Source: Bacteroides faecis (lineage in GTDB: Bacteria > Bacillota > Clostridia > Oscillospirales > Acutalibacteraceae). Taken from it: a DNA stretch of 63,171 bases. The stretch covers positions 1-63,171 of the forward strand of contig CAVFTC010000001.1 in the NCBI GenBank assembly GCA_963625295.1, given 5' to 3'. How positions within the stretch are numbered: the first letter of the stretch is position 1; every line of letters starts with the position of its first letter. Shown one piece after another: positions 1 to 63,171 of the stretch. A program made the position numbers and the translations under genes. The notes under the pieces are model-generated. The model did not search any database and was not told the origin of the DNA. It saw nothing but the letters and a program-made list of their open reading frames with translations.

Positions 1-113
1 AGGTTGTACAAAAATTTTGTAGGCTTGCTGACGCAAGTCAAGGAATTTTTGTGCAGCATGACGGAAACAGATTCAAGCAAGGCGTGCGCCTTAATTGTGC
101 GGTATTGCCTTAA
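1..113. mobile_element. Partial copy of the ~168-bp MITE-like repeat, about 55 nt missing at the window start; same orientation as the 19247-19414 copy
   Basis: Aligns base-for-base with the distal part of 19247-19414 (AGGTTGTACAAAAATTTTG...GCAGCATGACGGAAAC...TTGTGCGGTATTGCCTTAA). Ends in the terminal TTGCCTTAA. Confidence 0.85.
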
Positions 114-1032
114 TTATCTCCCTTACATAATTTTCCGTGCTAATCAATTCATCAATTATCATGCGCTGATATTTGGTGAATTTTTTTCTGTCGCACGAGC
201 GTGACCAGAGGCTCATCGGAACGCCGAGCCTGTTCATATGGTACTTTGCCGTTTGCGGATAAGCAAGGCCTTCAATAAATGAAGAAAGCGTGAGGAAGCC
301 CTGAACTCTTTCGGCTTTTTCCGGCTCATTTTCATAATTTTCGCATACCCATGCATACAAATCGGGATGGAAATTGCCCATAACGCCCGAAAAGCCTGCC
401 GCACCGTGTCTGAGTGTGTAGAGGAAGGTCTGTGAGTTGGCGTTAAAGAGCTTGATGCTCGTTCCCTTGAGCTGTTCGAGTCTTGCGTCGAGCATATCGG
501 GGTCACAACAGGTATCCTTGATAAAGGCAAATCTGCCCGTTGAAATGCACCAGTCAAGAATTTTCGGAGTGAGGATTCTCTTGTAAGGATAGGGGCACTC
601 GTAAATGCCGATTGCGATATCCTCGGGAAGCCTTGAAAGAAGATATTCGGCGTTCTTAATCCAAACATCGTCGCCGTCGTTATGAAGGTCAAGCCTGTTA
701 CTGACCCACACAATGGCATCAACGCCCGTTTCAGCCATAGCTGTCATTTCCTTGATCTGGGCGTCCATATCGTCTGAATTGTGACCCGAAGCGACAACCG
801 AGACATTCTTTCCACTCTCCCTGACCGTTTCAACAACGGTTCTTGCGATTTTGACCTTTTCGTCGAGCGAAAGATAAATCATCTCGCTTGATTGACAAAC
901 GGCAAAGATGCCTGTACAGCCGTTGTCGATGTACCAGCTTGTGATGTTCTTAACCGCATCATAATCAACCGTGTTGTCGTCATGAAACGGCGTTATCATC
1001 GTCGGGTATGTTCCTCTGTTGATATTCTTCAT
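91..1032 (-). CDS. DapA/N-acetylneuraminate-lyase family class I aldolase
   Basis: 313-aa ORF with DapA-family hallmarks: TPF near the N-terminus and the Schiff-base lysine context AFIKDT. The last six codons plus stop (KAIPHN*) are encoded by the repeat at 1-113. Confidence 0.85.
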   Translation of the reverse strand: MKNINRGTYPTMITPFHDDNTVDYDAVKNITSWYIDNGCTGIFAVCQSSEMIYLSLDEKVKIARTVVETVRESGKNVSVVASGHNSDDMDAQIKEMTAMAETGVDAIVWVSNRLDLHNDGDDVWIKNAEYLLSRLPEDIAIGIYECPYPYKRILTPKILDWCISTGRFAFIKDTCCDPDMLDARLEQLKGTSIKLFNANSQTFLYTLRHGAAGFSGVMGNFHPDLYAWVCENYENEPEKAERVQGFLTLSSFIEGLAYPQTAKYHMNRLGVPMSLWSRSCDRKKFTKYQRMIIDELISTENYVREIIKAIPHN

Positions 1033-1181
1033 TGCGTAACCTCCGTCTTTTTCTGTCTATCTGCAATTGTGTTTTTAGGCAATACAATCCGCACTGTTGC
1101 CTTTATTACATTGATTATAAAGCATAAAATGCAAAAAATCAATTCAAAATTCGCTAACTGACAAAAAAGTGAAATATTTTG

Positions 1182-1211
1182 TTGAAATTGTTCGATGAAG
1201 TATGATATAAT
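1182..1211 (+). promoter_or_regulatory. Sigma-70-type promoter upstream of nrdR
   Basis: TTGAAA, 18 nt, TGaTATAAT (extended -10), about 37 nt upstream of the nrdR ATG. Confidence 0.5.
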
Positions 1212-1247
1212 ACATATAATCATTTAGAGTATTGGATGTGATCTTCA

Positions 1248-1709
1248 ATGAAGTGTCCGTTTTGCGGCTACTCCGAAAGCAAGGTTATCGATTCCCGACC
1301 CACCGACGAGGGCGAAAGAATTCGCAGAAGGCGGGAATGTATGAATTGCGCCAAAAGATTTACCACCTATGAAATAATCGAAAGCGTTCCCATAATCGTT
1401 GTAAAAAAAGATAAATCGAGAGAGGCTTTTGACCGCAACAAGCTTTTCAACGGCTTGCTCCGTGCATGTGAGAAGCGCCCGGTTTCAATTGAAACAATCG
1501 AAAAAATCGTTGATGAGATTGAAACAACGCTTCAGAATTCACTTGACCGTGAGGTTACTTCGATCCACATCGGTGAGCTTGCCATGGATAAGCTAAAGGA
1601 TACGGACGAGGTTGCGTATGTTCGCTTTGCCTCCGTTTACAGACAGTTTAAGGATATAAACACCTTTATGGATGAGCTTGCAAAGCTCCTCGGCGAAAAA
1701 AATAAGTAA
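1248..1709 (+). CDS. nrdR: Transcriptional repressor NrdR
   Basis: MKCPFCG...CxxC zinc ribbon followed by an ATP-cone; 153 aa, typical NrdR length and sequence. Confidence 0.95.
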
Positions 1710-1725
1710 GCGAGATGACCGATTT

Positions 1726-2697
1726 ATGAAAAAGAAAAAGAATACAGCTCTCAAGGTAGGCTTGGGCGTTACGGCTGCCGTTTTGGCGGTCGCCGATTAT
1801 GCCTGCGACTATGCGATCAAGCGTCCCGATCCGACAAAGAAGAAAAAGCCGGAAACCCGTGAGATGTACATAAAGCGTGCCGAAATCAGGCGACAAAACA
1901 ATCAAAAGCTTTACGACCTTGACCCCGAGGATCTTACAATAAAGAGCATTTCGGGACTTGATATGAAGGCATGGTATCTTCCTGCCGAGAAGGAAACGAA
2001 GCGTTTTGTCATCTGCGTTCACGGTCACAAGTGCAACGGTCCCGATGAATTCAGCCATATGATGCCGTTCTACCACTATGACCTCGGCTACAATTATCTT
2101 CTCCCCGACCTCACAGGTCACGGCAGAAGCGAGGGCGAATATATCGGCTTTGGTTCATTTGACGCAAAGAATATTCTTCTCTGGGTAGATTATCTCATCA
2201 ATCGCTTCGGCGACGATATCGAAATAATTCTCCACGGAATTTCAATGGGTGCGGCAACCGTGCTCAACTGCAACGAAATGTCTCCGCCGGATCAGGTCAA
2301 GATAATCATCGAGGACTGCGGCTTTACGAGTACGGAGGCTGTAATGAACAACACGCTCAAGGATATGATAGGCTTCAAGTTTATGCCTATCGTTAAGCTC
2401 GGCAGCCTCGTCAGCAAGGTCAAGGCAGGATATTTCTTCTCGGAGAGCGATCCGCTTAAAAACATGAACAAGGCAAAGAATCCCGTTCTGTTCATTCACG
2501 GTGAAGAGGATACATATGTCCCGTTTGAATACGGCAAGCAGCTTTACGACGCTTGCCCAACGCCGAAGGATTATCTCTGGGTGCCAAACACCGTTCACGC
2601 CTTCAGCTACTATAACGCCAAGAACGAATACGAGCAGAAGGTCAAGGATTTCATTGCAAAATACATGGATAAAAAAGAAGAAGCTGTAACAGCATAA
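1726..2697 (+). CDS. Alpha/beta hydrolase with N-terminal membrane anchor
   Basis: MKKKKNTALKVGLGVTAAVLAV TM segment, nucleophile elbow GISMG, and HG..D catalytic context. I prefer the ATG at 1726 over the track start at 1672, which overlaps nrdR. Confidence 0.8.
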   Translation: MKKKKNTALKVGLGVTAAVLAVADYACDYAIKRPDPTKKKKPETREMYIKRAEIRRQNNQKLYDLDPEDLTIKSISGLDMKAWYLPAEKETKRFVICVHGHKCNGPDEFSHMMPFYHYDLGYNYLLPDLTGHGRSEGEYIGFGSFDAKNILLWVDYLINRFGDDIEIILHGISMGAATVLNCNEMSPPDQVKIIIEDCGFTSTEAVMNNTLKDMIGFKFMPIVKLGSLVSKVKAGYFFSESDPLKNMNKAKNPVLFIHGEEDTYVPFEYGKQLYDACPTPKDYLWVPNTVHAFSYYNAKNEYEQKVKDFIAKYMDKKEEAVTA

Positions 2698-2707
2698 TAA
2701 CATAGAC

Positions 2708-2734
2708 AAGGGCACAATCGTGCCCTTTGCTTTT
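2708..2734 (+). terminator. Rho-independent terminator
   Basis: AAGGGCAC-aatc-GTGCCCTT followed by a T-rich tail. Confidence 0.7.
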
Positions 2735-2744
2735 GGAGGCAAGC

Positions 2745-4019
2745 ATGGAATATAAAGATTTATCAAAGGAAAAGCTATTGGAAATAAAGAAAGAGCTTGA
2801 AGCCGAGTATGAGGCATTTAAGGCAATGGGACTTAAGCTTGATATGTCACGAGGCAAGCCGAACAAGGCTCAGCTCGACCTGACAAACGATATGCTTGAT
2901 ACGGTCAACTCGTCAAGCGATATGTCCGCCTCTGACGGCATGGAGACAAGGAACTACGGCGGACTTACGGGTATTCCGGAATGCCGCAAGCTCATGGCGG
3001 AGATCGTTGATGTTGACGAAAAGAATGTTATTCTCGGCGGTGTTGCAAGCCTTACGCTTATGTACGACTATATTTCTCAGTGCATGATTTTCGGCTGCGG
3101 CGGAAACGAGCCTTGGATAAAGCAGGGAGAAATCAAATTTCTCTGCCCCTGCCCCGGCTATGACAGGCATTTCGGAATTCTTGAGCATTTCGGCATCAAG
3201 ATGATAAACATTAAAATGAACGATGACGGTCCGGACATGGACAGCATCGAGGAATACATCAAGGATGAAAAGGTTAAAGGACTTTTCTGCGTTCCCAAGT
3301 ATTCAAATCCCGACGGAATAACATTTTCCGATGAGGTCGTTCGTCGTTTCGCCGCTCTCAAGCCTGCGGCAAAGGATTTCAGAGTAATCTGGGACAACGC
3401 CTACATTGTTCATGACCTCAACGACACACCCGACAAGCTGCTCAACATCTTTGACGAAGCAAAAAAATGCGGCAGTGAGGATATGTTCATCGAGGTTATC
3501 TCAACCTCAAAAATAAGCTTTGCCGGCGGCGGAATTTCCGCTGTTATCGCTTCGGACGCAAATATTGCCGAGATCAAGAAGCGAATGAGCATTCAAATCA
3601 TTTCAAACGATAAAATAAATCAGCTCAGACACGCAAGATATTTCAAAAATCTTGACGGCATAAAGGCACATATGAAAAAGCAGGCGACGATACTAAAGCC
3701 GAAATTCGATACGGTTACGGACGGCTTTGAAAAAGCATTTGACGGCACTGGCATTGCAAGCTGGAAAAAGCCTAACGGCGGATATTTCATCAGCCTGTTT
3801 GTCATGAAGGGCTGCGCAAAGCGTGTCGGAGAGCTTTGCAAGGAAGCCGGACTTACTCTGACAACAGTCGGTGCAACCTATCCCTACGGCATTGACCCCG
3901 ACGACAGCAACATCAGAATCGCGCCGTCATATCCCGATGTTGACGAGCTTCAAAAGGCAGTCGAGCTGCTTTGCATATGCGTCAAGCTTGCCGCCGTAGA
4001 AAAAATAACGGAAGAGTGA
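2745..4019 (+). CDS. PLP-dependent aminotransferase (class I/II fold)
   Basis: About 424 aa; SRGKP...LD motif region and the STSK lysine context typical of fold-type I aminotransferases. GGAGG RBS 5 nt upstream of the ATG at 2745. Confidence 0.8.
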   Translation: MEYKDLSKEKLLEIKKELEAEYEAFKAMGLKLDMSRGKPNKAQLDLTNDMLDTVNSSSDMSASDGMETRNYGGLTGIPECRKLMAEIVDVDEKNVILGGVASLTLMYDYISQCMIFGCGGNEPWIKQGEIKFLCPCPGYDRHFGILEHFGIKMINIKMNDDGPDMDSIEEYIKDEKVKGLFCVPKYSNPDGITFSDEVVRRFAALKPAAKDFRVIWDNAYIVHDLNDTPDKLLNIFDEAKKCGSEDMFIEVISTSKISFAGGGISAVIASDANIAEIKKRMSIQIISNDKINQLRHARYFKNLDGIKAHMKKQATILKPKFDTVTDGFEKAFDGTGIASWKKPNGGYFISLFVMKGCAKRVGELCKEAGLTLTTVGATYPYGIDPDDSNIRIAPSYPDVDELQKAVELLCICVKLAAVEKITEE

Positions 4020-4023
4020 TCCT

Positions 4024-5724
4024 ATGAACAAGCCCTTGTATGAAGTCAGAGAGTTTCACAATTTCAGAGAGCTGCTCAATCAAAGCGAGGAGCTTTACGG
4101 AAACAGCCCTGCATTCAAGATAAAAAACCAAATAGGTCAGATCCTCGACATAAGCTACACACGCTTCAAGGCTGATGTTGAGGCTCTCGGCACGGCATTG
4201 CTTGACCTCGGTCTTGAGGGCGAAAAAATAGCCGTTGCCGGGGCGAACAGCTATAAATGGTGTACAAGCTATCTTGCGGTTGGCTGCGGCGTAGGCGTTG
4301 TTGTTCCGACCGACAAGGAGCTCCCGTTTGACGACATTCTCAGCATACTGACCGTATCCGAAGCAAAGGCTGTCATCTTCGACAAAAAATTTGGAGAAAA
4401 GCTTCTTGATCATCGTGAAAAGCTGCCGAAAAATCTCATACTCATCTCAATGGAACAGAAAAAAGATTGTGACGGGATACTTTCCTACGACCTCATTTTA
4501 AACAACGGCTACCACCTTATCGGCAAAGGCAATTCGGATTACCTCGACCGTGAGGTTGCAGGCAACAAAATGACCGTTCTGCTCTTTACCTCGGGCACAA
4601 CGGGAATGTCAAAGGCAGTTATGCTCAGCGCAGATAATATCTGCTCCGATGTCAGAGCTATAATGGGATTTGTCAAGATCAACGAGGGTGAACGGATTCT
4701 TTCGCTGCTCCCTATACACCACACTTATGAATGTACGGTCACCTTCCTGTGCTGTCTTTACGGCGGTGTAACTATCTGCTTCTGCGACGGGCTTAGATAT
4801 ATCACAAAAAATCTTGAGGAATATAAGCCGAATATCTTGATCGTCGTTCCTCTCGTTCTTGAAAAATTTTACAAGCGAATAATGAAAGCAATCGACAAGG
4901 AACGGGGCGGTTCGGCAAAGGTTGCGCTTGCGAGCGCAATTACAAAGGCGGTCGGCGTTACAAAAATGGATGTCTCCAATATTTTCTTCGGGAAGATAAA
5001 AAAAGCCTTCGGCGGCTCGATAAGGCTCATCATTTCCGGAGCGGCGGGAATTGATCCGGAAATCATAAAAAATATGAACCGCTTCGGCATTCAGACCTTT
5101 CAGGGCTACGGCCTGACGGAATGCTCCCCTATCGTCATCTGCAACAGCGACAAGGATAACAAATACGACTCGATCGGTAAGCCTATCCCCTCTGTCGAAG
5201 CAAAGATTGTCAATCCCGATGAAAACGGAATCGGCGAAATCTGCATAAAAGGACCAATGGTCATGCTCGGCTACTATAAAGACCCTGACGCAACAAGGGC
5301 AACCTTTGACAGGAACGGCTGGTTTCATACCGGCGACCTCGGCAGAACCGACAAGGACGGTCATTATTATATCTGCGGCCGCTGCAAGAGCGTTATTGTT
5401 ACAACGAACGGTAAAAATGTTTATCCGGAGGAGCTTGAAAGTATGCTTCTCAGGGAAAAAGCGATCAAAGAGTGCATAGTAACCGGCCGAGAGGACGAGC
5501 GAGGCAACACTATTGTTTATGCCAGAATCTTTCCCGACCTCAAGGCGATCGGCGCAATGTACGGCAACAGGAGCATTACCGACAAAGAAATCAGCAAATC
5601 TGTTTCCGAAGCCGTCAAAAGCGTTAATTCACAGGTTGTCAGCTATAAATCGATCAAAAGATACGAAATCATCGATAAGGAGTTTGAAAAAACGACCACA
5701 TCGAAAATCAAACGGAATCAGTAA
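4024..5724 (+). CDS. AMP-dependent (long-chain-type) fatty-acid--CoA ligase
   Basis: 566 aa; AMP-binding signature LLFTSGTTGMSKAVMLS, and GYGLTE and TGDLG motifs. Confidence 0.9.
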   Translation: MNKPLYEVREFHNFRELLNQSEELYGNSPAFKIKNQIGQILDISYTRFKADVEALGTALLDLGLEGEKIAVAGANSYKWCTSYLAVGCGVGVVVPTDKELPFDDILSILTVSEAKAVIFDKKFGEKLLDHREKLPKNLILISMEQKKDCDGILSYDLILNNGYHLIGKGNSDYLDREVAGNKMTVLLFTSGTTGMSKAVMLSADNICSDVRAIMGFVKINEGERILSLLPIHHTYECTVTFLCCLYGGVTICFCDGLRYITKNLEEYKPNILIVVPLVLEKFYKRIMKAIDKERGGSAKVALASAITKAVGVTKMDVSNIFFGKIKKAFGGSIRLIISGAAGIDPEIIKNMNRFGIQTFQGYGLTECSPIVICNSDKDNKYDSIGKPIPSVEAKIVNPDENGIGEICIKGPMVMLGYYKDPDATRATFDRNGWFHTGDLGRTDKDGHYYICGRCKSVIVTTNGKNVYPEELESMLLREKAIKECIVTGREDERGNTIVYARIFPDLKAIGAMYGNRSITDKEISKSVSEAVKSVNSQVVSYKSIKRYEIIDKEFEKTTTSKIKRNQ

Positions 5725-5735
5725 TAAACAAAGTC

Positions 5736-5769
5736 CCCTCCTCATATCCTTTTGTGAGGAGGGATTTTT
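5736..5769 (+). terminator. Rho-independent terminator whose 3' arm also contains the SD of the next gene
   Basis: CCCTCCTCA...TGAGGAGGG followed by TTTTT, immediately before the ATG at 5770. Confidence 0.6.
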
Positions 5770-6180
5770 ATGTCCGAAAACAAACGAAGAAAGCCGACGG
5801 CAAGTGCAACAAATCTTACGGGAGTTGTTGTGTCGATACTTTTCGGTTCGCTTTTAAATATTATAATTTATGCCGCATTGTGCGCCGCTGCGTCGTTTGT
5901 TTGTCTCAAAGCCGACATCGGAACTGAATTCAACAAATATTTTATCTTTCTCATCGCCGGCATATCGGGCTTTTTCGGCGGCTTCAAGGCTGTCCGCACC
6001 GTCGGACGAAACGGGCTTTTGCTCGGTGCGGTCAGTGCGTTTCCGGCCTTCCTGCTCATTTTTCTTGTTTCTTCAATACTCAGCCGCACGGGTATTGCAT
6101 ACACCGGTTGGATAGCCGCTGCTGTCATGACTTTATTTTCCTCAGTCGGAGGAATAATCGGCGTAAACAGGCGCAGATGA
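5770..6180 (+). CDS. Small polytopic membrane protein (TIGR04086-like)
   Basis: 136 aa with four hydrophobic segments and a Gly-rich C-terminal helix. Confidence 0.6.
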   Translation: MSENKRRKPTASATNLTGVVVSILFGSLLNIIIYAALCAAASFVCLKADIGTEFNKYFIFLIAGISGFFGGFKAVRTVGRNGLLLGAVSAFPAFLLIFLVSSILSRTGIAYTGWIAAAVMTLFSSVGGIIGVNRRR

Positions 6181-6287
6181 ATATTTACAAAAACAATAAT
6201 TTCTGATATGATTGATGTACAAATTGCACATTAAGGGGCACGCATTGCTCACCACGCAAAATCGTCCCGAAGCAGGAGTTAAAAAGT

Positions 6288-7922
6288 ATGGATTTTATAA
6301 CAAAACAGGTTTCTTCACTTCAAAGAGTTTTTCTCGACGGAAAATGCAGCTTAAGCAAAATAAATCGGCTCTCCGCCTTAAAAGGCGAACGAATCTCATA
6401 TCAAATTGCGTACAAAAGCAGCGAGAGGTTTTTCGCAAAAATCGAACTTGACTCCCCTCTTTCGGAGTATTCCGTGATAAGAACGGTCATGAATGTTCCG
6501 TCCGAGCTGCCGGTATATAAAAGCGACTGCGGCCTATACGAAAGAACCGAGGCAGGTCTTTTTCCTGATGTGCTCCTACCTGTCGAAAATGATTGTGTGC
6601 TGATTAAGCCGAACAATTACTATTCTCTTTGGGTCACGGTCGAGCTGCCGAAGGATATTAACGCAGGCGAATATAATATCGCCGTCAGACTTTTGAAAGA
6701 CGGCGAGGAAGTAAGCGTCAATTCGCTTGACATTCATGTTATAAACGCTGTTTTGCCCGAGCAAAGGCTTATTTATACGCAGTGGTTTCATTGCGACGGA
6801 ATTGCAAATTATTATAGGACTCCCGTTTTCAGCGAAAATTTTTGGCAGCTTACTGAAAGCTTTATTAAAGCTGCCGTGCATACGGGCGTTAACATGCTGC
6901 TCACTCCGATTTTTACCCCTCCGCTCGATACTCAGATCGGCGGCGAACGGCTAACGATTCAGCTGACGGATGTGAAGCTTGAAAACGGCTGCTACAGCTT
7001 TGGATTTGAAAAGCTTATTCGCTGGGTAAGGCTTGCGCAAAAATGCGGAATAAAATACTTTGAAATGTCTCATCTCTTTTCTCAATGGGGAGCTGAATTT
7101 GCGCCGAAGATCATCGCCGATATCAACGGCACTCCGAAAAAGCTTTTCGGTTGGGACACCCCGGCAGCTTCGCCTGAATACGCCGAATTTTTGCACGCAT
7201 TTCTGCCCGAGCTGATTAAAGTTCTGCACTCTCTCGGAATCGAGAGGAATACCTTTTTTCACATATCGGACGAGCCTGACGACGAACAAATCAAGTCTTA
7301 TTCAAGGGCAAAGGAGCTTGTTGCACCGCTGCTTGAAAATTTCCCGATTATAGACGCTCTTTCGGATTACAGCTTTTATGAAAGCGGAATTATTTCCAAT
7401 CCGATCCCCTGCACGAACAGCATTGAAGCCTTCATCGAAAAAGGCTTTGAGCGTCCGTGGACATACTATTGCTGCGGTCAGGGCGAAAAGCTGAGCAATC
7501 GCTTTTTCGGAATGCCGCTCTCGGCAACAAGAATTATCGGCATTCAGCTTTTCAAATACGGAATTGAAGGCTTTTTGCAATGGGGCTTCAACTTTTATAA
7601 TTCTCGCTTTTCAATACGAAGCATAGACCCGTTTGCCGTCACCGACGCCGACTCGGCTTTCCCCTCGGGTGACGCATTCTCGGTTTATCCGGGCGAAAAC
7701 GGCGCATTGGAATCCGTTCGCAGCGAGGTTTTCTTTGAAGCATTGCAGGATATGCGAGCGGCAACGCTCCTCGCCGAAGCAATCGGAAAGGACAAGACTG
7801 TTGCCCTGATTGAAGAAAATTTCGGAAATATATCCTTCGAGGAATATCCGAGAGGCGTTGAAAATATGTTAATTTTGCGAGAATTTATCAACAATGCCTT
7901 GTACAATCTACACAAGCAGTAA
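6288..7922 (+). CDS. DUF4091-type glycoside-hydrolase-like protein
   Basis: 544 aa. The family assignment is from memory of DUF4091 proteins (TIM-barrel-like central region, C-terminal FLQWGFNFY region). Confidence 0.6.
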   Translation: MDFITKQVSSLQRVFLDGKCSLSKINRLSALKGERISYQIAYKSSERFFAKIELDSPLSEYSVIRTVMNVPSELPVYKSDCGLYERTEAGLFPDVLLPVENDCVLIKPNNYYSLWVTVELPKDINAGEYNIAVRLLKDGEEVSVNSLDIHVINAVLPEQRLIYTQWFHCDGIANYYRTPVFSENFWQLTESFIKAAVHTGVNMLLTPIFTPPLDTQIGGERLTIQLTDVKLENGCYSFGFEKLIRWVRLAQKCGIKYFEMSHLFSQWGAEFAPKIIADINGTPKKLFGWDTPAASPEYAEFLHAFLPELIKVLHSLGIERNTFFHISDEPDDEQIKSYSRAKELVAPLLENFPIIDALSDYSFYESGIISNPIPCTNSIEAFIEKGFERPWTYYCCGQGEKLSNRFFGMPLSATRIIGIQLFKYGIEGFLQWGFNFYNSRFSIRSIDPFAVTDADSAFPSGDAFSVYPGENGALESVRSEVFFEALQDMRAATLLAEAIGKDKTVALIEENFGNISFEEYPRGVENMLILREFINNALYNLHKQ

Positions 7923-7931
7923 CAAATAAAT

Positions 7932-7977
7932 CAATACCGCACATTTTGAACAAATCAATTTGTGCGGTATTGCCTTA
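7932..7977. repeat. MITE-end-derived hairpin (CAATACCGCACA / TGTGCGGTATTG) between convergent genes
   Basis: 12-bp perfect inverted repeat carrying the family terminus ...GTGCGGTATTGCCTTA. Confidence 0.8.
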
Positions 7978-7981
7978 TAAC

Positions 7982-8686
7982 TTATTCTGTCAATGCAGCG
8001 TCCTTTGAAAGCGTGAAATTAAACCTAATCGCCAGCGATTCAAAAAGCATCTGAATGGATTCGTTTGCGAGCGGAACAATATCCATGCTCAAGACCTTGG
8101 CTATTACCTCGTCCTGCTCCTCCTTCGGAACATTATATGCGCTCAGGCTCATTCTGAGGAAGCGCTCAAGCTTCTTTTCAAGTGAAAAATATTTGTCGCA
8201 CGGGCGGGACATATATGCTCTCATAATTCCGGCAGTGCCGATGTCGATCTCATAGAAATCGCTGACTGAATATTCAGGCAAATAAGAGCCAAAAATATCA
8301 TAAAGCTTAGAGGAGGTTTTCTGATAGATATACTCCGCAATGTGAGGCTGAGAATATGCCTCTACATAAATCTCCCTAAGGTGTTCGTCAAGCTCGGTAA
8401 CCGTTAACTGAAGCGCAGTTTCAACCGCATACAGCATAGCTCCGGAGATCTCGTTGTCGAAAAGGCTTTCGGTGATTTTGAACTGATTGTCAAACATGAA
8501 CTTAGCCAGTTCAAGAATTACACCGTCTTTTGTTTTAAAAATGTTGTAAAATGTGCTGCTCGTAACGCCTGCAAGTGAAAGAATTTCTTCATTCGTTGAC
8601 TTCCTGAAGCCGTTCTCGATAAAGAGCTTTACACAAACCGATAAAATTTTTCTTTTTGAATTTTCAGAACTGCGTGTTCTTGCCAT
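7982..8686 (-). CDS. TetR/AcrR family transcriptional regulator
   Basis: N-terminal HTH (KRKILSVCVKLFIENGFRKSTNEEILSLAGVTSSTFYNIFKTKD). The ATG at 8686 has an AAAGGAAGAG RBS. Confidence 0.85.
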   Translation of the reverse strand: MARTRSSENSKRKILSVCVKLFIENGFRKSTNEEILSLAGVTSSTFYNIFKTKDGVILELAKFMFDNQFKITESLFDNEISGAMLYAVETALQLTVTELDEHLREIYVEAYSQPHIAEYIYQKTSSKLYDIFGSYLPEYSVSDFYEIDIGTAGIMRAYMSRPCDKYFSLEKKLERFLRMSLSAYNVPKEEQDEVIAKVLSMDIVPLANESIQMLFESLAIRFNFTLSKDAALTE

Positions 8687-8801
8687 AACTCTCTTCCTTT
8701 CGGTGGATTGTACTCCAATGCTAACAAATTCCAACAAAAAAGTCAAGAGTTTTTTAAAATTTTACTGAAAAATATCTCATTTTTCGCTGTATTGGCCTGA
8801 A

Positions 8802-9470
8802 TTATGGCAAATCGTCAAACATTCCGAAGCCTGCAACCTCGCTCGTCGGCAAAGAAAAAACAATTGCCTGTGCTTCCGTATTTGCGCCTGCCTTTTCGAG
8901 AATTGAGCGCATGATATCTGATTTTTGCTCTTTTTTTGCAACTATGAGAATGACCTCTTTTTCGCTTGCGATAGAAACATTGTAGAACTTTTCCTCGTTT
9001 TTGCCTCCCTCGCCTTTTCCATGAAGGACGGTTCCTCCTGTCGCTCCCGCCGCTCTTGCGGCATTCATCACCATGTCCATTCTGCCTTCGTTCGCAATGG
9101 CGACTATCAACTCATATGACGGGTTGAATTCCGGCTTGCTGCCGATCGACTGAGTGCTTGCGTCAAGCTTTTCCATCGTCCTTTTTCCTCCTATGCTCTT
9201 TATCGGAACCGAAACGACAATTCCGTGACCCGGCACGCCGATAAACATATTTTTCTTCTGTTCTTTTATAAATCTTTTCAGCTTGTCGTTATCCGCAACG
9301 GAAAAAACGACGCGCTTTTCGTTGCTTTCAAGCCCGAGCAGGTCAAGCATGCTTCTGACCGCCGTTCCCCTGCCCCTGAGAATAACATTTATGGGAAGCT
9401 CAAGCTCATGACATATTTTTTTCAAAACGCCGATATTATCGGGATTGCATATTGAAATCACAAAATTCAT
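8802..9470 (-). CDS. Double P-II-like (nitrogen regulatory protein fold) protein
   Basis: 222 aa, overlapping by 4 nt with the upstream DUF1538 gene. This is the usual DUF1538 / P-II-like pairing. Confidence 0.6.
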   Translation of the reverse strand: MNFVISICNPDNIGVLKKICHELELPINVILRGRGTAVRSMLDLLGLESNEKRVVFSVADNDKLKRFIKEQKKNMFIGVPGHGIVVSVPIKSIGGKRTMEKLDASTQSIGSKPEFNPSYELIVAIANEGRMDMVMNAARAAGATGGTVLHGKGEGGKNEEKFYNVSIASEKEVILIVAKKEQKSDIMRSILEKAGANTEAQAIVFSLPTSEVAGFGMFDDLP

Positions 9471-11020
9471 ATTGCGTTATCCTCCCAAAGCTCCACTATA
9501 TCGTAATCGCCGAATTCCGTTGCCGTTCGCTTCTCCGACCGTTTGTCCCTCAAGGTATAGAAAAGTCCGAACGACTGAATAGTAATCAGCGGCATCATGG
9601 CTACCATGGCGACTGCGCCGAATGCGTCCTTGAGCACATCGCCGCCGAGAGCGATGCTTGCACCGATAAAAAATTGAAGCATAAATGTCGCCGTCATCGG
9701 TCCGGAAGCAACTCCGCCGGAGTCAAATGCGATAGCTGTATAAATATCCGGCACGAAGAACGAAAGCAGCAGTGCCAAGGCGTAGCCCGGAATAAGAAAC
9801 CAAAGAATTGAAATTCCCGTCATAACCCTGAGCATTGCGATTCCCATAGCGGCGGCGATCGCAGCAGAAAGGCTGAGCTTAATGGCCTTTCCCGAAATTG
9901 CACCTGCGCTGACCTCCTCAATTTGATTTTCGAGCACAGCCACGGCAGGCTCGGCTGAAATTATAAACCATCCGAAAACCATAGCCAGCGGTATCATTAT
10001 GTATTTTGTCCAGCCCTCGGCAAGCACAGCTCCAAGCACCGAGCCGAGCGAAGAAAATCCAACATTGACTCCTGTCAGGAAAAGCACAAGTCCTACATAT
10101 GTGTAAACAAGTCCGACGCAGATTTTTGCAAAGCTGCGCTTAGAAATTTTCAGAATCAAAATCTGCAGCAGCAGAAATATTCCTATTATCGGCAAAAGCG
10201 AAACCGCAACCTCGCCCATATATTTCGGCAGCTCCGTCAAATATACCCTGCCTATCTCGCCGGTGCTGCCAAACGAAAGCACGCTGACATCGGCAACGGC
10301 GTCTGCGCCGGGATAGAAAAATCCGAGCACTAAAACCGCAAGGATAGGACCTATCGAGCTTAGCGCAACAAGACCGAAGCTGTCTGCCTCCGCCTTATCG
10401 TCGCTTCGGATATTGGAAACGCCGACGCCCAACGCAAGAATGAACGGGACGGTCATCGGACCGGTCGTAACTCCGCCGGAGTCAAAGGCGATGCTTAAAA
10501 ATTTATCGTCCGTAAATGCCGCCAGAATAAAAACAACGGCATAAAACGCAATCAAAAGCCACCGAAGCTTTATACCTGTCAGGATTCTGACCATGCAAAC
10601 CGCAAGGAAAAATCCGACTCCGACGCCGACCGTTATCAGCAATACGGAATTGTTGATGTGCGGAACAGTTTCGGCGAGAACCTGCAAATCAGGCTCGGCG
10701 ATCGTTACGGCAAAGCCGAACGCAAAGCTGACAAGCACGATCAGCGGCAGCTTTTTTGTTTTAGTCAGCGCCGTTCCGATTTTGTTTCCTATTTTGATCA
10801 TCGATGTATCCGCTCCGAGCGAAAAAAGACCGATACCTATAACCACCATCAGCGTGCCTATAAAAAAATTCAGCATCAGGTCTGTTTCAATAGGCGCAAT
10901 GCTGAAGCATAACAATGTAACGATAGCAACTATGGGGATAACCGAGCGAGTCGCTTCCTTGATCTTTTCCGTTACGGCGGATCGGTTCTTGAGTATAATT
11001 TCCTTTTTCAAAAGCCTCAC
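9467..11020 (-). CDS. DUF1538 family polytopic membrane protein (two internal repeats)
   Basis: 517 aa. The repeated motif FDSGGVTTGPMTVPF / FDSGGVASGPMTATF is characteristic of DUF1538. Confidence 0.75.
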   Translation of the reverse strand: MRLLKKEIILKNRSAVTEKIKEATRSVIPIVAIVTLLCFSIAPIETDLMLNFFIGTLMVVIGIGLFSLGADTSMIKIGNKIGTALTKTKKLPLIVLVSFAFGFAVTIAEPDLQVLAETVPHINNSVLLITVGVGVGFFLAVCMVRILTGIKLRWLLIAFYAVVFILAAFTDDKFLSIAFDSGGVTTGPMTVPFILALGVGVSNIRSDDKAEADSFGLVALSSIGPILAVLVLGFFYPGADAVADVSVLSFGSTGEIGRVYLTELPKYMGEVAVSLLPIIGIFLLLQILILKISKRSFAKICVGLVYTYVGLVLFLTGVNVGFSSLGSVLGAVLAEGWTKYIMIPLAMVFGWFIISAEPAVAVLENQIEEVSAGAISGKAIKLSLSAAIAAAMGIAMLRVMTGISILWFLIPGYALALLLSFFVPDIYTAIAFDSGGVASGPMTATFMLQFFIGASIALGGDVLKDAFGAVAMVAMMPLITIQSFGLFYTLRDKRSEKRTATEFGDYDIVELWEDNAI

Positions 11021-11129
11021 CTATACAATCTTTATGACAATGTGTATGACATTACCTTATACAAATATAATACTTAATTTTTATGATTTATGCAAGCAAA
11101 ACGGCGAAAAGTTCAATATTTATTTACAT

Positions 11130-11158
11130 TTGACTTTTTTTACATTAGGTTTTATAAT
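11130..11158 (+). promoter_or_regulatory. Sigma-70-type promoter
   Basis: TTGACT, 17 nt, TATAAT, 35 nt upstream of the ATG at 11194. Confidence 0.6.
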
Positions 11159-11193
11159 AAGTATAAATTATTACAACCCGAAAGGATATTTTT

Positions 11194-12501
11194 ATGAAAG
11201 TTGTTATAGCAGGAGCAGGTCACGGAGGTCTTGTCGCAGCGGCGGAGCTTGCCAAGACGGGTTATGATGTCAGCGTTTATGAGACAAAGCACCGAAAAGA
11301 GCTTGGACACGACTGGGAGGATCGTTTCACATTTGATTTGCTTTTAGAAGCAGTCGGAAAGGACGAGCTTCCGGACGGAAGCTGGCGCTACAGGGGCGAT
11401 TGCGCCTTTGTATCGCCGAACTATAAGACGAATATTGTTATCAACTATACCGACGAAAACCGTCAAAAAATCATGTGGCGCAAGCCGCTGATAGATATGC
11501 TGACGGATAATGCCGAAAAATGCGGTGCAAAGCTTATTTTCGACACAGAGGTCACCGCTCCGATCGTCAGAGGCGGCCGTGTTGTTGGCATAAAAACCTC
11601 AAGCGGCGATATCGAAGCTGATCTTGTCATTGACTCGGCAGGTGTTTTTTCACCCGTCCGCAGCAAGCTGCCCGAAAGCTTCGAAATCGAGAAAAAGCCG
11701 AAGCGAGGCGATGTTTTCTATGCATACAGAGCCTATTTCAACAAGACTGACAATGAGCTTCCCAATGTTCCATTTGAGGTTTATCTCTGCCACGCAAGAG
11801 AGCAGGGTCTTTCATGGTGCTGCACAAATGACGACAGCGTCGATATACTCATCGGCAGAATCGATCCACTTAACGAAGAGATGCTTCAAAAGCATATTGA
11901 AAATTTCCGTAAAACGCACCCGTACATCGGCCATGAAATTTTACACGGCGGCAATTACGGAATAATCCCCGTTCGCCGTCCGCTTGCGTTGATGGTTGCC
12001 AACGGATATGCCGCAGTGGGTGACAGCGCATTCATGACAACTCCGATGAACGGAATGGGAATCGACCTTTCGCTGCAAGCAGGCAAGCTGCTTGCCGATA
12101 CCGTAATAAAAAGCGGCGGCGACGCTTCGATCGAAAATCTTTGGAAATACAACCGTGATTTTCATTCGCTTTACGGTGCGGAAACGGCAAAGAACGAGGG
12201 ATTAAAAAACGCTCTGCTGAATCTTCCCGGAGAGGGCGTTGACTTCCTTTTTGAAAGTGCTGTTATTGAAGCCTCGGACCTTGCCGGAGCAGGAAAAGAC
12301 ACCGATATAATCAATCTTCTCGGCAAATTTGTAAGAGGAATGAAAAATCCGTCGCACTTCATGACTGTTATCGACGGAATTGCTCAGGGAACGGTTATGT
12401 CCAAGCTGTTGAAATACGCTCCCGGAGAGTTTAACAGAGATAAAATAATGAAATGGCAAAAGGAAATTCAGCGGCATGTAATCAAGATCGAAAGAAAATA
12501 A
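11194..12501 (+). CDS. NAD(P)/FAD-dependent oxidoreductase (geranylgeranyl-reductase-like)
   Basis: N-terminal Rossmann motif VVIAGAGHGGLVAAAELAK...YE; 435 aa. Confidence 0.8.
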   Translation: MKVVIAGAGHGGLVAAAELAKTGYDVSVYETKHRKELGHDWEDRFTFDLLLEAVGKDELPDGSWRYRGDCAFVSPNYKTNIVINYTDENRQKIMWRKPLIDMLTDNAEKCGAKLIFDTEVTAPIVRGGRVVGIKTSSGDIEADLVIDSAGVFSPVRSKLPESFEIEKKPKRGDVFYAYRAYFNKTDNELPNVPFEVYLCHAREQGLSWCCTNDDSVDILIGRIDPLNEEMLQKHIENFRKTHPYIGHEILHGGNYGIIPVRRPLALMVANGYAAVGDSAFMTTPMNGMGIDLSLQAGKLLADTVIKSGGDASIENLWKYNRDFHSLYGAETAKNEGLKNALLNLPGEGVDFLFESAVIEASDLAGAGKDTDIINLLGKFVRGMKNPSHFMTVIDGIAQGTVMSKLLKYAPGEFNRDKIMKWQKEIQRHVIKIERK

Positions 12502-12514
12502 GGGAGGAAACAAA

Positions 12515-13426
12515 ATGGCAAAGGGGTTAAACAACATATTTTTTCCGTTCCCGACCTGGATAAAAGCGCTTCGGGGACGCTATACGCATAAGGATATCGG
12601 CGGATTCTGCAATAGCAATTGGATGGCGGAAATTGACGGAGAAAAATTTATAAACGAGTTCTCAATTCCCGGCTCTCACGATTCCTGCGCACTGTACGAA
12701 CCCCTCAGAGAGCTTGCACAGTGCCAATCTCATACAATTACAGATCAGCTCAACATGGGCGTTCGCTATCTCGATATCCGAGCCAATGTTGTCAAAGGCG
12801 ACCTTGCCATATCCCACGGACCGATTTTTCAAGGTATAACCTTTGACAAGGTTATCAGCCAATGCTGCGATTTTCTCGGCAAAAATCCGAGCGAGACGAT
12901 TATAATTTCGCTCAAGCACGAGCTTGTTTCAAGGGATAAAAAGAATGAGTTTAACTCGATATTTTTTAAAAAGCTCGAAGCCCACAAGGAAATATGGTTC
13001 ATCGAAAACCGCCTGCCGAAACTCTCCGAGGTCAGAGGAAAATTGATCCTCCTTAGCCGTGTAAAGGGGCTCGGAATCGGAATCGACGCTTCGGAAAATT
13101 GGATTCACAACGGCGTTTCAATGATCGAACACAGCGACTTTTACCTGCATATTCAAGATAAATTCAAGCTCGAAAGCATTGAAGAAGCGTGGGATTTTGC
13201 AACGGCGCATATCCGTGAAATCCGCAAGGAAATTGACGGAAAGATGACCCTCAGCATAAATTTTCACAGTGGAGTTCTGGGGTATCCTCATGTTCCGAGA
13301 GTTGCAGAATATGTTAATTCAGAATTTTTGAAGCTTTTCCGCAACAAAAAATCGCACCTCGGCATTGCCGTTTTCGACTTCATTACGCCGGAAATTTGCA
13401 GTACGGTTATTGACACAAACAAATAA
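12515..13426 (+). CDS. Phosphatidylinositol-specific phospholipase C X-domain protein
   Basis: IPGSHDS and YLDIR motifs of the PI-PLC X domain; no obvious signal peptide. Confidence 0.75.
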   Translation: MAKGLNNIFFPFPTWIKALRGRYTHKDIGGFCNSNWMAEIDGEKFINEFSIPGSHDSCALYEPLRELAQCQSHTITDQLNMGVRYLDIRANVVKGDLAISHGPIFQGITFDKVISQCCDFLGKNPSETIIISLKHELVSRDKKNEFNSIFFKKLEAHKEIWFIENRLPKLSEVRGKLILLSRVKGLGIGIDASENWIHNGVSMIEHSDFYLHIQDKFKLESIEEAWDFATAHIREIRKEIDGKMTLSINFHSGVLGYPHVPRVAEYVNSEFLKLFRNKKSHLGIAVFDFITPEICSTVIDTNK

Positions 13427-13433
13427 ATACAAA

Positions 13434-13470
13434 GTGACCGTCCTCGTTTGAGAGCGGTCACTGCCTTTAT
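13434..13470 (+). terminator. Probable terminator hairpin
   Basis: GTGACCG...CGGTCAC followed by a T-rich tract, directly abutting the MITE copy. Confidence 0.5.
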
Positions 13471-13638
13471 TTAAGGCAACACCGCACAAATCGAGGCGCA
13501 CGCCTTGCTTGAATATGTTTCCGTCATGCTGCACAAAAATTCCTTGACTTGCGTCAGCAAGCCTACAAAATTTTTGTACAACCTGACGAAAAATCTTACT
13601 GCGCAATTCGCACACCTCAATTGTGCGGTATTGCCTTA
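13471..13638. mobile_element. Full-length ~168-bp MITE-like element with terminal inverted repeats
   Basis: TTAAGGCAACACCGCACAAATCGAGGCGCAC... at one end. The reverse complement of the other end is TAAGGCAATACCGCACAATTGAGGTGTGCG. Homologous copies lie at 19247, 60523, 1 and 63131. Confidence 0.85.
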
Positions 13639-13644
13639 GTTTTT

Positions 13645-14700
13645 TCAGAACTTAAAATCGGAATATTTGACTGTCGTTGATGCCGAGCCACCGGCATTTT
13701 TTATTGTTACAACATACTTTGTATCGGTAAGAGTAACCGAGAAGTCAAACGAAACCGTCAGACTTTCGAGATTTCCGCTCGAGGCATTTACAACAGCAAC
13801 ACATTTTACATTCGACGAGCTTTCGTTTACGGACTTAACAGATGCGCCGTCGGTGTTGTTGATTGCCGAATAAAGATTTTCCGCACACTTGTGGTCATAT
13901 GCGGATTTATCGCCCGTTCCGACAAGTATTCCGCTTCGGTCAACGGGAGAGCTGTTCTTTTTGTTAGCCGAATCGGCTGAGCTTGAGCCGTTGTTGAGAA
14001 CAAGCGTGTATGTATATTTTCCGCCGCTGAGCGTATAGCTTGCGCTTTTAACATCTGCGTCCTTAAGCGCAGCGGTTGACATAAACTCGCTTTTGCCTTT
14101 TGCGTTTGAAAATGTCTTGTCGCCTACGCCGAGGAAATCTGAAACAGCGTCCTTGACAACGCTCATTTTTCCGAACGCACCTGCGTCAAGGCTGTTGAGC
14201 TTCGTGTTTCTCGACTTTGAATAGCCGGCCTTTGAGCTTATAGCCTTATTGACTGCGGCATTATAATTACCGATAATCTGCGCAGTCGTGAGCTTCGCCG
14301 GAGCAGTCGTAGTTTTCTTTGTTGTGGTGGTTACATTTTTGGTGGTGGTCGTAGCCTTCTTCGTGGTTGTAGCCTTTTGTGTCGTCGTTGTTTTCTTTGT
14401 AGTATTTTTTTCGGCCGCAGTTGTCTTGGCCGGTTCTGCTTTGGCTGTGGTGCTTTCACCGGTAGCGGCTTCGGTCGTTGCTTCCTGCGACTGAGCTTCG
14501 GTTGTATTTTCCGTTTCAGGCTCGGTTGTCGTAACAATTTCCTTTTCCTCTTTGCCGCCGTCGTTTTTTGTCGAAGTAAGAATTGACGGGATAAACTTGC
14601 CGATGCGTTCGTTAAAGCCCTTGCCTACATACACGAACGATCCGCACATCATTGCAACGCAAAGCACAACGGTAACGCAAATAACAATCGTTTTCTTCAT
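13645..14700 (-). CDS. Membrane-anchored or secreted protein with a Thr/Lys-rich linker
   Basis: MKKTIVICVTVVLCVAMMCGSFVYV anchor, about 100 aa of T/K/A/E low complexity, then a globular C-terminal domain. I prefer the start at 14700. Confidence 0.65.
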   Translation of the reverse strand: MKKTIVICVTVVLCVAMMCGSFVYVGKGFNERIGKFIPSILTSTKNDGGKEEKEIVTTTEPETENTTEAQSQEATTEAATGESTTAKAEPAKTTAAEKNTTKKTTTTQKATTTKKATTTTKNVTTTTKKTTTAPAKLTTAQIIGNYNAAVNKAISSKAGYSKSRNTKLNSLDAGAFGKMSVVKDAVSDFLGVGDKTFSNAKGKSEFMSTAALKDADVKSASYTLSGGKYTYTLVLNNGSSSADSANKKNSSPVDRSGILVGTGDKSAYDHKCAENLYSAINNTDGASVKSVNESSSNVKCVAVVNASSGNLESLTVSFDFSVTLTDTKYVVTIKNAGGSASTTVKYSDFKF

Positions 14701-14862
14701 TTTTAACACATCCTTTTCTTTTTTCTCTCTCCTGAGCTGCCGTCGGGTAAATTGTCGGACATCTCCCACTTTCATTATAAGATATTTATCTTTATTTAGC
14801 AACTGTTTTCTTGAATCGGGATATGAAATGTGATATAATTCTTCCGAAATGAGGTGCGTTAA

Positions 14863-16491
14863 ATGATAACCCGAGAAGAATGGAAAAATATAAGAGGCTC
14901 AAAGAAGCAGCCCGATCATATTATGCTTTCGATAAACGGCGACCCGACCGAAGCTATGACGGTCACTTGGCGAACCTGCGTCGAAACAGAAAACGGTTAC
15001 GCTCTTTTCAGAAAAAAAGGTGAAAGCGATTGGCAAAGAGCCGAAGCCGAAACCGAACGCTTTGATTCCGACATGGACAGCAGCAACATTTTTTGGGCGC
15101 ATATGACCGCCCTTGAGCCTGAAACGGAATATGAATATACCTGCGGCAGCGACGAATACAGGAGCGAAATTTACAGCTTCAAAACGGCTGAAAAGAATCT
15201 TGAAAGCTTTGAATTTCTCTGCCTGACGGATATTCAGCACGGAGAAGCAGAGCCGCCTGCGGATTACTCCGAATTGAACGGCATCATAAAAGAAATTTTG
15301 AAACAGCACCCTGAGGTGCGCTTCATTCTTACGGCAGGCGACAATACCAATTGCGGTCAAACGGATATCCAATGGACAGGCTTGCTTGACGGACTGAAAG
15401 GAATCATTGAGCATATTCCCTTTATGATGGCTCTCGGTAACCATGACGACATGGGCTTTGAAAACTACTTTGAATATAAGAACAAATATTATTCGGAGAA
15501 GGCGGAATATTTCAGCAAACAGTTCAAAGGTTCTTATCCGTACAACGGTCCGAAGGACTGGAAAACAGCTAATTACAGCTTCAATTACGGCAACTCCATG
15601 TTCTGCGTTATCGGCACAAGCGGCCCTGAATTTGTGAACGAATGGCTAATTGAGCAGGCCGACAGCTGCGATAAAACATGGAAATTCGGCTCTCAGCATT
15701 TTCCTGTCTGCTATCAAGGCTCGACTCTTGCGTGTGAGGATACATACCCGATGATGCGTGAGGGAATGGAAAAATTCGATGTTATTTTCAGCGGACATGA
15801 GCACTGCTTTTCCCGAAGCTATCCGAGGCGGGGCGATAATCTCTACGACAAGCCCTCGCAGGGTACGGTTTTTTACAACATGGGCAGCGGACACAGAAAT
15901 CCGTGTATGCTTCTTGCGACGCCGAAGCTTTGGAACTGCGCATATTATCCCCACGAGGAAAAGGAGTCAATGTACACGATCGTCGCTGTCAACGGTAAAA
16001 AGCTGACTCTCACCTCCTACCTTGAGGGCGACAAGGCGGTTGACAGCTGCGTAATAGACAAGGAAAACGACGCAATATACCCGATTGCGCTCGCTCCCGT
16101 ATTCAGCAAAGCCCGAATGATGTTCAAGGGCGCAGATTTGGGAATATGTGCCATAAGCCAGCCCTGCGAAAAAATTGACGGTGTATGGTTTGTCTCCGCC
16201 GGAGTCCTTTTCAGATACATCGGCTTTGATGTTGAATTAAAAGAAGGCTCAATAACCATAGAGGCGTACGGGCACAAGGCGACCTTTACGGAAAACAGCT
16301 CAACCGTCACAACGGAAAACGGCAGCTTTCAAATGCCTGACGAGGTCAAGCGTATGAATCGAGGACAGCTTTATGTTCCCGCCGAGGGAATTTGCAAAGT
16401 ATTCGGCATGAGATGCGAAATCTTTGACCGAAACAATATCCTTTCCTTTGAGCACGAAAGCGAATTCAGCCCTATCCCCTGCCAGCCTTAA
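14863..16491 (+). CDS. Purple-acid-phosphatase-like metallophosphoesterase with a C-terminal copper-amine-oxidase-like stalk domain
   Basis: GDN, GNHD and GHEH metallophosphoesterase motifs. The C-terminal ~110 aa resemble the Cu-amine-oxidase N-terminal-like domain common in clostridial surface proteins. Confidence 0.75.
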   Translation: MITREEWKNIRGSKKQPDHIMLSINGDPTEAMTVTWRTCVETENGYALFRKKGESDWQRAEAETERFDSDMDSSNIFWAHMTALEPETEYEYTCGSDEYRSEIYSFKTAEKNLESFEFLCLTDIQHGEAEPPADYSELNGIIKEILKQHPEVRFILTAGDNTNCGQTDIQWTGLLDGLKGIIEHIPFMMALGNHDDMGFENYFEYKNKYYSEKAEYFSKQFKGSYPYNGPKDWKTANYSFNYGNSMFCVIGTSGPEFVNEWLIEQADSCDKTWKFGSQHFPVCYQGSTLACEDTYPMMREGMEKFDVIFSGHEHCFSRSYPRRGDNLYDKPSQGTVFYNMGSGHRNPCMLLATPKLWNCAYYPHEEKESMYTIVAVNGKKLTLTSYLEGDKAVDSCVIDKENDAIYPIALAPVFSKARMMFKGADLGICAISQPCEKIDGVWFVSAGVLFRYIGFDVELKEGSITIEAYGHKATFTENSSTVTTENGSFQMPDEVKRMNRGQLYVPAEGICKVFGMRCEIFDRNNILSFEHESEFSPIPCQP

Positions 16492-16533
16492 CAATACAAT
16501 TTCAATAAATGTAAAAATATCAATGCATATGCC

Positions 16534-16563
16534 TTGACATAACACAAATGAATGTGATAAAAT
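16534..16563 (+). promoter_or_regulatory. Sigma-70-type promoter for the small ORF
   Basis: TTGACA, 18 nt, TGaTAAAAT. Confidence 0.55.
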
Positions 16564-16622
16564 ACTTACAAGATAGCAGGTCAGTACTGTTACCGAGTAT
16601 TCTATGAAAGGAGTTTGACATT

Positions 16623-16769
16623 ATGAATTTCGATTTCAGCGCAATTCTTGATAAGATCGACATTGATGCAATCATGAACAAGATTGTAGATCTCATCGTT
16701 CAGATCAACATTTCAGATGTACTCAACAAGATTATTGATCTGGTTATGAAGTTTGTTAACCCGGCATGA
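16623..16769 (+). CDS. Unannotated 48-aa acidic amphipathic small protein
   Basis: ATG preceded by AAAGGAG. It has its own promoter and a downstream hairpin plus T-run. Sequence: MNFDFSAILDKIDIDAIMNKIVDLIVQINISDVLNKIIDLVMKFVNPA. Below the 60-aa cutoff of the ORF track. Confidence 0.55.
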   Translation: MNFDFSAILDKIDIDAIMNKIVDLIVQINISDVLNKIIDLVMKFVNPA

Positions 16770-16886
16770 TCATTCTGTTCGAACTACAATTTTCTGAAAT
16801 AACAAACAGCAGTGGCGGCGAAAGCTGTCACTGTTGTTTTTTGAGTCAAAACGGCAACGGCATTTGCATAATTTGCCCAAAAACGC

Positions 16887-16915
16887 TTGACTTTGGTAAA
16901 TATTTGTAGTATACT
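16887..16915 (+). promoter_or_regulatory. Sigma-70-type promoter upstream of the mgtC pair
   Basis: TTGACT, 17 nt, TATACT. Followed by an 8-bp hairpin (CGGACGTG...CACGTCCG) in the leader. Confidence 0.55.
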
Positions 16916-16986
16916 TATACATCATATTAAGCGACGGACGTGGAACAAATTTCACGTCCGTACATAATTATATAATAATAAAGAAT

Positions 16987-17013
16987 AAAGGCGATACCGC
17001 ACAAATTGCCTAA
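16987..17013. repeat. Solo, degenerate MITE terminus
   Basis: AAGGCGATACCGCACAAATTGCCTAA matches the family terminus. Confidence 0.6.
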
Positions 17014-17031
17014 ACACCGGAGGTAAAACAA

Positions 17032-17766
17032 ATGGATTCGCTTCTTCCCATTTTTGATCCGATACGGGGCGTAACAATGCCTGCGCTGCTGCTGAAAATA
17101 CTTTTATCCGTATTTTTCGGCGGCCTTATCGGTCTTGAACGAGGTCACAAGCACAGAGCCGCCGGCAGCCGTACATATATGATAGTCTGCATGGGCGCAG
17201 CGCTTACAATGATCCTGAGCCAGTATGAAAGCGAGCTTTTAAGCACAAACTGGAGAGCATTTTCGGAAGCCATCGGAATCAAAACCGATGTTTCAAGATT
17301 CGGTGCTCAGGTCATTAACGGCATCGGCTTTCTCGGCGCAGGAACAATTATTTTAACCGGCCGCCAAGAAATCAAGGGCTTGACGACAGCCGCCGGTCTT
17401 TGGGCTTCTGCATGTATGGGACTTGCGATTGGCTCCGGCTTTTACGAGTGCGCAATTCTCGGCTTCATTCTCATTCTTTTTACGACCGTTCTTCTCGACA
17501 GAGTCAGCTCATGGATAGTTTCAAACGCAAGAAACATGGATCTTTACATTGAATTTGAAAAGATGGAGGATCTCGGAACGATCATCGCTACATTTAAAGA
17601 GATGAATATCCAGATTTTCGATGTAGATATTCAGCGTGAAAAGCAATCAAACGGCGTAACGATCGGCGTTGTAATTTCCGCTCGCCTTCCAAAAAAAGAA
17701 ACCCATTCCAATGTCATGTCGGTAATTTCCAAATTTGATTTTGTTACCGTCGTTGACGAAATATAA
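17032..17766 (+). CDS. mgtC: MgtC/SapB family protein
   Basis: GLERG.KHRAAG.RTY motif, four to five TM segments and a C-terminal soluble domain. Confidence 0.85.
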   Translation: MDSLLPIFDPIRGVTMPALLLKILLSVFFGGLIGLERGHKHRAAGSRTYMIVCMGAALTMILSQYESELLSTNWRAFSEAIGIKTDVSRFGAQVINGIGFLGAGTIILTGRQEIKGLTTAAGLWASACMGLAIGSGFYECAILGFILILFTTVLLDRVSSWIVSNARNMDLYIEFEKMEDLGTIIATFKEMNIQIFDVDIQREKQSNGVTIGVVISARLPKKETHSNVMSVISKFDFVTVVDEI

Positions 17767-17783
17767 AGAAGGAGGTAGATACG

Positions 17784-18464
17784 ATGCTTCATTTCCTTGA
17801 TCCGCTCAGAGAAATAACAACGGTAGCCGTACTCGTTCGGCTGCTTTCCGCAATGCTTTGCGGCGGTGCGATCGGCATTGAACGAGAGCACAAGCGACGC
17901 ACGGCAGGCTTTAGAACACATATTCTTATCTGCCTCGGCGCAGCCATGACGACAATGGTCAGCCAGTTCCTTTTTCGTGAAATGCATATGTATACTGATA
18001 TCGGCCGTCTCGGCGCACAGGTAATTGCCGGAATCGGTTTCATCGGCGCAGGTACGATCATTGTTACAAAACGCCGTCAGGTCAAGGGTCTTACGACCGC
18101 CGCAGGTCTTTGGACATGCGCAATAATCGGCCTTGCCGTCGGCGCAGGCTACTATGAAGCCGCCGTTTTGGCAACGGTAATAATTCTTCTTGCGGAAATA
18201 TTTTTCTCACGCTTTGAATATTGGGTGCTCGACAACGCAAGAAACATCAATATTTATGTTGAATATTCAGGCACGGATAATCTTGATTCCGTTATCCGCA
18301 CGCTTAAAACATATCGGGTCATTATCCTTGACCTTGAAATTACAAAGTCAGGTCAAAACTCGTGTGCCATCTTCCAGCTTCAGCTCCCTAAAAAGCTCTC
18401 GCACGATAAGCTCATGACCGTCGTTTCCACCTCGGAGGGAATTATATCCGTCGAGGAGCTGTAA
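17784..18464 (+). CDS. mgtC: MgtC/SapB family protein (tandem paralog)
   Basis: GIEREHKRRTAGFRTH motif and the same architecture as the preceding gene. Confidence 0.85.
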   Translation: MLHFLDPLREITTVAVLVRLLSAMLCGGAIGIEREHKRRTAGFRTHILICLGAAMTTMVSQFLFREMHMYTDIGRLGAQVIAGIGFIGAGTIIVTKRRQVKGLTTAAGLWTCAIIGLAVGAGYYEAAVLATVIILLAEIFFSRFEYWVLDNARNINIYVEYSGTDNLDSVIRTLKTYRVIILDLEITKSGQNSCAIFQLQLPKKLSHDKLMTVVSTSEGIISVEEL

Positions 18465-18470
18465 AAAATA

Positions 18471-18511
18471 TAGGCAATACCGTTCTATCGAGATGTACGG
18501 TATTGCCTTAA
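18471..18511. repeat. Mini MITE derivative (both termini, GGCAATACCG / CGGTATTGCC hairpin)
   Basis: TAGGCAATACCG...CGGTATTGCCTTAA, located between convergent gene ends. Confidence 0.75.
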
Positions 18512-18547
18512 TCTTTATATAACATACTATCACCGAAAATTCGGCGG

Positions 18548-19219
18548 TTATTCGTTTTTTACCGGCACAAACATCATGCCGAAGCTTATTGATAAAAGAA
18601 CGCAGCAAATCCAGATTGCCCTGTCGCCGACAAGCTTTGTTACAAAGCTTCCGATTCCTGCGCCGACGGCGAACACGAGAATAACGGAAAAATAAGTCAA
18701 CGCTTTCTTGAGAGCCTCCCGGTTATGCGTATGATAATATGCACACAAAGCCTCGGTGCCGCTGCGCATATTGCCAATACACATTGTGCTTGCATATGCA
18801 TGACCTCTGACCTTATGGAATGTCTGAACCTGAAGAGCGCAAACATATGAAACAAGAGCATTTGCGATAAAATCAACCTTATGCGGAAGAAATCCGACAG
18901 CAAAAAGCAAAATGATTTCGGAGAAAAGAATTATCTGCCTCCAATGTATTTTTTCATAATGCTTGAGATGCATATGCACGACTTCAGCGATTGCAATTCC
19001 GAATATAAACGAAACAACGGGAATCAGATACTTAAAAACTCTGCCTGTATCGCCGTCAAAAATCGCTGAGCTCATAAGAACTATATTTCCGGTTTGAGCA
19101 TTGGCGAATACGCCGCCCCGTGAAATATATGTATACGCATCCTGAAATCCGCCCGACAGTATAATGAACAGCGCCGTGCGGAAACGGTCGGACATCTGCC
19201 CGTGAAAATGTTTAATCAC
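18548..19219 (-). CDS. YoaK/DUF1275 family membrane protein
   Basis: 223 aa, polytopic; conserved FANAQTGN and MCIGNMRSG-type motifs of DUF1275. Confidence 0.75.
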   Translation of the reverse strand: MIKHFHGQMSDRFRTALFIILSGGFQDAYTYISRGGVFANAQTGNIVLMSSAIFDGDTGRVFKYLIPVVSFIFGIAIAEVVHMHLKHYEKIHWRQIILFSEIILLFAVGFLPHKVDFIANALVSYVCALQVQTFHKVRGHAYASTMCIGNMRSGTEALCAYYHTHNREALKKALTYFSVILVFAVGAGIGSFVTKLVGDRAIWICCVLLSISFGMMFVPVKNE

Positions 19220-19246
19220 TCTTGCTCACTTTCCTTTGTGATTCCT

Positions 19247-19414
19247 TTAAGGCAATACCGCATAATTGCGGTGAACGGATTGCGCAGTAAGATTTTTCAT
19301 CAGGTTGTACAAAAATTTTGAAGGCTTGCTGCCGCAAGTCAAAGAATTTTTGTGCAGCATGACGGAAACATATTCAAGTAAGGCGTGCACCTCAATTTTG
19401 CGGTGTTGCCTTAA
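19247..19414. mobile_element. Full-length ~168-bp MITE-like element, inverted relative to the 13471 copy
   Basis: Bounded by TTAAGGCA...TGCCTTAA. About nine in ten positions match the reverse complement of 13471-13638 by eye. Confidence 0.85.
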
Positions 19415-19452
19415 AAAAAGGCAGTGATTCCTAATCAGAAACCGCTGCCTTT
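19413..19452 (-). terminator. Probable terminator of the lipoprotein gene
   Basis: On the minus strand: GGCAGCGG...CACTGCC followed by TTTTTTT. Confidence 0.5.
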
Positions 19453-19500
19453 ATTATTCGTTCTGTGCCGAATCCGGCAACAATATTTTATGACGATGCC

Positions 19501-19875
19501 TTAACCTATTACGGTAACCTTGTATGCCTTGATAGTTTTCGGGCTGTCCTTTGCAAGCTTGCCGTCATAAGAAATTTCAAGCGTTGCACCCACGGTGAGA
19601 TCGTCACGAGAAAGCTCCTTGCCGTCTGCGTCGTAGATTTTATCCTTGCCGCCGACAAACTTTATGTACAAGCCGTCCTTGTCATAAAGCTTCTCGTAAA
19701 CGCCGCCGAGGTTCTGAACCTCAACGATAAAGCTCTTGTCGTCATCTGAATTTTTTATGCTGTAATTGGCAATTATCGTGCTCGCATTTTCCACATCGGC
19801 GGTTGAAGCACCGCACGAGCAAAGAAGGAATAATCCCGTTAATGCGATCAACATAACCGAAACGATTTTTTTCAT
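19501..19875 (-). CDS. Small lipoprotein
   Basis: Signal peptide with lipobox (LLCSC). 124 aa from the ATG at 19875. Confidence 0.7.
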   Translation of the reverse strand: MKKIVSVMLIALTGLFLLCSCGASTADVENASTIIANYSIKNSDDDKSFIVEVQNLGGVYEKLYDKDGLYIKFVGGKDKIYDADGKELSRDDLTVGATLEISYDGKLAKDSPKTIKAYKVTVIG

Positions 19876-19886
19876 TATATCGCCTC

Positions 19887-21197
19887 TTATCTCCATGACA
19901 TATAGACGGTCTTGCCGTTCTCGGCAACCGCATATTTTGCGCTCTTGGTCGATGACTCATATTCGGAAAGAGAAAGACCTGTAAACTTAATGCTTCTGGA
20001 TCTCTTCGGTGAGTTATGGTCAATCGTGGTTGTGTTTTCAAGTCCGCCGATAAATGCATTTGCCTGCTCTGCGGTCTGGAAATTGATAGTATATTCCGCC
20101 TTGAGCTTTGCGGTTTCATCGGGGTTGATAACATAGCTTCCTGCGCTGAGAGTTCCCGGAGTGAAGCCGGTGAGCCACCATGTTGTTGTCGGCGATCTCT
20201 GGAAAAGAAGATTGTACTTATTCTGATCGCTCGTATCCTGTCTGTAAACCTTAACGCTCATGTTGAGCTTCTCGGCATCTGTTACGCAGTCATAATATGT
20301 GCTGCTTGTTTTGCCGATGTCACGGTTATAAAGACCAAGCTCCGCACCAATAAGAACCAAGCCGTACTGGCCCTTCCAGTACTGCATCATCCATTCCTTG
20401 TTGTTGTAGTTAAACTTAACACGAATTGTATCGTATGAAATTGCACCTGCGCCGGAAACATTATCGTAAGTCTCCTCGAAGCCGAAATTTCTCTGCCATG
20501 CGTCCTCTGCCGTGTAGAATACCTGATCCGTCATGCTGTATTTGAAGCCGAAAAGACCCGTATCCTTGCCGTCGGGACTGACGACAGTCCAGCTGTCCGT
20601 TTCCTCGTCATACTTGAACTTAACGGATTCCGAGAAACGCTTGAGGCTGGCATTGAGATCCGTAACAAACTTTTTCGCATCAAACTTGGTTGTGTTCTTG
20701 TTGCTGCTGTTGCCGCTGTTACCGCTGTTGCCGCCGCTGTTTGAATTGCTTCCGCTGTTTGAGCCGCCGCTGTTAGATCCACCGCCGCTGTTACCGCCGC
20801 TGCTTGAACCTCCATTGCTTGAACCGCCGCTCGAACCGCCACTGATGGAACCGCCGCTGCTTGAGCCGCCGCTAACATAACCGGAATTCATATCAAGCGT
20901 TTCAATCGTGTTGCCGTTGTTGTCAACAACATCAATCTGATTTGCAGTCTGATCATATTTCCATGTCTGGCCGCAATCGTTGCAGACATATGTGCCGTCA
21001 CCGTTATCCTTGATATTGGTTGACTGACAAACAGGGCAGCAAAGCTGATTTCCCGTATCGTCAACAACCGGCGTTACCGACGAATTGTTTTTCTTGGTTT
21101 GCCCGATAAAATTACATCCGGGCAATATAGTAAGAATCGCAAGCGTAAGAACACAAACGATTGCGATCACCCTCAACCCTCTTTCTTTACCTTTCAT
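19887..21197 (-). CDS. Membrane-anchored zinc-ribbon / Gly-Ser-linker / DUF4474-like protein
   Basis: N-terminal TM, CPVC...CNDC ribbon, about 60 aa of G/S/N low complexity, and a C-terminal domain with the WQRNFGF motif that I associate with DUF4474. Confidence 0.6.
   Translation of the reverse strand: MKGKERGLRVIAIVCVLTLAILTILPGCNFIGQTKKNNSSVTPVVDDTGNQLCCPVCQSTNIKDNGDGTYVCNDCGQTWKYDQTANQIDVVDNNGNTIETLDMNSGYVSGGSSSGGSISGGSSGGSSNGGSSSGGNSGGGSNSGGSNSGSNSNSGGNSGNSGNSSNKNTTKFDAKKFVTDLNASLKRFSESVKFKYDEETDSWTVVSPDGKDTGLFGFKYSMTDQVFYTAEDAWQRNFGFEETYDNVSGAGAISYDTIRVKFNYNNKEWMMQYWKGQYGLVLIGAELGLYNRDIGKTSSTYYDCVTDAEKLNMSVKVYRQDTSDQNKYNLLFQRSPTTTWWLTGFTPGTLSAGSYVINPDETAKLKAEYTINFQTAEQANAFIGGLENTTTIDHNSPKRSRSIKFTGLSLSEYESSTKSAKYAVAENGKTVYMSWR
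20700..20880. repeat. Coding low-complexity nucleotide repeat (GCCGCC/GCTGTT-type) encoding the Gly/Ser/Asn linker
   Basis: Iterated CCGCCGCTG / TTGCCGCTG units. They create long spurious ORFs on both strands (20531-20880). Confidence 0.7.
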
Positions 21198-21299
21198 CTC
21201 TTCCTTTGTACCTCCGTAATTTTTTTGTAATCATCGATTACTTTGCCATTATATCATATCCGCCCAAAAAAAGCAACCGCATATTTTATCTTCAAAATA

Positions 21300-21328
21300 T
21301 TGACTAAAAAGTAAAAAAAGTATATAAT
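21300..21328 (+). promoter_or_regulatory. Sigma-70-type promoter
   Basis: TTGACT, 17 nt, TATAAT, about 97 nt upstream of the ATG at 21426. Confidence 0.6.
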
Positions 21329-21425
21329 ATACCAATAAAGTAGTCGCCGAGCAAGATGAAACACGATTTTCGGCGGTTATCGAGAGTCAAAATGACTAAA
21401 CTGCAATAATGTTAGGAGTTTTTTT

Positions 21426-22556
21426 ATGAAGGAGATCAAGTCCTCCACCTTAAATGAAATAATCAGCTCTTTCCCGTTTAAAGGCGAATTGACCAACATA
21501 GAACAGACCGACACCGGTCTTATCAATTCCACCTTTGTGCTGACCTTTTCCGATGGTAATCAGGATTATCAGTATATTCTGCAAAAAATCAACACCAATG
21601 TTTTTAAAAAACCGGACGAGCTGATGTCAAACATTATGAATGTTACGGGCTTTCTCCGCAACAAGATAAACCAAATGGGTGGAAACGCCGCAAGAGAAAC
21701 TCTCTCCTTTCTTTACACAAAGGAAAACACTCCCTATTATCTTGACAAGGATGGCGGCTGCTGGAGAAGCTATACATATATCGGCAAATGCTACACCTGC
21801 GACAAAATAGACTCCGAGACTAAGGCGTTCCGCTCCGGCAAGGCCTTCGGAAAATTTCAGAAAATGCTCTCGGACTATCCTGCGGCAAGTCTTTTTGAAA
21901 CCATACCTCATTTTCACGACACGCCATCAAGATTTAACGATCTGAAAAAATCGGTTGAGGACAATCTTTCCGGCAGGCTTGAAAGCGTTAAGGACGAGCT
22001 TTCCTTTGCTCTTGATCGTGAAAAGGACGCTTCAAAGCTCGTCGATCTTGCCGCCGAGGGTAAAATTCCGATGAGAGTTACCCATAACGACACGAAGATC
22101 AACAATGTTCTTTTTGACAGCATCACGAACGAAGCGATTTGCGTCATTGATCTCGACACGATTATGCCGGGTCTTTCCCTCTACGATTTCGGCGACAGCA
22201 TCCGCTCGGGAGCGGTCACATCGGACGAAAATGAAAAGGATCTCAGCAAATACGGTCTTGATGTTGAGCTTTTCAAGAGCTATACGGAGGGCTTCCTTTC
22301 CGAGGCCGGCCATGCGCTCAACGAGGAGGAAATCAAAAATCTTGCTTTCTCCGCCAAGCTCATGACGCTTGAATGCGGCGTAAGATTTCTTACCGATTAT
22401 CTCAACGGAGATACATATTTCAAAACAGATTACCCCGAGCACAATCTTGTCAGATGCAGAACCCAGTTCAAGCTTGTTGAGGATATTGAAAACCACATCG
22501 ACGAGCTTAACGGCTGCGTAGACGAGATATACAGGAGGAGTTTGATTGAAGGCTGA
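21426..22556 (+). CDS. nahK: N-acetylhexosamine 1-kinase-like phosphotransferase (APH fold)
   Basis: Close colinear resemblance to bifidobacterial NahK: HFHDTP.RF, RVTHNDTK.NN, IDLDTIMPG, FDFGDSIR, YPEHNLVR.RTQ.KLV. Confidence 0.8.
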   Translation: MKEIKSSTLNEIISSFPFKGELTNIEQTDTGLINSTFVLTFSDGNQDYQYILQKINTNVFKKPDELMSNIMNVTGFLRNKINQMGGNAARETLSFLYTKENTPYYLDKDGGCWRSYTYIGKCYTCDKIDSETKAFRSGKAFGKFQKMLSDYPAASLFETIPHFHDTPSRFNDLKKSVEDNLSGRLESVKDELSFALDREKDASKLVDLAAEGKIPMRVTHNDTKINNVLFDSITNEAICVIDLDTIMPGLSLYDFGDSIRSGAVTSDENEKDLSKYGLDVELFKSYTEGFLSEAGHALNEEEIKNLAFSAKLMTLECGVRFLTDYLNGDTYFKTDYPEHNLVRCRTQFKLVEDIENHIDELNGCVDEIYRRSLIEG

Positions 22557-23406
22557 GAAAAAAGGCGTTATTGCCGTTTCGATAATCATAATAATCGTTG
22601 TCGCTGCGGCTTTGATCCTTATTCCCCTTTTAAGCAATAATTCTGTTTCGGGATATATGAGGGAGGACATTAAAAATGTTGACAATGTTTCTCTTATTTC
22701 CCGATGCAGTGAAATTGACGGCAAAAAAGCTTCCGTTGCAGGTGTTAAGGAAAGCGTCAGACTCGGTGCAAATGCCGTAATAGCCGATCTCTGCTTCCGC
22801 AGCGACGGAACTCCGGTGATATCCGAAAGCTATGCAGGCGCAGACAGTGCGGAAACCGTCGAAGAGCTTTTCAAGGCCATGAACGAGGATAAATTCAGTA
22901 AAATTACGGTTTATCTGAACATCGTTCAGCTTTCCGATATTTCAAAGCTCAACACACTGGCGGTTGATTACAATATGCTTGACAGGCTTTTTCTGATCGG
23001 CATCGATTCCGACCGTTACGAGCTTATAAGCTCGGACGATACGATAATCCCCTTTCTTCTTGACTATACCTTCAGCTCGCAGGAGCTTTCGTCAATAAAG
23101 GACGGCAGCTTCAAAAAGCCCGACATTCTCGAAGAAAAAGGCGCAGTCGGACTTGTTCTCGACGCTTCTCAAATTTCGCCTGAGCTTGTTGAGGTTCTCA
23201 ACGATTACGGAATAATTTTTGTTGTCGAAAATATTGAAAGCAACGCCGAAATGTGTCAAACAATACTTGACGGCGCAAATAATATCATTGTCAACGACAT
23301 TGAAAAATCAAAAGAAATTTTGGATAAATGGATCGAGCAAATGCAGGAGCGTTTCAAAGCCTCGGTCGATAAATCAATAAAAGAGCTTTCCGAGAAAGCA
23401 GACTAA
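22546..23406 (+). CDS. Membrane-anchored glycerophosphodiester-phosphodiesterase-like protein
   Basis: TTG start with an AGGAGGAG RBS; N-terminal TM. The weak GDPD-like region (ADLCFRSDGTPVIS) lacks clear catalytic His motifs. Confidence 0.5.
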   Translation: MKAEKKGVIAVSIIIIIVVAAALILIPLLSNNSVSGYMREDIKNVDNVSLISRCSEIDGKKASVAGVKESVRLGANAVIADLCFRSDGTPVISESYAGADSAETVEELFKAMNEDKFSKITVYLNIVQLSDISKLNTLAVDYNMLDRLFLIGIDSDRYELISSDDTIIPFLLDYTFSSQELSSIKDGSFKKPDILEEKGAVGLVLDASQISPELVEVLNDYGIIFVVENIESNAEMCQTILDGANNIIVNDIEKSKEILDKWIEQMQERFKASVDKSIKELSEKAD

Positions 23407-23430
23407 AATAACACAACAGGAGTGGTAATT

Positions 23431-24114
23431 ATGGCAAAAATACTTATTGCAGATGACGAAAGCAAGCTTCGCAGACTTGTCTGTGACTTCCTCAAGCGTT
23501 CGGGACATACGCCGGTCGAAGCAAGCACGGGTCGTCAGGTTCTTGATATTTTTAATTCAGACGAAAAAATCGACCTCTATCTTCTCGACATAATGCTTCC
23601 GGAGGTTGACGGTTGGGAGCTTTGCCGTCAGATACGCAAAACCTCCTCGGTTCCCATCATTCTGCTTACGGCAAGGGTTGCCGAGCACGATCAGATCATG
23701 GGCTTTGAGGCTGGCGCTGACGATTATGTTACGAAGCCCTTCAGCCTTGCCGTTCTCATGAAGAGAATTGATGTTATTCTCAAGCGTTCGGCTTCCGGCA
23801 AGGTCAGAACGGACAAGGATGTAATCTCCCTTGACGGACTGATTCTCAACAACGACGCTCACCGTGTAACTATTGACGGTCAGCAGATAGACCTCACCCT
23901 CAAGGAGTACTATATCCTCGAAAAGCTTGTTTCAAGCCGAGGAAGAGTTTACACAAGAGAACAGCTTCTTGACGATATTTGGGGCTATGACTATGTCGGC
24001 GACACAAGAAATGTTGACTCCCATGTTGCACGCTTGCGCGGTAAGCTCGGCGTTTGGGGCGCAAATCATCTCAAAACAATATACGGCATAGGCTACAAAA
24101 TTGAGGTGAACTGA
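23431..24114 (+). CDS. OmpR-family response regulator
   Basis: Receiver domain (ILIADDE...DLYLLDIMLP) plus a winged-helix output domain (RVYTREQLL...NVDSHVARLR.K). Confidence 0.9.
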   Translation: MAKILIADDESKLRRLVCDFLKRSGHTPVEASTGRQVLDIFNSDEKIDLYLLDIMLPEVDGWELCRQIRKTSSVPIILLTARVAEHDQIMGFEAGADDYVTKPFSLAVLMKRIDVILKRSASGKVRTDKDVISLDGLILNNDAHRVTIDGQQIDLTLKEYYILEKLVSSRGRVYTREQLLDDIWGYDYVGDTRNVDSHVARLRGKLGVWGANHLKTIYGIGYKIEVN

Positions 24115-24115
24115 T

Positions 24116-25687
24116 TTGAGCTCGCCGAAGAACGCTGAGGGCAAAACGCTTGTCCGTAACATGAAGGCTCAGGTTTTTCTTCAATTTGTGCTGATACTGA
24201 TGGTAGTTCTCTGCGTTATTCTTTTGACCTCGACCTCGCTTTATACCAACATCATCTCCGGAATGATGCTTTCAAATCTGCGTGACGCTGTTGAGGAAGC
24301 AAAAACGGTCGATGTATCAAAAAACGAAAATGTAATCAAAACCGTTGAAGGAATTGAACGGAAGCGGTCGGTTTTCATCGAGGTTTACGGCAAAAATCCC
24401 GAGGATAAGGACGGAGAATACAATCAGATCGTATACACAAAATATTCCTACGACAGCTTTTACGACCGCAATTCCGGAAACAAATACACCAAAAAACCGA
24501 CTTCGTTCGTCGGCTTCAACAGCGGAATTTTTGAAGCCGACAGAACCTATGCGGACGGCAGTGTTGTCGGTAAGCTGAAAAATCCCGGCAATTCCTATGA
24601 ATTCTATGTTCTTGCTGCTCCCGGTCTGACGGGCGCATACCGTATTGTCGCCGCCGTATCCTATTCATTGATTGAGCAGCAGGCAAGAACGGTCAGCATA
24701 ACGATGGGGCTTATAATTCTTCTTGTTTTCATTGCTGTCAGCATCGTCGTTTATTTCTATGTGACCCAGATCACAAGGCCTATCAAAAAAATTACCGAAA
24801 TAACGCAGCGAATGGCGGTTGAAGACGATCCGAATCTGAGGATTCCCTCCGGCGGAAGAAGCGTGAACACGGAGGTTGACGCTTCCATTGCAAGCATCAA
24901 CGCCATGTATTCCTCATGGATGATAACCAAGGAAAAGCTTGCCGAAAGGTCGGAATTCCTGCTTGAACAGCTTCACGAAAAGGAGCTTGAGAAAAAATAC
25001 AGAGAGGAATTCATCGCCGGCATTTCTCACGAGCTGAAAACACCGATAGCAATCGTTCAGGGCTATGCCGAGGGAGCAAAGTATTCGCTTGACGATAAGG
25101 AAACCATCAACGAATATTGCGACACGATCATTGACGAATGTACAAGAATGAATGATCTTGTCGTCAACATGATGAGCCTTTCAAATATTCAGCAGAACTC
25201 TGATTCGCTGAACTTTGAAGATTTTTCGATTACGAATTTCATTGCCGACACTCTTTCATCGCTTTCGATAGTTTTCCAGAAGCACGGAATTGAGGTCGAA
25301 AATCTCGTTAAAGATCAGATAATCGGAAAGGCTGATTTATCGAAGCTGCCGTTTGTTCTCAACAATCTGATTTCAAACGCAATCTCCTACATCGGCGGCG
25401 ACCCGAAAATCATTCGTGTCCGCTACGAGGACGCAGGAGTTTCCTACAGAATCTTCGTTTTCAATTCGGGCAACAATATCCCCGATGATGTAATGGAAAA
25501 ACTTTGGTTCAGCTTCTACCGTCACGATGCGGCAAGAATGAGAAATGAAGGCCATTTCGGTCTTGGACTTTCAATCGTCAAGGGAATTCAGGACGCTCAC
25601 TCAGAGCAGTGCGGCGTAAACAATGCCGAGGGCGGCGTTGAATTCTGGTTTGATATCGGAAAGGGTTCGTTTGACGACGAAGAATAA
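24116..25687 (+). CDS. Sensor histidine kinase
   Basis: Two TM segments, a HAMP-like region, the H-box FIAGISHELKTP, and N and G boxes. The start is uncertain: TTG at 24116 or ATG at 24161. Confidence 0.85.
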   Translation: MSSPKNAEGKTLVRNMKAQVFLQFVLILMVVLCVILLTSTSLYTNIISGMMLSNLRDAVEEAKTVDVSKNENVIKTVEGIERKRSVFIEVYGKNPEDKDGEYNQIVYTKYSYDSFYDRNSGNKYTKKPTSFVGFNSGIFEADRTYADGSVVGKLKNPGNSYEFYVLAAPGLTGAYRIVAAVSYSLIEQQARTVSITMGLIILLVFIAVSIVVYFYVTQITRPIKKITEITQRMAVEDDPNLRIPSGGRSVNTEVDASIASINAMYSSWMITKEKLAERSEFLLEQLHEKELEKKYREEFIAGISHELKTPIAIVQGYAEGAKYSLDDKETINEYCDTIIDECTRMNDLVVNMMSLSNIQQNSDSLNFEDFSITNFIADTLSSLSIVFQKHGIEVENLVKDQIIGKADLSKLPFVLNNLISNAISYIGGDPKIIRVRYEDAGVSYRIFVFNSGNNIPDDVMEKLWFSFYRHDAARMRNEGHFGLGLSIVKGIQDAHSEQCGVNNAEGGVEFWFDIGKGSFDDEE

Positions 25688-25735
25688 AAAATTACAGACT
25701 GTATCGACATCATTGGTTGATACAGTCTGTTTTTT
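25686..25735. terminator. Bidirectional terminator between convergent genes
   Basis: 12-bp perfect stem ACAGACTGTATC...GATACAGTCTGT flanked by an A-run and a T-run. Confidence 0.8.
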
Positions 25736-25762
25736 ATTGTTTGCAGTTAACGAGCAGCAACA

Positions 25763-26947
25763 TTACTTTGCGAAATGTTCAATGATTCTCTTTGCCGCTT
25801 CCTTTGTGTCGTCGGGATCGCCGAAGGCGGAAAGTCTGAGAAAGCCCTCACCGCATGAACCGAAGCCCACGCCGGGAGTGCCGACGATTTGAAGCTCGTT
25901 AAGCAGATAATCAAAGAACTCCCAGCTGCCCATTGCATTCGGGCACTTCATCCAAACATACGGGGAGTTTTTACCTCCGACATACCAAAAGCCGCATTGG
26001 TCAAGAGCATTCATAATAACCTTTGCGTTTTTCTTGTAGACTGAGATGCTTTCATGAATCTGCTTCTGTCCCTCCGGAGTAAACACAGCCGACGCACCCT
26101 TTTGCAGAATGTATGAAACACCGTTTGTCCGTGTCTCACGGTTTCTCGACCAAAGGGCATTGAGGTTTACACCCATGCGCTCAAGTGCCGACGGAACGAT
26201 CGTGTAGCCGGCTCTTGTGCCGGTGAAGCCGGCGGTTTTTGAGAATGAGCAAATCTCTATGGCGCAGGTTTTCGCACCCTCAACCTCATAAATACTGTGA
26301 GGGACATCGTCCTCCTCGATAAATATTTCATATGCGGCGTCGTAAAGAATAACGGCGTCCTTTTTGTTTGCGTAATCGACCCACTTTTTAAGCTTATCAC
26401 GGGTATATGCCGAGCCGGTCGGATTGTTCGGAGAGCAAATATAAATTATATCGGCGTCAATGCTTTCGTCCGGAAGCGGGAGAAAGCCGTCTCCCTCGCC
26501 TGCCGGCAAATGAATAACCCTTCTGCCGTAAAGCAGGTTTGTGTCAACATACTCGGGGTACGCAGGCTCGATGACAAGAACGGTATTTTCACGGTCAAAC
26601 ATCTCAAGCAAATCGCCGAGATCGTCGCAAGCACCGCTTGAAATAAAGACCTCGTCGGTCGTCATATCAACATTCCAGCCCGAATAATACTTCGCTATCG
26701 CCTCACGAAGGAACATTGCGCCGTGCTCCGGCATGTAGCCGTGAAAGGTTTCTATCCTCGACTGGTCGTCAACCGCCTCGTGCAGGGTTTCTATGACCTT
26801 TTGGCAAAGAGGATAGGAAACATCGCCGACTCCGAGCTTCAAAACCCTTTCTCCCGGATGAGCGGCAAGATATTCGTCCGTCTTTCTGTAAATCGTGTTA
26901 AAAAGATATGTATCCTTAAGCTCCGTGTAGTGCATATTCGGTTTCAT
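25763..26947 (-). CDS. dapL: LL-diaminopimelate aminotransferase
   Basis: 394 aa; YLF..I, LGVGD and SFSKTAGFTG.R motifs of DapL. Translationally coupled to dapF. Confidence 0.85.
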   Translation of the reverse strand: MKPNMHYTELKDTYLFNTIYRKTDEYLAAHPGERVLKLGVGDVSYPLCQKVIETLHEAVDDQSRIETFHGYMPEHGAMFLREAIAKYYSGWNVDMTTDEVFISSGACDDLGDLLEMFDRENTVLVIEPAYPEYVDTNLLYGRRVIHLPAGEGDGFLPLPDESIDADIIYICSPNNPTGSAYTRDKLKKWVDYANKKDAVILYDAAYEIFIEEDDVPHSIYEVEGAKTCAIEICSFSKTAGFTGTRAGYTIVPSALERMGVNLNALWSRNRETRTNGVSYILQKGASAVFTPEGQKQIHESISVYKKNAKVIMNALDQCGFWYVGGKNSPYVWMKCPNAMGSWEFFDYLLNELQIVGTPGVGFGSCGEGFLRLSAFGDPDDTKEAAKRIIEHFAK

Positions 26948-27741
26948 TTTACTTTTACCTCGCCTTCAAAAGATATTGCTGCAGGACCTGTCATTGTTAC
27001 CGTGTTGTCCTCTGCAATGTTGATTATAAGAGTTCCGCCGTCAAGCTCTACGGCAATGTCGGTATTGTAGCGACAAAGCCCGATTGAAATCGCCGCCATG
27101 ACCGATGCGCACGAGCCTGTACCGCACGCCATTGTTACGCCGCTGCCTCGCTCCCAAACTCTCATTCTCAGCTTGTTGTCGGCAAGCGTTTGAACAAACT
27201 CGACATTCACTCCGTTGGGGAATCTATCGCAACGCTCCATCGCAGGTCCTATTTCCGTAATCTCCGCCTTGGAAATATCATCAACAAAAATCACGGCATG
27301 AGGATTGCCCACGGAAACGGGAATGTACTCAAGGTCGTTTCCGCAAATTTCAATTCTGCTGGCAAGCCCCGGAGCAGCTTTGCCCATATTGACGGAAACG
27401 GACTCAACTTCGCCCTTTTTGACATCCAAATCAAGCGTCTTGATTCCCGAAAGCGTTTCGACGGTTATTTTTTCCTTTTTGGTTAAGCCCTTATCATATA
27501 CATATTTTCCGACGCATCTGATGCCGTTGCCGCACATCATCGCCTCGCTGCCGTCGGCATTGAAAATTCTCATCTTGAAGTCGGCAATTTTTGACGGCAA
27601 GATCCAAATTATTCCGTCCGAACCGATGCCGAAATGACGGTCGGACAGCTTTATTGAAAGCTTATCCGGATTTTTAGGCTCTCTTTTTGAATAAACATAA
27701 ATATAGTCGTTTCCGAGTCCCTGCATTTTTGTAAATTTCAT
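26944..27741 (-). CDS. dapF: Diaminopimelate epimerase
   Basis: MKFTKMQGLGNDYIYV N-terminus and both catalytic Cys contexts (MCGNG, ACGTG). Confidence 0.95.
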   Translation of the reverse strand: MKFTKMQGLGNDYIYVYSKREPKNPDKLSIKLSDRHFGIGSDGIIWILPSKIADFKMRIFNADGSEAMMCGNGIRCVGKYVYDKGLTKKEKITVETLSGIKTLDLDVKKGEVESVSVNMGKAAPGLASRIEICGNDLEYIPVSVGNPHAVIFVDDISKAEITEIGPAMERCDRFPNGVNVEFVQTLADNKLRMRVWERGSGVTMACGTGSCASVMAAISIGLCRYNTDIAVELDGGTLIINIAEDNTVTMTGPAAISFEGEVKVK

Positions 27742-27901
27742 TGTCGAAGCCTCCTATAAAGAAAAAATGCCTTTGAGAGTGCAAAAACCCCTCAAAGACA
27801 CCATTGCCTTAATCCTTTTTCTATGATATTTTAACCTCGGTTTGCTTATTTGTCAAGTGTTTTATTTATCTTACATAACGAACGAAATAAAGGAAAACAT
27901 A

Positions 27902-27930
27902 TTGACGAATAATATCAGTTCTGTTATAAT
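27902..27930 (+). promoter_or_regulatory. Sigma-70-type promoter
   Basis: TTGACG, 17 nt, TATAAT upstream of the 28008 gene. A divergent TTGACA-17-TAAAAT for dapF is present on the minus strand around 27830-27860. Confidence 0.6.
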
Positions 27931-28007
27931 TTTTATGTGCAAAACAAACAGCACAAAAGCTGATTAACCTTCGGTTCTGTCCGTGGTTATCCAAATGGAG
28001 GTACAAT

Positions 28008-28265
28008 ATGAAAACTCGCGTCGCAGTCATGGCAATCATACTGGAATCAAAGGAAAACGCAGAGCAGCTCAACGCCGTGCTTCACGATTACCGTGAATAT
28101 ATCCTCGGCAGAATGGGTCTGCCCTACCCCAAGCATGAGATAAACATTATCAGCGTTGCGCTTGACGCTCCGCAGGATATAATCAACTCTCTTGCCGGAA
28201 AAATCGGAAGAATAGACGGAGTAAATGTTAAAACGGCATACTCGAACAACGAATACACCGTATAA
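28008..28265 (+). CDS. TM1266-family putative iron-only hydrogenase system regulator (ACT-like)
   Basis: 85 aa, colinear with Thermotoga TM1266-type proteins (...LH.Y...I.GR.G.PY......I..V.L.......I..L.GK.G.I.GV.VK). Confidence 0.75.
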   Translation: MKTRVAVMAIILESKENAEQLNAVLHDYREYILGRMGLPYPKHEINIISVALDAPQDIINSLAGKIGRIDGVNVKTAYSNNEYTV

Positions 28266-28272
28266 AAGCTCA

Positions 28273-28310
28273 AAAGACTGTGGCAGATAAATTCCGTCAC
28301 AGTCTTTTTA
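28273..28310. terminator. Bidirectional terminator
   Basis: AGACTGTG...CACAGTCT flanked by A- and T-runs, between convergent genes. Confidence 0.7.
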
Positions 28311-28322
28311 TATTGAAATTGA

Positions 28323-29783
28323 TTACTCCGTATAGGCTACAGAATCGTCGTAGAGCTTTTCTATCTCTTTGCTCGGCTTCTCTGTGCAGAGCGTAACGGC
28401 AACTGCAGCAATCATACTTGCGGCAAAGCCGGGAATGATCTCGTAAATGCCGATATCGGAGAAGAGTACAAGCCAGCAGATATCAACAACTGCACCGACA
28501 ACAATTCCGGCAACAGCACCGCTGAAATTAAAGCGCTTCCAGAAAAGGCTGAGCATAATGGCAGGTCCGAAGGCTGCGCCGAAAACGCCCCACGCATTGG
28601 AAACAAGCGACATGATTGTGCCCGAGCCGGGATTCGATGCAATAACGAGTGCAAAAATCGCAATGGCAAGAACAACGATTCTGCCCGACCAAAGCATCTC
28701 CTTATCGCTCGCCTTATTCTTTCTGATAACAGGCTGATAAACATCGCTGGAAAATGCCGACGCCGCTGCAAGAAGCTGGCTGTCCGCCGTGCTCATTGAA
28801 GCCGCAAGAACGGCAGAAAGAAGAACGCCCGAAATAACGCCGGGGAATATCTTACGAACCATGGTAATGAAAACAAGTGAGCCTTCGTTGATCTCCTCGT
28901 CAAAGCCGAAAGCAAGACGGCCGATAATACCGATGAGAGCGGCAAAAACAACGATTATCAATGTCCATGAGATACCGATTTTTGCCGACTTTTTAAGCTC
29001 CTTCTGGCTCTTGAGCGACATAAATCTGATTATGATATGAGGCATACCGAAGTATCCGAGTCCCCAACCGAGGCCGGAGGCAATATCCTTCCAGCTGGAA
29101 AACGCATTCCAAAAGCCCGGTGTTTCCTGAGTGATAACGGCTGTATCGGAAAGAGTAAGAACCGATGCGGCAGCGATCGGAGCGATGAGCATTGCGCCGA
29201 GAATGAGCATACCCTGGAAGAAATCCGTCCAGCAAACGGCATCAAATCCGCCGAGGAAGGTATAGCCGACAATAATAACTGCGGCAAGATACATTGCGCT
29301 CTGCTCGCTCATACCCGTAACAGTATGGAAAAGAGTTCCGCAAGCCTTAACGCTCGATGCAGCATAAACCGTATAAGCTACAAGGAAAACTATAGCGCAG
29401 ATGACCTGCAAAGCCTTTGATTTTGAAAGAAATCTGTTTGTAAGGTACTGCGGAATGGTGATCGAATCGTTTGCGACAATCGAAAAACGGCGAAGTCTCG
29501 GTGCTTCGACAATCCAGCTTATCGTATAGCCGATCGCAAGTCCGACGGGAATCCATACCTGTCCGAGTCCGAGAGCGTAAATCGAAGTCGGCAGACCCAT
29601 GAGCACCCATGCGCTCATATCCGATGCGCCGGCCGAGAGAGCCGTTACCCAAGCGCCCATTTGACGGCCGCCGAGGAAATAAGTTTTTTCTGATCCGTCC
29701 TTACTCTTGAAGAAGAAATAGAAGCCTATTCCCAGCATGAACAAGAGATAGATGGCGAAAACCACAACTTCTGAAATTTTCAT
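28323..29783 (-). CDS. putP: Sodium/proline symporter (SSS family)
   Basis: 486 aa; YFLGGR.MG.WV.ALSAGASDMS.W N-terminal signature; about 13 TM segments. Confidence 0.9.
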   Translation of the reverse strand: MKISEVVVFAIYLLFMLGIGFYFFFKSKDGSEKTYFLGGRQMGAWVTALSAGASDMSAWVLMGLPTSIYALGLGQVWIPVGLAIGYTISWIVEAPRLRRFSIVANDSITIPQYLTNRFLSKSKALQVICAIVFLVAYTVYAASSVKACGTLFHTVTGMSEQSAMYLAAVIIVGYTFLGGFDAVCWTDFFQGMLILGAMLIAPIAAASVLTLSDTAVITQETPGFWNAFSSWKDIASGLGWGLGYFGMPHIIIRFMSLKSQKELKKSAKIGISWTLIIVVFAALIGIIGRLAFGFDEEINEGSLVFITMVRKIFPGVISGVLLSAVLAASMSTADSQLLAAASAFSSDVYQPVIRKNKASDKEMLWSGRIVVLAIAIFALVIASNPGSGTIMSLVSNAWGVFGAAFGPAIMLSLFWKRFNFSGAVAGIVVGAVVDICWLVLFSDIGIYEIIPGFAASMIAAVAVTLCTEKPSKEIEKLYDDSVAYTE

Positions 29784-29920
29784 AACAAAACCCCTTCATA
29801 GAAATTATTTAATGATTATACCATACAGAGTGCAAAAAGTAAACTGATTTTTACATATTTCGCTGTTTTTCACCTTTTTTGCCCTTTTGCACACAGCTGT
29901 CTTTATACAAAACTACTATA

Positions 29921-29948
29921 TTGACATTTGCAATAAAAGTGCTATAAT
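29921..29948 (+). promoter_or_regulatory. Promoter of tRNA-Leu
   Basis: TTGACA, 16 nt, TGcTATAAT (extended -10), 13 nt upstream of the tRNA 5' end. Confidence 0.65.
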
Positions 29949-29961
29949 ATCTGCGATATTT

Positions 29962-30046
29962 GCGGATATGGCGGAATTGGCAGACGCGTTGGATTTAGGA
30001 TCCAATATCTTCTGATGTGCAGGTTCAAGTCCTGTTATCCGCACCA
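29962..30046 (+). tRNA. tRNA-Leu (anticodon UAG), type II with long variable arm and encoded CCA
   Basis: Acceptor GCGGATA/TATCCGC, anticodon arm TTGGA-TTTAGGA-TCCAA, T-loop TTCAAGT, discriminator A, then CCA. Confidence 0.9.
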
Positions 30047-30111
30047 TAAAAGCAACCAAGGACAAATGTTTTCGGTTGCTTAATTTAACTGAACATTTTT
30101 ATATTAAAGTA

Positions 30112-31491
30112 ATGAAAGGCGGCAATTTTGTGAAAATTATTGTTGTCGGAATCGGCAAGGTCGGTTATACCGTCGCTGAACAGCTTTCAAACGAAAAGCA
30201 CGATGTAACCATTGTCGATACAAATGAAAAAGTGCTGAATTCAACGCTGAACAGCCTTGATGTTATCGCAGTCAGCGGTAACGGTGCTTCCCGTCAGGTT
30301 TTGAGCGAGGCCGGTGTTGATGAAAGCGATCTCGTTATCGCTCTGACGGGCAGCGACGAAATCAACCTGCTTTGCTGTCTGCTTGCGACAAAGCTCGGAG
30401 CAAACGGAACAATCGCCCGTGTCAGAAACCGTGAATACAACGAAGATATACGACTTATAAAGGACAGCCTCGGTCTTTCGATGGTAATAAATCCCGAAAA
30501 AGAGGCGGCGGAGGAAATCCTTCGCATTCTCAAATACCCGTCGGCAAAGAACATTGATACCTTTGCAAAGGGCAAAATAAATATTGTCAGCTTTACGGCG
30601 ACAAAAAACTGCACCCTTTGCGGCAAGGCGGTCAAGGATTCTTTCTCAGGTCTGAAGGCAAGAGCACTCGGCTGCGCCGTTGAACGCGGAAACGAAATTT
30701 TCATCCCGTTCGGTGATTCCGTTATCGAGGAAAACGATGTTGTTGCGGTGCTTGTAGCCCCCGACGAAACTCCGACATTTTTCAGAGAGATCGGTCTTCC
30801 GGTTAACTCGGTAAAAAAGACGATGATAATCGGCGGAGGAAAAATTGCGCTTTACCTCGCAACGGAAATGTGTCGGCTTAACATGGACACAACAATAATC
30901 GAGAGCAATCCTCAAACAGCGGAAAATCTCAGCTATATTCTTCCGAAAGCAAATGTTATCTGCGGCGACGGAACAAATCGCACGCTTTTAATGGAGGAGG
31001 GCTTGCGTGACGCAAGCGCAATATGCTGCCTCACCGGCTTTGACGAGGAAAACCTTATTCTTTCGCTTTTTGCGAAAAATGTTGTGCCGAACATCAAAAC
31101 GATAACCAAAATCAACAGAACAGGCTTCAATGAGGTTGTGCGTTCGCTTGACATAGGCAGCGTTGTCTATCCCAAGTTCATTACCTCGAGCCAAATTCTT
31201 CAGCATGTTCGTGCCAAGAAGAATAATATCGGCAGCAATGTAGAAACCCTCTACAAAATAATAGACAACAAGGTTGAAGCGTTGGAATTTCATGTCAGCG
31301 AGGAAAGCGAGCTTATCAACACTTCTCTTGAGGAGCTTCAGCTTCGCAGCAATGTTATCATCGGCTCAATCAGCAGAAAGGGCAATGTTTTTATTCCCCG
31401 AGGCAAGGATTCGCTCCAGGTCGGCGATTCCGTTGTTGTCGTAACCACGATTCAGGGTCTTTCCGATCTTGACGATATCAAGAAGGACTGA
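30112..31491 (+). CDS. trkA: Trk potassium uptake system NAD-binding subunit TrkA
   Basis: Two RCK/TrkA-N domains (IIVVGIGKVG and MIIGGGKIA). The start could be the ATG at 30112 or the GTG at 30130. Confidence 0.9.
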   Translation: MKGGNFVKIIVVGIGKVGYTVAEQLSNEKHDVTIVDTNEKVLNSTLNSLDVIAVSGNGASRQVLSEAGVDESDLVIALTGSDEINLLCCLLATKLGANGTIARVRNREYNEDIRLIKDSLGLSMVINPEKEAAEEILRILKYPSAKNIDTFAKGKINIVSFTATKNCTLCGKAVKDSFSGLKARALGCAVERGNEIFIPFGDSVIEENDVVAVLVAPDETPTFFREIGLPVNSVKKTMIIGGGKIALYLATEMCRLNMDTTIIESNPQTAENLSYILPKANVICGDGTNRTLLMEEGLRDASAICCLTGFDEENLILSLFAKNVVPNIKTITKINRTGFNEVVRSLDIGSVVYPKFITSSQILQHVRAKKNNIGSNVETLYKIIDNKVEALEFHVSEESELINTSLEELQLRSNVIIGSISRKGNVFIPRGKDSLQVGDSVVVVTTIQGLSDLDDIKKD

Positions 31492-31495
31492 CGCC

Positions 31496-32959
31496 ATGAA
31501 CAAGAAAATGATAACCTATATTTTAGGTATTTTGCTTATAACCGAAGGAGCATTGCTCCTGCTGCCCATGCTTGTCGGCATTTACTACAAGGAGGATTTT
31601 CGTTCCTTCCTGTATTCGATAGCTGCGGCGGTGATCACGGGCTTCATTATGACCCGATTCAAGCCCAAGGATAAAACAATCGTTGCAGGCGACGGCTTTG
31701 CTATCGTTTCACTGGGATGGATTCTTATCAGTCTTTTCGGTGCTCTCCCCTTTTTCCTGAGCGGAGAAATTCCGAGCTATCTTGACGCCGTGTTTGAGGT
31801 CGTTTCCGGCTTCACGACAACAGGCTCAAGCATTCTGACCGATGTTGAAGCGCTGAGCAAGCAAATGATTTTCTGGCGAAGCTTCACCCACTGGGTCGGC
31901 GGCATGGGTGCGCTTGCCTTCATTATGGCGATTCTTCCTCTTGCCAAAGGCGGCGGAAACCTGCACCTAATGAAAGCGGAAAGCCCCGGACCGGATGTTG
32001 AAAAGCTTGTTCCGAAAGCAAAAAGCACAGCAAGAATTCTTTACGGAATTTATGTCATAATGACAATCGTGCTGATATTGCTGCTTCGCTGCGGCGGACT
32101 TTCGTTCTTTGAAAGCGCAACGCTGAGCTTCGGCACGGCAGGCACAGGCGGCTTCGCAATCGTCAATTCAAGCATCGCCGATTACAGCCTTTATACTCAA
32201 ATAATCATCGGCGTTTTCATGATGCTTTTCGGAATCAACTTCAACTTCTATTTTCTGCTATTCTGCGGAAAATTCAAATCTGCATTTAAAAATCTTGAGG
32301 TTCGCTCATATCTCGGCATCATGGGCACGGCAATACTTTTGATTGCATTCAATATCCGTCATATGTTCGGCTCGTTCCTTGAGGCGCTGCACCAGTCGGC
32401 GTTCCAGGTCAGCTCCGTAATGACGACTACGGGATATGCAACGACAGACTTCGACAAATGGCCGGAGTTCAGCAGAATGATAATGCTGATAGTTATGTGC
32501 GTCGGTGCTTGCGCCGGAAGCACAGGCGGCGGCTTCAAGGTTTCAAGGGTTGTTATACTTGCCAAATCAGCAAGGCGTGAGTTAAAAAAGCTTGCCCACC
32601 CGAGAAGCGTAAGCGTAATAACCATGGACGGCAAGCGTGTCAGCGACGAGGTTGTAACCGGAACAAACCTTTTCTTCTTTGTTTACATTGTCATTTTTGT
32701 TGCGTCCCTGCTTATCGTATCGCTGGATACTCAGGATATGGTCACGAATATTTCGGGCGTTATCGCAACGCTCAACAACATAGGTCCCGGACTCGGAAAG
32801 GTCGGTCCGCTCGGAAACTTCTCCGTCTACAGCTGGTATTCAAAGGTCGTATTTATCCTCGATATGCTGCTCGGCAGACTTGAGATTTTCCCGTTCCTAA
32901 TGCTTTTCACTCCAAAGCTTAAAAGGAGCAAAAAAATTAAGGCAATACCGCACAATTGA
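31496..32959 (+). CDS. trkH: Trk potassium uptake membrane subunit TrkH
   Basis: TrkH-type pore repeats (TTTG, GTGGF, TTTGYAT, GSTGGG). The last codons IKAIPHN* are encoded by the mini-MITE at 32937-32972. Confidence 0.9.
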   Translation: MNKKMITYILGILLITEGALLLLPMLVGIYYKEDFRSFLYSIAAAVITGFIMTRFKPKDKTIVAGDGFAIVSLGWILISLFGALPFFLSGEIPSYLDAVFEVVSGFTTTGSSILTDVEALSKQMIFWRSFTHWVGGMGALAFIMAILPLAKGGGNLHLMKAESPGPDVEKLVPKAKSTARILYGIYVIMTIVLILLLRCGGLSFFESATLSFGTAGTGGFAIVNSSIADYSLYTQIIIGVFMMLFGINFNFYFLLFCGKFKSAFKNLEVRSYLGIMGTAILLIAFNIRHMFGSFLEALHQSAFQVSSVMTTTGYATTDFDKWPEFSRMIMLIVMCVGACAGSTGGGFKVSRVVILAKSARRELKKLAHPRSVSVITMDGKRVSDEVVTGTNLFFFVYIVIFVASLLIVSLDTQDMVTNISGVIATLNNIGPGLGKVGPLGNFSVYSWYSKVVFILDMLLGRLEIFPFLMLFTPKLKRSKKIKAIPHN

Positions 32960-32972
32960 GGTGTTGCCTTAA
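32937..32972. repeat. 36-bp mini MITE derivative (both termini retained)
   Basis: TTAAGGCAATACCGCACAATTGAGGTGTTGCCTTAA. It supplies the trkH stop codon. Confidence 0.8.
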
Positions 32973-32986
32973 ATAACGCAAAAATA

Positions 32987-33015
32987 GAGCATGGCTTCGG
33001 TCATGTTCTTTTTTT
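32987..33015 (+). terminator. Terminator of trkAH
   Basis: GAGCATG-gcttcggt-CATGTTC followed by TTTTTTT. Confidence 0.6.
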
Positions 33016-33479
33016 CATTTGTACAAATCACAAAGAATGGGCATGATGCCGTTGTCGAGAATATCGACCATCGCATATTTTCCGACCGAAACAGAGCCGG
33101 GATTTATATACCAAATTCCGTCCTCGTATGTTGTGTCAGGGACATGCGTATGACCGTATAATGCAATAGAAGCGGAACAGTTATTCGCCTTTTGCTTCAG
33201 CCCGGCAAGCGAATATTTCACGCTTTCATAGTGCCCGTGAGCTGCGTAAACAATCCTTCCGCCGAATTTTTCGAGCAGAAAGGTCGGCAGCGATGAATTG
33301 TAATCGCAGTTGCCGCAGACGGAATAAAGCTTGATTTCAGGGTGAAGCTGCTTGAGAAACTCAACATCCCTTTCGCCGTCACCGAGAAAGATAACGGCGT
33401 CGGCCTCCGGATGAAGCTCAACAGCCTTGAGAAGCAGATTTTTTCTGCCGTGCGAATCCGATAAAACAAGCAAACGCAT
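33015..33479 (-). CDS. YfcE/MJ0936-family metallophosphoesterase
   Basis: MRLLVLSDSHG, GDGE, GNCD, HGH and GHTH motifs. Confidence 0.85.
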   Translation of the reverse strand: MRLLVLSDSHGRKNLLLKAVELHPEADAVIFLGDGERDVEFLKQLHPEIKLYSVCGNCDYNSSLPTFLLEKFGGRIVYAAHGHYESVKYSLAGLKQKANNCSASIALYGHTHVPDTTYEDGIWYINPGSVSVGKYAMVDILDNGIMPILCDLYK

Positions 33480-33524
33480 ACATACAACACCTTTCAAATA
33501 TAATTTAACGGAGTGTGAGGATAA

Positions 33525-33743
33525 ATGTCAAACAACAATTTTTCGGAATTCTTCTCTGCGCCGGTCAACAAGGCGGATGCAGAAAAAAAAGCAGAGAAGT
33601 TGATAAACGGGCTAAGGGCGGAGGAAAAAGACGAGCTTAATGAAATTCTCTCTGACCGGGATAAAATAAATGCGGTTCTTTCCTCCCCTGCCGCTCAAAA
33701 AATAATGCAGAAGCTAAACGGCAAAAAAGATGGACATCAATGA
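33525..33743 (+). CDS. Hypothetical small protein (first of three coupled small ORFs)
   Basis: 72 aa, charged and helical; overlaps the next ORF by 14 nt. Confidence 0.45.
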   Translation: MSNNNFSEFFSAPVNKADAEKKAEKLINGLRAEEKDELNEILSDRDKINAVLSSPAAQKIMQKLNGKKDGHQ

Positions 33744-34071
33744 AATTCTCTCGTCTCTCACTCCCGACGACATAGAAGGGCTGAAAGCAACCGCCGAAGC
33801 GGTTTTCGGCAAAGGCGAGGATCACGCCGAAAAGCAACAGCCGCTGACAGGAACGGATATATTTTCCTCAATTGACCCCAAAATGATTGGCAGACTGACA
33901 AAAATCATGGGCGCAATGAACGGAGAATCCGGCCGCAGATGCAAGCTGATTGAAGCTCTGAAGCCGAATCTTTCGCCCGAGAGGCAGAAAAAAGCCGACC
34001 AGGCAATACAAATACTTAAGCTGCTGGAAATTTTACCGTTAATAAACAATCTAACCAATCGGGATGATTAG
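33730..34071 (+). CDS. Hypothetical small protein (second of three)
   Basis: 113 aa; its stop lies 2 nt before the next ATG. Confidence 0.5.
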   Translation: MDINEILSSLTPDDIEGLKATAEAVFGKGEDHAEKQQPLTGTDIFSSIDPKMIGRLTKIMGAMNGESGRRCKLIEALKPNLSPERQKKADQAIQILKLLEILPLINNLTNRDD

Positions 34072-34073
34072 CT

Positions 34074-34376
34074 ATGCCTCAACAGGATTTCAATACCGCC
34101 GAGCGTCAGGCAATAATGAGAGCAAAGGAGATGTACCGTCGGGCAACAATGTCCCAAAACGGCGGAGAGCCTTTCTTTCAAAAGCAGCCCGCATCGCCGC
34201 AGCTCAACCGCTGTCCGCCGCCTCCGAAGCCCGAGCCTAAACGAAAAAATGAAAGCCGTTCGCCCGGAGCATTTTTTGACGGGGACATGAAGATAATAAT
34301 CGCAATGATGCTCCTGCTTTCCGGAGACGGAGGAGACACGCTGCTGCTGCTTGCGCTGATGTATATAATGCTTTGA
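34074..34376 (+). CDS. Hypothetical small protein with Pro-rich middle and hydrophobic C-terminal tail (third of three)
   Basis: 100 aa; the C-terminus IIIAMMLLLSGDGGDTLLLLALMYIML looks like a membrane anchor. Confidence 0.5.
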   Translation: MPQQDFNTAERQAIMRAKEMYRRATMSQNGGEPFFQKQPASPQLNRCPPPPKPEPKRKNESRSPGAFFDGDMKIIIAMMLLLSGDGGDTLLLLALMYIML

Positions 34377-34432
34377 CCTTGACAAATAATCTCAAATGGA
34401 TTATCATGTTTTCAACAAGGAGGTACAAAGCA

Positions 34433-34690
34433 ATGACATATGAGTATAAAACCAAGGGGACTTGTTCCTCACGCATTACATTTGACCTCGACGGCGACAC
34501 GATAAAAAATGTCAAGTTTATTGGCGGCTGCAGCGGAAACCTTAAAGGAATTTCCGCAATCGTCGAGGGAATGAAGGCCGACGAGGTTGAGAAAAGACTC
34601 AGCGGCATCACCTGCGGCTATAAAAACACATCATGTCCCGACCAGCTTGCCAAGGCAATCGCCGAGGCCTGCGCAAAGAAAAACGGATAA
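34433..34690 (+). CDS. TSCPD-domain (TIGR03905-type, four-Cys) protein
   Basis: 85 aa from the ATG at 34433 (AGGAGG RBS). It has the GTCSS...GGCSGN...CG.K.TSCPDQ pattern. Confidence 0.8.
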   Translation: MTYEYKTKGTCSSRITFDLDGDTIKNVKFIGGCSGNLKGISAIVEGMKADEVEKRLSGITCGYKNTSCPDQLAKAIAEACAKKNG

Positions 34691-34720
34691 GGCGAGCGTT
34701 GCTAAAGCTATACAGCATTC

Positions 34721-34765
34721 AAAATGGCGGAAATCACCGGTTGATTTCCGCCATTTTCTGTTTTT
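34721..34765. terminator. Bidirectional terminator
   Basis: 14-bp stem AATGGCGGAAATCA...TGATTTCCGCCATT with a T-rich tail, between convergent genes. Confidence 0.8.
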
Positions 34766-34766
34766 A

Positions 34767-35849
34767 TCAGTCAAGCTTTACCTTGTATGTCCAGCCCATG
34801 TCGTCCTCAACATGACCTGTCTGCATACCGTAGAGCGTATCGTAAAGCTTCTGAGCGATCGGACCTACATTGCCGTCGGCAACCTTGTAATCCTCGCCCA
34901 TGTAATAAAGTGTGCCGATCGGAGAGATAACTGCGGCAGTACCGCTGGCAAATACCTCCTTGAGAGTGCCTGCCTTGGAGGCTGCGCATACATCGTCGAT
35001 TGAAAGGCGTCTCTCCGATACCTTTACTCCCCACTTCTTGAGAAGCTCGATGACGGACTTTCTTGTAATACCGGGAAGAATCGTACCCATAAGCGGAGCA
35101 GTGATGACCTCGTCGCCGATTACGAAGAAGGCGTTTGAAGTGCCGATCTCCTCAACATACTTATGCTCAACAGCGTCAAGCCAAAGAACATCCTTGCAGT
35201 CATGCTCCATAGCCTTTGCCGAAGCCTTCATGCCACCTGCATAGTTGCCGCCGCACTTTGCAAAGCCTGTACCGCCGACAGCCGCACGGATGAATTCATC
35301 CTCAACATAAATCCTTGTCGTGTGAAGTCCGCCGTCGTTTGCGGCATAGTAAGAACCGACGGGGCAAAGAATGATGATAAAGCGATAATGCTTTGCCGGA
35401 AGAACGCTGAACGAAACCTCGTCGCCGAAGATAAACGGTCTGATATAAAGAGCGGTTGCCGGCTCGGTGGGTATCCAATCCTTATCAACGGTAATAAGCT
35501 GGTTGATGGCGTCAAAGAAAATATCCTTTTCCATATGCGGAATACACATACGGTCATTGGTTCTGTTCATACGCTCAAAGTTCTCCTCGGGTCTGAAAAG
35601 CTGAACATCGCCCGACGGAGTTTTATATGCCTTCATGCCCTCGAACATCATCTGGGCATAGTGGAGCACGCATGAAGCGGGTTCAATGGCGATCGGCTCA
35701 TGCGGAACAATTCTTCCGTCATGCCAGCCCTGTCCCTCATCGTAGTCGATCATAAACATATGATCCGTGAAATATTTACCGAAGCCGAGCTTCTTCTGAT
35801 CCGGCTTCTCCTTCGGATGTGTTGTTCTTGTTACTGGAAATGTATACAT
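34767..35849 (-). CDS. ilvE: Branched-chain amino acid aminotransferase
   Basis: About 360 aa from the ATG at 35849 (AAAGGAG RBS). Type IV aminotransferase motifs: FGKYFTDHMF, EGMKAY, GGTG.AK.GGNYA. Confidence 0.9.
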   Translation of the reverse strand: MYTFPVTRTTHPKEKPDQKKLGFGKYFTDHMFMIDYDEGQGWHDGRIVPHEPIAIEPASCVLHYAQMMFEGMKAYKTPSGDVQLFRPEENFERMNRTNDRMCIPHMEKDIFFDAINQLITVDKDWIPTEPATALYIRPFIFGDEVSFSVLPAKHYRFIIILCPVGSYYAANDGGLHTTRIYVEDEFIRAAVGGTGFAKCGGNYAGGMKASAKAMEHDCKDVLWLDAVEHKYVEEIGTSNAFFVIGDEVITAPLMGTILPGITRKSVIELLKKWGVKVSERRLSIDDVCAASKAGTLKEVFASGTAAVISPIGTLYYMGEDYKVADGNVGPIAQKLYDTLYGMQTGHVEDDMGWTYKVKLD

Positions 35850-35881
35850 TTCTGTCGCTCCTTTCAAAGCATTCATTTTGT

Positions 35882-35917
35882 CAATGCCGCACATCTCAAT
35901 TGTGCGGATTTGCCTTA
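35882..35917. repeat. Solo MITE terminus (contains the internal CCGCACA/TGTGCGG hairpin)
   Basis: The reverse complement reads TAAGGCAAATCCGCACAATTGAGATGTGCGGCATTG. Its terminal TAA is the stop codon of the C-N hydrolase gene. Confidence 0.75.
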
Positions 35918-36721
35918 TAATTCATAGAGATCGGGTTTTCTGTCGTTGAAAACATTGATCGAGCTTCTTATATCCTTTATTATTCCGAAATCGCAGTCAG
36001 CTGTGATGACCTCCTGCGCCTCGCCTGCCGCAGCGAGCACCTCGCCCCACGGGTCGATTATCTGCGAATGACCGCCGAAAACTGCGTCCGGTGTTTTTCC
36101 GCAGGAGTTGCAGCAGACAACAAACATCTGATTTTCAATCGCTCTTGCTCTTGTGAGTGTAACGATGTGTTCCTTTCTCGCAAGAGGCCACTGCGACACC
36201 ATAAACAGCATGTCAATGCCCCTTAGGGCAAGGCTTCTGACAAGCTCGCAGAAGCGGATATCGTAGCAGATTACGACGCCGCACTTATGTCCGTCAAGCT
36301 CGAAGGTCACAAGCTTTTCGCCGAAGCTAAAATATTTGTGCTCGTCCATCGGGGTGAAAAGGTGCGTCTTGTCATATTCGGCAACGACATCGCCCTTACG
36401 GTTGAAAACAAACGCCGTGTTGTAAATCCCGCCGTTCTTTTCGTTGGCGATACTGCCGGCAACGATGTTTACATTAAGCTCCCTTGCCAACGCCGAAAAG
36501 GTCTTTTTCAGCCTCTCGCCGTCTTTGTCACAATAGCTCGAAAGATTTTCCTTGGGATAATATCCCGTCGTCCATGTTTCGGGAAGAACGATAACATCGG
36601 ATTTTTCTTTCGCTGCCGTCTCCCTTATCAGTCTGACAGCCTCGTTGTAGTTATATTCAACATCGCCGAGCTTCATATCAAGCTGAATGCAGGAAGCCTT
36701 CATTGTATTATTCATAATCAT
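35915..36721 (-). CDS. Carbon-nitrogen hydrolase (nitrilase/omega-amidase superfamily)
   Basis: Catalytic E-K-C contexts: VLPE, the Lys in YDKTHLF and the Cys in GVVICYDIRF. Alternative starts are 36739, 36715 or 36703. Confidence 0.8.
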   Translation of the reverse strand: MIMNNTMKASCIQLDMKLGDVEYNYNEAVRLIRETAAKEKSDVIVLPETWTTGYYPKENLSSYCDKDGERLKKTFSALARELNVNIVAGSIANEKNGGIYNTAFVFNRKGDVVAEYDKTHLFTPMDEHKYFSFGEKLVTFELDGHKCGVVICYDIRFCELVRSLALRGIDMLFMVSQWPLARKEHIVTLTRARAIENQMFVVCCNSCGKTPDAVFGGHSQIIDPWGEVLAAAGEAQEVITADCDFGIIKDIRSSINVFNDRKPDLYEL

Positions 36722-37247
36722 AACCTGCCTTGACAGCACCCTTGTTCACATCAAGGAGATCAAGGTGACGGGCGGAAACAACCTTCTTGAGTGCGTCATC
36801 GGTATAATCAATCGAAAACTGCGGCACTTCCTTGAGAATCTTGCCCGTGATTATCATATTCGCAAGGGTCGGCGTTCCGTTATCGTTCGCCATTTTTGTT
36901 GCAGGAATATAATATACATCAACATCTGTTCTGTCAATCTTTTTGTCGATCATTGTTGAATCAACAAAAATCTTTCCGCCGCTGACAACATCGTTTTCGT
37001 ATTTTTCAAGTGACGGAAGATTCATTGCAACAAGCACATCCGGCTTGTCAACGATTGGAGAGCCGATCGGCTCGTCGCTGATAATCACGGAGCAGTTGGC
37101 AGTGCCGCCTCTCATTTCCGGTCCGTAGGACGGAAGCCAGCTGACCTGCTTGCCCTCGATAAGTCCCTTATATGCAAGGAATTTGCCTGCAAACAGAATT
37201 CCCTGTCCGCCGAAGCCTGCGAATAACATTCTGCAAGTGCTGCTCAT
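36708..37247 (-). CDS. 2-oxoacid:ferredoxin oxidoreductase, gamma subunit
   Basis: 179 aa; the GFGGQGI motif typical of POR/KOR/VOR gamma subunits. Confidence 0.85.
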
Positions 37248-37999
37248 TTTTCTTCCTCCTTTGCATAGATATCCTTGTAAACGCCGAGAGGATAGTAAGG
37301 AATCATGTTCTCCTCTGCCCAGTCAAGAGCCTTCTGCGGAGTCATTCCCCAGTTTGTAGGGCAGGTTGAAATAACCTCAACGAGAGAAAAGCCCTTGCCC
37401 TCAAGCTGATTCTTGAATGCCTTTTTGATAGCCTTTTTAGCGTTCTTGACATTTTTTACATTGTTGACAGCAACTCTCTCAAGATATGCCGCACCGTCAA
37501 CATTTGAAAGAAGCTCGCAAACCTTAACGGGATAGCCGACGGTGTTGACATCTCTGCCGTAGGGTGAGGTCTGGGTGACCTGACCGGGAAGCGTTGTCGG
37601 AGCCATCTGACCGCCCGTCATACCGTAAATAGCATTGTTAACGAAAATAACGGTGATATTCTCCCGTCTTGCAGCGGCATGAACCGTCTCGGCAGTACCG
37701 ATAGCGGCAAGGTCGCCGTCGCCCTGATATGTGAATACAACCTTTGACGGGTCGCTTCTCTTAACGCCTGTTGCAACGGCAGGAGCACGGCCGTGAGCCG
37801 CCTGAACAAAATCACATGTGAAATAGTTATATGCCATAACAGAGCAGCCGACCGATGCGACGCCGATCGTATCACCCTCGATTCCAAGCTCATCAATTAC
37901 CTCTGCAACCAGACGGTGAATAATACCGTGAGTACAGCCGGGACAATAGTGAAGCGTTGCGTCCGTCAATGATTTCGGTTTTTCAAATACAACTGACAT
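37244..37999 (-). CDS. 2-oxoacid:ferredoxin oxidoreductase, beta (TPP-binding) subunit
   Basis: CPGCTHG, GDGD....G and [10 protein letters not shown] motifs. The start at 37999 overlaps the alpha stop (TAATG). Confidence 0.85.
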
Positions 38000-39057
38000 T
38001 ATTCTGCACCTCCGTTTGACATGATAGCCGAAAGAACATCCTCCGGCGTCGGGATCATTCCGCCGACACGGTTGCAAAGCTCAACCGGTCTTTTGCAATC
38101 GATCGCAAGCTTCACATCGTCGATCATCTGACCCATGTTCATTTCAACAGTTATAAATCTCTTGCACTTCTCGGCAGCAGCCTTGAGCGGCTTTGTCGGG
38201 AACGGCCAGAGCGTGATCGGTCTTATCATGCCGACCTTGACGCCTCTCTTGCGTGCCTCATTGACTGCGTTCTTTGCCACACGGGCGGTGATACCGAACG
38301 CAACAACGCAAACCTCGGCGTCCTCCATGAGATATTCCTCGTACATCGTTTCGTTTTCTTCGATCGTCTTATATTTCTGATATCTCTCGAAATTCTTTAT
38401 TTCAAGCTCCTCGGGCTTGAGGTAAAGCGAATTGACTATGTTATGCTCTCTCTCACACTTTGTGCCGGTGAGTGCCCACGGCTTTTCAACCGGAGTTACC
38501 TCGGCAACATCGAGGGAAACCGGCTCCATCATCTGACCCATTGTGCCGTCGGCAAGGATCATTGCAACCATTCTGTATTTATCCGCAAGCTCAAAGCCCT
38601 TGACGGTGAGGCTTGCCATTTCCTGAACGGAAGCCGGTGCAAGTACGATATTGTGGTAATCGCCGTGTCCGCCACCCTTTGTTGACTGCCAGTAATCCGA
38701 CTGTGAGGGCTGAATTCCGCCGAGTCCGGGGCCGCCACGCTGAACATTGACCACGAGTGCGGGAAGGTCGCAGCCGGCGAGATATGAAATACCCTCGCTT
38801 TTAAGCGAAACTCCGGGGCTGGAGGAGGAGGTCATGACTCTCTTGCCTGTTGACGAAACGCCGATAACCATGTTGATTGCAGCGATCTCGCTCTCCGCCT
38901 GCAGGAATGTTCCGCCGATCTTCGGCATACGCTTTGACATGTAAGCCGCAACCTCTGTCTGCGGAGTTATGGGATAACCGAAGTAATGTCGGCAGCCTGC
39001 TCTGATAGCAGCCTCGGCAATTGCTTCGTTGCCTTTCATAAGTACTTTATCTGACAT
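37999..39057 (-). CDS. vorB: 2-oxoacid:ferredoxin oxidoreductase, alpha subunit (VorB-like)
   Basis: [36 protein letters not shown]-terminus typical of VorB/KorA-type alpha subunits. The longer track ORF runs into the ferredoxin gene. Confidence 0.8.
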
Positions 39058-39062
39058 TTTCT

Positions 39063-39269
39063 TCACCTCTCTACCGTAATAACACAATCGGGGCACATTG
39101 TAGCGCAGAAGGCGCATCCGATACACTTTTCCTGTTCCGTCACAACTGCGGGATGATGTCCCTTGTTGTTCAAAGTCGTCTCTGACAAATGAACTATTCC
39201 CTTGGGACAAGCGTTCACGCAAAGTCCGCAGCCCTTGCAAAGGTCTGTTTTGAATGTTACTTTAGCCAT
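39063..39269 (-). CDS. 2x[4Fe-4S] ferredoxin (delta subunit)
   Basis: Two CxxCxxCxxxCP motifs in 68 aa. Confidence 0.9.
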   Translation of the reverse strand: MAKVTFKTDLCKGCGLCVNACPKGIVHLSETTLNNKGHHPAVVTEQEKCIGCAFCATMCPDCVITVER

Positions 39270-39281
39270 TTGACATTCCTC

Positions 39282-39938
39282 CTAATTTATTTTCGCCTGT
39301 AGGGTAAGCGGAAGCATATTGCTCACTCGCCCGTACAGCTCTTTATAAAGCGTCTTTTTTACGGTAGTCATCGCAACGGGAAGCCCCGTAAGCTTTGAAA
39401 CCTCATCGGCATATTTGAGCGAATCAAGAACATCCTGAGCGGTCGTCTCCTCGCCGAGATTTGAGTTGTTTATTATAGCCGTAAATTTCATTGAACCGGC
39501 TTTTTCGATTTCATTCATGACCTCAAGGGTGCTGTAAGCGTCCCTTGTCAGCGGTCTGTACATGTTTATTACAAGAAACATCTCATAGTCGTTTTCCCGT
39601 ACTATGCTTTCGGAATAGCGGCCGAGAGCGTATGCGCCTCTGTCGTCGCCGCCGATATCCATAACAGCGTATTCCGTGCGGTCGTCAATGACAGAATATA
39701 TATCCTGCGGCAGCGAGGGAAGATCAACATTTGAGCTTGCAAAGTCCGAGCAGATAAGTCTTATCCCGGCGGCTTTAAGCTCCTTTTCGCTGTCCTTGGT
39801 TCTGAAATACGGGTTGACGATATCCAAATCCGCAACAGCCACCTCAAGACCCTGCTGTCTGAGCTTAAAAGCGTAATTGACCGCTATATTCGTTTTTCCG
39901 CTGCCGTAATGACCGGCAAAAAGCGTTATGCGCTTCAT
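39282..39938 (-). CDS. MinD/ParA/CooC-like P-loop ATPase
   Basis: Deviant Walker A GHYGSGKTN; 218 aa; first gene of the oxidoreductase operon. Confidence 0.7.
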   Translation of the reverse strand: MKRITLFAGHYGSGKTNIAVNYAFKLRQQGLEVAVADLDIVNPYFRTKDSEKELKAAGIRLICSDFASSNVDLPSLPQDIYSVIDDRTEYAVMDIGGDDRGAYALGRYSESIVRENDYEMFLVINMYRPLTRDAYSTLEVMNEIEKAGSMKFTAIINNSNLGEETTAQDVLDSLKYADEVSKLTGLPVAMTTVKKTLYKELYGRVSNMLPLTLQAKIN

Positions 39939-39953
39939 TATTTCACCCCAATA

Positions 39954-39988
39954 TAGATTTTAGACTTTAGATTGTAGATATTAGATAT
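39954..39988. repeat. Five tandem heptads TAGATNN
   Basis: TAGATTT TAGACTT TAGATTG TAGATAT TAGATAT, 16 nt upstream of the P-loop gene start and overlapping its putative -10. Confidence 0.8.
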
Positions 39989-40000
39989 TCCGATAATCAA
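39971..40000 (-). promoter_or_regulatory. Candidate promoter of the P-loop/VOR operon
   Basis: On the minus strand: TTGATT, 18 nt, TACAAT. Confidence 0.4.
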
Positions 40001-40020
40001 ATCTTTAATATCTAATCGGT

Positions 40021-40330
40021 GTGCCAAACCTTAGGATAAATTGTTCAGCGTGCGTCGAGTTCAAGGCGACAGGCTGACGCAACTATGTGTATTGCTAAGT
40101 CTGTCAACGCAGAAATCGGCGTACCAAACCTTAGGATAAATTGTTCAAGGTGCGTCGAGTTCAAGGCAACAGGCTAACGCAATACTATGTGTATTGCTAA
40201 GTCTGTCAACGCAGAAATCGGCGTGCCAAACCTTAGGATAAATTGTTCAGGGTGCGTCGAGTTCAAGGCGACAGGCTGACGCAATACTATGTGTATTGCT
40301 AAGTCTGTCAACGCAGAAATCGGCGTGCCA
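40021..40330. repeat. Three head-to-tail ~101-bp direct repeats plus a 6-nt partial fourth unit
   Basis: Units at 40021-40120, 40121-40222 and 40223-40324. Unit 1 vs unit 3 differ by 1 substitution and a 2-nt indel; unit 2 vs unit 3 differ by 4 substitutions. Each unit holds a ~17-bp imperfect hairpin. Confidence 0.95.
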
Positions 40331-40338
40331 TGGACAAT

Positions 40339-42609
40339 TTACAGCTGATTACGGATGATTTTGCCGCTTATAGTCTTTGGAAGCTCGTCCTTGAACACAA
40401 CGATTCTCGGGTACTTGTAAGGAGCGGTGTGCTTCTTAACATAGTTCTGAATTTCTTTTTTAAGCTCCTCGGTCGGCTCTGTGCCCTTGGTAAGGACAAT
40501 GGAAGCCTTGACGACCTGTCCTCTTACCTCGTCGGGAGCAGCGGAAACGCCGCACTCAAGAACATAAGGAAGCTCCATGATAACATTTTCGATCTCGAAC
40601 GGTCCGATACGGTAGCCGGACGATTTGATAACATCGTCGATACGGCCGACATACCAGAAATATCCGTCCTCATCACGCCATGCGATATCGCCCGTGTGAT
40701 AAACGCCGTCGTGCCAAACCTCGTCTGTACGATCCTGATTTCTGTAGTAGCCGAGGAATATACCGCACGGTACTTTCTCGGAAGTGTTGACGCAGATTTC
40801 ACCGGTTTCACCGATATCCGCTTCCGTTCCGTCGGGACGAAGAATCTTGATGTCGTAAAGCGGCGTCGGCTTGCCCATTGAGCCGGGCTTCGGAGTCATT
40901 CCGGTGAGCGTTGCTATTCCAAGAGTCATCTCCGTTTGACCGAAGCCCTCCATAAGCTCAAGTCCGGTAGCATTATAGAACTGGCGGAATACCTCCGGGT
41001 TAAGTGCCTCACCGGCTGTTGTTGCGTGACGGATAGAGGAAAGATCGTACTTTGCGAGATCCTCCTTTATCATCATTCTGTACATCGTCGGAGGTGCGCA
41101 GAATGTTGTGATGTTATATTGCTTGAACATCGGAAGAATATCCGACGCATCGAAGCGGTCGAAGTTATATACAAATACTGCGCCCTCGCAGAGCCACTGT
41201 CCGTAGAGCTTGCCCCAAAGAGCCTTGCCCCAGCCGGTGTCGGAGATTGTAAGGTGAAGTCCGTCCTTGCTTACGCAGTGCCAATATTTAGCGGTGATAT
41301 AGTGTCCGAGCGGATATTTGTAGGAATGGGTTGCGATTTTCGGATAGCCCGTTGTGCCGGAGGTGAAGAACATAAGCATCGGATCGTTTCCGCACGGTGC
41401 GTCCTCTTCCCTTCTGTATCTTCTGGAGAACAGGCTGTATTCGCTGTCGAAGCTGTGCCAGCCCTCACGCTCGCCGCCGACAATGATTTTGTTGACGAGA
41501 GTATGCGTCTTTGCGTCGGCGATGTCAACCTGATGAGCGGTGTCGCCGTCGGCTGTGCAAAGAATTGTCGTTACTCCTGCCGCCTCAAATCTGTACTCAA
41601 AGTCATGGTCAACAAGAAGATTCGTTGCCGGAATTGCGATTGCGCCGATCTTATGAAGCGCAAGGATTGCAAACCAGAACTGATAATGACGCTTGAGAAC
41701 AAGCATTACCCTGTCGCCCTTCTTTATGCCGAGCGACTTGAAGTAGTTGGCCGCCTGTGCCGAGTGCTCCTTGACATCCTTAAATGTGAAGATGCGTTCC
41801 GTCTTATCGCGGTCAACATGAACGAGTGCACGCTTGTCAGGGGATTTTTTTGCAATTTTATCAACGATATCAAAAGCGAAGTTGAATTCATCCTCATGAT
41901 TAAAATCAATGGAAACAAGATTTCCGTTTTCGTCCTCTGTTGCGTCAATAAACTTCTCGCAAACATAGCTGCCCTTTGCCTTTACGCCCTTGACAGCTCT
42001 TTCGTGAACGATATTCGTTACCGTATCATCACTTGCCATGACCATCGCAAGGAAGAGACAATCCCTGCCGTCGATGGCAACCATTCCGTGAGGCGTTGAG
42101 GAGTTATAATAAATGCTGTCGCCCTCGTTAAGAATCTCCTCATGATTTCCGACTCTTACTCTCAGTGAACCGCTGATAACGATATCGAACTCCTGACCAC
42201 CGTGAGTTACGGTGCTTATCGGTTTATTTTCAAGCTCCGCGTCATACTCGTATCTAACCCAGTACGGCTCGGAAAGCTTTTTTCTGAAATTCGGTGCAAG
42301 GTTTTTGATTTCGATTCCGTTCTCGCTGGCGGTGATCTGACCCTTGCCCAGTCTTGTAACGGTATAGGATGAAAGCACGGCGCTGTGACCTTCAAGAAGA
42401 TCCGTAATGCCAATGTCAAAAGCAAGTGCACACTTGTGAATAAAAGTGAAAGGAAGGTCAACCGTTCCGCTCTCATAGAGCCTGTAGGTTTCAACAGAGA
42501 CTTCAGACTTCTCCGCCATTTCCTCAACGGTAAAGCCGCATATGTCTCTCATTTCCTGGATACGCTCAGCAACCTCATAAAGCTTGTTTGATTCGTTTTG
42601 ATTTGACAT
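40339..42609 (-). CDS. XRE-HTH + cupin domain fused to an AMP-forming medium-chain acyl-CoA synthetase
   Basis: N-terminal ~190 aa: HTH (ICGFTVEEMAEKSEVSVETYRLYESG) and cupin (GQEFDIVISGSL...YYNSSTPHGM). Remainder: ACSM/MacS-like ligase (MFFTSGTTGYPK, YGQTE, YHTGD, SGKIIR). Confidence 0.85.
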   Translation of the reverse strand: MSNQNESNKLYEVAERIQEMRDICGFTVEEMAEKSEVSVETYRLYESGTVDLPFTFIHKCALAFDIGITDLLEGHSAVLSSYTVTRLGKGQITASENGIEIKNLAPNFRKKLSEPYWVRYEYDAELENKPISTVTHGGQEFDIVISGSLRVRVGNHEEILNEGDSIYYNSSTPHGMVAIDGRDCLFLAMVMASDDTVTNIVHERAVKGVKAKGSYVCEKFIDATEDENGNLVSIDFNHEDEFNFAFDIVDKIAKKSPDKRALVHVDRDKTERIFTFKDVKEHSAQAANYFKSLGIKKGDRVMLVLKRHYQFWFAILALHKIGAIAIPATNLLVDHDFEYRFEAAGVTTILCTADGDTAHQVDIADAKTHTLVNKIIVGGEREGWHSFDSEYSLFSRRYRREEDAPCGNDPMLMFFTSGTTGYPKIATHSYKYPLGHYITAKYWHCVSKDGLHLTISDTGWGKALWGKLYGQWLCEGAVFVYNFDRFDASDILPMFKQYNITTFCAPPTMYRMMIKEDLAKYDLSSIRHATTAGEALNPEVFRQFYNATGLELMEGFGQTEMTLGIATLTGMTPKPGSMGKPTPLYDIKILRPDGTEADIGETGEICVNTSEKVPCGIFLGYYRNQDRTDEVWHDGVYHTGDIAWRDEDGYFWYVGRIDDVIKSSGYRIGPFEIENVIMELPYVLECGVSAAPDEVRGQVVKASIVLTKGTEPTEELKKEIQNYVKKHTAPYKYPRIVVFKDELPKTISGKIIRNQL

Positions 42610-42651
42610 GATTTTTACCTCCGTAACATACCGGGAACCGATTTCGGATAA

Positions 42652-42947
42652 AACAAAAAATCCGTCCCAAAGTCATTAGAACTTTGAGACGGATTTGAAT
42701 ATCCGCGGTACCACTCAAATTGCGATCTGCTATTGCTTCTCGCCTCTCTGCAGGATCTGACAATCCCTCAACACTGACGTAGTTGTCACGGGAGAAACTA
42801 CTGTAGTTTTCATCTCTCCGGCTCGGAAGTGATGGGCTTTACATTTACCTCGCTATCGGCTCGCACCAAACGCCGACTCTCTGAAAGGACATAAACGCAA
42901 CCGTCTTCGTCACAGCCTTTGTTTCAACAGGTTATTTGTACCTGTTG
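42652..42947 (-). promoter_or_regulatory. T-box riboswitch leader, putative Ile (AUC) specifier
   Basis: Minus strand shows a K-turn (TGACGAAG / CTTCCGAGCC), AGAGAG bulge, distal loop GGTGCGA, T-box AATTTGAGTGGTACCGCGG (42703-42721) and the terminator TCCGTCTCAAAG...CTTTGGGACGGA + TTTTTT. Confidence 0.85.
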
Positions 42948-42953
42948 CGGTAC

Positions 42954-42982
42954 ATTATAAGATACTTTTCACAATTTTTCAA
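42954..42982 (-). promoter_or_regulatory. Promoter of the T-box(Ile) leader
   Basis: On the minus strand: TTGAAA, 17 nt, TATAAT. Confidence 0.7.
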
Positions 42983-42991
42983 GGGATATTT

Positions 42992-43009
42992 TGTAATATA
43001 AGTATTACA
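42992..43009. promoter_or_regulatory. Palindromic operator candidate TGTAATA-N4-TATTACA
   Basis: Perfect 7-bp inverted repeat 9 nt upstream of the -35. An identical motif with identical spacing lies at 47278-47295. Confidence 0.6.
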
Positions 43010-43019
43010 TTGTGTAATG

Positions 43020-45518
43020 TTACGCAGTTACAACAGAATTTGCCTTTTGCAGTCCGTATTTCTTGATTGCGTCCTCACGCATCTTGTATTTAAGAATCTT
43101 ACCGGCAACATTCATCGGGAACTCGGACACAAAGTCAATGTACTTCGGCACTTTATGCTTCGCCATATGAGAAAGAACATAGTCCTTCATCTCCTGCTCG
43201 GTCATGGTTTCGCCCTCCTTGAGGATAATGCAAGCCATTATCTCCTCGCCGAGTCCCTCGTCGGGAACGCCGATTACCTGAACATCCTTGACCTTCGGGT
43301 GGGTGTAAATGAACTCCTCAATCTCCTTGGGATAGATATTCTCGCCGCCACGGATAATCATATCCTTAAGTCTGCCTGTGATTCTGTAGTTGCCCTCCGG
43401 AGTGCGGCACGCAAGGTCGCCGGTATGAAGCCAGCCGTCCTTGTCGATTGCGCTTGCCGTAGCCTTCGGCATTTTATAGTAACCCTTCATGATGTTGTAT
43501 CCACGGGCAACGAACTCACCGGTCACATTGTCCGGGCATTCAAGACCCGTATCGGGGTCAACGATTTTACATTCGATTTTCGGAAGCGGATGACCGACAG
43601 TAGCCACACGATCCTCCAGCGGGTCGTCAGTGCTGCTCATCGTACAGCCCGGAGATGATTCCGTCTGACCGTAAACGATTGTGATTTCGGTCATATGCAT
43701 TTTTTCGACAACCTCACGCATCTTTGAGATCGGACACGGCGAGCCTGCCATGATACCCGTTCTCATGTATGAAAAATCGGTCTTTTCAAAGTCGGGGTGC
43801 TGTAGCATTGCGATAAACATCGTCGGAACGCCGTGGAAAGCCGTTATACGCTCGGAATTTATACACGCAAGCGATGATTTCGGCGAGAAATACGGTAATG
43901 GGAGAGCCGTTCCGCCGTGGGTCATGATGGCAGTCATGGCAAGAACCATGCCGAAGCAATGGAACATCGGAACATGGATCATCATTCTGTCCGCCGTTGA
44001 AAGATCCATTCTGTCGCCGATACACTTACCGTTGTTTACGACATTGTAGTGGGTAAGCATAACGCCCTTCGGGAAGCCTGTTGTACCGGAGGTGTACTGC
44101 ATATTGCATACATCGTCCCTCCTGACAAGAGAAGCCATTCTGTAGACCTCCTCGACAGGAACCTCGCTCGACTTGTCAACCGCCTGCTCCCATGTCATAC
44201 AGCCCTGCTGCTCATAGCCGACCGTAATAATATTTCTCAAAAACGGCAATCTCTTTGCGTGGAGCTTTTCGCCGCTCTTGGTGCTTTCCAGCTCAGGGCA
44301 AAGCTCAGCCATGATCTCGTCATAGTGTGAGTCTCTGTAGCCCTTTATCATAATCAGCGTATGAGTATCCGACTGTCTGAGCAGATATTCCGCCTCGTGA
44401 ATTTTATATGCCGTGTTCATTGTAACAAGAACAGCGCCGATTTTGGTGGTCGCCCAAAACGAAATATACCACTGCGGAACATTGGTTGCCCAAACGGCAA
44501 CATGAGAGCCGGCTTTTACGCCCATTGCAATAAGCGCTCTCGCAAAGGTATCAACATCGTCACGGAACTGCGCATATGTTCTCGTATAGTCAAGCGTTGT
44601 ATATTTGAATGCAAGCTGATCGGGAAACTCCTCAACCATTCTGTCAAGAACCTGCGGGAATGTCTCCTCGATAAGCTCCTCTTTTTTCCAGATGAATTTG
44701 CCTGTATGGGTCTTGTTGTAGTAGTATTTCTTCTTGCTTGTCTCGTCCGCAACAGTCTCCATAAAGCTCTCATAATGAGTCAAAATGATTTCAAGATCGT
44801 CTATCGACTCGAACCACTCGGGATTCCATTCAACGCAAACAAAGCCGTTGTAATTTATCGAGCCGAGAGCATTCATCATGTCCTTGATAGGCATTGCGCC
44901 CTCGCCGATGAGAGTGTGCTCGCCTGCCTTCACGGCGTCGGTCAGATGGACAAGCTTGACATATGCGCCAAGGTTGGTAATGGTCTTTTCCGAATCCTCG
45001 CCGCCGACGAAGTATGTTTCATACATATTCCAATCTGCGCCGATAAAGTCGCTTGCAAAATAGTTCATCAAATCGCAGAGCCTTGTCGTGTCGGCAAAAA
45101 TGCCCGTCGTTTCGACAAGGACGATAACATTGTGCTTTTCGCCCTCTGCGATAGCCTTGCCGATGAACTCAAGCGCCTTTTCGTAAGCGTCTTCGCCACC
45201 CTCAACATAGAGCTTGACATAGGGAATGTTTATGTTGCTTGCAACGGTGATAGCCGAGTTCATTTTTTCAATATTTTCGTCGGAATTATCTGCGGCGTTG
45301 CAGTTTGAATTTATGCAAACTATGCTCTTTTTCGAGTTGATGAGCTTTCTTTTGGTTGCCGAAGCCATGTCAGGATTAAACGGTGAGGTTCTGCCTGAAA
45401 ACATTGCGTCACGAAAATCGTGGATCTCAACTCCGCCGTATTTCAGCTCATCCGCCATATTGAGAAAGTCATCAAAGCTTTTATTCTTATGAAATCTTGT
45501 AGAAAAAGCTAATTTCAC
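43020..45518 (-). CDS. Xylose-isomerase-like TIM-barrel domain fused to an AMP-dependent acyl-CoA ligase
   Basis: N-terminal ~270 aa resemble AP-endonuclease-2 / sugar-phosphate-isomerase TIM barrels. The C-terminal ~560 aa are a FadD-type ligase (MQYTSGTTGFPKGVMLTH, YGQTE, LHTGD, AGKILK). GTG start with a GGAGGG RBS, 2 nt after the upstream stop. Confidence 0.8.
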   Translation of the reverse strand: MKLAFSTRFHKNKSFDDFLNMADELKYGGVEIHDFRDAMFSGRTSPFNPDMASATKRKLINSKKSIVCINSNCNAADNSDENIEKMNSAITVASNINIPYVKLYVEGGEDAYEKALEFIGKAIAEGEKHNVIVLVETTGIFADTTRLCDLMNYFASDFIGADWNMYETYFVGGEDSEKTITNLGAYVKLVHLTDAVKAGEHTLIGEGAMPIKDMMNALGSINYNGFVCVEWNPEWFESIDDLEIILTHYESFMETVADETSKKKYYYNKTHTGKFIWKKEELIEETFPQVLDRMVEEFPDQLAFKYTTLDYTRTYAQFRDDVDTFARALIAMGVKAGSHVAVWATNVPQWYISFWATTKIGAVLVTMNTAYKIHEAEYLLRQSDTHTLIMIKGYRDSHYDEIMAELCPELESTKSGEKLHAKRLPFLRNIITVGYEQQGCMTWEQAVDKSSEVPVEEVYRMASLVRRDDVCNMQYTSGTTGFPKGVMLTHYNVVNNGKCIGDRMDLSTADRMMIHVPMFHCFGMVLAMTAIMTHGGTALPLPYFSPKSSLACINSERITAFHGVPTMFIAMLQHPDFEKTDFSYMRTGIMAGSPCPISKMREVVEKMHMTEITIVYGQTESSPGCTMSSTDDPLEDRVATVGHPLPKIECKIVDPDTGLECPDNVTGEFVARGYNIMKGYYKMPKATASAIDKDGWLHTGDLACRTPEGNYRITGRLKDMIIRGGENIYPKEIEEFIYTHPKVKDVQVIGVPDEGLGEEIMACIILKEGETMTEQEMKDYVLSHMAKHKVPKYIDFVSEFPMNVAGKILKYKMREDAIKKYGLQKANSVVTA

Positions 45519-45520
45519 AA

Positions 45521-46936
45521 TTAACCCTCCTCGTATGCTATCTTGTTCAGTGCGCTGACATATGCACGGATGCTTGCGCCGATAATATCTGTCGAAATGC
45601 CTGTTCCGGAATAGAGCTTTCCGGTCGAGCTTCTGAGCTTAACGAGCGCATGACCCATGGCCTCACGACCCTCGGTAACGGCTTGAATCTGGAAATCGTC
45701 CAGCTCGTAGTGATGTCCGATAATCTGCTCGATTGCAAGAAACGCCGCATCAATCGGACCGTCTCCGACGCTCACACCGCTGACCACCGTGCCATCCTTG
45801 ACAAGCTTGATGTTAGCGGTTGCGGTAATAATGTTACCGCTGTTGATAACATAGCTTTCAATCGAATAGCTTGAGGGAACCTGCAATGCGGAGGAGGCTA
45901 TAATTACTTCAAGCTCCTTTGTGCCGACAAAGTCCTTCTTAACGGCAACACGCTTGAACGCCTCATAAACATTTGAATTATCCTCGGGAGAAAGGTCGTA
46001 GCCGATTTTTTTAACCGCCTTTATAACGGTTGCTATCGTGTCGTTTTTATCAAGAGTGAGGCTCTCGCCGTCCTCGTTTACACCTGTTTCAAACGGCGTA
46101 TTCTCACTCTTGGAGGTGTTGAGCATTCTTTTTATTTGACCCGTAACACGCTGAAGCTCTGTCGTCCTTATCTTGCTTGAGGCCTTTATAGAATCACCTC
46201 TGAGGGTGAATATCTTCATGATTTTTTCAACCGTCGGGAAGTTGAAATTGTCTGCCGTAACCTTGATCTGCGACGCTCCGGCTTCGATTGCGGCGAATGC
46301 GGAGGCGGAGGCCATGTTCATTGAGTCAACGACCTCAACGCCGACCGTAGCATTCTTGGCGGACGGAACATTCTCAAAAATATCCGAGATAAAGCCGCCG
46401 AATTCGGACGGGAACATCGTACCCTCGGAGTCGCAAACAGTGACCCTCGTTGCGCCTGCCTTTATCGCTTCTTCTATCGCCTGATACAGGAACGGTCTTT
46501 CGGCTCTCACTGCGTCCTCAGCCGAGAATTCAATGCTGTCGGTGTACTTTTTGCACTCGGTGATAAGCTCTGTTACCATGCTCATCACCACCGGCGGCTT
46601 TTTGCCGCACTTGAACTCCATCTGAACCGCAGACATCGGGAGAGAAACCTTAAGAGAAAACTTCTTTGCACCCTTTGCGCAGTTATAAGCCGTTTCAACG
46701 CCCGCCGCATCATAACCAACATCAACGGCGATTTCCGAATGCTTCATAAGCGAAGCGATCGTTTTTATAAGAAGAACATCGGTTGATGTGTTCTTTATTT
46801 TCGGCATCTCGATGATATCGCAGTGCAGCTTGTCCATCTGCTTTGCGATCTCGATCTTCTCCTTAAAGCTTAAGGAATGGCTGGCTGACGACTCGCTTTC
46901 TCTGAGCGTCACATCGGATAAAATTACTTTTCTCAT
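45521..46936 (-). CDS. 2-isopropylmalate-synthase homolog (HMGL-like TIM barrel + LeuA regulatory domain) with degenerate catalytic motifs
   Basis: 471 aa from the ATG at 46936 (AAAGGAG RBS). Colinear with LeuA, but DTTLRDGEQ is SDVTLRESES, HTHxD is VEVVD and GIGERAGN is ADNFNFPT. The C-terminal LeuA-dimer-like domain is intact. Confidence 0.8.
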   Translation of the reverse strand: MRKVILSDVTLRESESSASHSLSFKEKIEIAKQMDKLHCDIIEMPKIKNTSTDVLLIKTIASLMKHSEIAVDVGYDAAGVETAYNCAKGAKKFSLKVSLPMSAVQMEFKCGKKPPVVMSMVTELITECKKYTDSIEFSAEDAVRAERPFLYQAIEEAIKAGATRVTVCDSEGTMFPSEFGGFISDIFENVPSAKNATVGVEVVDSMNMASASAFAAIEAGASQIKVTADNFNFPTVEKIMKIFTLRGDSIKASSKIRTTELQRVTGQIKRMLNTSKSENTPFETGVNEDGESLTLDKNDTIATVIKAVKKIGYDLSPEDNSNVYEAFKRVAVKKDFVGTKELEVIIASSALQVPSSYSIESYVINSGNIITATANIKLVKDGTVVSGVSVGDGPIDAAFLAIEQIIGHHYELDDFQIQAVTEGREAMGHALVKLRSSTGKLYSGTGISTDIIGASIRAYVSALNKIAYEEG

Positions 46937-46959
46937 AACGATTCTCCTTTTGAAGTTAT

Positions 46960-47233
46960 AAAAAAACAAAGTCCCGGAAGTATTCAAACTTCCGGGACGA
47001 TAAAACATGTTTACCGCGGTACCACCCGCATTGCCTAAACGGCCTCTTCGGATTCTGACAAATCCTAAGCTGTGATAACGGTGCTTGCCGTAGCTCCTTA
47101 TACAGTAAAGACGGTTGGGGAGCTCTGCTCGGATACGAGACAGCAATTAAATTTCCATATCGGCTCACACCTACCGCCGACTCTCTGAAATCAGAAATAA
47201 AACGCTTAATATCTTCAACGCATTTCAAATATT
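46960..47233 (-). promoter_or_regulatory. T-box riboswitch leader, putative Leu (CUC) specifier
   Basis: Minus strand shows a K-turn (GCGTTGAAGATA / TATCCGAGCA), AGAGAG bulge, distal loop GGTGTGA, T-box GCGGGTGGTACCGCGG (47014-47029) and the terminator GTCCCGGAAG...CTTCCGGGAC + TTTGTTTTTTT. Confidence 0.85.
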
Positions 47234-47239
47234 GCAGTT

Positions 47240-47268
47240 ATTATAGTAAACTTTTTTTAATTTGTAAA
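47240..47268 (-). promoter_or_regulatory. Promoter of the T-box(Leu) leader
   Basis: On the minus strand: TTTACA, 17 nt, TATAAT. Confidence 0.7.
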
Positions 47269-47277
47269 CAGACAAAA

Positions 47278-47295
47278 TGTAATATTTGTATTACA
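47278..47295. promoter_or_regulatory. Palindromic operator candidate TGTAATA-N4-TATTACA (second copy)
   Basis: Perfect 7-bp inverted repeat 9 nt upstream of the -35, with the same geometry as 42992-43009. Confidence 0.6.
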
Positions 47296-47303
47296 AAATG
47301 TAA

Positions 47304-48125
47304 TTACTTCAAAAGCTCCGCATTGAGCGTTTTTCCGTAAGCTGTTGCGGCATTGACAAGACCCTCATCGGGAATCGTCTGCATAATGGGCTTGCCGGTG
47401 CTGAGAATTCTGCAATAGATCTCCGCTGATTTCTCGATTGTATGCATAAGACCGAAGGCTGCGTCAAATGTGTTGCCCGATACAAAAAGTCCGTGGTGCG
47501 CCCATACGATGGCGTCGTATTTCTTTTGAAGCTCGCAGGTCTTGTGAGCTATCTCCGCTCCGCCGGGAATCATCCATTCAACAACGCCGACGCCGTTCGG
47601 GAAAATGATCGGGCACTCCGTCATGCTCTCCCAGAGAACTCTTGAGAAAGCCTCGGAGGTAAGCGGAAGAACAAATGTGAGAGCGATAATGTTAACGGGA
47701 TGGGCATGGTAGATAACTCTGCAAGCGCCGTCCGTTGCCGCAACACGAACGCTGTGGTTCATGAAATGGGTCGGGAACTCGCTTGTCGGGCCGCCGCCGT
47801 TAACAAGACCCCATACGATTCTGTAGCCGTCGCCTGCGTCGTTGATTTCAAGAATGCACATATTTGCCGCCGGATCTCTGATAACATTCTGGAAGAACTT
47901 ACCCGTACCCGTTACCATGAAATACTCATTTTTAAGGTTGTCCGCCTGAACGCCGAGATCAACCCACGGCCTGTCATATGTAAAGTAAGGCTTGCAAGCC
48001 TCTACCTCTTCGGCTGTCATACGGTAGGAAAGGTTTCCGCCGTTGCCCTCATGCCAGCCCTGCTCATAGCCGTCGTTGCAGGTAAGAGCAAACTTTTTGA
48101 TTACATCAAGATCCAAAATACTCAT
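47304..48125 (-). CDS. rhaD: Rhamnulose-1-phosphate aldolase (class II aldolase)
   Basis: 273 aa, colinear with E. coli RhaD: GW.E.NGGNL, VTG.GKFF.NV..DPAAN, PTSE.P.HF, HAHP.N.IALT, HGLF..G. Confidence 0.85.
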   Translation of the reverse strand: MSILDLDVIKKFALTCNDGYEQGWHEGNGGNLSYRMTAEEVEACKPYFTYDRPWVDLGVQADNLKNEYFMVTGTGKFFQNVIRDPAANMCILEINDAGDGYRIVWGLVNGGGPTSEFPTHFMNHSVRVAATDGACRVIYHAHPVNIIALTFVLPLTSEAFSRVLWESMTECPIIFPNGVGVVEWMIPGGAEIAHKTCELQKKYDAIVWAHHGLFVSGNTFDAAFGLMHTIEKSAEIYCRILSTGKPIMQTIPDEGLVNAATAYGKTLNAELLK

Positions 48126-48195
48126 TTTAAAAACTCCTATATTTAAAATTCAAATTATGTTACCACTTTAAGCCGCTGTTGTCAATCATGAGTTC

Positions 48196-48296
48196 TTAAG
48201 GCAACACCGCACAAATCGAGGCGCACGCCTTGTTCGGTAACCGCTGATTAAACCATAGCACAATTCGCACACCTCAATTGTGCGGTATTGCCTTAA
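48196..48296. mobile_element. Internally deleted (~101-bp) MITE derivative retaining both termini
   Basis: TTAAGGCAACACCGCACAAATCGAGGCGCACGCCTTG...ATTCGCACACCTCAATTGTGCGGTATTGCCTTAA. It encodes the araB C-terminal KAIPHN*. Confidence 0.85.
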
Positions 48297-49941
48297 TCTC
48301 TTTAAGACGCTTCATGACATTGTTCTCTCCCCTTCCGAAATAATCGTGGAGGGTTTTATACTCGGCAAAAAGCTTATCGTAAAGCTCAACATTCTCGGGA
48401 ATCGGATAATAGACCTTATCCTTGACCTTGCCGAGAGCTGCCGCACCGTCATAAAGGCTGTCATAGCCGCCCTTCTCCGCTCCTGCGGCACATGCGCCGT
48501 AAATCGCACTGCCGAGCGCACCGCCCTGTTCGCAGTCGGCGATCTTGATAGGCATATTGATAACATCGGCATAGATCTGCATCGTCATCGGATCCTTCTG
48601 ACTGATACCGCCTGCGGCATAGAAGGAGTTGACATCGACGCCGTTCTCTTTGAACACATCAATAATCATTCTTGTTCCGTAGGCCGTTGCTTCAATCAAG
48701 GCTCTGTAAATATCCTCGGGCTTTGTTCTGAGCGTCATTCCGAGTATCATACCCGAAAGATCCGCATCGACAAGCACAGAACGAACACCGTTCCACCAAT
48801 CAAGCGCAACAAGTCCGCTCTCGCCGGGCTTTTTCTGTTCACACTTTTGACGGAGGAATTTATGTATATTTACTCCCTGCTTCTCCGCCTCGTCATAGTA
48901 GCTCTTCGGCAGACAGTTGTCTATGAACCAGCTGAAGTGGTCGCCGACGCAGCACTGACCGGCTTCGTAAGCATAAAGTCCGGGAAGAATACCGTCGGCT
49001 ACAACGCCGCTGATGCCCGGTACGGGAATTTCCTCCTCGCTCAGAAGCATATGACAGGTTGAAGTACCCATGATAGCCAGCATCTCGCCCGGCTTCGTGA
49101 TGCCTACGGCAGGAACGAAAACATGAGCGTCAATGATAGGAACGGCAACAGCCGTGCCCTCCTTGAGTCCTGTCAGCTCGGCAAACTCAGCCGTGACCTC
49201 GCCCGCCTTTGAGCCGAGAGGAAGAATATCTCTTGAGAATTTCTCGTCAATAACATGCTCCATTCTTGGGTCAAGAGCTTTGAAAAACTCGTCCGACGGG
49301 TATCCGTTTTTCTTGTTCCACATGCCCTTGTAGCCGGCGCAGCAGGAATTGCGGATCTCATGACCGCACATCTGCCAGACGACCCAGTCGGCTGCTTCAA
49401 TAAAACGGTCGGCCTCGTCATAAATCTCGGGGGCTTCGTCAAGAATCTGCCAAAGCTTAGGAATCGCCCACTCGGAGGAAATCTTTCCGCCGTAGAGCTT
49501 GAGCCAGTCCTGATTCATCTTTTCGGCAATCTCATTGAGCTTTGTTGCCTGAGCCTGCGCGGCATGGTGCTTCCAGAGCTTAACATAAGCGTGCGGCTCG
49601 TCTTTAAACTTATCAATAAAGCAAAGCGGCGTGCCGTCCTTCTTGACGGGCATAACCGTGCAGGCGGTGAAATCAAGTCCAAGACCGATGATATCCTCCG
49701 CATTTACTCCGCTCTTTTTTATAACATCGGGAATCGTTGTTTTGAGCACATCAAGATAATCCTGCGGATCTTGAAGCGCCCAGTCGGCTCCGAGCTTTTT
49801 GCCGCTCGGAAGCGTCTCGTCCATTACGGCATGAGGATAATCGAGAACCGAGGTTGCAAGCTCCTCGCCTGTTTTCACATCAACGAGCAGCGTTCTGCCC
49901 GAAAGAGTACCGAAATCCACGCCGATTGCGTATTTAGCCAT
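48274..49941 (-). CDS. araB: Ribulokinase (FGGY family)
   Basis: 555 aa, closely colinear with Bacillus AraB: [39 protein letters not shown]. Confidence 0.9.
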
Positions 49942-49962
49942 ATTAAACCTCCGTTTTTTTCG

Positions 49963-50502
49963 TCATGCCAAAAGTGCGGCAACGATATTTGAATAAACTC
50001 CGGCAGGGTCATCAAGAAATTTTTCCTTAACGGCAAGAGCCTGCTCATAGTCGGCAACAAAGAGCTTCACGCTCATTATTTCGTCCTCGGCATCAAGCAC
50101 GGAAATTGACACATTGCAGCCCTTTTCGACCCTGTCGATCTGAATTTTATTTTCACGCTCGCGTCTGAGCCTCGTTTGAAGTCGGACGGCAGCGTTAAAA
50201 GCCTTTTCCCTCACCGTATAGGGAATATCATGCTCCAGCGTTTCGGAGTTTTTTCTGCCCTTATCGGTGATAAATATATTGTTATCTCTGATGAAAACAT
50301 TGCCGTTATCGGCAAGCTCACCGAGCGCCTGACTCATCTCGAAATAATTTGCAAGCTCCTCGCCGCAAATCACCTCGTTAAGCTGCTCCTTCGTCAGCGG
50401 CGCATCAAGGCGGCAGAGAAGATAACCGATAAGAATTTTTATCTCGTTCTTCGTCCTCAGTCCACCAAGCTCAATGCCTTCGCTAAAGGAATCGTATTCC
50501 AT
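49963..50502 (-). CDS. DUF4364 family protein
   Basis: 179 aa; the N-terminal LRTKNEIKILIGYLL region is typical of clostridial DUF4364 proteins (assignment from memory). Confidence 0.6.
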   Translation of the reverse strand: MEYDSFSEGIELGGLRTKNEIKILIGYLLCRLDAPLTKEQLNEVICGEELANYFEMSQALGELADNGNVFIRDNNIFITDKGRKNSETLEHDIPYTVREKAFNAAVRLQTRLRRERENKIQIDRVEKGCNVSISVLDAEDEIMSVKLFVADYEQALAVKEKFLDDPAGVYSNIVAALLA

Positions 50503-50513
50503 GGGAGCACCTC

Positions 50514-51326
50514 CTATTCTATCGGGATTTCGACAGGCTTTCTGTGCCTGAAGATCAGCACGCTGTCAAAGCCGCACTTCTTCGCAAGAAGCATTCCCTG
50601 CTCAATACCCGCACCCATATGCTCAACAAAGTGCGAATCCGAGCCGACGGTCACATACTTTCCGCCAAGCTCCTTAAAGCGGCGAACATAGCTCTCATCC
50701 GGCAGCGTTTTGCCGATGGGCTGTCTAAGCCCCGAGGTATTGATCTCGAGCGGCTTATCCTTTTCAATAAGCAATGAAAAAATCTCGTCAATATCTTTTT
50801 GATATCTCGCCATATCAACCTCAATATGATTTTCACCGACGATATAGCGCAAGGGATATGTAAGGTGAGCAAAGGTGTCAAATTTGCCCCACTCGGCGAG
50901 CATTTTCATCTCACGAAAATAATCGTCAAGAAGCGGATAAACACCGTCGGCGCAATAGCTCAGCTCACAAAAATCCGGCGTTTTTCTGAGGTTGTGAATT
51001 GAACCGATCACAATATCGTAGTCCTTGGAGGCAATAAGAGCCTCGCTCTCGGCAAGGTCATATGTCGGCTCGCCCATCTCAACTCCAACGCAAACCTCGA
51101 TTCTGTCCCTGTACTGCTCCTTAGCCCTTGAAACATCGGCAAAGGACTCATCCGCCGTTTTGTCAAAATGATTTTGCCGAAAAATATCCATTTCGACATG
51201 ATCCGTAAACGCAACGATTTTAATACCCTTTTCAATGGAGCTTTCGATCATCTCGTCAACGGAATAGTGACCGTCGAATGAATGAATCGTATGCGCATGC
51301 ATATCAACTATATTTTTTAAAGCCAT
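50514..51326 (-). CDS. PHP-family histidinol-phosphatase-like hydrolase
   Basis: VDMHAHT.HS.DG and FTDH metal-binding motifs; 270 aa. Confidence 0.8.
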   Translation of the reverse strand: MALKNIVDMHAHTIHSFDGHYSVDEMIESSIEKGIKIVAFTDHVEMDIFRQNHFDKTADESFADVSRAKEQYRDRIEVCVGVEMGEPTYDLAESEALIASKDYDIVIGSIHNLRKTPDFCELSYCADGVYPLLDDYFREMKMLAEWGKFDTFAHLTYPLRYIVGENHIEVDMARYQKDIDEIFSLLIEKDKPLEINTSGLRQPIGKTLPDESYVRRFKELGGKYVTVGSDSHFVEHMGAGIEQGMLLAKKCGFDSVLIFRHRKPVEIPIE

Positions 51327-51392
51327 TTGCGACCATAACCTTTCAAATGAACACGATCAATGTATTTTCCTGATAAATTTTATCACAACGGG

Positions 51393-51893
51393 CTATAGGC
51401 TGTCAACCGTAATTGCCCATTCTTTCACAAGCTCGTCAACGCTTTTTGCCGCATTGGCAGGGCTGGTGGACGGCAGACGCACGGCGTTGACCCCGATTGT
51501 GGGAAAAATGTACTTTTTGTAAAGCCTATCTGCGGTTGCGCCGTTGGTGAAAATATGCTCAATGCTGCTGTTTTCCATAATAAAGCCGATATCGTTCGGC
51601 ACGGCGTTTTTTATCGAGCTGTCTGCCGAGCCGTGAATATCGCACGAAGCGATAACATCCCAAAGTGCAACATGATTATTCAAAAGCATAGCTTTCTTTT
51701 CTTCGATCGTAACAGGAGCTTCAACGCCGAGAAGCTTGGACATAACCGCCCAGAATCTGTTTCTCGGATGACCGTAAAAGAACATCTGCTCCCTGCTTTT
51801 GACCGACGGAAAGCTGCCTAAAATCAAAATCTTACTTTCCCCGTCCCATACAGGGTCAAACGGGTGCTCAACATGCACCGACGCTTTGTCCAT
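51393..51893 (-). CDS. DNA-deoxyinosine (hypoxanthine) glycosylase, UDG superfamily
   Basis: ILILGSFPS..S, FYGHPRN.FW and PSTSPANA motifs. Confidence 0.8.
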   Translation of the reverse strand: MDKASVHVEHPFDPVWDGESKILILGSFPSVKSREQMFFYGHPRNRFWAVMSKLLGVEAPVTIEEKKAMLLNNHVALWDVIASCDIHGSADSSIKNAVPNDIGFIMENSSIEHIFTNGATADRLYKKYIFPTIGVNAVRLPSTSPANAAKSVDELVKEWAITVDSL

Positions 51894-51979
51894 CTTACCA
51901 CCTCACAGACATTTTCTGCGGTTACATAAAAACACCCCGAAAGGCATTTGAGCTTTTCGGAGTGCTGATTGTGATTGAA

Positions 51980-54028
51980 TTATTCCTCAACAGGTGCTTC
52001 TGCAGCTTCCTCTGCCGGAGCTTCCTCTGCAGCTTCCTCAACCGGAGCTTCTTCGGTTGCTTCTTCGTTAGCCTCATCAGCCTTCGGAAGAAGGGCACGG
52101 ATCGAAAGGCTTACACGGCTCTTGTCAAAGTCGATAGCTGTGATCTTGCACTTAACCTTCTCGCCGATCTGAAGAACATCGGACGGCTTGCCGATTCTCT
52201 GATCAGCAATCTGAGAAATGTGGATAAGTCCGTCAATGCCCGGGATAACGGTTGCGAATGCACCGAAGGTGGTAAGACCTACGATCTCGGAATCAATAAC
52301 GGTATCAACCGGATAGTCACGACGAAGGATCTCCCAAGGATTGTCCTCAGCCTTCTTGTAGCCGAGAGAAATTTTCTTGTTTTCCTTATCAAGGCTCTTG
52401 ATATAAACCTCGATCTCCTGACCGATGGCAAGAACCTCAGAGGGATGCTTGATTCTCTTCCACGACATCTCGGAAATATGTACCATTCCGTCTACGCCGC
52501 CGATATCAACGAATGCGCCGTAATTTGTGAGGGACTTAACCACACCGTGATAAACCTGTCCCTCCTCGGCCTGTGCCCAGAAGGCTTCCTCAGCAGCCTT
52601 GCGAGCCTCTCTGATAACAGCCTTGATAGAACCGATAGCCTTCTTGCGGCCACGCTCGGACTTAACCTCAATAATCTTGAGGTCAACCTTTGTCTTGAGA
52701 AGCTCATCAAGAGAATCTCCTCTTGAAGCGGTGGCAAGCGATGCCGGAACAAATACTCTGACGCCGCTTACAACGACGATAACGCCGCCCTTGACAACAT
52801 CTGTAACCGTACCGGAAACGACCTCGTCGTTCTCCTTGGCAGCTTCGATCTTATCCCAAGCGCCCTGAGCGTCATATCTCTTCTTGGAAAGCATAACAGT
52901 GCCTTCCTGATCGTTTGTTTTCATGATTATGAGCTTGATCTCGTCACCGATCTTCAGCTCCTTCATCGGATCTGCTGTCGGATCTGCGCTGTACTCATCG
53001 GCAGGAACATAGCCTGTCTGCTTTCTGCCGATATCGACCTGGATCTCACTCGGTGAAATACCTGTGACCACACCGACAACCTTCTGCTCGGTGCTCATAT
53101 TGTTAAGAGACTCTTCGAGCGCCTCCATAAAATCAAGATCTTCAGCGGAAGCTTTTGCCACCTCCTCTGCATTTTCAATCGGGTTTGCGTTTACATTTTC
53201 TGACATTGTTGAAAGTACCTCCTTTATGATTGCCGCCGGAGTTGATGCTCCTGCGGTTACACCCACCTTTCGACATCCCGTAAAGCTGATATTTTTCAGC
53301 TCATCCGCCGTTTCGATAAGATAGGTCGGACAGCAGTTTTCACACACAGCCTTCAACTTCACTGTATTGGAGCTTTGCCGTCCTCCTACTATGATCATTG
53401 CGTCACATTCCTTGGCCAAATTGATGGCTTCGTCCTGCCGCTCATTAGTAGCATTACATATTGTATCAAAAATTAAAGCACTTGTACAGTCTTTTTTTAA
53501 TTTTTTTAAACATTTTTCCCATTCTACCGTATTAAAAGTGGTTTGGGCAACAACTATTATTCTTTTTTCACAATTTAGTTCCGATTTTTCAAGCTCCTCA
53601 AGATTTTTGAACACGATGACCTCGCCCTTGCAGTAGCTTTTAATTCCCTGAACCTCGGGGTGATTTGCGTCTCCTGCAATGAGAACCACGGAATTTTCGT
53701 CCGAATTGTCGGTTACAATCTTATGTATTTTTTTCACAAAAGGACATGCGGCGTCCCAGTATTCGTAGCCCCTTGCCTTTAATTCGTCGATTACCTGCTT
53801 CTCAACGCCGTGAGTTCTGAGCACGAGCTTTGTGTTCTGCGGAATCTCGTCTATCGAGTTCGCTATCACAACGCCCTTGCTTTTGAGATCGTCGATGACC
53901 TGCGGATTATGTATTATCGGACCGAGGGTGCATACGCTTTCGCCGCTTTTCACCATCTGATAAAGCCGATCGACCGCACGGTTCACCCCGAAGCAGAAGC
54001 CGGCGGTTTTTGCAAGCTTAATCTGCAT
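51980..54028 (-). CDS. ispH: Bifunctional IspH (HMBPP reductase) / ribosomal protein S1-repeat protein
   Basis: N-terminal IspH (AGFCFGVNRAV) followed by four S1 domains and an acidic tail. This is a known clostridial fusion. Confidence 0.9.
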   Translation of the reverse strand: MQIKLAKTAGFCFGVNRAVDRLYQMVKSGESVCTLGPIIHNPQVIDDLKSKGVVIANSIDEIPQNTKLVLRTHGVEKQVIDELKARGYEYWDAACPFVKKIHKIVTDNSDENSVVLIAGDANHPEVQGIKSYCKGEVIVFKNLEELEKSELNCEKRIIVVAQTTFNTVEWEKCLKKLKKDCTSALIFDTICNATNERQDEAINLAKECDAMIIVGGRQSSNTVKLKAVCENCCPTYLIETADELKNISFTGCRKVGVTAGASTPAAIIKEVLSTMSENVNANPIENAEEVAKASAEDLDFMEALEESLNNMSTEQKVVGVVTGISPSEIQVDIGRKQTGYVPADEYSADPTADPMKELKIGDEIKLIIMKTNDQEGTVMLSKKRYDAQGAWDKIEAAKENDEVVSGTVTDVVKGGVIVVVSGVRVFVPASLATASRGDSLDELLKTKVDLKIIEVKSERGRKKAIGSIKAVIREARKAAEEAFWAQAEEGQVYHGVVKSLTNYGAFVDIGGVDGMVHISEMSWKRIKHPSEVLAIGQEIEVYIKSLDKENKKISLGYKKAEDNPWEILRRDYPVDTVIDSEIVGLTTFGAFATVIPGIDGLIHISQIADQRIGKPSDVLQIGEKVKCKITAIDFDKSRVSLSIRALLPKADEANEEATEEAPVEEAAEEAPAEEAAEAPVEE

Positions 54029-54662
54029 GGCCTAACCTCCAAAGCTCCTTTATTCTGTCCATTATGAGTGCCGAGCCGTAGCGAAGATCCTTCATCTTGT
54101 CGATATCGTCGTGGAAATTAAGCTCCTCATATTTTATCGGCTCGCCGTACCGAACGGTCAGCCTTGTTCCCTTTTTAGCCTCGTCGCTTGTATAGATTGA
54201 AACGGGAACAACATCGCATTTGCACTTTTTCGCAACATAGCAAACTCCGCCCTTGGCTTCGTGAGGCTTAAAATCATGCGAGCGTGTGCCCTCGGGAAAA
54301 ATGCCGAGTGCTCCACCATTCTCAACAACCTTGACGGCATGGTTCATCGCCGGGAAGTCGAACTTGCTTCTGTCAACGGGAAAAGCATTGAGGTTAGCAA
54401 GAAACCAGCCGACAATATCCTTTTCAAAAAGCTCCTCCTTGGCAATGAAATGGAACTTCAACTTGCAGCCGACGCCGATTATGATGGGATCCATCGCCGT
54501 GATGTGGTTTGCGGCAAGGATAATGCCCCTGTCGGTCGGAATATTCTCCACGCCGACATAGGTTATTTTGTATTTTGAACTTACGATTATCTTTGCAAGA
54601 GGTCTTATTATCTTGTAAAGGAAATGACTTTTGTGTGATTCATAGTTGTATTTGTATGCCAT
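54018..54662 (-). CDS. plsC: 1-acyl-sn-glycerol-3-phosphate acyltransferase
   Basis: NHITAMD (HX4D) and FPEGTRS motifs. Confidence 0.85.
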   Translation of the reverse strand: MAYKYNYESHKSHFLYKIIRPLAKIIVSSKYKITYVGVENIPTDRGIILAANHITAMDPIIIGVGCKLKFHFIAKEELFEKDIVGWFLANLNAFPVDRSKFDFPAMNHAVKVVENGGALGIFPEGTRSHDFKPHEAKGGVCYVAKKCKCDVVPVSIYTSDEAKKGTRLTVRYGEPIKYEELNFHDDIDKMKDLRYGSALIMDRIKELWRLGHAD

Positions 54663-54683
54663 AGTGAATTTTCCTTTATGTCA

Positions 54684-55352
54684 TCATTTCAAATGATCCT
54701 TGATAATTCCGAGGAGATATTCTGCGCCGTTTTCAAGGTCATAACCGCCGTTATCGACATAGATAGCATCGTCCGCCTGCTTGAGCGGCGCAACCTCTCT
54801 GTGGCTGTCCTGATAGTCACGCTTTTTTATATCCTCTAAAATATCATTATAATCCGCTTTTTCGCCTTTTTCAAGCATTTCCTTATACCGTCTGTTCGCT
54901 CTCTCCTCAACGGAGGTCGTGAGAAAAATTTTAACATCCGCATTCGGCAAAACGACCGTGCCGATATCTCTGCCGTCCATTATGCAGTTGTTCTCGGCGG
55001 CAATGCTTCTCTGCAAATCAAAGAGAAATTCCCTGACCCTCGGAATAGCCGAAACATTTGACGCACCCATTGAAGCCTCCGGCGTTCTGATAGCGTCCGA
55101 AACATCCTCGCCATTGAGGAAAACATGCTGAGAGCTGTCAACAAATTTAAGCTCGACCTTAATGTCAGGCAAGGTAGCAACGACCTTTTCGGCATCCTTT
55201 GTGTCAATGCCCTTTCTTATCGAGTAAAGTCCGACCGTTCTGTAAAGTGCGCCCGTGTCAACATAGATGTAGCCGAGCTTCTTTGCAATAACCTTGGCCG
55301 TGCTGCTTTTTCCTGCGCCGGCAGGACCGTCAATAGCTATGTTTATCGCCAT
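54684..55352 (-). CDS. cmk: Cytidylate kinase
   Basis: IAIDGPAGAGKS P-loop and the DTGALYR motif. The ATG at 55352 has a GGAGG RBS. Confidence 0.95.
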   Translation of the reverse strand: MAINIAIDGPAGAGKSSTAKVIAKKLGYIYVDTGALYRTVGLYSIRKGIDTKDAEKVVATLPDIKVELKFVDSSQHVFLNGEDVSDAIRTPEASMGASNVSAIPRVREFLFDLQRSIAAENNCIMDGRDIGTVVLPNADVKIFLTTSVEERANRRYKEMLEKGEKADYNDILEDIKKRDYQDSHREVAPLKQADDAIYVDNGGYDLENGAEYLLGIIKDHLK

Positions 55353-55365
55353 AAAAATACCTCCG

Positions 55366-56601
55366 TTATACATTTTCACCGGCTAAGCGTCCGGTTGAAA
55401 AAGCAATTTGTAAATTAAATCCGCCCGTGTATGCGTCAACATCAATTACCTCGCCGGCAAAGTAAAGCCCCGGCAAAAGCTTCGACTGCATGGTTTTCGG
55501 GTCAATTTCCGAAATCTTCACACCGCCCGAGGTTACTATCGCCTCGTCTATCGGTCGGAAGCTCTTTATCGTAACTCTGAAATCCTTGAGCAGCTCAACG
55601 AGCCTGCGTCTTTGCTCCTTGGTTATCTGATTGACCTTTTCGTTCGCCCTGATTCCGCTAAGCTTCACAACAACGGGAATCAGCTTTCTCGGCAGAAGCG
55701 CACCGAGCGAATTGATAAAATCCTTGTTAGTATTCCCGGAAAAGTCTCTGAGAATTCGTGCGTCAAGCTGCTCGTGAGTGAGCGCAGGCTTGAGGTCGAT
55801 CGAAACGATATACCTGCCCGGCTCCATGTCACGGAGCATTGAGCTTGCCGAGAGAACCATGGGACCCGAAATTCCGAAATGAGTGAAAAGCATCTCGCCG
55901 AACTCGTCATATACGATTTTGTTTTTCTTCTTCGTATCAATAACCTTCATTGTGACATTTCTCAGCGAAAGTCCCATGAGGTCGGTACAAAAGCCCTCAT
56001 GCGCATTGAGCGGCACAAGCGACGGCTTCGGCTCGATTATCGTATGGCCTGCCTGCCTTGCAAGCTCGTAGCCGTCACCCGTCGAGCCTGTCAGCGGATA
56101 GGATTTGCCGCCCGTTGCGATAATTATTTTATCTGCGTTAATTTCCTCGCCGTCAAAGGTGCGAACGCCCTTGAGCACACCGTCCTTTATAATAAGCTCC
56201 TTTGCTCTGCCGTGAACTATCCGTGCTCCGTCGTCCGTTCCGTAATGAACAAGCGCATCGACAATATCCATCGCCTTATCCGAGCAGGGAAAGACCCTGT
56301 TGCCCCTTTCGCATTTGAGAGGAACGCCCATATCCTCGATAAGCTCTATCGTGTCCTGCGGCATAAAATTTGAAAATGCGCTGTAAAGAAATCGGCCGTT
56401 GGTCGGAACATTGGCAATCAGCTGAGAAAGCTCCTTGCAGTTGTTTGTAACATTGCAGCGACCCTTACCCGTTATTGCGACCTTTCTCGCCGGCTTATCG
56501 TTGCGCTCAAGGATCGTAACATCCTTGCCTCTGCCCGATATCGTGCCTGCCGCCATAAGTCCCGCCGCTCCTGCGCCGATAATTAAAATCTTTTCTGACA
56601 T
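55366..56601 (-). CDS. HI0933/BaiN-like NAD(P)/FAD-dependent oxidoreductase
   Basis: IIGAGAAGLMAA Rossmann motif, ITGKGRCN, and C-terminal GGFNLQ.AF.TG. Confidence 0.85.
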   Translation of the reverse strand: MSEKILIIGAGAAGLMAAGTISGRGKDVTILERNDKPARKVAITGKGRCNVTNNCKELSQLIANVPTNGRFLYSAFSNFMPQDTIELIEDMGVPLKCERGNRVFPCSDKAMDIVDALVHYGTDDGARIVHGRAKELIIKDGVLKGVRTFDGEEINADKIIIATGGKSYPLTGSTGDGYELARQAGHTIIEPKPSLVPLNAHEGFCTDLMGLSLRNVTMKVIDTKKKNKIVYDEFGEMLFTHFGISGPMVLSASSMLRDMEPGRYIVSIDLKPALTHEQLDARILRDFSGNTNKDFINSLGALLPRKLIPVVVKLSGIRANEKVNQITKEQRRRLVELLKDFRVTIKSFRPIDEAIVTSGGVKISEIDPKTMQSKLLPGLYFAGEVIDVDAYTGGFNLQIAFSTGRLAGENV

Positions 56602-56725
56602 TATATTCTCCTATGATATAAAAAACATGAATAAATCCAAACATAGATATTTTATAATAAATTTATGAAAAATGCAAGATAATTGATTGACTTTAATATG
56701 AACAATCAGTTATACTCTTACCGTA

Positions 56726-56757
56726 AAAGCAATATCGCACAATTGAGATGCTGCACA
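56726..56757. repeat. Degenerate solo MITE terminus
   Basis: AAAGCAATATCGCACAATTGAGATGCTGCAC resembles the family terminus. It creates the spurious ATG at 56748. Confidence 0.5.
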
Positions 56758-56780
56758 ATATTACTTTGGAGGTTATATAC

Positions 56781-59081
56781 TTGAAAAAAGGTTCACAATA
56801 TTTATGGTACAGCCACCCTGCGACGGCGTGGGTAGAGGCTTTACCTATCGGAAACGGCAGCCTCGGCGCAATGGTGTTCGGCGGCGTGGAAACGGAAGCT
56901 CTCGGTCTTAATCTCGACACGCTTTGGTCAGGTTCATGCCACGGCTATAAGGTCGAGAACAAGGTTGAGCACTTCAAGAAGGGTCGTCAGCTCATCCTTG
57001 AGGATAAAAAGCTTGAGGCAAGGGATTATATCGAAAAAAATCTCGGCGGAGATCCGTCGGAATGGTATCTTCAGCTCGGAAAGCTCATGATCACATCAAT
57101 GAAGAACATGTGCCCGAGGGATTATATCCGTGACCTGGACCTTGAAACCGGAATTGCAACGATCAGCTACAATTCGAGCGACACAAGCTACGCCCGTGAG
57201 AGCTTCATCAGCTTCCCCGACAAGGTGCTTGTTTACAGAATGACCGCAGACGGCAAGAACAAGCTCGACTTCAAGGCGATGGTCAACTGTGAGCTTCGCA
57301 ATGAGGTCACTGCCGACGGCAATACATATTTCCTTGACGGCATAGCTCCGACGCATATCGAGGAAAGCAGCAACGGTCCCGTCTGCACCTACGAGGACGG
57401 CGATAGACAGGGCATCAGCTTCCGCTGCGCTTTCAGAATAGACACCGACGGCAAGGTAAAGGCAAACAAGAACCACCTTCATGTTACGGACGCCGCATAT
57501 GCGACAATCTACCTGACGGCGGAAAACAATTTTGAAAGCTGGAACAAGTCGGTCGCACATTCGCAGAAGGACTATAAAGGCATCTGCGTTTCCCGTCTTG
57601 AAAATGCGGCAGCCAAGGGCTTTGAAGCTGTCAAGGCTGATCATATAAACGATTTCAGTCGGTACTTTAACCGTGTTTCGATCGACCTCGGCGAGAGCAA
57701 AAAGGATAATGTTCCGACGGATCGCCGAATTCATGATTTTCTTCACAGCAAAAAGAACGACAACAATCTTTATTGCCTTTTGTTCAACTATGGTCGCTAT
57801 CTCACAATTTCCGCTTCCCGTGAAGGCTCACAGGCTATGACGCTTCAGGGCATATGGACATTTGAGATGTGCTCCCCGTGGCGTTCAAATTATACGGTCA
57901 ACATCAACACGGAGATGAACTACTGGCCGACGATGATGTGCTCAATGCCGGAAATGAACATGCCGCTGATTAAATTCATCGGTGAAATTGCCGAATCAGG
58001 CAAAGAAACAGCAAAGCAGTTCTACGGCATTGACGGCACCTGCTGTCATCACAATGTTGACCTTTGGAGGATCACCACTCCCTCGGGCGGCAATCCGGTT
58101 TGGTCGTTCTGGTCGCTGGCAGGCGCATGGTTCTGCCGCCATCTTTACGAATATTACGAGTACACGCTTGACAAGTCCTACCTCAAGGAAACGGCAGTTC
58201 CCATCATGGAGGAAAACGCACGCTTCTGCCTTGATATGCTCATTGACGACGGCAACGGATATCTCATCTTCTGCCCCTCAACCTCACCCGAAAACGAATA
58301 CAAGGTCGGCTTAAAGGATACATCCGTCAGCAAAACAACATACATGACAATGGAAATAGTCACAGACCTTTTCACAAATCTTCGCTCGGCATATGATATC
58401 CTCGGCGTTGAGAATGACATAAGCCGCAGGATCGGTGAGGCTCTCCCCCGTCTTCTCCCTCTCAAGCAGGGCAAGGACGGCGGACTCATGGAATGGTACT
58501 ATGACGAAAAGGGCTTCGACAAGCATCACCGCCATGTTTCACATCTTTATGCTCTTCACCCGGCAAATCTCATTGATGTTGAGCGCACACCTGAGCTTGC
58601 CTCCTATGCTAAAAAGACTCTCGAAAACAGGGGCGACGGCGGCACGGGCTGGAGCTTAGGCTGGAAAATCAACTTCTGGGCAAGACTGCGTGACAAGGAC
58701 AAGGTCATCAAGCTCATCAACAATCAGCTCAGGTATATTCCGCCGAAATACAAGCCCGGCAGAGGCGGCACATTCCCGAATATGTTCGACGCTCATCCTC
58801 CGTTCCAGATCGACGGAAACTTCGGTGCAACGGCAGGTATCGCTCAGGCACTCATGCAGAGCTTCGGCAACCGCATTATCATTCTCCCCGCTCTCCCTGA
58901 CGAATGGGCAAACGGCCACATTCACGGCTTAACGGCAAAGGGCGGAGTCAAGGTCGATATTGACTGGGCGAACGGCAAGCTCACAAAGCTTACGCTTGAC
59001 GGCAAGGGTGAATTTGAGGTCGTTTACAACGGCACTTCAAAGCTTGTCACTCTCGACGGTAAAAAGGAAGTTGATTTCTGA
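56781..59081 (+). CDS. GH95 alpha-L-fucosidase-type glycoside hydrolase
   Basis: LWY..PA..W.EALP.GNG.LGAM.FGG...E...LN..TLWSG N-terminal signature. I prefer the TTG at 56781 (GGAGG RBS 8 nt upstream) over the ATG at 56748. Confidence 0.85.
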   Translation: MKKGSQYLWYSHPATAWVEALPIGNGSLGAMVFGGVETEALGLNLDTLWSGSCHGYKVENKVEHFKKGRQLILEDKKLEARDYIEKNLGGDPSEWYLQLGKLMITSMKNMCPRDYIRDLDLETGIATISYNSSDTSYARESFISFPDKVLVYRMTADGKNKLDFKAMVNCELRNEVTADGNTYFLDGIAPTHIEESSNGPVCTYEDGDRQGISFRCAFRIDTDGKVKANKNHLHVTDAAYATIYLTAENNFESWNKSVAHSQKDYKGICVSRLENAAAKGFEAVKADHINDFSRYFNRVSIDLGESKKDNVPTDRRIHDFLHSKKNDNNLYCLLFNYGRYLTISASREGSQAMTLQGIWTFEMCSPWRSNYTVNINTEMNYWPTMMCSMPEMNMPLIKFIGEIAESGKETAKQFYGIDGTCCHHNVDLWRITTPSGGNPVWSFWSLAGAWFCRHLYEYYEYTLDKSYLKETAVPIMEENARFCLDMLIDDGNGYLIFCPSTSPENEYKVGLKDTSVSKTTYMTMEIVTDLFTNLRSAYDILGVENDISRRIGEALPRLLPLKQGKDGGLMEWYYDEKGFDKHHRHVSHLYALHPANLIDVERTPELASYAKKTLENRGDGGTGWSLGWKINFWARLRDKDKVIKLINNQLRYIPPKYKPGRGGTFPNMFDAHPPFQIDGNFGATAGIAQALMQSFGNRIIILPALPDEWANGHIHGLTAKGGVKVDIDWANGKLTKLTLDGKGEFEVVYNGTSKLVTLDGKKEVDF

Positions 59082-59650
59082 TGCTTGCAGATCTCTACGA
59101 TTTTGACAAAACCGTTTTCAACGGCGAATCGGGCAGCGAATTCTGGCATTTTTGTCTGAAGCGCCACCCCTCGATTATAAGATTTCTCCCGAAGCAGGCT
59201 GTCGGATTTTTCGGCCGCTATGTTTTTCGCATAATGAGTCAGGAGCGTTCAAAGGAGCTGTTCTATTCTTATCTCAAGGCGATTGACGCCGAAAAGGAAG
59301 CCGAGCTTTTTTGGCAGGAAAACGCCGTTAAAATGAACGGATGGTTCAAGCCGATAGAGCACGATGTTCAAACGGTTGTCTGCTCTGCCTCCCCTGTTTT
59401 TCAGATCAAGCCCATTTGCGACAGACTCGGAGTAAATCTTCTCGTAGCAACAAAAATGGATTCCGCCACAGGGCTTATCGACGGTAAAAACTGCAAGGGC
59501 GAAGAAAAAGTTCGCCGCTTAAAAAGAGAAGCCGCCGATTACGAATTCCGTGATACCTACACGGATAATCTTGTTTCAGACAAGCCGATTCTTGACCTTG
59601 CGACAAGGGATAAATATCATGTTGAGAACGGAAGTCTGACGAAAATTTAG
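59081..59650 (+). CDS. HAD-IB family hydrolase
   Basis: DFDKT (DxDxT) motif. The start overlaps the GH95 stop (TGATG). Confidence 0.75.
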   Translation: MLADLYDFDKTVFNGESGSEFWHFCLKRHPSIIRFLPKQAVGFFGRYVFRIMSQERSKELFYSYLKAIDAEKEAELFWQENAVKMNGWFKPIEHDVQTVVCSASPVFQIKPICDRLGVNLLVATKMDSATGLIDGKNCKGEEKVRRLKREAADYEFRDTYTDNLVSDKPILDLATRDKYHVENGSLTKI

Positions 59651-59804
59651 ACATTTTGTAATAAAAATCAAAAAAATTTGTCACAGTTTTGTTTTTTGCT
59701 TGAAAAAAATTTTCATCAATGGTAAAATTCAGTAAACGGCCGAGGAAATATCAATCGCAAGCTTGCATTTTTCTTCGGGTCGTTAATTGAAATGAGGTGT
59801 GCCT

Positions 59805-60545
59805 ATGGTAAAAAAAGAAAACAAAGCTTTGAAATACGCATCACTGATCTTCGGTATAGTCACGATTGCATATCTTTGGCTGTACGACAGGCTTCTTGAG
59901 CCTAATCCGCTTTACGGCGACCGTGCGTCAACGGCGAGCAATGTTGGCAGAGATCATTGGATTGCTTTTATATTCTGGGGTATGCTCATAGCAGCCTCGA
60001 TCGTACTCAACCTCAACTATTCGCTCGAAAAATTCAATGTTGACCGCAGATTTCCGAAAGCACTGTCGGTAGTAGGGCTGTTCGCCATGTTCGGAGTCGT
60101 GATGTGCAAAAACGAAAAGCTGAAAAGATTCACGCTTACGCTCAATTACGAAACCTACACCGCTCCGTCCTACACAAGCGACTATGCGGATCAAACGCTC
60201 GATACGCAGACCAATCTTATCAACTTCTTCTTATCCAAGAAAAGCCTGCATTCTGCGTTTGCGGTTTTATTCGGCCTTTGCATTGCAACGGCGGTCATAT
60301 ATTTCCTTGTCTATAAAGCAAGGACAAACAGGAAATTTTTCAATCTCACGATCGCTTTTTTCATTTGGATATGCATTGCTGCGATTTATCTCAAGGTTAG
60401 GCTCGGCGGAACGGCGGAAATTGTCGTTCTCACCGTTACGATGATCCCCATGCTGATAGTCAATCACACAAGGATCATGGAGTTGCCCGAGGAACGGGTC
60501 GAATGCATTGAAAAAGAAGAGGCCAAGGCAACGCCGCACAATTAA
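59805..60545 (+). CDS. Polytopic membrane protein, unknown function
   Basis: About six hydrophobic segments. The terminal AKATPHN* is encoded by the MITE at 60523-60690. Confidence 0.6.
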   Translation: MVKKENKALKYASLIFGIVTIAYLWLYDRLLEPNPLYGDRASTASNVGRDHWIAFIFWGMLIAASIVLNLNYSLEKFNVDRRFPKALSVVGLFAMFGVVMCKNEKLKRFTLTLNYETYTAPSYTSDYADQTLDTQTNLINFFLSKKSLHSAFAVLFGLCIATAVIYFLVYKARTNRKFFNLTIAFFIWICIAAIYLKVRLGGTAEIVVLTVTMIPMLIVNHTRIMELPEERVECIEKEEAKATPHN

Positions 60546-60690
60546 GGCGCACGCTTTGCTTGAAGCTATTTCCGTCATGCTGCACAAAAATTCCTTGACT
60601 TGCGACAGCAAGCGTGCAAAATTTTTTTACAACCTGGCAAAAAATCTTACTGCGCAATCCGCACACCTAAATTGTGCGGTATCGCCTTAA
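60523..60690. mobile_element. Full-length ~168-bp MITE-like element, same orientation as the 13471 copy
   Basis: CCAAGGCAACGCCGCACAATTAAGGCGCAC...CACACCTAAATTGTGCGGTATCGCCTTAA, with the central core conserved. Confidence 0.85.
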
Positions 60691-60780
60691 AATCCATATT
60701 GTTATAAATAATTCAGGAAAGGCATTAAGTTATAAAGGATAACCGTTATGACAATGCCTTTCTTTTTTGGAGGTATCACA

Positions 60781-63081
60781 ATGAAATTCAGCACAAAATT
60801 CATCTCCGCAACAAAGGATTTCTGCGAATTTTTGCATTTTGTTCCCGCTCCCTATCTCAGAAAGAGCTTTGTTGTGGATTTTGTTCCCGAAAAGGCAGAA
60901 ATGCTCGTAACGGGTCTTGGCTTCTATGAGTTTTGGCTCAACGGCGAACGCCTTACAAAGGGCTGCCTTGCGCCTTACATCTCGAACCCCGACGACCTTA
61001 TTTATTACGACCGCTACGACCTTTCTGACAAGCTCAAAAAAGGCAAAAATGTTATTGCATTCGCTCTTGGCAACGGTATGCAAAACCCAATCGGCGGCGA
61101 GGTATGGGACTTCCAGCTTGCACGCTGGAGAAGTGCACCGAAGCTTGCTTTATGCTTTGAATGCTCCGGCGAGGGCAAGGAAATATTCTTTGAAGCCGAT
61201 GAAAGCTTCAAGGTTCACGCTTCGCCGACTTATTTCGACGATCTCCGCTGTGGCGAACGCTATGACGCAAGAAATGAGATCGACGGCTGGAATCTTCCCG
61301 ATTTTGACGACAGCGATTGGGACGAAGCCATTCCCGTTGCCGCTCCGTCCGGCGAGTGTCTTGAGGGAAGCCATACGCTTATAAAGAAAATCCGTGAGAT
61401 TAAGCCCGTTAAACTTTACAAGGGTCATATCTCGGCTTTTGCGAACCCGAGAGAAAATCTTCCGAAGCATATTCTTCCCGAAGAAGAATACTGCAACGAT
61501 GGATACATATACGATTTCGGCGAAAATATCACCGGTATTGTTCGCCTTAAAATTAAGGGTCGCAAGGGACAAAAAATCGTTATGTCCTGCGGCGAAAGTC
61601 TCTTTGACGGCGGACTTGATATGCACAATATCTGCGAATTTCAGCCCATAGGCATGACTCAGGTTCAGGTCTATATCTGCAAGGGCGAGGGCGAGGAGAT
61701 TTGGGAACCGATGTTCTGCTACCACGGCTTCCAATACTGCTTTGTGACCGGCATTGACGACGAGCAGGCGACCGAGGAGCTGCTCACATATGTCGTTATG
61801 CATGCTGATGTTCCGCAGCTCGGCGGCTTCACCTGCTCCGATGAGCTTGTCAACAAGCTCCAGGAGGCCACGCTCAGAAGCGACCTTGCAAATATGTTCT
61901 ATTTCCCGACCGACTGTCCGCACCGTGAGAAAAACGGCTGGACGGGCGACGCTCACCTTTCCGCTGAGCAGTTCATGATGAATATCGGCGCAGAAAATAC
62001 ACTGCGTGAGTGGCTGCACAGCGTCAGAAAATCACAGGACGAAAGAGGTGCGCTTCCGGGAATCGTGCCGACCGCCGGCTGGGGCTTTGAGTGGGGCAAC
62101 GGTCCTGCTTGGGATGCAGTTTTAACGGAGCTGCCGTACAGAATGTGGCAGTACAAAGGAAACAAAACGGTTCTTGAGGAGAACGCAACGGCGATCTTCC
62201 GCTATGTTTCGTATCTCTCGACAAGGCTCGACGAAAAGGGTCTTATCCATATCGGTCTGGGCGATTGGCTTCCCGTTGACAATGTTACGCCCTGTCCGCT
62301 CGAAGTCACTGACACCCTCGTTTCGATGGATATTTGCAAAAAAGCTGCCGAAATATTCAGAGTATGCGACATGCCGCTTCGTGCCGAGTTTGCGCAAAAG
62401 CTCCACGATAACCTTCGTGCAAGCTTCCGTGAGCATCTGATTGACAGCGAGCTTCTTGTTTACGGCAATCATCAGACCACACAGGCTGCGGCTCTTTACT
62501 ACGGAGCATTTGATGAGGACGAAAAAGAAAAAGCGTTCGCCCATCTTCTCCGTCTTATTCATGACGCAAACGACAGCATGACCGTCGGCATCATCGGAGC
62601 AAGAACGATGTTCCATGTCCTCTCCGAGTTTGGCTATGAGGAGCTTGCGCTTCATATGATCGCAAAGCCCGATTATCCGTCATTCGCAAGCTGGATAACG
62701 GAATACAATGCCAACACCCTCTTTGAGGTCATCACCCACGATCCGCCGAACGGCTTCTCACACAACCATCATTTCTTCGGCGACATCTCGGCGTGGTTTA
62801 TCAAAAATCTTGCAGGTATCATTCCAAATGCCGATGTTTGCGACCCGAACTGTATCGTCATCTCCCCCGCCTTTGTCAGCTCGTTGAGCTATGCGGAGGG
62901 TTGGTACACAGCACCGGCAGGCAAAATATCCGTCCGCTGGGAGCGTGTCGGCGATGAAATCAAGCTGAATGTAAGCGTACCCGACGGAGTAAAGGGTAAA
63001 ATAAAGCTCCGCCACGGTGCACGGCTTGCAAGCGGCGAAGCAGAAATTGATCTCCGAAGCGGAGAATTCATCATCAAATAA
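60781..63081 (+). CDS. GH78 alpha-L-rhamnosidase
   Basis: About 766 aa; the YLRK.F...........GLG.YE.WLNG.R region and FPTDCP.REK.GWTGD catalytic-domain motif. The ATG at 60781 has a GGAGG RBS. Confidence 0.85.
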   Translation: MKFSTKFISATKDFCEFLHFVPAPYLRKSFVVDFVPEKAEMLVTGLGFYEFWLNGERLTKGCLAPYISNPDDLIYYDRYDLSDKLKKGKNVIAFALGNGMQNPIGGEVWDFQLARWRSAPKLALCFECSGEGKEIFFEADESFKVHASPTYFDDLRCGERYDARNEIDGWNLPDFDDSDWDEAIPVAAPSGECLEGSHTLIKKIREIKPVKLYKGHISAFANPRENLPKHILPEEEYCNDGYIYDFGENITGIVRLKIKGRKGQKIVMSCGESLFDGGLDMHNICEFQPIGMTQVQVYICKGEGEEIWEPMFCYHGFQYCFVTGIDDEQATEELLTYVVMHADVPQLGGFTCSDELVNKLQEATLRSDLANMFYFPTDCPHREKNGWTGDAHLSAEQFMMNIGAENTLREWLHSVRKSQDERGALPGIVPTAGWGFEWGNGPAWDAVLTELPYRMWQYKGNKTVLEENATAIFRYVSYLSTRLDEKGLIHIGLGDWLPVDNVTPCPLEVTDTLVSMDICKKAAEIFRVCDMPLRAEFAQKLHDNLRASFREHLIDSELLVYGNHQTTQAAALYYGAFDEDEKEKAFAHLLRLIHDANDSMTVGIIGARTMFHVLSEFGYEELALHMIAKPDYPSFASWITEYNANTLFEVITHDPPNGFSHNHHFFGDISAWFIKNLAGIIPNADVCDPNCIVISPAFVSSLSYAEGWYTAPAGKISVRWERVGDEIKLNVSVPDGVKGKIKLRHGARLASGEAEIDLRSGEFIIK

Positions 63082-63090
63082 AAAATATAT

Positions 63091-63132
63091 AAATCCCCGG
63101 AAGCACAAATCAATGTGTTTTCGGGGATTTTT
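63091..63132 (+). terminator. Rho-independent terminator
   Basis: AAATCCCCG...CGGGGATTT followed by T residues, abutting the MITE start. Confidence 0.7.
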
Positions 63133-63171
63133 AAGGCAATACCGCACAATTGAGGTGTGCGGATTGCGTAG
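63131..63171. mobile_element. First 41 nt of a MITE copy, truncated by the window end
   Basis: TTAAGGCAATACCGCACAATTGAGGTGTGCGGATTGCGTAG matches the start of 19247-19414. Confidence 0.8.

What the first reader, a model, noticed from the sequence alone, without database searches (positions are those of the whole stretch)
43020..45518. Unusual fusion of a xylose-isomerase-like TIM barrel to an AMP-dependent acyl-CoA ligase
Residues 1 to about 270 resemble the AP-endonuclease-2 / sugar-phosphate isomerase-epimerase TIM barrel, with metal-site-like contexts (GVEIH, VLVET, VHLTD and CVEWNPE).

The remaining ~560 aa are a complete adenylate-forming ligase (TSGTTGFPKGV, YGQTE, HTGD and C-terminal GKILK).

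The two activities sit in one polypeptide, under Leu T-box control, downstream of a degenerate LeuA. This suggests channeling of a modified acid into its CoA thioester, for example isomerisation, dehydration or decarboxylation followed by activation. I do not recognise this architecture from characterised enzymes.
Basis: partly seen in the sequence, partly recalled or inferred. Interest (0 to 1): 0.62.

Follow-up and report, generated by a model that had tools for sequence, protein, structure and literature searches.

The report
Leucine-controlled TIM-barrel–acyl-CoA ligase fusion
A real, very common but uncharacterised gut-Clostridia protein joins a sugar-isomerase-like barrel to an acyl-CoA ligase, is switched on by leucine starvation, and most likely activates isovalerate so it can be turned back into leucine.

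Summary
ORF 43020-45518 (-) is one 832-aa protein: a xylose-isomerase-like TIM barrel plus a complete acyl-CoA ligase. It follows a catalytically dead LeuA paralogue, behind a Leu (CUC) T-box.

It is not an artefact. There are 73 clean full-length orthologues, thousands of protein clusters, and independent contigs that span the junction without indels.

The "unusual" architecture is common but only generically annotated. TIM and ligase also occur as separate adjacent genes in reverse order. Fusions with a canonical TIM site sit directly behind Leu T-boxes in distant Clostridia.

In the window's clade, the only one with the LeuA-like partner, the barrel's catalytic signature has eroded. Yet the domain stays under purifying selection.

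An adjacent Ile T-box operon encodes an MbcS-like ligase, VorB-type oxidoreductase and BCAT.

Best reading: the ligase activates isovalerate for the rumen-type isovalerate-carboxylation route to leucine. The barrel here is probably non-catalytic. The dead LeuA, which keeps its leucine-binding domain, may act as a leucine sensor; that part is speculative.

The parts
47240..47268 (-). Sigma-70-like promoter (TTTACA-17-TATAAT) of the Leu unit
   Evidence: 11 of 12 consensus matches; a consensus match only.
46990..47227 (-). Leu T-box leader. Specifier CUC lies at 47139-47137, followed by G47136. The terminator hairpin lies at 46971-46998.
   Evidence: Rfam RF00230, 94.9 bits against a gathering score of 93. 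CUC plus a purine sits in the same register in most of the 69 orthologous leaders, and 67 of 69 have the antiterminator motif. Terminator.
45521..46936 (-). LeuA-like pseudoenzyme (471 aa): an HMGL-like barrel with the catalytic residues lost, plus a well-conserved LeuA_dimer (leucine-binding regulatory) domain.
   Evidence: Pfam. Below all NCBIfam LeuA cutoffs. DTTLRDGEQ becomes SDVTLRESES and HxH becomes E-V-V. These positions vary among 67 orthologues, while the C-terminal domain is the best conserved part. It lies directly upstream of the fusion in all 74 loci that have upstream sequence.
44709..45518 (-). N-terminal xylose-isomerase-like TIM barrel domain (aa 1-270) of the fusion. GTG start at 45518, 2 nt after the LeuA-like stop.
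   Evidence: Pfam PF01261. AlphaFold model with pLDDT 91. Foldseek TM-score 0.76-0.80 to UlaE, with ketose 3-epimerases, AsbF and Art22 also matching. Ligand columns are E136, N164, H191 and E230. dN/dS about 0.035-0.19.
44652..44708 (-). Inter-domain linker (aa 271-289)
   Evidence: Low model confidence, pLDDT 53-63. Lies between the two Pfam domains.
43020..44651 (-). ANL-superfamily acyl-CoA ligase domains (aa 290-832, plus the stop codon)
   Evidence: PF00501 and PF13193. Best NCBIfam match is PRK12583, 691 bits, below the cutoff of 832. Motifs are invariant. 79-99% identical across orthologues. dN/dS 0.013-0.05.
42954..42982 (-). Sigma-70-like promoter (TTGAAA-17-TATAAT) of the adjacent Ile unit
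   Evidence: 11 of 12 consensus matches.
42682..42922 (-). Ile T-box leader (specifier AUC at 42833-42831, terminator at 42658-42696)
   Evidence: Rfam, 103.2 bits against 93; terminator.
40339..42609 (-). HTH_3 + Cupin_2 + MbcS-like acyl-CoA ligase (756 aa); functionally linked neighbour
   Evidence: Pfam. Best NCBIfam match is AcylCoAsynMbcS, 432 bits, below the cutoff of 850.
34767..39938 (-). Rest of the Ile unit: a ParA/Mrp-like P-loop protein, VorB-type 2-oxoacid:ferredoxin oxidoreductase alpha, beta and gamma subunits, a CN-hydrolase, and branched-chain aminotransferase.
   Evidence: VorB 545.7 bits (cutoff 399) and BCAT 465 bits (cutoff 307); P-loop protein and CN-hydrolase. The block lies next to the fusion in about half of the related loci.

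Best explanation
Shown:
- This is a genuine, widely conserved two-part protein that belongs to the leucine T-box regulon. When tRNA-Leu is uncharged, the leader reads through and the cell makes a dead LeuA paralogue and the TIM-ligase fusion from translationally coupled genes.

Inferred:
- The ligase half is intact and extremely conserved. It activates isovalerate (3-methylbutyrate) to isovaleryl-CoA.
- The neighbouring VorB-type ferredoxin oxidoreductase reductively carboxylates isovaleryl-CoA to 2-oxoisocaproate, and the branched-chain aminotransferase converts that to leucine.
- This is the isovalerate-carboxylation pathway known physiologically from rumen ruminococci.
- The fusion complements the adjacent MbcS-like ligase under the Ile T-box, which would handle 2-methylbutyrate.
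- The TIM barrel descends from a catalytic partner of this ligase family. In this clade it has lost the canonical metal and acid-base signature but is kept under purifying selection, so here it most likely has a non-catalytic role (structural, ligand-binding or docking).

Most speculative step:
- The dead LeuA keeps only its leucine-binding regulatory domain well conserved. It may serve as a leucine-sensing subunit that gives fast feedback inhibition of the ATP-consuming ligase, possibly by docking on the eroded barrel.
For: - **The fusion is real and conserved:**
- **Leu T-box with a conserved CUC specifier:**
- **Leu control predates the LeuA-like partner:** Leu T-boxes (CUC or CUG) lie directly upstream of canonical-TIM fusions that lack it, including Pelotomaculum propionicicum.
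- **The ligase is intact and strongly constrained:**
- **Pathway context:** VorB and BCAT are confidently named. The MbcS-like-ligase / OFOR / BCAT block is adjacent in about half of 80 loci, and BCAT is also near the fusion in L079 and L082.
- **A second ligase is needed for isovalerate:** purified MbcS activates 2-methylbutyrate and isobutyrate but handles isovalerate poorly (PMC10026030).
- **The pathway is known physiologically:** isovalerate is carboxylated to leucine in ruminococci (Allison references cited in PMC7356843). The window is 96-97% identical to Ruminococcus sp. CAG:488 and CAG:563.
- **TIM erosion is confined to the LeuA-like clade:**
- **The TIM domain is still constrained:** dN/dS 0.035 against 0.013 for the ligase in unsaturated pairs.
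- **The LeuA-like barrel is dead but its regulatory domain is conserved**, with hallmark motifs aligning to M. tuberculosis LeuA.
- **The LeuA-like gene is always adjacent**, usually 6-15 nt upstream.
Against: - No tool result tests substrate specificity. Isovalerate is inferred from regulation and context only.
- The ligase scores below the curated cutoff of its best NCBIfam family, and that family is itself only generically named.
- In this window VOR and BCAT sit behind an Ile T-box, not the Leu one, so co-induction by leucine starvation is not shown.
- The window's own barrel still has E136, H191 and E230, plus Asn at the Asp position. Residual metal binding or catalysis cannot be excluded.
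- The rate-covariation test for a TIM / LeuA-like interaction was not specific: partial r was 0.68, but the BCAT control gave 0.88.
- No triple fusion or other direct sign of physical interaction was found.
Confidence: 0.5

Rival explanations
1. Two-step channelling. The TIM barrel is an active metal-dependent isomerase, epimerase or dehydratase. It makes or modifies the carboxylic acid, which the fused ligase then converts to its CoA thioester.
For: - The TIM + ligase pairing is kept in three arrangements: TIM-ligase fusion, split genes in the order ligase then TIM, and canonical-site fusions. This is classic evidence for a functional link.
- All relatives without a LeuA-like partner keep the full E-D-H-E tetrad and flanking motifs.
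- The window protein retains three of four ligands, plus Asn.
- The domain is under purifying selection.
- As a precedent recalled from background knowledge, the AsbF barrel makes an acid that an adenylating enzyme then activates. AsbF is among the fold and profile matches.
Against: - In this clade the ligand set varies freely: ENHV, ENQV and GQHV patterns occur, and E230 is Val in about half of the orthologues. The HHPYR and KRW motifs are lost.
- No candidate substrate emerges from any neighbourhood.
- A leucine precursor needing such chemistry before CoA activation is not known.
Confidence: 0.25
2. The ligase supplies isovaleryl-CoA mainly as a primer for iso-branched fatty acid synthesis. 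This spares leucine when it is scarce (an MbcS-like role), rather than feeding leucine synthesis.
For: - MbcS in S. aureus does exactly this for 2-methylbutyrate and isobutyrate (PMC10026030).
- Induction by a Leu T-box would fit leucine sparing.
- Many fusion loci have no adjacent OFOR or BCAT.
Against: VorB-type OFOR and BCAT recur next to the fusion. The two roles are not mutually exclusive.
Confidence: 0.15
3. The LeuA-like protein is still an enzyme with a re-modelled active site. Together with the TIM-ligase it forms a new condensation pathway towards a leucine precursor.
For: - The barrel fold motifs (DxTL, EDAxR, CD) are retained.
- The gene is strictly co-located and translationally coupled with the fusion.
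Against: - The positions of the catalytic Arg, the metal Asp and both metal His residues are not merely changed. They vary among orthologues: R/C/S/K, E/R/D/Q/K, E/K/Q/R/S and S/N/V/A.
- The barrel is the least conserved part of the protein.
Confidence: 0.05
4. The fusion is a sequencing or assembly frameshift artefact that joins two genes.
For: None found.
Against: 73 clean full-length orthologues in independent genomes. All 120 listed protein clusters have the three-domain architecture. Contigs from four runs cross the junction without indels.
Confidence: 0.01

Closest known systems
ANL-superfamily short/medium-chain acyl-CoA synthetases: NCBIfam PRK12583 'fatty acid CoA ligase family protein' and, functionally, S. 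aureus MbcS
   Same: Complete AMP-binding and AMP-binding_C domains with all adenylation motifs. The inferred role, activating an exogenous branched short-chain acid, parallels MbcS (PMC10026030).
   Different: - It carries an N-terminal TIM barrel.
- It scores below the PRK12583 cutoff (691 against 832).
- It is a different subfamily from MbcS, which is the best match of the neighbouring ligase, not of this one.
- It is under a Leu T-box.
- The presumed substrate, isovalerate, is one that MbcS handles poorly.
Xylose-isomerase-like TIM barrels (Pfam PF01261): UlaE, ketose 3-epimerases, AsbF, Art22, MJ1311
   Same: The fold (TM-score 0.76-0.80 to UlaE; profile E-values 2e-12 to Art22 and 4e-10 to MJ1311) and the positions of the ligand columns.
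   Different: - Sequence identity is only 11-18%.
- The Asp ligand is Asn.
- Flanking catalytic motifs are lost, and the ligand set is not conserved among orthologues.
- It is fused to a ligase.
- No sugar-metabolism context links to it.
2-Isopropylmalate synthase LeuA (for the partner protein)
   Same: HMGL-like barrel plus LeuA_dimer regulatory domain; sits at the head of a Leu T-box unit.
   Different: The catalytic Arg, Asp and His-x-His are lost and variable. It is below all curated LeuA cutoffs and about 40 aa shorter than the LeuA models. NCBI declines to name it LeuA, whereas JGI does name it so.
HisZ-type pseudoenzyme regulators (analogy only, from background knowledge)
   Same: A catalytically dead paralogue of an amino-acid-pathway enzyme, retained next to the gene for an ATP-using committed step of the same amino acid's supply. 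It keeps the part that binds the amino acid.
   Different: No interaction or regulation has been shown here; the families are unrelated. This is an analogy for the mechanism proposed, not a membership claim.

Membership tests
Xylose isomerase-like TIM barrel (Pfam PF01261 / AP_endonuc_2) | Profile match above the gathering score | tested here: met
   61.2 bits against 31.1, aa 22-233.
Xylose isomerase-like TIM barrel (Pfam PF01261 / AP_endonuc_2) | (beta/alpha)8 fold like that of solved members | tested here: met
   pLDDT 91, pTM 0.85. Foldseek probability 1.00, TM-score up to 0.80 to UlaE.
Metal-dependent epimerase/isomerase subgroup of PF01261 (UlaE / ketose 3-epimerase type) | Conserved Glu-Asp-His-Glu metal tetrad | tested here: not met
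   The window has E136-N164-H191-E230. Among 74 orthologues only 14 are E-D-H-E/D, and 37 lack the fourth acidic residue. Relatives outside the clade do meet it.
Metal-dependent epimerase/isomerase subgroup of PF01261 (UlaE / ketose 3-epimerase type) | Bound divalent metal and catalytic activity | not testable with these tools
   Needs metal analysis and enzyme assays.
ANL superfamily acyl-CoA synthetase | AMP-binding plus AMP-binding_C domains with the adenylation motifs (TSGTTGxPKG, YGQTE, TGD, C-terminal catalytic Lys) | tested here: met
   303 and 63.8 bits. The motifs are invariant in 74 sequences.
NCBIfam PRK12583 fatty acid CoA ligase family | Score at or above the curated cutoff | tested here: not met
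   691 bits against a cutoff of 832. It is the best hit by far but is sub-threshold, and the model does not cover the TIM barrel.
Isovalerate-CoA ligase (functional class) | Preference for isovalerate in ATP- and CoA-dependent thioester formation | not testable with these tools
   Inferred only from the Leu T-box and the VOR/BCAT context.
T-box leader (Rfam RF00230), Leu class | Covariance-model score above gathering; a Leu codon in the specifier loop; terminator/antiterminator | tested here: met
   94.9 bits against 93; CUC + G; terminator at 46971-46998. The specifier is conserved across loci.
2-Isopropylmalate synthase (partner ORF 45521-46936) | Curated equivalog score, and the DRE-TIM catalytic Arg/Asp plus His-x-His metal site | tested here: not met
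   293 bits against 532. The motifs are replaced and vary among orthologues.
2-Isopropylmalate synthase (partner ORF 45521-46936) | LeuA_dimer regulatory domain | tested here: met
   PF08502, 103.8 bits against 24.9, covering 5-130 of 131. It is the most conserved part of the protein. Leucine binding itself was not tested.

The most novel reading that the evidence does not exclude
A catalytically dead LeuA paralogue has been retained as a leucine-sensing regulatory subunit, a HisZ-like pseudoenzyme. It docks on an equally de-catalysed TIM barrel fused to an isovalerate-CoA ligase. This would add fast allosteric feedback to T-box transcriptional control of a salvage route that makes leucine from a fermentation acid. 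It would be a new regulatory use of the LeuA regulatory domain, and a case of two pseudoenzyme modules controlling one active enzyme.
Probability: 0.22. Interest if true: 0.8.

Novelty: new variant of a known kind. Interest (0 to 1): 0.6.

Why it matters
- **An old pathway gains a gene candidate.** The isovalerate-carboxylation route to leucine has been known physiologically in rumen and gut anaerobes since the 1960s, but I found no gene-level assignment of the isovalerate-activating step. This family is abundant, conserved and leucine-regulated, which makes it a concrete, testable candidate.
- **It bears on why fibre-degrading Clostridia need branched-chain volatile fatty acids.**
- **It affects metabolic reconstruction of MAGs.** The partner is labelled "2-isopropylmalate synthase" by one source although its active site is gone. 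That label could wrongly imply de novo leucine synthesis.
- **It is a clean natural example of domain decay.** A catalytic signature is lost in one clade exactly where a new partner appears, while the domain remains constrained.

Tried and rejected
- **Artefact hypothesis:** rejected.
- **Sequence search of the barrel against PDB:** only weak partial hits. A profile search and a fold search were needed, and they gave no close functional relative.
- **Neighbourhoods of distant modules:** fused and split modules (L081-L088, L098-L171) have no recurrent neighbour beyond T-boxes and occasional OFOR or IOR genes.
- **Neighbourhoods of stand-alone canonical barrels:** mostly a pepF-like peptidase and housekeeping genes, which says nothing about chemistry.
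- **Rate covariation between the barrel and the LeuA-like barrel:** looked strong (partial r 0.68, Mantel p 0.001), but the BCAT control gave 0.88. Treated as inconclusive.
- **Search for a triple fusion (LeuA-like + TIM + ligase):** none among the top hits. P0230 looks like one but carries internal deletions and a frameshifted tail, so it was dismissed as a damaged or low-quality sequence.
- **Alignment-based locus search with 12 stand-alone barrels:** failed for lack of a conserved stretch; it was repeated with 5 sequences.
- **Cluster look-up:** gave no names.
- **Full-text searches:** found no paper on this architecture, on a T-box-controlled acyl-CoA ligase, or on a bacterial isovalerate-CoA ligase.
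- **dS saturation:** dS is saturated for many pairs, so only the closest pairs were relied on for dN/dS.
Full report
**1. Observation**

The window holds one uninterrupted 832-aa ORF at 43020..45518 on the minus strand. Pfam places a xylose-isomerase-like TIM barrel (PF01261) at aa 22-233, an AMP-binding domain at aa 292-681 and AMP-binding_C at aa 732-807, all above gathering scores.

The best NCBIfam family for the ligase half is PRK12583, "fatty acid CoA ligase family protein". It scores 691 bits, below the curated cutoff of 832.

The GTG start lies 2 nt after the TAA of the upstream ORF and is preceded by GGAGG, so the two genes are translationally coupled.

The upstream ORF (45521-46936, 471 aa) is HMGL-like plus LeuA_dimer, but it scores far below every LeuA equivalog cutoff.

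Rfam finds two T-box leaders on the minus strand:
- 46990-47227, ahead of the LeuA-like gene. The specifier position reads CUC (Leu).
- 42682-42922, just downstream of the fusion. The specifier position reads AUC (Ile).

Each leader has an 11-of-12 sigma-70-like promoter upstream and its own terminator hairpin.

**2. Not an artefact, and not rare**

A scan of one genome per species returned 417 relatives. The best 80 loci match essentially the whole protein at 65-97% identity. They come from gut and rumen Clostridia MAGs, and Ruminococcus sp. CAG:488 and CAG:563 are 96% identical.

73 loci give a clean, stop-free full-length orthologue. The other seven are cut by contig ends or have a single stop.

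Contigs assembled independently from four public runs cross the domain junction without indels.

A protein search found 7,999 of the 8,000 scored clusters at E <= 1e-100. All 120 listed carry PF01261 + PF00501 + PF13193, are 751-842 aa long, and are named only "AMP-binding protein" or "fatty-acyl-CoA synthase".

The architecture is therefore common but uncharacterised. Full-text searches found no description of it.

**3. Conserved unit and uneven constraint**

In all 74 related loci that have upstream sequence, the LeuA-like gene lies directly upstream of the fusion, usually 6-15 nt away.

67 of 69 loci have the T-box antiterminator motif upstream of it. CUC plus a purine sits in the same register in most.

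Within the single polypeptide, the ligase half stays 79-99% identical while the barrel falls to 35-42%. LeuA-like falls to 41-53%.

dN/dS for unsaturated close pairs is about 0.035 for the barrel and 0.013 for the ligase. The barrel is fast-evolving but clearly constrained.

**4. The LeuA-like partner is a pseudoenzyme**

Alignment to solved IPMS structures shows DTTLRDGEQ replaced by SDVTLRESES, and the metal His-x-His replaced by E-V-V.

Across 67 orthologues these positions vary:
- R12: R/C/S/K
- E13: E/R/D/Q/K
- first His: E/K/Q/R/S
- second His: S/N/V/A

The C-terminal LeuA_dimer domain is the best-conserved part of the protein, with mean column conservation of 0.73-0.85 against 0.50-0.64 for the barrel. 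Its hallmark motifs align with the regulatory domain of M. tuberculosis LeuA.

NCBI names family members "hypothetical protein" or [quoted passage not shown]. JGI names them "2-isopropylmalate synthase".

**5. The TIM barrel**

An AlphaFold model built from 71 sequences is confident (pLDDT 91, pTM 0.85).

Foldseek's best matches are UlaE (TM-score 0.76-0.80), ketose 3-epimerases, AsbF, Art22, MJ1311 and DgpB-C, all at 11-18% identity. A profile search gives Art22 (2e-12), MJ1311 (4e-10) and AsbF (5e-9).

These alignments map the canonical metal ligands to E136, N164 (canonically Asp), H191 and E230.

Among 74 orthologues the tetrad patterns are ENHE 23, ENHV 18, ENQV 9, EDHE 8, EDHD 6, GQHV 3 and EQHV 3, with four further patterns seen once each. 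Only 14 are canonical, and 37 lack the fourth acidic residue.

Invariant residues (F5-S6-T7, E31, T137, W163, D194, W231, W235) lie at or just after the C-terminal ends of the predicted strands. By inference they still line the classical pocket.

**6. Wider family**

More distant fusions (P0188, P0202, P0148, L082) have the same architecture.

In L083 and L088 the ligase (554 and 556 aa) and the barrel (269 and 267 aa) are separate adjacent genes in the opposite order. tblastn shows the same ligase-then-TIM order in L084-L087.

A scan with canonical barrels found more than 582 genomes. Of the 80 loci kept:
- 36 are true single-ORF TIM-ligase fusions, with ligase halves 67-76% identical to the window's. 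They include Pelotomaculum propionicicum and Ca. Formimonas warabiya.
- 5 are split, in the order ligase then TIM.
- 38 are stand-alone.
- 1 has a ligase about 3 kb away.

None has a LeuA-like neighbour.

Every one of these LeuA-less relatives that was aligned keeps LLIETNG / LWDxHHPYR / HVHxKDS / SLEWxKRW. In the LeuA-like clade the same regions read DWNMYETYF, LWNVSAAYQ or IWQISTAYF, and EWNPEW or VWDPKW.

Erosion of the catalytic signature therefore coincides with acquisition of the LeuA-like partner.

T-boxes also lie directly upstream of canonical fusions in 9 of 11 loci tested. Their specifiers are CUC in 7 and CUG in 1, with 1 ambiguous. Leucine control is thus a property of the TIM-ligase module itself and predates the LeuA-like partner.

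**7. Pathway context**

Downstream in the window, the Ile T-box controls:
- an HTH_3-Cupin_2-ligase whose best family is MbcS;
- a ParA/Mrp-like P-loop protein;
- a VorB-type 2-oxoacid:ferredoxin oxidoreductase (545.7 bits against 399), with beta and gamma subunits;
- a CN-hydrolase;
- a branched-chain aminotransferase (465 bits against 307).

This block is adjacent to the fusion, on either side, in about half of the 80 loci.

Purified S. aureus MbcS activates 2-methylbutyrate and isobutyrate, and isovalerate is a poor substrate (PMC10026030).

Carboxylation of isovalerate to leucine is an established physiological route in rumen ruminococci (Allison et al., cited in PMC7356843).

**8. Interpretation**

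Shown:
- a real, conserved fusion;
- membership of the Leu T-box regulon, in this clade and beyond it;
- an intact, highly constrained ligase;
- a dead LeuA with a conserved regulatory domain;
- clade-specific erosion of the barrel's catalytic signature under continued purifying selection;
- recurrent linkage to VOR and BCAT.

Inferred:
- The ligase activates isovalerate for VOR-dependent reductive carboxylation and transamination to leucine. It divides labour with the MbcS-like ligase (2-methylbutyrate to isoleucine).
- The barrel is non-catalytic in this clade.

Speculative: the dead LeuA senses leucine and feeds back on the ligase, perhaps through the barrel. A rate-covariation test of that contact was not specific.

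**9. Verdict**

This is a new variant of known kinds: an ANL ligase, a PF01261 barrel, a LeuA paralogue and a T-box, in a conserved combination that has not been characterised.

Interest is moderate to high. It offers a concrete gene candidate for an old pathway and a possible pseudoenzyme-based regulator.

Noticed in passing
window 40339-42609 (-), with T-box 42682-42922 (-): A second unusual ligase fusion: an XRE-type HTH_3 plus a Cupin_2 domain fused to an MbcS-like acyl-CoA ligase (756 aa), under an Ile (AUC) T-box. It is duplicated in tandem in L039, L070 and L150. The N-terminal HTH-cupin part looks like a ligand-sensing regulator module.
   Followed up: partly
window 34767-39938 (-): An operon that looks like a complete branched-chain-acid to amino-acid salvage set: a ParA/Mrp-like P-loop protein, VorB-type OFOR alpha, beta and gamma subunits, a CN-hydrolase (possibly an omega-amidase-like enzyme) and BCAT. 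The roles of the P-loop protein and the CN-hydrolase are unexplained.
   Followed up: partly
window 45521-46936 (-) and family: JGI labels members of this dead-LeuA family '2-isopropylmalate synthase', while NCBI does not. This could lead automated reconstructions to predict leucine prototrophy wrongly.
   Followed up: partly
window 42724 joined to 47156: Contigs in two public runs join the Ile leader to the Leu leader, skipping 4,431 bases (the whole LeuA-like + fusion unit). Support is only 22 letters on the short side. It could be a k-mer artefact between two similar T-box leaders, or a real deletion variant.
   Followed up: no
P0230 (577 aa): A database protein that joins a LeuA-like N-terminus to the C-terminal part of the barrel and a ligase with an internal deletion and a frameshifted tail. 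It is probably a damaged gene or a low-quality assembly.
   Followed up: partly
L093-L172, stand-alone barrels: In 19 of 38 loci, the canonical stand-alone relative of the barrel lies about 80 nt downstream of a pepF-like oligoendopeptidase gene, near DnaD/DnaC-like genes and rnpA-yidC-jag genes. The meaning is unknown.
   Followed up: no
L081, L124, L127, L131, L150, L152: Indolepyruvate- or 2-oxoacid:ferredoxin oxidoreductase genes recur near TIM-ligase modules in lineages that lack the LeuA-like partner. This hints at a general link between this ligase family and reductive carboxylation.
   Followed up: no
window 47304-49941 (-): A class II aldolase and an FGGY-family sugar kinase lie immediately upstream of the Leu unit. 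They are syntenic only in the closest relatives and are probably unrelated to it.
   Followed up: no
window 43330-43448: Several short contigs from the same runs match only 38-base stretches of the ligase gene and then diverge. This fits other species in the samples carrying near-identical segments of this very conserved ligase.
   Followed up: no

Follow-up and report, generated by a model that had tools for sequence, protein, structure and literature searches.

Rumen bacteria have been known since the 1960s to build isovalerate, 2-methylbutyrate and isobutyrate into leucine, isoleucine and valine, and this underlies the requirement of fibre-degrading bacteria for branched-chain volatile fatty acids. 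A different precedent comes from histidine biosynthesis, where HisZ, a catalytically inactive HisRS paralogue, is the histidine-sensing regulatory subunit of the short-form ATP phosphoribosyltransferase HisG. According to the passages of PMC7356843 that cite Allison (1962 and 1966), carboxylation of isovalerate to leucine is classical rumen physiology, and a passage of PMC2812497 cites the conversion of 2-methylbutyrate to isoleucine. A domain of the type that regulates LeuA (PF08502) is able to sense an amino acid on its own, as shown for CimA (PMC13381585). The specificity of this domain varies, since its ligand in CimA is isoleucine, and this counts against assuming leucine for other members (PMC13381585). 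The family of LeuA-like proteins described below, which has an obligate ligase partner, is a variant on the known LeuA fold of which our literature search found no description. This search returned background only: it found no paper on a LeuA-like pseudoenzyme or subunit of this kind, on the TIM-ligase fusion or on T-box control of branched-acid ligases, and no paper giving the genes or the regulation of the branched-acid carboxylation route.

The LeuA-like gene is located on the minus strand (46936..45521) of the window, that is, the whole stretch of 63,171 nt that was analysed. It has an ATG start and an AGGAG ribosome-binding site, and its 471-aa product consists of a degenerate HMGL-like TIM barrel (aa 1-270, nt 46936..46127), a shortened accessory region (aa 271-335) and a LeuA_dimer regulatory domain (aa 336-471, nt 45931..45524), all read from the minus strand. 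Pfam matches HMGL-like (PF00682) to residues 3-227 with an E-value of 3e-37 and LeuA_dimer (PF08502) to residues 340-466 with an E-value of 8.5e-30; Pfam and Foldseek both find the domain order of LeuA, with the barrel followed by LeuA_dimer. The AlphaFold model (pLDDT 84.7) fits the LeuA barrel of Listeria (3ewb) with a TM of 0.93 and an rmsd of 1.8 A, and its best Foldseek matches are LeuA structures. The initial annotation of this DNA, made from the letters alone, had described an end-to-end alignment with LeuA. The fold and both domains bear this out, but the alignment is not strictly end-to-end because about 28 residues of subdomain I are deleted.

The molecular aspects of this divergence are revealed by residue-by-residue comparison with the solved LeuA barrels 3ewb and 3rmj and with E. 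coli LeuA, which reproduces exactly the motif replacements first noticed. TLRDGEQ of LeuA reads TLRESES in the window protein, with loss of the metal-binding Asp; HCHDD reads EVVDS, with loss of both His of the HxH motif; and GIGERAGN is replaced by ADNF, a 4-aa gap and NFPT. Two further changes had been overlooked: the His of TSxxH is Gln105 in the window protein, and the subdomain-I segment HxSGIHxDG is missing as part of the deletion of about 28 aa. In MtIPMS, the substitutions R80K and E218A each alone abolish activity (PMC10464499), and the catalytic His379 and Tyr410 belong to subdomain I (PMC9860122). Judged from these replacements, the barrel is predicted to have lost the metal-dependent Claisen condensation that isopropylmalate synthase carries out. 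The idea of an alignment artefact, with the ligands present and merely shifted, was dropped because all alignments agree that Asp and His are lost (phmmer against the PDB, MAFFT with the E. coli, Listeria and Neisseria LeuA, and alignments of divergent members with canonical LeuA).

The same alignments bear on whether the protein might still be active as an isopropylmalate, citramalate or homocitrate synthase, with ligands that are only shifted in the alignment. Such an enzyme would share the LeuA fold and domain order that are kept here, and a Leu T-box lies overhead, as it does for a true leuA. However, four independent alignments agree on the loss, no His is found near strand 7 of the window protein in the alignments, and HxSGIHxDG is physically absent. 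Scoring against LeuA models points the same way: every NCBIfam LeuA equivalog stays far under its cut-off, reaching about 55% of it at best (NF002086, 293 bits against 532; TIGR00973, 269 bits against 599). In addition, leuBCD is beside the LeuA-like gene in 0 of 84 loci, and a canonical leuA, for which the initial annotation had advised looking elsewhere in the genome, is found neither in the flanks of up to 10 kb of these 84 loci nor in the 63-kb window. A working synthase is, on these grounds, extremely improbable.

Across 106 family representatives, the catalytic positions are not only changed but unconstrained. The position of the metal Asp is occupied by E (18), Q (13), N (11), K (10), S (9), D (9) and others, so that Asp is present in only nine proteins. 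The first His of HxH is represented by E (25), Q (14), S (11), C (10) and others, R included, and the second by S (58), A (8), N (8) and others. The Arg of the DRE motif, which corresponds to R80 of MtIPMS and is present as R12 in the window protein, is kept by 35 representatives; 26 have K, 17 have C and the remainder carry other residues. The HxSGIHxDG segment occurs in none of the 106. With catalytic columns that vary freely and this segment absent, the pseudoenzyme reading already put forward for the window protein is well supported.

Free variation also bears on the possibility of a repurposed enzyme. Here the remodelled barrel, possibly assisted by the xylose-isomerase-like TIM domain of the neighbouring ligase, would have acquired a new activity towards an intermediate in the salvage of leucine, for example isovaleryl-CoA or 2-ketoisocaproate, either metal-free or with other metal ligands. 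The low dN/dS of the barrel (0.05-0.07) and the near invariance of R12, E13, Q105, E136, D141 and D169 in the close subfamily fit this possibility, and an Amidohydro_2 gene, which often follows the ligase gene in related loci, hints at extra chemistry. Nevertheless, pocket positions 12, 13, 105, 201 and 203 carry chemically unrelated residues across the wider family, in which the pairing with the ligase always persists, and a conserved catalytic site is hard to reconcile with positions that vary so freely. Moreover, the active-site cap that subdomain I forms is deleted, and from what is known of the pathway the conversion of isovalerate to leucine needs no further enzyme. We consider a repurposed enzyme quite unlikely; the different chemistry offered as an alternative in the initial annotation is disfavoured, given the free variation at the metal-site positions. 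Invariant polar residues common to the barrels of LeuA and of the LeuA-like family include D8, T10, S102, D141, R144 and D169. Since the barrel is strongly constrained and invariant polar residues are kept, it may have a ligand-binding or catalytic role.

LeuA-like proteins are encoded, as intact ORFs of 455-480 aa, in at least 575 species genomes, their hosts being gut and rumen Clostridia. Purifying selection is strong on both domains, with a dN/dS of 0.02-0.04 in the regulatory domain next to the values given above for the barrel, and the combination of catalytic-residue loss with purifying selection is what a pseudoenzyme regulatory subunit of the HisZ kind would show. The initial description of the C-terminal domain as well conserved proves correct, as conservation is highest there: pairwise identity within the family is 57% in the regulatory domain and 32% in the barrel, and 62% of the columns in the former are at least 90% conserved, compared with 21% in the latter. 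This pattern is the reverse of that seen in the one canonical pair compared, E. coli LeuA and P0267, which share 50% identity in the barrel and 30% in the regulatory domain. Within the regulatory domain, which in LeuA binds leucine, the GDGP(I/V)DA loop, L412, F415 and A426 are invariant or nearly so in the family, and they align to G531-A536, V551, Y554 and A565 of MtIPMS, which we take to line the leucine pocket. The E. coli feedback-resistant change G462D falls in the GDGP loop. The gene is not a relic. A decaying pseudogene or an annotation artefact would explain the lost motifs and nothing else, and it is effectively refuted by the conservation data, namely the intact reading frames in at least 575 species, a dN/dS far below 1, and the conserved ribosome-binding site, coupling and leader.

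The upstream region connects the LeuA-like gene to leucine. A sigma-70-like promoter (47240..47268, minus strand; TTTACA, 17 nt, TATAAT), proposed from a consensus match only (11 of 12 positions), lies directly upstream of a T-box leader with the Leu specifier CUC (46990..47227, minus strand), which scores 94.9 bits over the full Rfam model RF00230, where the gathering score is 93. The leader contains the T-box sequence GGGUGGUACCGCG, stem I, a specifier loop and an intrinsic terminator with an 11-bp stem followed by a T-run (46971..46998, minus strand). The specifier is a Leu codon followed by a purine, this being G in the window and in the related locus L003, and A in L005. The Leu T-box reported above this gene in the initial annotation is thus confirmed by Rfam, and it is general, as 67 of 81 loci have a T-box motif upstream of the LeuA-like gene. 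The specifier reads CUC in at least 38 related loci and CUG in one, counts that come from a simple anchor and alignments, the refined automatic reading being out of register for many LeuA-like leaders. In 14 of the 81 loci no T-box motif is present within 450 nt upstream, which counts against a leucine sensor.

Downstream, the TAA stop of the LeuA-like gene (45523-45521) is followed 2 nt later, at 45518, by the GTG start of a gene for an 832-aa protein (43020..45518, minus strand). In this protein, a xylose-isomerase-like TIM domain (aa ~1-270) is fused to an ANL-family acyl-CoA ligase (aa ~290-832), as indicated by the Pfam matches AP_endonuc_2, AMP-binding and AMP-binding_C, by PRK12583 (NCBIfam, 691 bits) and by the visible ANL motifs TSGTTGFPK, YGQTE, TGD, GRLKD and AGK. 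In 82 of 84 loci the fusion gene lies directly downstream in the same orientation; in the other two, the contig stops less than 400 nt further on. The pairing is kept even in members that are only 29-35% identical. Stop and start are -4 nt apart in 17 loci, -1 nt apart in 3 and 1-8 nt apart in 34, and the two codons overlap in many loci. Translational coupling to a CoA ligase, noted for this locus from the outset, is correct and general. Among the best 150 matches from 1.84 billion representatives, no fusion of the LeuA-like protein to the ligase is found, the longest proteins (502-516 aa) being of the LeuA type. A search with the TIM domain of the 832-aa protein for stand-alone relatives yields only four matches, which are mostly truncated fusions and say little about the domain, and its matches among PDB sequences are weak and limited to uncharacterised sugar-phosphate isomerase-like proteins. 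The closest solved ligases are feruloyl-, malonyl- and fatty-acyl-CoA synthetases and are uninformative on the substrate. From the Leu T-box and the neighbouring genes, we propose that the 832-aa fusion is an isovalerate-CoA ligase; isovalerate is a putative substrate because the ligase of the Leu unit belongs to another ANL subfamily (PRK12583-like) than the known short branched-acid ligases.

Obligate pairing, coupling and loss of catalytic motifs also fit a non-catalytic subunit with a structural, assembly or channelling role in the ligase or in a ligase-oxidoreductase complex, in which the C-terminal domain would dimerise or bind a ligand other than leucine, such as 2-ketoisocaproate, isovalerate or an acyl-CoA. 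PF08502 is, by its Pfam name, also the dimerisation domain of LeuA, and in a mirror-tree comparison the distances of the barrel co-vary with those of the ligase TIM domain (r 0.76), those of the regulatory domain doing so with the ligase (r 0.68). These correlations are suggestive and are treated as a weak signal because domains of similar evolutionary rate correlate trivially. On the other hand, conservation is among the highest at the GDGP(I/V)DA ligand loop and at the residues aligned to the pocket, and the Leu-specific T-box points to leucine as the signal. The way in which the NCBIfam models match also argues against this reading: the best stretch of the LeuA models NF002991 and TIGR00970 is the C-terminal domain, the bacterial LeuA equivalogs have two matching stretches, and the best stretch of the citramalate-synthase model is in the barrel (residues 118-229). 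We regard a subunit of this kind as unlikely.

A wider pathway context had been overlooked in the initial annotation, namely a VOR-type oxidoreductase, IlvE and ligases under Ile and Val T-boxes. The genes described next, which follow the 832-aa fusion in the window, are on the minus strand. The Ile unit begins with a sigma-70-like promoter (42954..42982; 11 of 12 consensus positions, a consensus match only) and a T-box leader with the Ile specifier AUC followed by A (42682..42922), supported by RF00230 with 103.2 bits and by alignments, with its terminator at 42696..42658. Next comes a 756-aa protein (40339..42609) that combines HTH_3 and Cupin_2 domains (Pfam) with a MacS/MbcS-like short branched acyl-CoA ligase (NCBIfam MbcS model, 432 bits; PDB 3etc, 647 bits) and that probably activates 2-methylbutyrate. 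A CbiA/ParA-like P-loop protein (39282..39938), assigned by Pfam and synteny, is conserved between the ligase and oxidoreductase genes. The latter encode a four-subunit VOR-type 2-oxoacid:ferredoxin oxidoreductase (36708..39269; delta 39269..39063, alpha 39057..37999, beta 37999..37244 and gamma 37247..36708), recognised by Pfam POR_N, PFOR_II, TPP_enzyme_C and POR and by ferredoxin Cys motifs, with independent gene calls in agreement. They are followed by genes for a carbon-nitrogen hydrolase family protein (35915..36739; Pfam CN_hydrolase, E 3.8e-56) and an IlvE-like class IV (branched-chain) aminotransferase (34767..35894; Pfam Aminotran_4), the latter recurring in related loci. The ligase, the 2-oxoacid:ferredoxin oxidoreductase and the branched-chain aminotransferase thus stand together at 34767-45518, a set that recurs in related loci, and PFOR, IlvE, LeuDH and AzlCD are present in other loci. 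Taken together, these frequent neighbours make up the components of the classical carboxylation of branched acids to leucine, isoleucine and valine. Sister ligases lie under Ile (AUC) and Val (GUA) T-boxes; these Ile and Val ligases have no LeuA-like partner and carry an HTH-cupin module instead, which counts against a sensor role of the LeuA-like protein.

The explanation that we favour, at about even confidence and on sequence-based grounds, is that the LeuA-like protein is a LeuA-derived, non-catalytic, leucine-sensing regulatory subunit of an isovalerate-CoA ligase. Of the roles suggested in the initial annotation, a sensor or scaffold for the ligase is the best supported, as far as we can infer. 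According to this model, uncharged tRNA-Leu would turn transcription on via the T-box, and the LeuA-like protein would be made stoichiometrically with the downstream TIM-ligase fusion, with which it would most likely form a complex. The ligase would convert isovalerate to isovaleryl-CoA, the 2-oxoacid:ferredoxin oxidoreductase would carboxylate this reductively to 2-ketoisocaproate, and a branched-chain aminotransferase or leucine dehydrogenase would yield leucine. Leucine, the presumed ligand, would then exert fast feedback by acting on the regulatory domain of the LeuA-like subunit and restraining the ligase, the first committed, ATP-consuming step. A wider version of this explanation is held more tentatively, at somewhat less than even confidence: a LeuA paralogue stripped of catalysis may have come to serve an isovalerate-CoA ligase as its leucine-sensing allosteric subunit, docking via the degenerate xylose-isomerase-like TIM barrel of the ligase, and this system, combined with T-boxes for Leu, Ile and Val and with the HTH-cupin-ligase fusions, may represent the long-missing genes and the two-tier regulation of the Allison route in hundreds of species of gut and rumen Clostridia.

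The observation from which this analysis started is confirmed and is stronger than first stated. If the favoured explanation is correct, a sixty-year-old pathway would gain its genes and control logic, in the form of a gene set that at least 575 species carry and that has amino-acid-specific T-boxes, and the locus would offer a testable idea for the control of flux after transcription. It would also be a case of reuse of an allosteric domain, in which a feedback-inhibited enzyme loses its chemistry and keeps its sensor domain to control another enzyme; the regulatory domain is here more strongly preserved than in the one active LeuA pair compared. From the perspective of annotation, some pipelines call LeuA-like proteins 2-isopropylmalate synthase, which would introduce a false leuA step into metabolic reconstructions and auxotrophy predictions.

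Compared with LeuA itself (EC 2.3.3.13; TIGR00973/PRK00915), the LeuA-like family has in common the fold, the domain order, a LeuA_dimer domain with the GxGP(I/V)DA loop and a Leu T-box as in Firmicutes leuA operons. It differs in having lost the metal ligands, GIGERAGN and the catalytic segment of subdomain I, in not keeping the catalytic Arg family-wide, in being encoded always beside an acyl-CoA ligase and never beside leuBCD, and in an inverted gradient of domain conservation (with respect to a single canonical pair). With HisZ, the proposed logic shares a non-catalytic paralogue kept as the allosteric subunit of a first committed enzyme, although fold and partner are unrelated, and the complex and allostery that are experimental for HisZ are proposed for the LeuA-like protein. 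The PF08502 domain of CimA (PMC13381585) is likewise an autonomous sensing module for a branched-chain amino acid, but it senses isoleucine on an active enzyme, whereas the LeuA-like barrel is predicted to be dead and the ligand is presumed to be leucine. As in the classical carboxylation route, the locus has acyl-CoA ligases, a VOR/PFOR-type oxidoreductase and a branched-chain aminotransferase, and its hosts are gut and rumen Clostridia; the passages of PMC7356843 and PMC2812497 on this route define its physiology, not genes or regulation. Finally, within the ligases, the neighbouring 756-aa protein is a close relative of MbcS from S. aureus (PMC10026030) and MacS from M. acetivorans (PDB 3etc, 647 bits), from which it differs by its HTH-cupin module, while the partner ligase of the LeuA-like protein falls into the PRK12583-like ANL subfamily and is distinguished by its N-terminal xylose-isomerase-like TIM domain.

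The LeuA-like gene runs on the minus strand from an ATG at 46936 to a TAA at 45521, has an AGGAG ribosome-binding site and encodes a 471-aa protein, in which Pfam recognises an HMGL-like barrel (residues 3-227, profile positions 1-219 of 260, E 3e-37) and a LeuA_dimer domain (residues 340-466, E 8.5e-30). Its nearest curated models are bacterial LeuA equivalogs, all far under their own cut-offs (293 bits against 532 for the top one, NF002086). In an AlphaFold2 model computed from 73 family sequences (pLDDT 84.7), the eight-stranded barrel is whole (pLDDT >90) and residues 275-291 are disordered. Foldseek groups this model with LeuA/IPMS structures, including the Listeria LeuA barrel (TM 0.93, rmsd 1.8 A) and, among the full-length matches, leucine-bound M. 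tuberculosis LeuA.

Alignments to E. coli LeuA and to solved LeuA barrels confirm the motif changes that the initial annotation had read from the sequence, namely TLRESES for TLRDGEQ, EVVDS for HCHDD, hence no HxH, and the absence of GIGERAGN, here with a 4-residue deletion; TSxxH is also changed, to MSAVQ (Gln105). The same annotation described an end-to-end alignment with LeuA, of which the barrel and the LeuA_dimer domain stand but the full extent does not, as a subdomain-I segment (about 28 residues), whose loss had gone unnoticed, is wholly deleted. Subdomain I is where His379 and Tyr410 of M. tuberculosis IPMS are located (PMC9860122), and the activity of that enzyme is abolished by R80A, R80K or E218A, each alone (PMC10464499). 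Among 106 cluster representatives, which share no more than about 50% identity with one another and as little as 29% with the window protein, the catalytic positions vary freely: the DRE Arg position holds R in 35, K in 26, C in 17 and A in 6, the metal Asp position E in 18, Q in 13, N in 11, K in 10, S in 9 and D in 9, the first His position E in 25, Q in 14, S in 11, C in 10 and R in 9, and the second His position S in 58, A in 8 and N in 8, besides other residues at each, while the HxSGIHxDG segment occurs in none of the 106. This variation excludes ligands that are present but shifted by an alignment artefact, the outcome that the initial annotation had named as its own refutation. Catalytic loss is a property of the whole family, beyond the window sequence alone, and the LeuA-derived protein is predicted to be incapable of isopropylmalate synthesis. 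Two further homologues of LeuA length are partly degenerate, P0259 (511 aa) with TLCDGEQ and neither HxH nor HxSGIH, and P0252 (516 aa) with HxH kept and HxSGIH lost; they may represent independent or intermediate pseudo-LeuA lineages.

LeuA-like open reading frames of 455-480 aa are found in at least 575 GTDB species genomes, and of the best 150 representatives in a library clustered at 50% identity, about 130 are full-length. Comparison with close relatives puts dN/dS at 0.05-0.07 in the barrel and 0.02-0.04 in the regulatory domain. Decay of the gene, like leftover IPMS activity, is very improbable. Within the family, pairwise identity is 57% in the regulatory domain and 32% in the barrel, a pattern that is reversed (30% and 50%) in the sole canonical LeuA pair compared, E. 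coli LeuA and the homologue P0267. Columns at least 90% conserved in a 73-sequence alignment make up 62% of the regulatory domain versus 21% of the barrel. The gene is no relic, and constraint has shifted to the sensor domain. The most conserved block, GDGPIDAAF...HYELDDFQI.AVTEG.EAMG...KLR..G.LYSG.G.STDI.GASI.AY..ALNKI, aligns with G531-N-G-P-L535-A536, V551, Y554 and A565 of M. tuberculosis LeuA, which we take to be the residues of its leucine pocket. A PF08502 domain excised from CimA acts as an autonomous amino-acid sensor (PMC13381585). At species level, gene order is the same across 21 kb in hundreds of assemblies (L090-L093 and the protein cluster of P0001); the 90% cluster of P0001 has 949 members, one of which, P0276, lies on 194 contigs, the longest of 2.39 Mb, and the carrier of this locus is a very prevalent organism. 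Two genome records (L009, L010) share 88-94% identity with the window at this locus and bear the labels Coriobacteriaceae or Eggerthellaceae. An 87% relative (L011) and others further off carry Acutalibacteraceae or Clostridia labels, and the actinobacterial names seem to be mistakes of binning or labelling.

The TIM-ligase fusion (45518..43020, minus strand, 832 aa) starts with a GTG 2 nt past the LeuA-like stop, and joins a xylose-isomerase-like TIM domain (AP_endonuc_2) at its N-terminus to an ANL acyl-CoA ligase that retains every core motif. The coupling to a CoA ligase proposed at first reading holds well beyond the window: of 84 loci in other genomes and metagenomes, 82 have the fusion directly downstream on the same strand, and in the remaining two the contig breaks off less than 400 nt past the LeuA-like gene; the pairing extends to members at 29-35% identity. 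Stop and start codons are spaced by -4 nt in 17 loci, by -1 nt in 3 and by 1-8 nt in 34. The two genes are an obligate pair. Within the fusion, the ligase domain is highly conserved (63-99% identity), and the TIM domain (34-95%) is the least conserved and fastest-evolving portion of the gene pair. The canonical Glu/Asp/His/Glu ligands of the latter (aa 1-270) are kept in part, with E136 replaced by K in 14 of 71 and E230 lost in 16 of 71, and it may be a second degenerate barrel used for docking. In pairwise distances, the dead barrel tracks the TIM domain (r 0.76) and the regulatory domain tracks the ligase domain (r 0.68), which fits two contact pairs, although domains of like evolutionary rate could give the same pattern.

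The Leu T-box recognised in the initial annotation is a complete Rfam match (47227..46990, minus strand, 94.9 bits against a gathering score of 93) with specifier CUC-G, a promoter-like site directly upstream (11/12 match) and a strong terminator (46998..46971, minus strand), from which the LeuA-like gene is predicted to be induced by leucine starvation. In L003 and L005, the homologues likewise follow T-boxes that read CUC and then a purine. Of 81 loci, 67 have a T-box motif in the 450 nt ahead of the gene; it reads CUC in at least 38 of these and CUG in one. An Ile T-box with promoter (42922..42682, minus strand, specifier AUC-A) controls the next ligase gene (42609..40339, minus strand, leader 42682-42922), whose 756-aa product joins a complete HTH_3 and Cupin_2 module, built like a regulator that responds to small molecules, to a ligase that matches the MbcS model and reaches 647 bits against M. 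acetivorans MacS (PDB 3etc). This fusion may work both as an enzyme and as a regulator, or be a ligase that carries its own sensor. Eight loci carry two tandem HTH-cupin-ligase genes (L041, L045, L059, L065, L067, L069, L070, L086); where leaders are readable, a crude specifier reading gives AUC (Ile) for one and, in L041 and L086, GUA (Val) for another, GUA also being read before the single copy of L074. The pattern suggests that each branched-chain amino acid has its own ligase.

Downstream of the 756-aa ligase gene, independent gene calls concur on a P-loop protein, a 68-aa ferredoxin, alpha, beta and gamma chains of a 2-oxoacid:ferredoxin oxidoreductase of VOR type, a CN-hydrolase and a class IV aminotransferase. 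The CbiA/ParA-like P-loop protein (39282-39938, minus strand, 218 aa), whose gene separates that of the ligase from that of the VOR delta subunit, keeps its position in about 25 related loci and perhaps acts in cluster or cofactor insertion; the carbon-nitrogen hydrolase (35915-36739, minus strand), between VOR gamma and the branched-chain aminotransferase, is kept in the closest relatives, its pathway role not being obvious. Rumen physiology knows the carboxylation of isovalerate to leucine (Allison 1962 and 1966, cited in PMC7356843) and of 2-methylbutyrate to isoleucine (PMC2812497). The locus holds the enzyme set expected for this branched-acid carboxylation route, and the LeuA-like gene sits with genes of reductive branched acyl-CoA carboxylation. 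In other genomes, the neighbours of the pair include a single-chain PFOR, IlvE, a leucine-dehydrogenase-like gene, AzlCD and an Amidohydro_2 gene. Seven loci of Blautia, Lachnospiraceae and Christensenella type (L001, L019, L031, L033, L036, L076, L085) have a PFOR-type enzyme of about 1160 aa in place of the four-subunit VOR and an Amidohydro_2 gene straight after the TIM-ligase; L001 has AzlC and AzlD upstream, with no T-box detected. Elsewhere in the window, an AMP-binding ligase gene (4024-5724, plus strand, 566 aa) right after an aspartate-aminotransferase-family gene (2727-4019, plus strand) may form another acid-to-amino-acid pair. Neither the 63-kb window nor any flank of the related loci examined holds a canonical leuA or leuBCD.

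Databases name the family hypothetical protein, alpha-isopropylmalate synthase regulatory domain-containing protein or, wrongly, 2-isopropylmalate synthase, and the pseudoenzyme reading puts right what is probably a cause of false leuA assignments in metabolic reconstructions. Full-text searches turned up no account of the LeuA-like family, the fusion ligase or T-box control of branched-acid ligases. The LeuA-like protein and the TIM-ligase fusion would form a complex in which leucine, as the ligand of the former, would restrain the ligase, and with it the salvage route at its first committed and ATP-consuming step; the putative substrate of the ligase is isovalerate. This full statement has about an even chance of being right; a variant in which the LeuA-like protein is a scaffold or binds another ligand is possible, if unlikely, a new chemistry of the remodelled barrel is somewhat less likely still, and a small share of the probability falls to other explanations. 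The genes and leaders described provide gene-level and regulatory handles on a pathway important in rumen and gut. Pseudoenzymes as allosteric subunits are already known; to our knowledge, one that derives from LeuA and attaches to an acyl-CoA ligase would be new. The proposed logic of leucine-responsive restraint parallels that of HisZ/HisG and, within the same clusters, that of the Ile and Val ligases with their fused, sensor-like HTH-cupin module.

Follow-up and report, generated by a model that had tools for sequence, protein, structure and literature searches.

A T-box leader with a predicted leucine specifier precedes a LeuA-like protein and an acyl-CoA ligase fusion in gut and rumen Clostridia

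In T-box leaders, Stem I offers the tRNA elbow a platform that is made up of its K-turn base, its AG bulge, and its distal loop. In Bacillus subtilis, the ilv-leu leader reportedly carries CUC as its specifier codon. Leu T-boxes have been described upstream of leuA, ilv-leu, and leuS, for example the Geobacter leuA leader (PMC2700814), and the leader reported here, from a 63,171-nucleotide stretch of DNA that we refer to as the window, has in common with them the parts of Stem I, a Leu specifier, UGGU, and an antiterminator/terminator pair. Genuine leuA genes are among those described with a T-box in front of them (PMC2494555, PMC2700814), and the window leader likewise has a LeuA-type gene directly downstream. 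Unlike the known Leu T-boxes, however, it would regulate a degenerate LeuA paralog and an acyl-CoA ligase instead of a biosynthetic leuA. Its specifier loop also differs from theirs in being compact, with no clear S-turn and, in this clade, with G, A, or C as the base after the codon where a conserved purine is the rule.

Other described systems resemble the genes that surround this leader. MbcS of Staphylococcus aureus is an AMP-forming short branched-chain acyl-CoA synthetase that activates 2-methylbutyrate and isobutyrate but barely isovalerate (PMC10026030). It is the best NCBIfam match of a ligase located next to the Leu T-box genes, which is itself preceded by Ile or Val T-boxes. The ligase of the Leu T-box falls in a different ANL subgroup and carries an N-terminal TIM barrel, and the product of MbcS goes into lipid synthesis, with no T-box known to control the enzyme. 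In Geobacter, the iorAB-paaK cluster is controlled by a leader listed under tryptophan (PMC2700814); there, as in the window, an amino acid leader controls a 2-oxoacid:ferredoxin oxidoreductase and an acyl-CoA ligase, although the amino acid is aromatic, the leader type and phylum are different, and there is no LeuA-like partner.

The closest physiological precedent is the carboxylation of isovalerate by rumen bacteria. PMC7356843, which cites Allison (1962, 1966), treats leucine synthesis by this reaction as long-established physiology, with the same chemistry that we predict for the genes described below (isovalerate to isovaleryl-CoA to 2-oxoisocaproate to leucine) and the same ecology. That work is physiological; the link that we draw to it is genomic. 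None of the papers that could be searched assigns genes to the activation step of isovalerate carboxylation. The full-text papers that could be searched and two T-box regulon surveys also contained no description of acyl-CoA ligases or 2-oxoisovalerate:ferredoxin oxidoreductase (VOR) clusters under a T-box, and no account of the LeuA-like family, a non-finding that is not proof of novelty. What the T-box regulates, namely, the LeuA-like protein and the TIM barrel-ligase fusion, appears to be undescribed.

The leader matched the Rfam T-box family RF00230 over the full model (positions 1 to 219, running from 47227 to 46990 on the minus strand) with 94.9 bits and an E value of 1.5e-19, just 1.9 bits over the family's gathering score of 93 bits. 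A more permissive scan of the window returned, besides this leader, a T-box at 42682 to 42922 and one tRNA; down to an E value of 0.001, the scan contained no third (Val) T-box in the window. Features of the leader and of the genes around it are listed in Table 1.

Table 1. Coordinates of the T-box leader, the two genes downstream of it, and the neighboring cluster in the window
Feature	Position	Strand	Basis
T-box leader, RF00230	46990..47227	-	Rfam full-length match
Promoter-like TTTACA (-35), 17-nt spacer, TATAAT (-10)	47268..47240	-	11 of 12 consensus matches
Stem I (base helix, K-turn, specifier loop, AG bulge, distal stem-loop)	47125..47222	-	sequence and covariation of four helices in 59 species
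Stem I base and K-turn, 5' strand UGCGUUGAAGAUA	47222-47210	-	sequence
AG bulge AGAGA	47186-47182	-	sequence
Distal stem-loop, loop GGUNGGUGNGA	47180-47160	-	sequence
Predicted specifier codon CUC (Leu)	47137..47139	-	Rfam alignment and ortholog comparison
Stem I base and K-turn, 3' strand UAUC-CGA-GC	47135-47127	-	sequence
T-box core UGCGGGUGGUACCGCGG	47030-47014	-	sequence and Rfam alignment
UGGU	47024-47021	-	within T-box core; predicted pairing with the tRNA ACCA-3' end
Antiterminator helix, 5' CGGG...GCGGU, 3' AUCGU-CCCG	46993..47028	-	Rfam consensus structure line
Intrinsic terminator GUCCCGGAAG...CUUCCGGGAC, 11 pairs, 7 G-C, 6-nt loop	46998-46971	-	sequence and minimum-free-energy fold
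Terminator U-run UUUGUUUUUU (whole terminator, 46961..46998)	46970-46961	-	sequence
Shine-Dalgarno AAAGGAGA of the LeuA-like gene	46943-46950	-	sequence
LeuA-like protein, 471 aa, HMGL-like TIM barrel and LeuA_dimer	45521..46936	-	Pfam, NCBIfam, alignments, model
Fusion, 832 aa, GTG start, xylose-isomerase-like TIM barrel and AMP-forming acyl-CoA ligase	43020..45518	-	Pfam, NCBIfam
Ile (AUC) T-box	42682..42922	-	RF00230; own promoter-like site 42982..42954
HTH-cupin::MbcS-like acyl-CoA ligase	40339..42609	-	best NCBIfam match MbcS, 432 bits against a cut-off of 850
CbiA-like P-loop protein, ferredoxin-like delta, VOR alpha/beta/gamma, CN-hydrolase, branched-chain aminotransferase	34767..39938	-	Pfam, NCBIfam

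Each architectural element that a preliminary description of this DNA had proposed by eye for the leader, from the K-turn base to the terminator, was recovered at its proposed place on the minus strand. The K-turn motifs of Stem I are UGA/GA. Six bases are common to the 3' strands of the antiterminator (47001 to 46993) and the 5' arm of the terminator (46998 to 46989), and the two structures are mutually exclusive because of this overlap. When the leader was folded alongside shuffled controls, its z score was -4.4, and none of 200 shuffles folded as well. The promoter-like site, which resembles a promoter by its consensus matches only, precedes the beginning of the Rfam match by about 13 nt. 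As an RNA, the leader belongs to RF00230 as an ordinary member and is predicted to attenuate transcription.

Orthologs of the gene downstream of the leader are widespread. The LeuA-like family is present in at least 600 species-level genomes, of which 80 loci, mostly from rumen and gut Clostridia MAGs, were fetched for comparison. A T-box lay directly upstream of the orthologous gene in 59 to 61 of 80 other species, while about 15 of the 80 loci had no recognizable T-box. The ortholog leaders scored between 80 and 125 bits against RF00230, and GGTGGTACC was found among them. In an alignment of 59 sequences, 97.6% of the cells in the four-helix Stem I structure were paired, compared with 22 to 42% when the partner columns were slid as a control. 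Both sides had changed in 14 of 16 Stem I pairs, and the observed covariation values were reached by none of 500 shuffles. A terminator hairpin with a U-run followed the T-box in 55 of the 59 leaders (median, -22 kcal/mol). A chance match or a decayed T-box, as the narrow margin over the gathering score might suggest, is ruled out by the conservation and covariation in 59 species and by the conserved terminators.

The preliminary description had read the specifier as CUC, a Leu codon, and had suggested that orthologous leaders would show whether the triplet is conserved. In the Rfam structural alignment, the specifier slot is occupied by CUC, after which come a G at 47136 and the helix strand UAUC (47132 to 47135). 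Covarying helices enclose the specifier loop, which is small, with 3 nt on one side and 6 nt on the other (UUA opposite GU-CUC-G); an AGUA/GAA S-turn is not evident in it. Because the Rfam posterior probabilities around this loop are low (4 to 6), we tested the reading register across species, using as an anchor the 4-bp helix adjoining the K-turn. This helix covaries across orthologs, where it occurs as GAUA/UAUC, GGAA/UUCC, GAAA/UUUC, GGCA/UGCC, GGAG/CUCC, GGUA/UACC, GGUG/CACC, and GGCG/CGCC. With the register fixed in this way, the slot holds CUC in 48 of 59 orthologs, CUG in 10, and CUA in the remaining 1, so that a Leu codon is present in all 59 and the third base changes synonymously. 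In the Rfam alignments of divergent orthologs, the same slot reads CUG, CUA, CUC, and CUG.

A genuine T-box that responds to a different tRNA would be the obvious alternative. The 3' strand of the loop (G-U-C-U-C-G) physically allows four registers, and with Rfam posteriors as low as they are, the true specifier might be a shifted triplet, either GUC (Val) or one of UCU and UCG (Ser); GUC itself occurs at register -2 in 47 of the 59 orthologs. However, only the canonical register is uniform. Register -2 reads Val in 47 orthologs, Ala in 7, Ile in 2, and Cys, Gly, or Asn in others, register -1 reads Ser, Pro, Ala, and Thr, and register +1 reads Ser, Trp, Cys, and two stop codons. Registers -3, -2, -1, and +1 were accordingly rejected, each giving mixed amino acids or stops across the 59 orthologs. 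The same arrangement of codon, one nucleotide, and helix yields Ile and Val in the neighboring T-boxes, and the high-confidence Rfam alignments of orthologs agree with it. We therefore consider a shifted specifier to have almost no chance of being correct and regard the leader, with near certainty, as a T-box of Leu specificity.

The G after the codon, where an A is more usual, had been given in the preliminary description as a reason for caution about the register. That caution was justified, but the base turns out to be harmless, since the position varies in this clade: it is G in 28, A in 18, and C in 13 of the 59 orthologs, a non-purine in 22%. The Ile T-boxes of these loci depart in the same way from the textbook pattern of an S-turn and a conserved purine.

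The proposal that UGGU predicts an A73 discriminator in the tRNA fits both observations that bear on it. UGGU is invariant among the T-box motifs found in ortholog leaders, and the only tRNA in the window, a tRNA-Leu(UAG) at 29962 to 30046 with an encoded CCA, has A73. The cognate tRNA-Leu(GAG) is absent from the window.

The first gene downstream of the leader encodes a LeuA-like protein. Databases name it "hypothetical protein" or [quoted passage not shown] Like LeuA, a DRE-TIM metallolyase with a leucine-binding C-terminal domain, it has an HMGL-like barrel followed by a LeuA_dimer domain (PF08502, 103.8 bits, profile positions 5 to 130 of 131), with the same domain order and predicted fold. 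An AlphaFold model of the protein (pLDDT 84) had full-length Mycobacterium tuberculosis LeuA as its top Foldseek hits (E = 1e-22), and the predicted barrel superposes on the LeuA structure 3ewb at 1.8 Å rmsd. A sequence comparison of the regulatory domain with leucine-bound M. tuberculosis LeuA gave a match too weak (E = 0.1) for the assignment of pocket residues.

The active site is where the protein departs from LeuA. Alignment to the solved LeuA structures 3ewb and 3rmj bears out the earlier observation that the homolog lacks metal ligands: RDGEQ is replaced by RESES and HCH(N/D)D by VEVVD. LeuA residues D16, H204, and H206, which we take to be the metal ligands, correspond in the LeuA-like family to E13, to E or Q at 201, and to a variable position, 203. 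The Asp position is always Glu, and the position of the second His is occupied by V, S, N, R, K, or A. The position of the catalytic Glu (140) is also variable across the family.

Could the protein nonetheless be an active 2-isopropylmalate synthase, or a related synthase, in the ordinary de novo leucine pathway? Its HMGL-like and LeuA_dimer matches in Pfam, the LeuA fold of the model, and the documented T-boxes before genuine leuA genes are all what this explanation would predict. However, both His ligands are lost, with replacements that are not conserved, and the catalytic Glu position varies. The best NCBIfam LeuA model (NF002086) scores 293 bits against a cut-off of 532, TIGR00973 scores 269 against 599, and all other NCBIfam LeuA models likewise stay below their cut-offs. 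There is no adjacent leuBCD, and the invariable partner of the gene is an acyl-CoA ligase. On this evidence, we consider an active LeuA very improbable.

Conservation within the family is concentrated in the C-terminal part. Mean pairwise identity is 77% in the regulatory domain versus 48% in the barrel, and invariant columns make up 46% versus 14%; the GDGP.DA motif and most of the regulatory domain are invariant in the family. On the evidence of its residues, their conservation, and the predicted model, the protein is LeuA in architecture, with an apparently dismantled metal site and a regulatory domain that seems to be strongly constrained.

The barrel retains invariant polar residues of its own (D8, T10, R12, E13, E136, D141, R144, and D169), and because these are many, residual or new activity of the barrel has to be considered. 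The LeuA-like protein, possibly together with the TIM barrel of the second gene, might be an enzyme with a noncanonical site, built on E13 and E/Q201, that performs new chemistry toward leucine. The invariance of E13, the restriction of position 201 to E or Q, the tight translational coupling of the two genes, which suggests a complex, and the invariant H191 and D194 of the second TIM domain would all suit such an enzyme. Against it, conservation is lacking at the third metal ligand and at the catalytic Glu and is much lower in the barrel than in the regulatory domain, and the ligase, VOR, and aminotransferase of the cluster already complete a route from isovalerate to leucine. We judge new chemistry to be unlikely, though less so than an active LeuA.

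The second gene encodes the TIM barrel-ligase fusion. Its ligase region matches PF00501 (AMP-binding, 303 bits) and PF13193 (AMP-binding_C, 64 bits). The best NCBIfam match of the ligase is PRK12583, with 691 bits against a cut-off of 832, and it reaches no NCBIfam equivalog cut-off. Its PDB matches are generic ANL enzymes, the best being a feruloyl/fatty-acyl-CoA synthetase (E = 1e-73); no close characterized or solved relative was found among the NCBIfam and PDB matches. The TIM domain has weak matches, such as fructoselysine 3-epimerase with 29 bits, and its canonical metal ligands are only partly conserved.

The two genes are closely tied to each other. The order of LeuA-like gene followed by fusion is kept in 80 of 80 loci, across which the ligase domain is 70 to 90% identical, and the intergenic gap is -4, +2, or +3 nt in 41 of 74 loci. 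In the window, the GTG start of the fusion lies two bases after the stop codon of the LeuA-like gene, and a GGAGG Shine-Dalgarno sequence is found inside the end of the upstream gene. We prefer the GTG start because GGAGG precedes it and because the near-invariant residues L3, F5, and S6 are encoded upstream of the next candidate, an internal ATG used in the public annotation (812 aa), which the same two observations rule out. Translational coupling through a 2-nt gap and a GTG start, as suggested before, is thus upheld by the Shine-Dalgarno sequence and by conserved residues 5' of the ATG.

On the other side of the fusion lies a cluster of related genes. The ligase that follows the Ile T-box has MbcS as its best named relative, and further downstream are genes for a four-subunit 2-oxoacid:ferredoxin oxidoreductase of the VOR type and a branched-chain aminotransferase (BCAT). 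The VOR alpha subunit matches VorB (NF005507) with 545.7 bits against a cut-off of 399, while the beta and gamma subunits fall below their family cut-offs; the BCAT matches NF009897 with 465.4 bits against a cut-off of 307. The same neighbor genes, VOR and BCAT among them, recur beside the module in other species. The T-box before the first copy of the MbcS-like ligase carries AUC in 25 of 25 leaders, and the T-box before a second copy, where there is one, carries GUC or GUA (Val) at 6 loci. This cluster of ligases with Leu, Ile, and Val T-boxes beside VOR and BCAT is a context that the preliminary description had missed.

As the simplest interpretation of this neighborhood, we infer that the cluster would make branched-chain amino acids from branched short-chain acids and that each ligase would be induced when the amino acid it serves runs short. 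In the leucine branch, the anticodon of a mostly uncharged tRNA-Leu would pair with CUC and its free ACCA end with UGGU. This pairing would stabilize the antiterminator and allow RNA polymerase to read through into the two coupled genes. Charged tRNA could not stabilize the antiterminator, and transcription would stop at the terminator. These switching steps follow the known behavior of T-boxes.

The leucine supplied by the operon would come from a route that bypasses isopropylmalate. We propose that the AMP-forming ligase activates isovalerate to isovaleryl-CoA, that the neighboring VOR-type oxidoreductase reductively carboxylates isovaleryl-CoA to 2-oxoisocaproate, and that the neighboring aminotransferase converts 2-oxoisocaproate to leucine. 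The steps are drawn from genomic context, and the substrate of the ligase from context only, not from homology. MbcS barely accepts isovalerate, which would leave this acid for a different ligase, the one under the Leu T-box. We consider it probable, while allowing for substantial doubt, that the operon serves as the isovalerate-to-leucine branch.

It might be argued instead that the ligase provides membrane fatty acid synthesis with branched acyl-CoA primers, or that it serves catabolism. MbcS, the closest named relative of the neighboring ligase, does feed lipid synthesis (PMC10026030). On the other hand, control by uncharged tRNA-Leu, -Ile, or -Val is a signature of amino acid supply genes (PMC2494555), and the ligases share their cluster with VOR and BCAT. 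For a catabolic enzyme, induction upon leucine starvation would moreover be counterproductive. Either role appears improbable to us, and we prefer leucine supply from isovalerate.

The part played by the LeuA-like protein is more speculative. Because its regulatory domain is conserved and its gene is translationally coupled to that of the ligase, it is a possible leucine-responsive partner of the ligase. We speculate that it is a pseudoenzyme with a working leucine-binding regulatory domain and would add allosteric feedback to the transcriptional control exerted by the T-box. That the protein is a leucine-sensing subunit is a tentative idea, in which we place less confidence than doubt. The occurrence of Leu T-boxes before genuine leuA genes suggests that the T-box traveled with a duplicated leuA.

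We are fairly confident of this explanation of the locus overall, with confidence falling from the Leu T-box through the isovalerate branch to the sensing partner. The fullest version, in which Leu, Ile, and Val T-boxes mark the long-unassigned genes of an "isoacid" route from isovalerate, 2-methylbutyrate, and isobutyrate to branched-chain amino acids and a duplicated LeuA that lost its catalysis has been reused as the leucine-sensing allosteric subunit of an isovalerate-CoA ligase, is a doubtful proposition, slightly more so than the sensing subunit taken by itself.

A specifier codon serves as a functional label; few other features of a sequence name the amino acid that a gene serves. Here, the Leu specifier assigns a widespread, unnamed gene pair to leucine supply, and the sister T-boxes assign the neighboring ligases to isoleucine and valine. 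Together with VOR and BCAT, the cluster provides candidate genes for the carboxylation routes of isovalerate, 2-methylbutyrate, and isobutyrate. Rumen physiology has recognized these routes since the 1960s, and they underlie the isoacid requirement of fiber-degrading bacteria. The likeliest role of the operon is to enable Clostridia of the gut and rumen to form leucine out of isovalerate. In the LeuA-like protein, the conversion of a biosynthetic enzyme into a regulatory pseudoenzyme can be put to the test; if this conversion is real, the protein would transfer feedback control from the committed step of one pathway to that of another.

The specifier loop of the T-boxes of this clade measures only 3 nt by 6 nt (alignment columns 14-16 and 90-95; window positions 47207-47209 and 47136-47141 in the Leu leader), and no clear S-turn motif was found in it. 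The nucleotide 3' of the specifier codon is not restricted to purines, being C in 13 of the 59 Leu leaders compared and in several Ile leaders. The window encodes a tRNA-Leu (anticodon UAG, discriminator A73, CCA encoded), which fits the UGGU of the Leu T-box and is not the Watson-Crick partner of its CUC specifier.

Recognizable T-boxes were missing upstream of about 15 of the 80 orthologous LeuA-like genes from other genomes, the loci named being L015, L019, L027, L029, L031, L033, L053, L063, L074, L077, L079, L080, and L083. L050 and L065 also belong to this group, and in both the LeuA-like gene sits within a longer VOR-BCAT operon. Two other RNAs lie in the flanking DNA of related loci: a THF riboswitch in L041, scoring 74.6 bits, and in L033 a leader for ribosomal protein L10, scoring 56.7 bits. 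Neither is connected with the Leu T-box.

The public annotation starts the TIM barrel::ligase fusion gene at an internal ATG, giving a protein of 812 aa. This start is probably too short, because a GTG 60 nt farther 5' is preceded by a GGAGG Shine-Dalgarno sequence, and translation from it would add MKLxFS, the first beta-strand, which is conserved.

At its N terminus, the ligase under Ile T-box control is fused to an XRE-type HTH and a cupin domain. Such a regulator-like module is unusual for an enzyme, and it may be the counterpart of the LeuA-like protein that accompanies the leucine ligase. The gap separating this MbcS-like ligase from the CbiA-like and VOR genes contains a tandem repeat (102-nt unit, 3.1 copies, 94% matches), two units of which contain a promoter-like TTGACA-16-TAGTAT. 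In three genomes that are almost identical, the gap measures 299 nt (L001), 400 nt (the window), and 499 nt (L002), which suggests that they differ in steps of one repeat unit. Beyond the repeat comes a gene for a CbiA/ParA-like P-loop NTPase, followed by those for the ferredoxin-like delta subunit and VOR. The NTPase could serve in maturation or in Fe-S delivery. Loci from other species (L008, L009, L012, L047, L065, and L068) show this order too, with CbiA-like, Fer4, and POR alpha/beta/gamma genes in succession. Between the VOR gamma subunit and branched-chain aminotransferase genes lies a CN-hydrolase, amidohydrolase or omega-amidase-like and under every NCBIfam cutoff. We speculate that it might drive glutamine-dependent transamination forward.

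Locations of features in the window and in orthologous loci (L numbers)
Feature	Location	Strand
TIM barrel::ligase fusion gene	window 43020-45518	-
Same gene, L001	L001:11479-13917	
HTH-cupin::MbcS-like ligase	window 40339-42609	-
102-nt tandem repeat	window 40014-40330	
CbiA/ParA-like NTPase	window 39282-39938	-
CN-hydrolase	window 35915-36739	-
tRNA-Leu (UAG)	window 29962-30046	+
Val T-box, second ligase copy	L037:1000-1251	-
Val T-box, second ligase copy	L041:~12660-12890	+
Val T-box, second ligase copy	L054:~2700	-
Val T-box, second ligase copy	L060:~2634	-
Val T-box, second ligase copy	L064:~2764	-
Val T-box, second ligase copy	L079:~13050-13290	+
THF riboswitch	L041:3597-3697	
Ribosomal protein L10 leader	L033:4212-4389	

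First copies of the HTH-cupin::MbcS-like ligase have Ile T-boxes (AUC), and second tandem copies, in six loci, have T-boxes with a Val specifier, either GUC or GUA, a type that is absent from the window. Together with the Leu leader, they give each branched-chain amino acid a T-box of its own.
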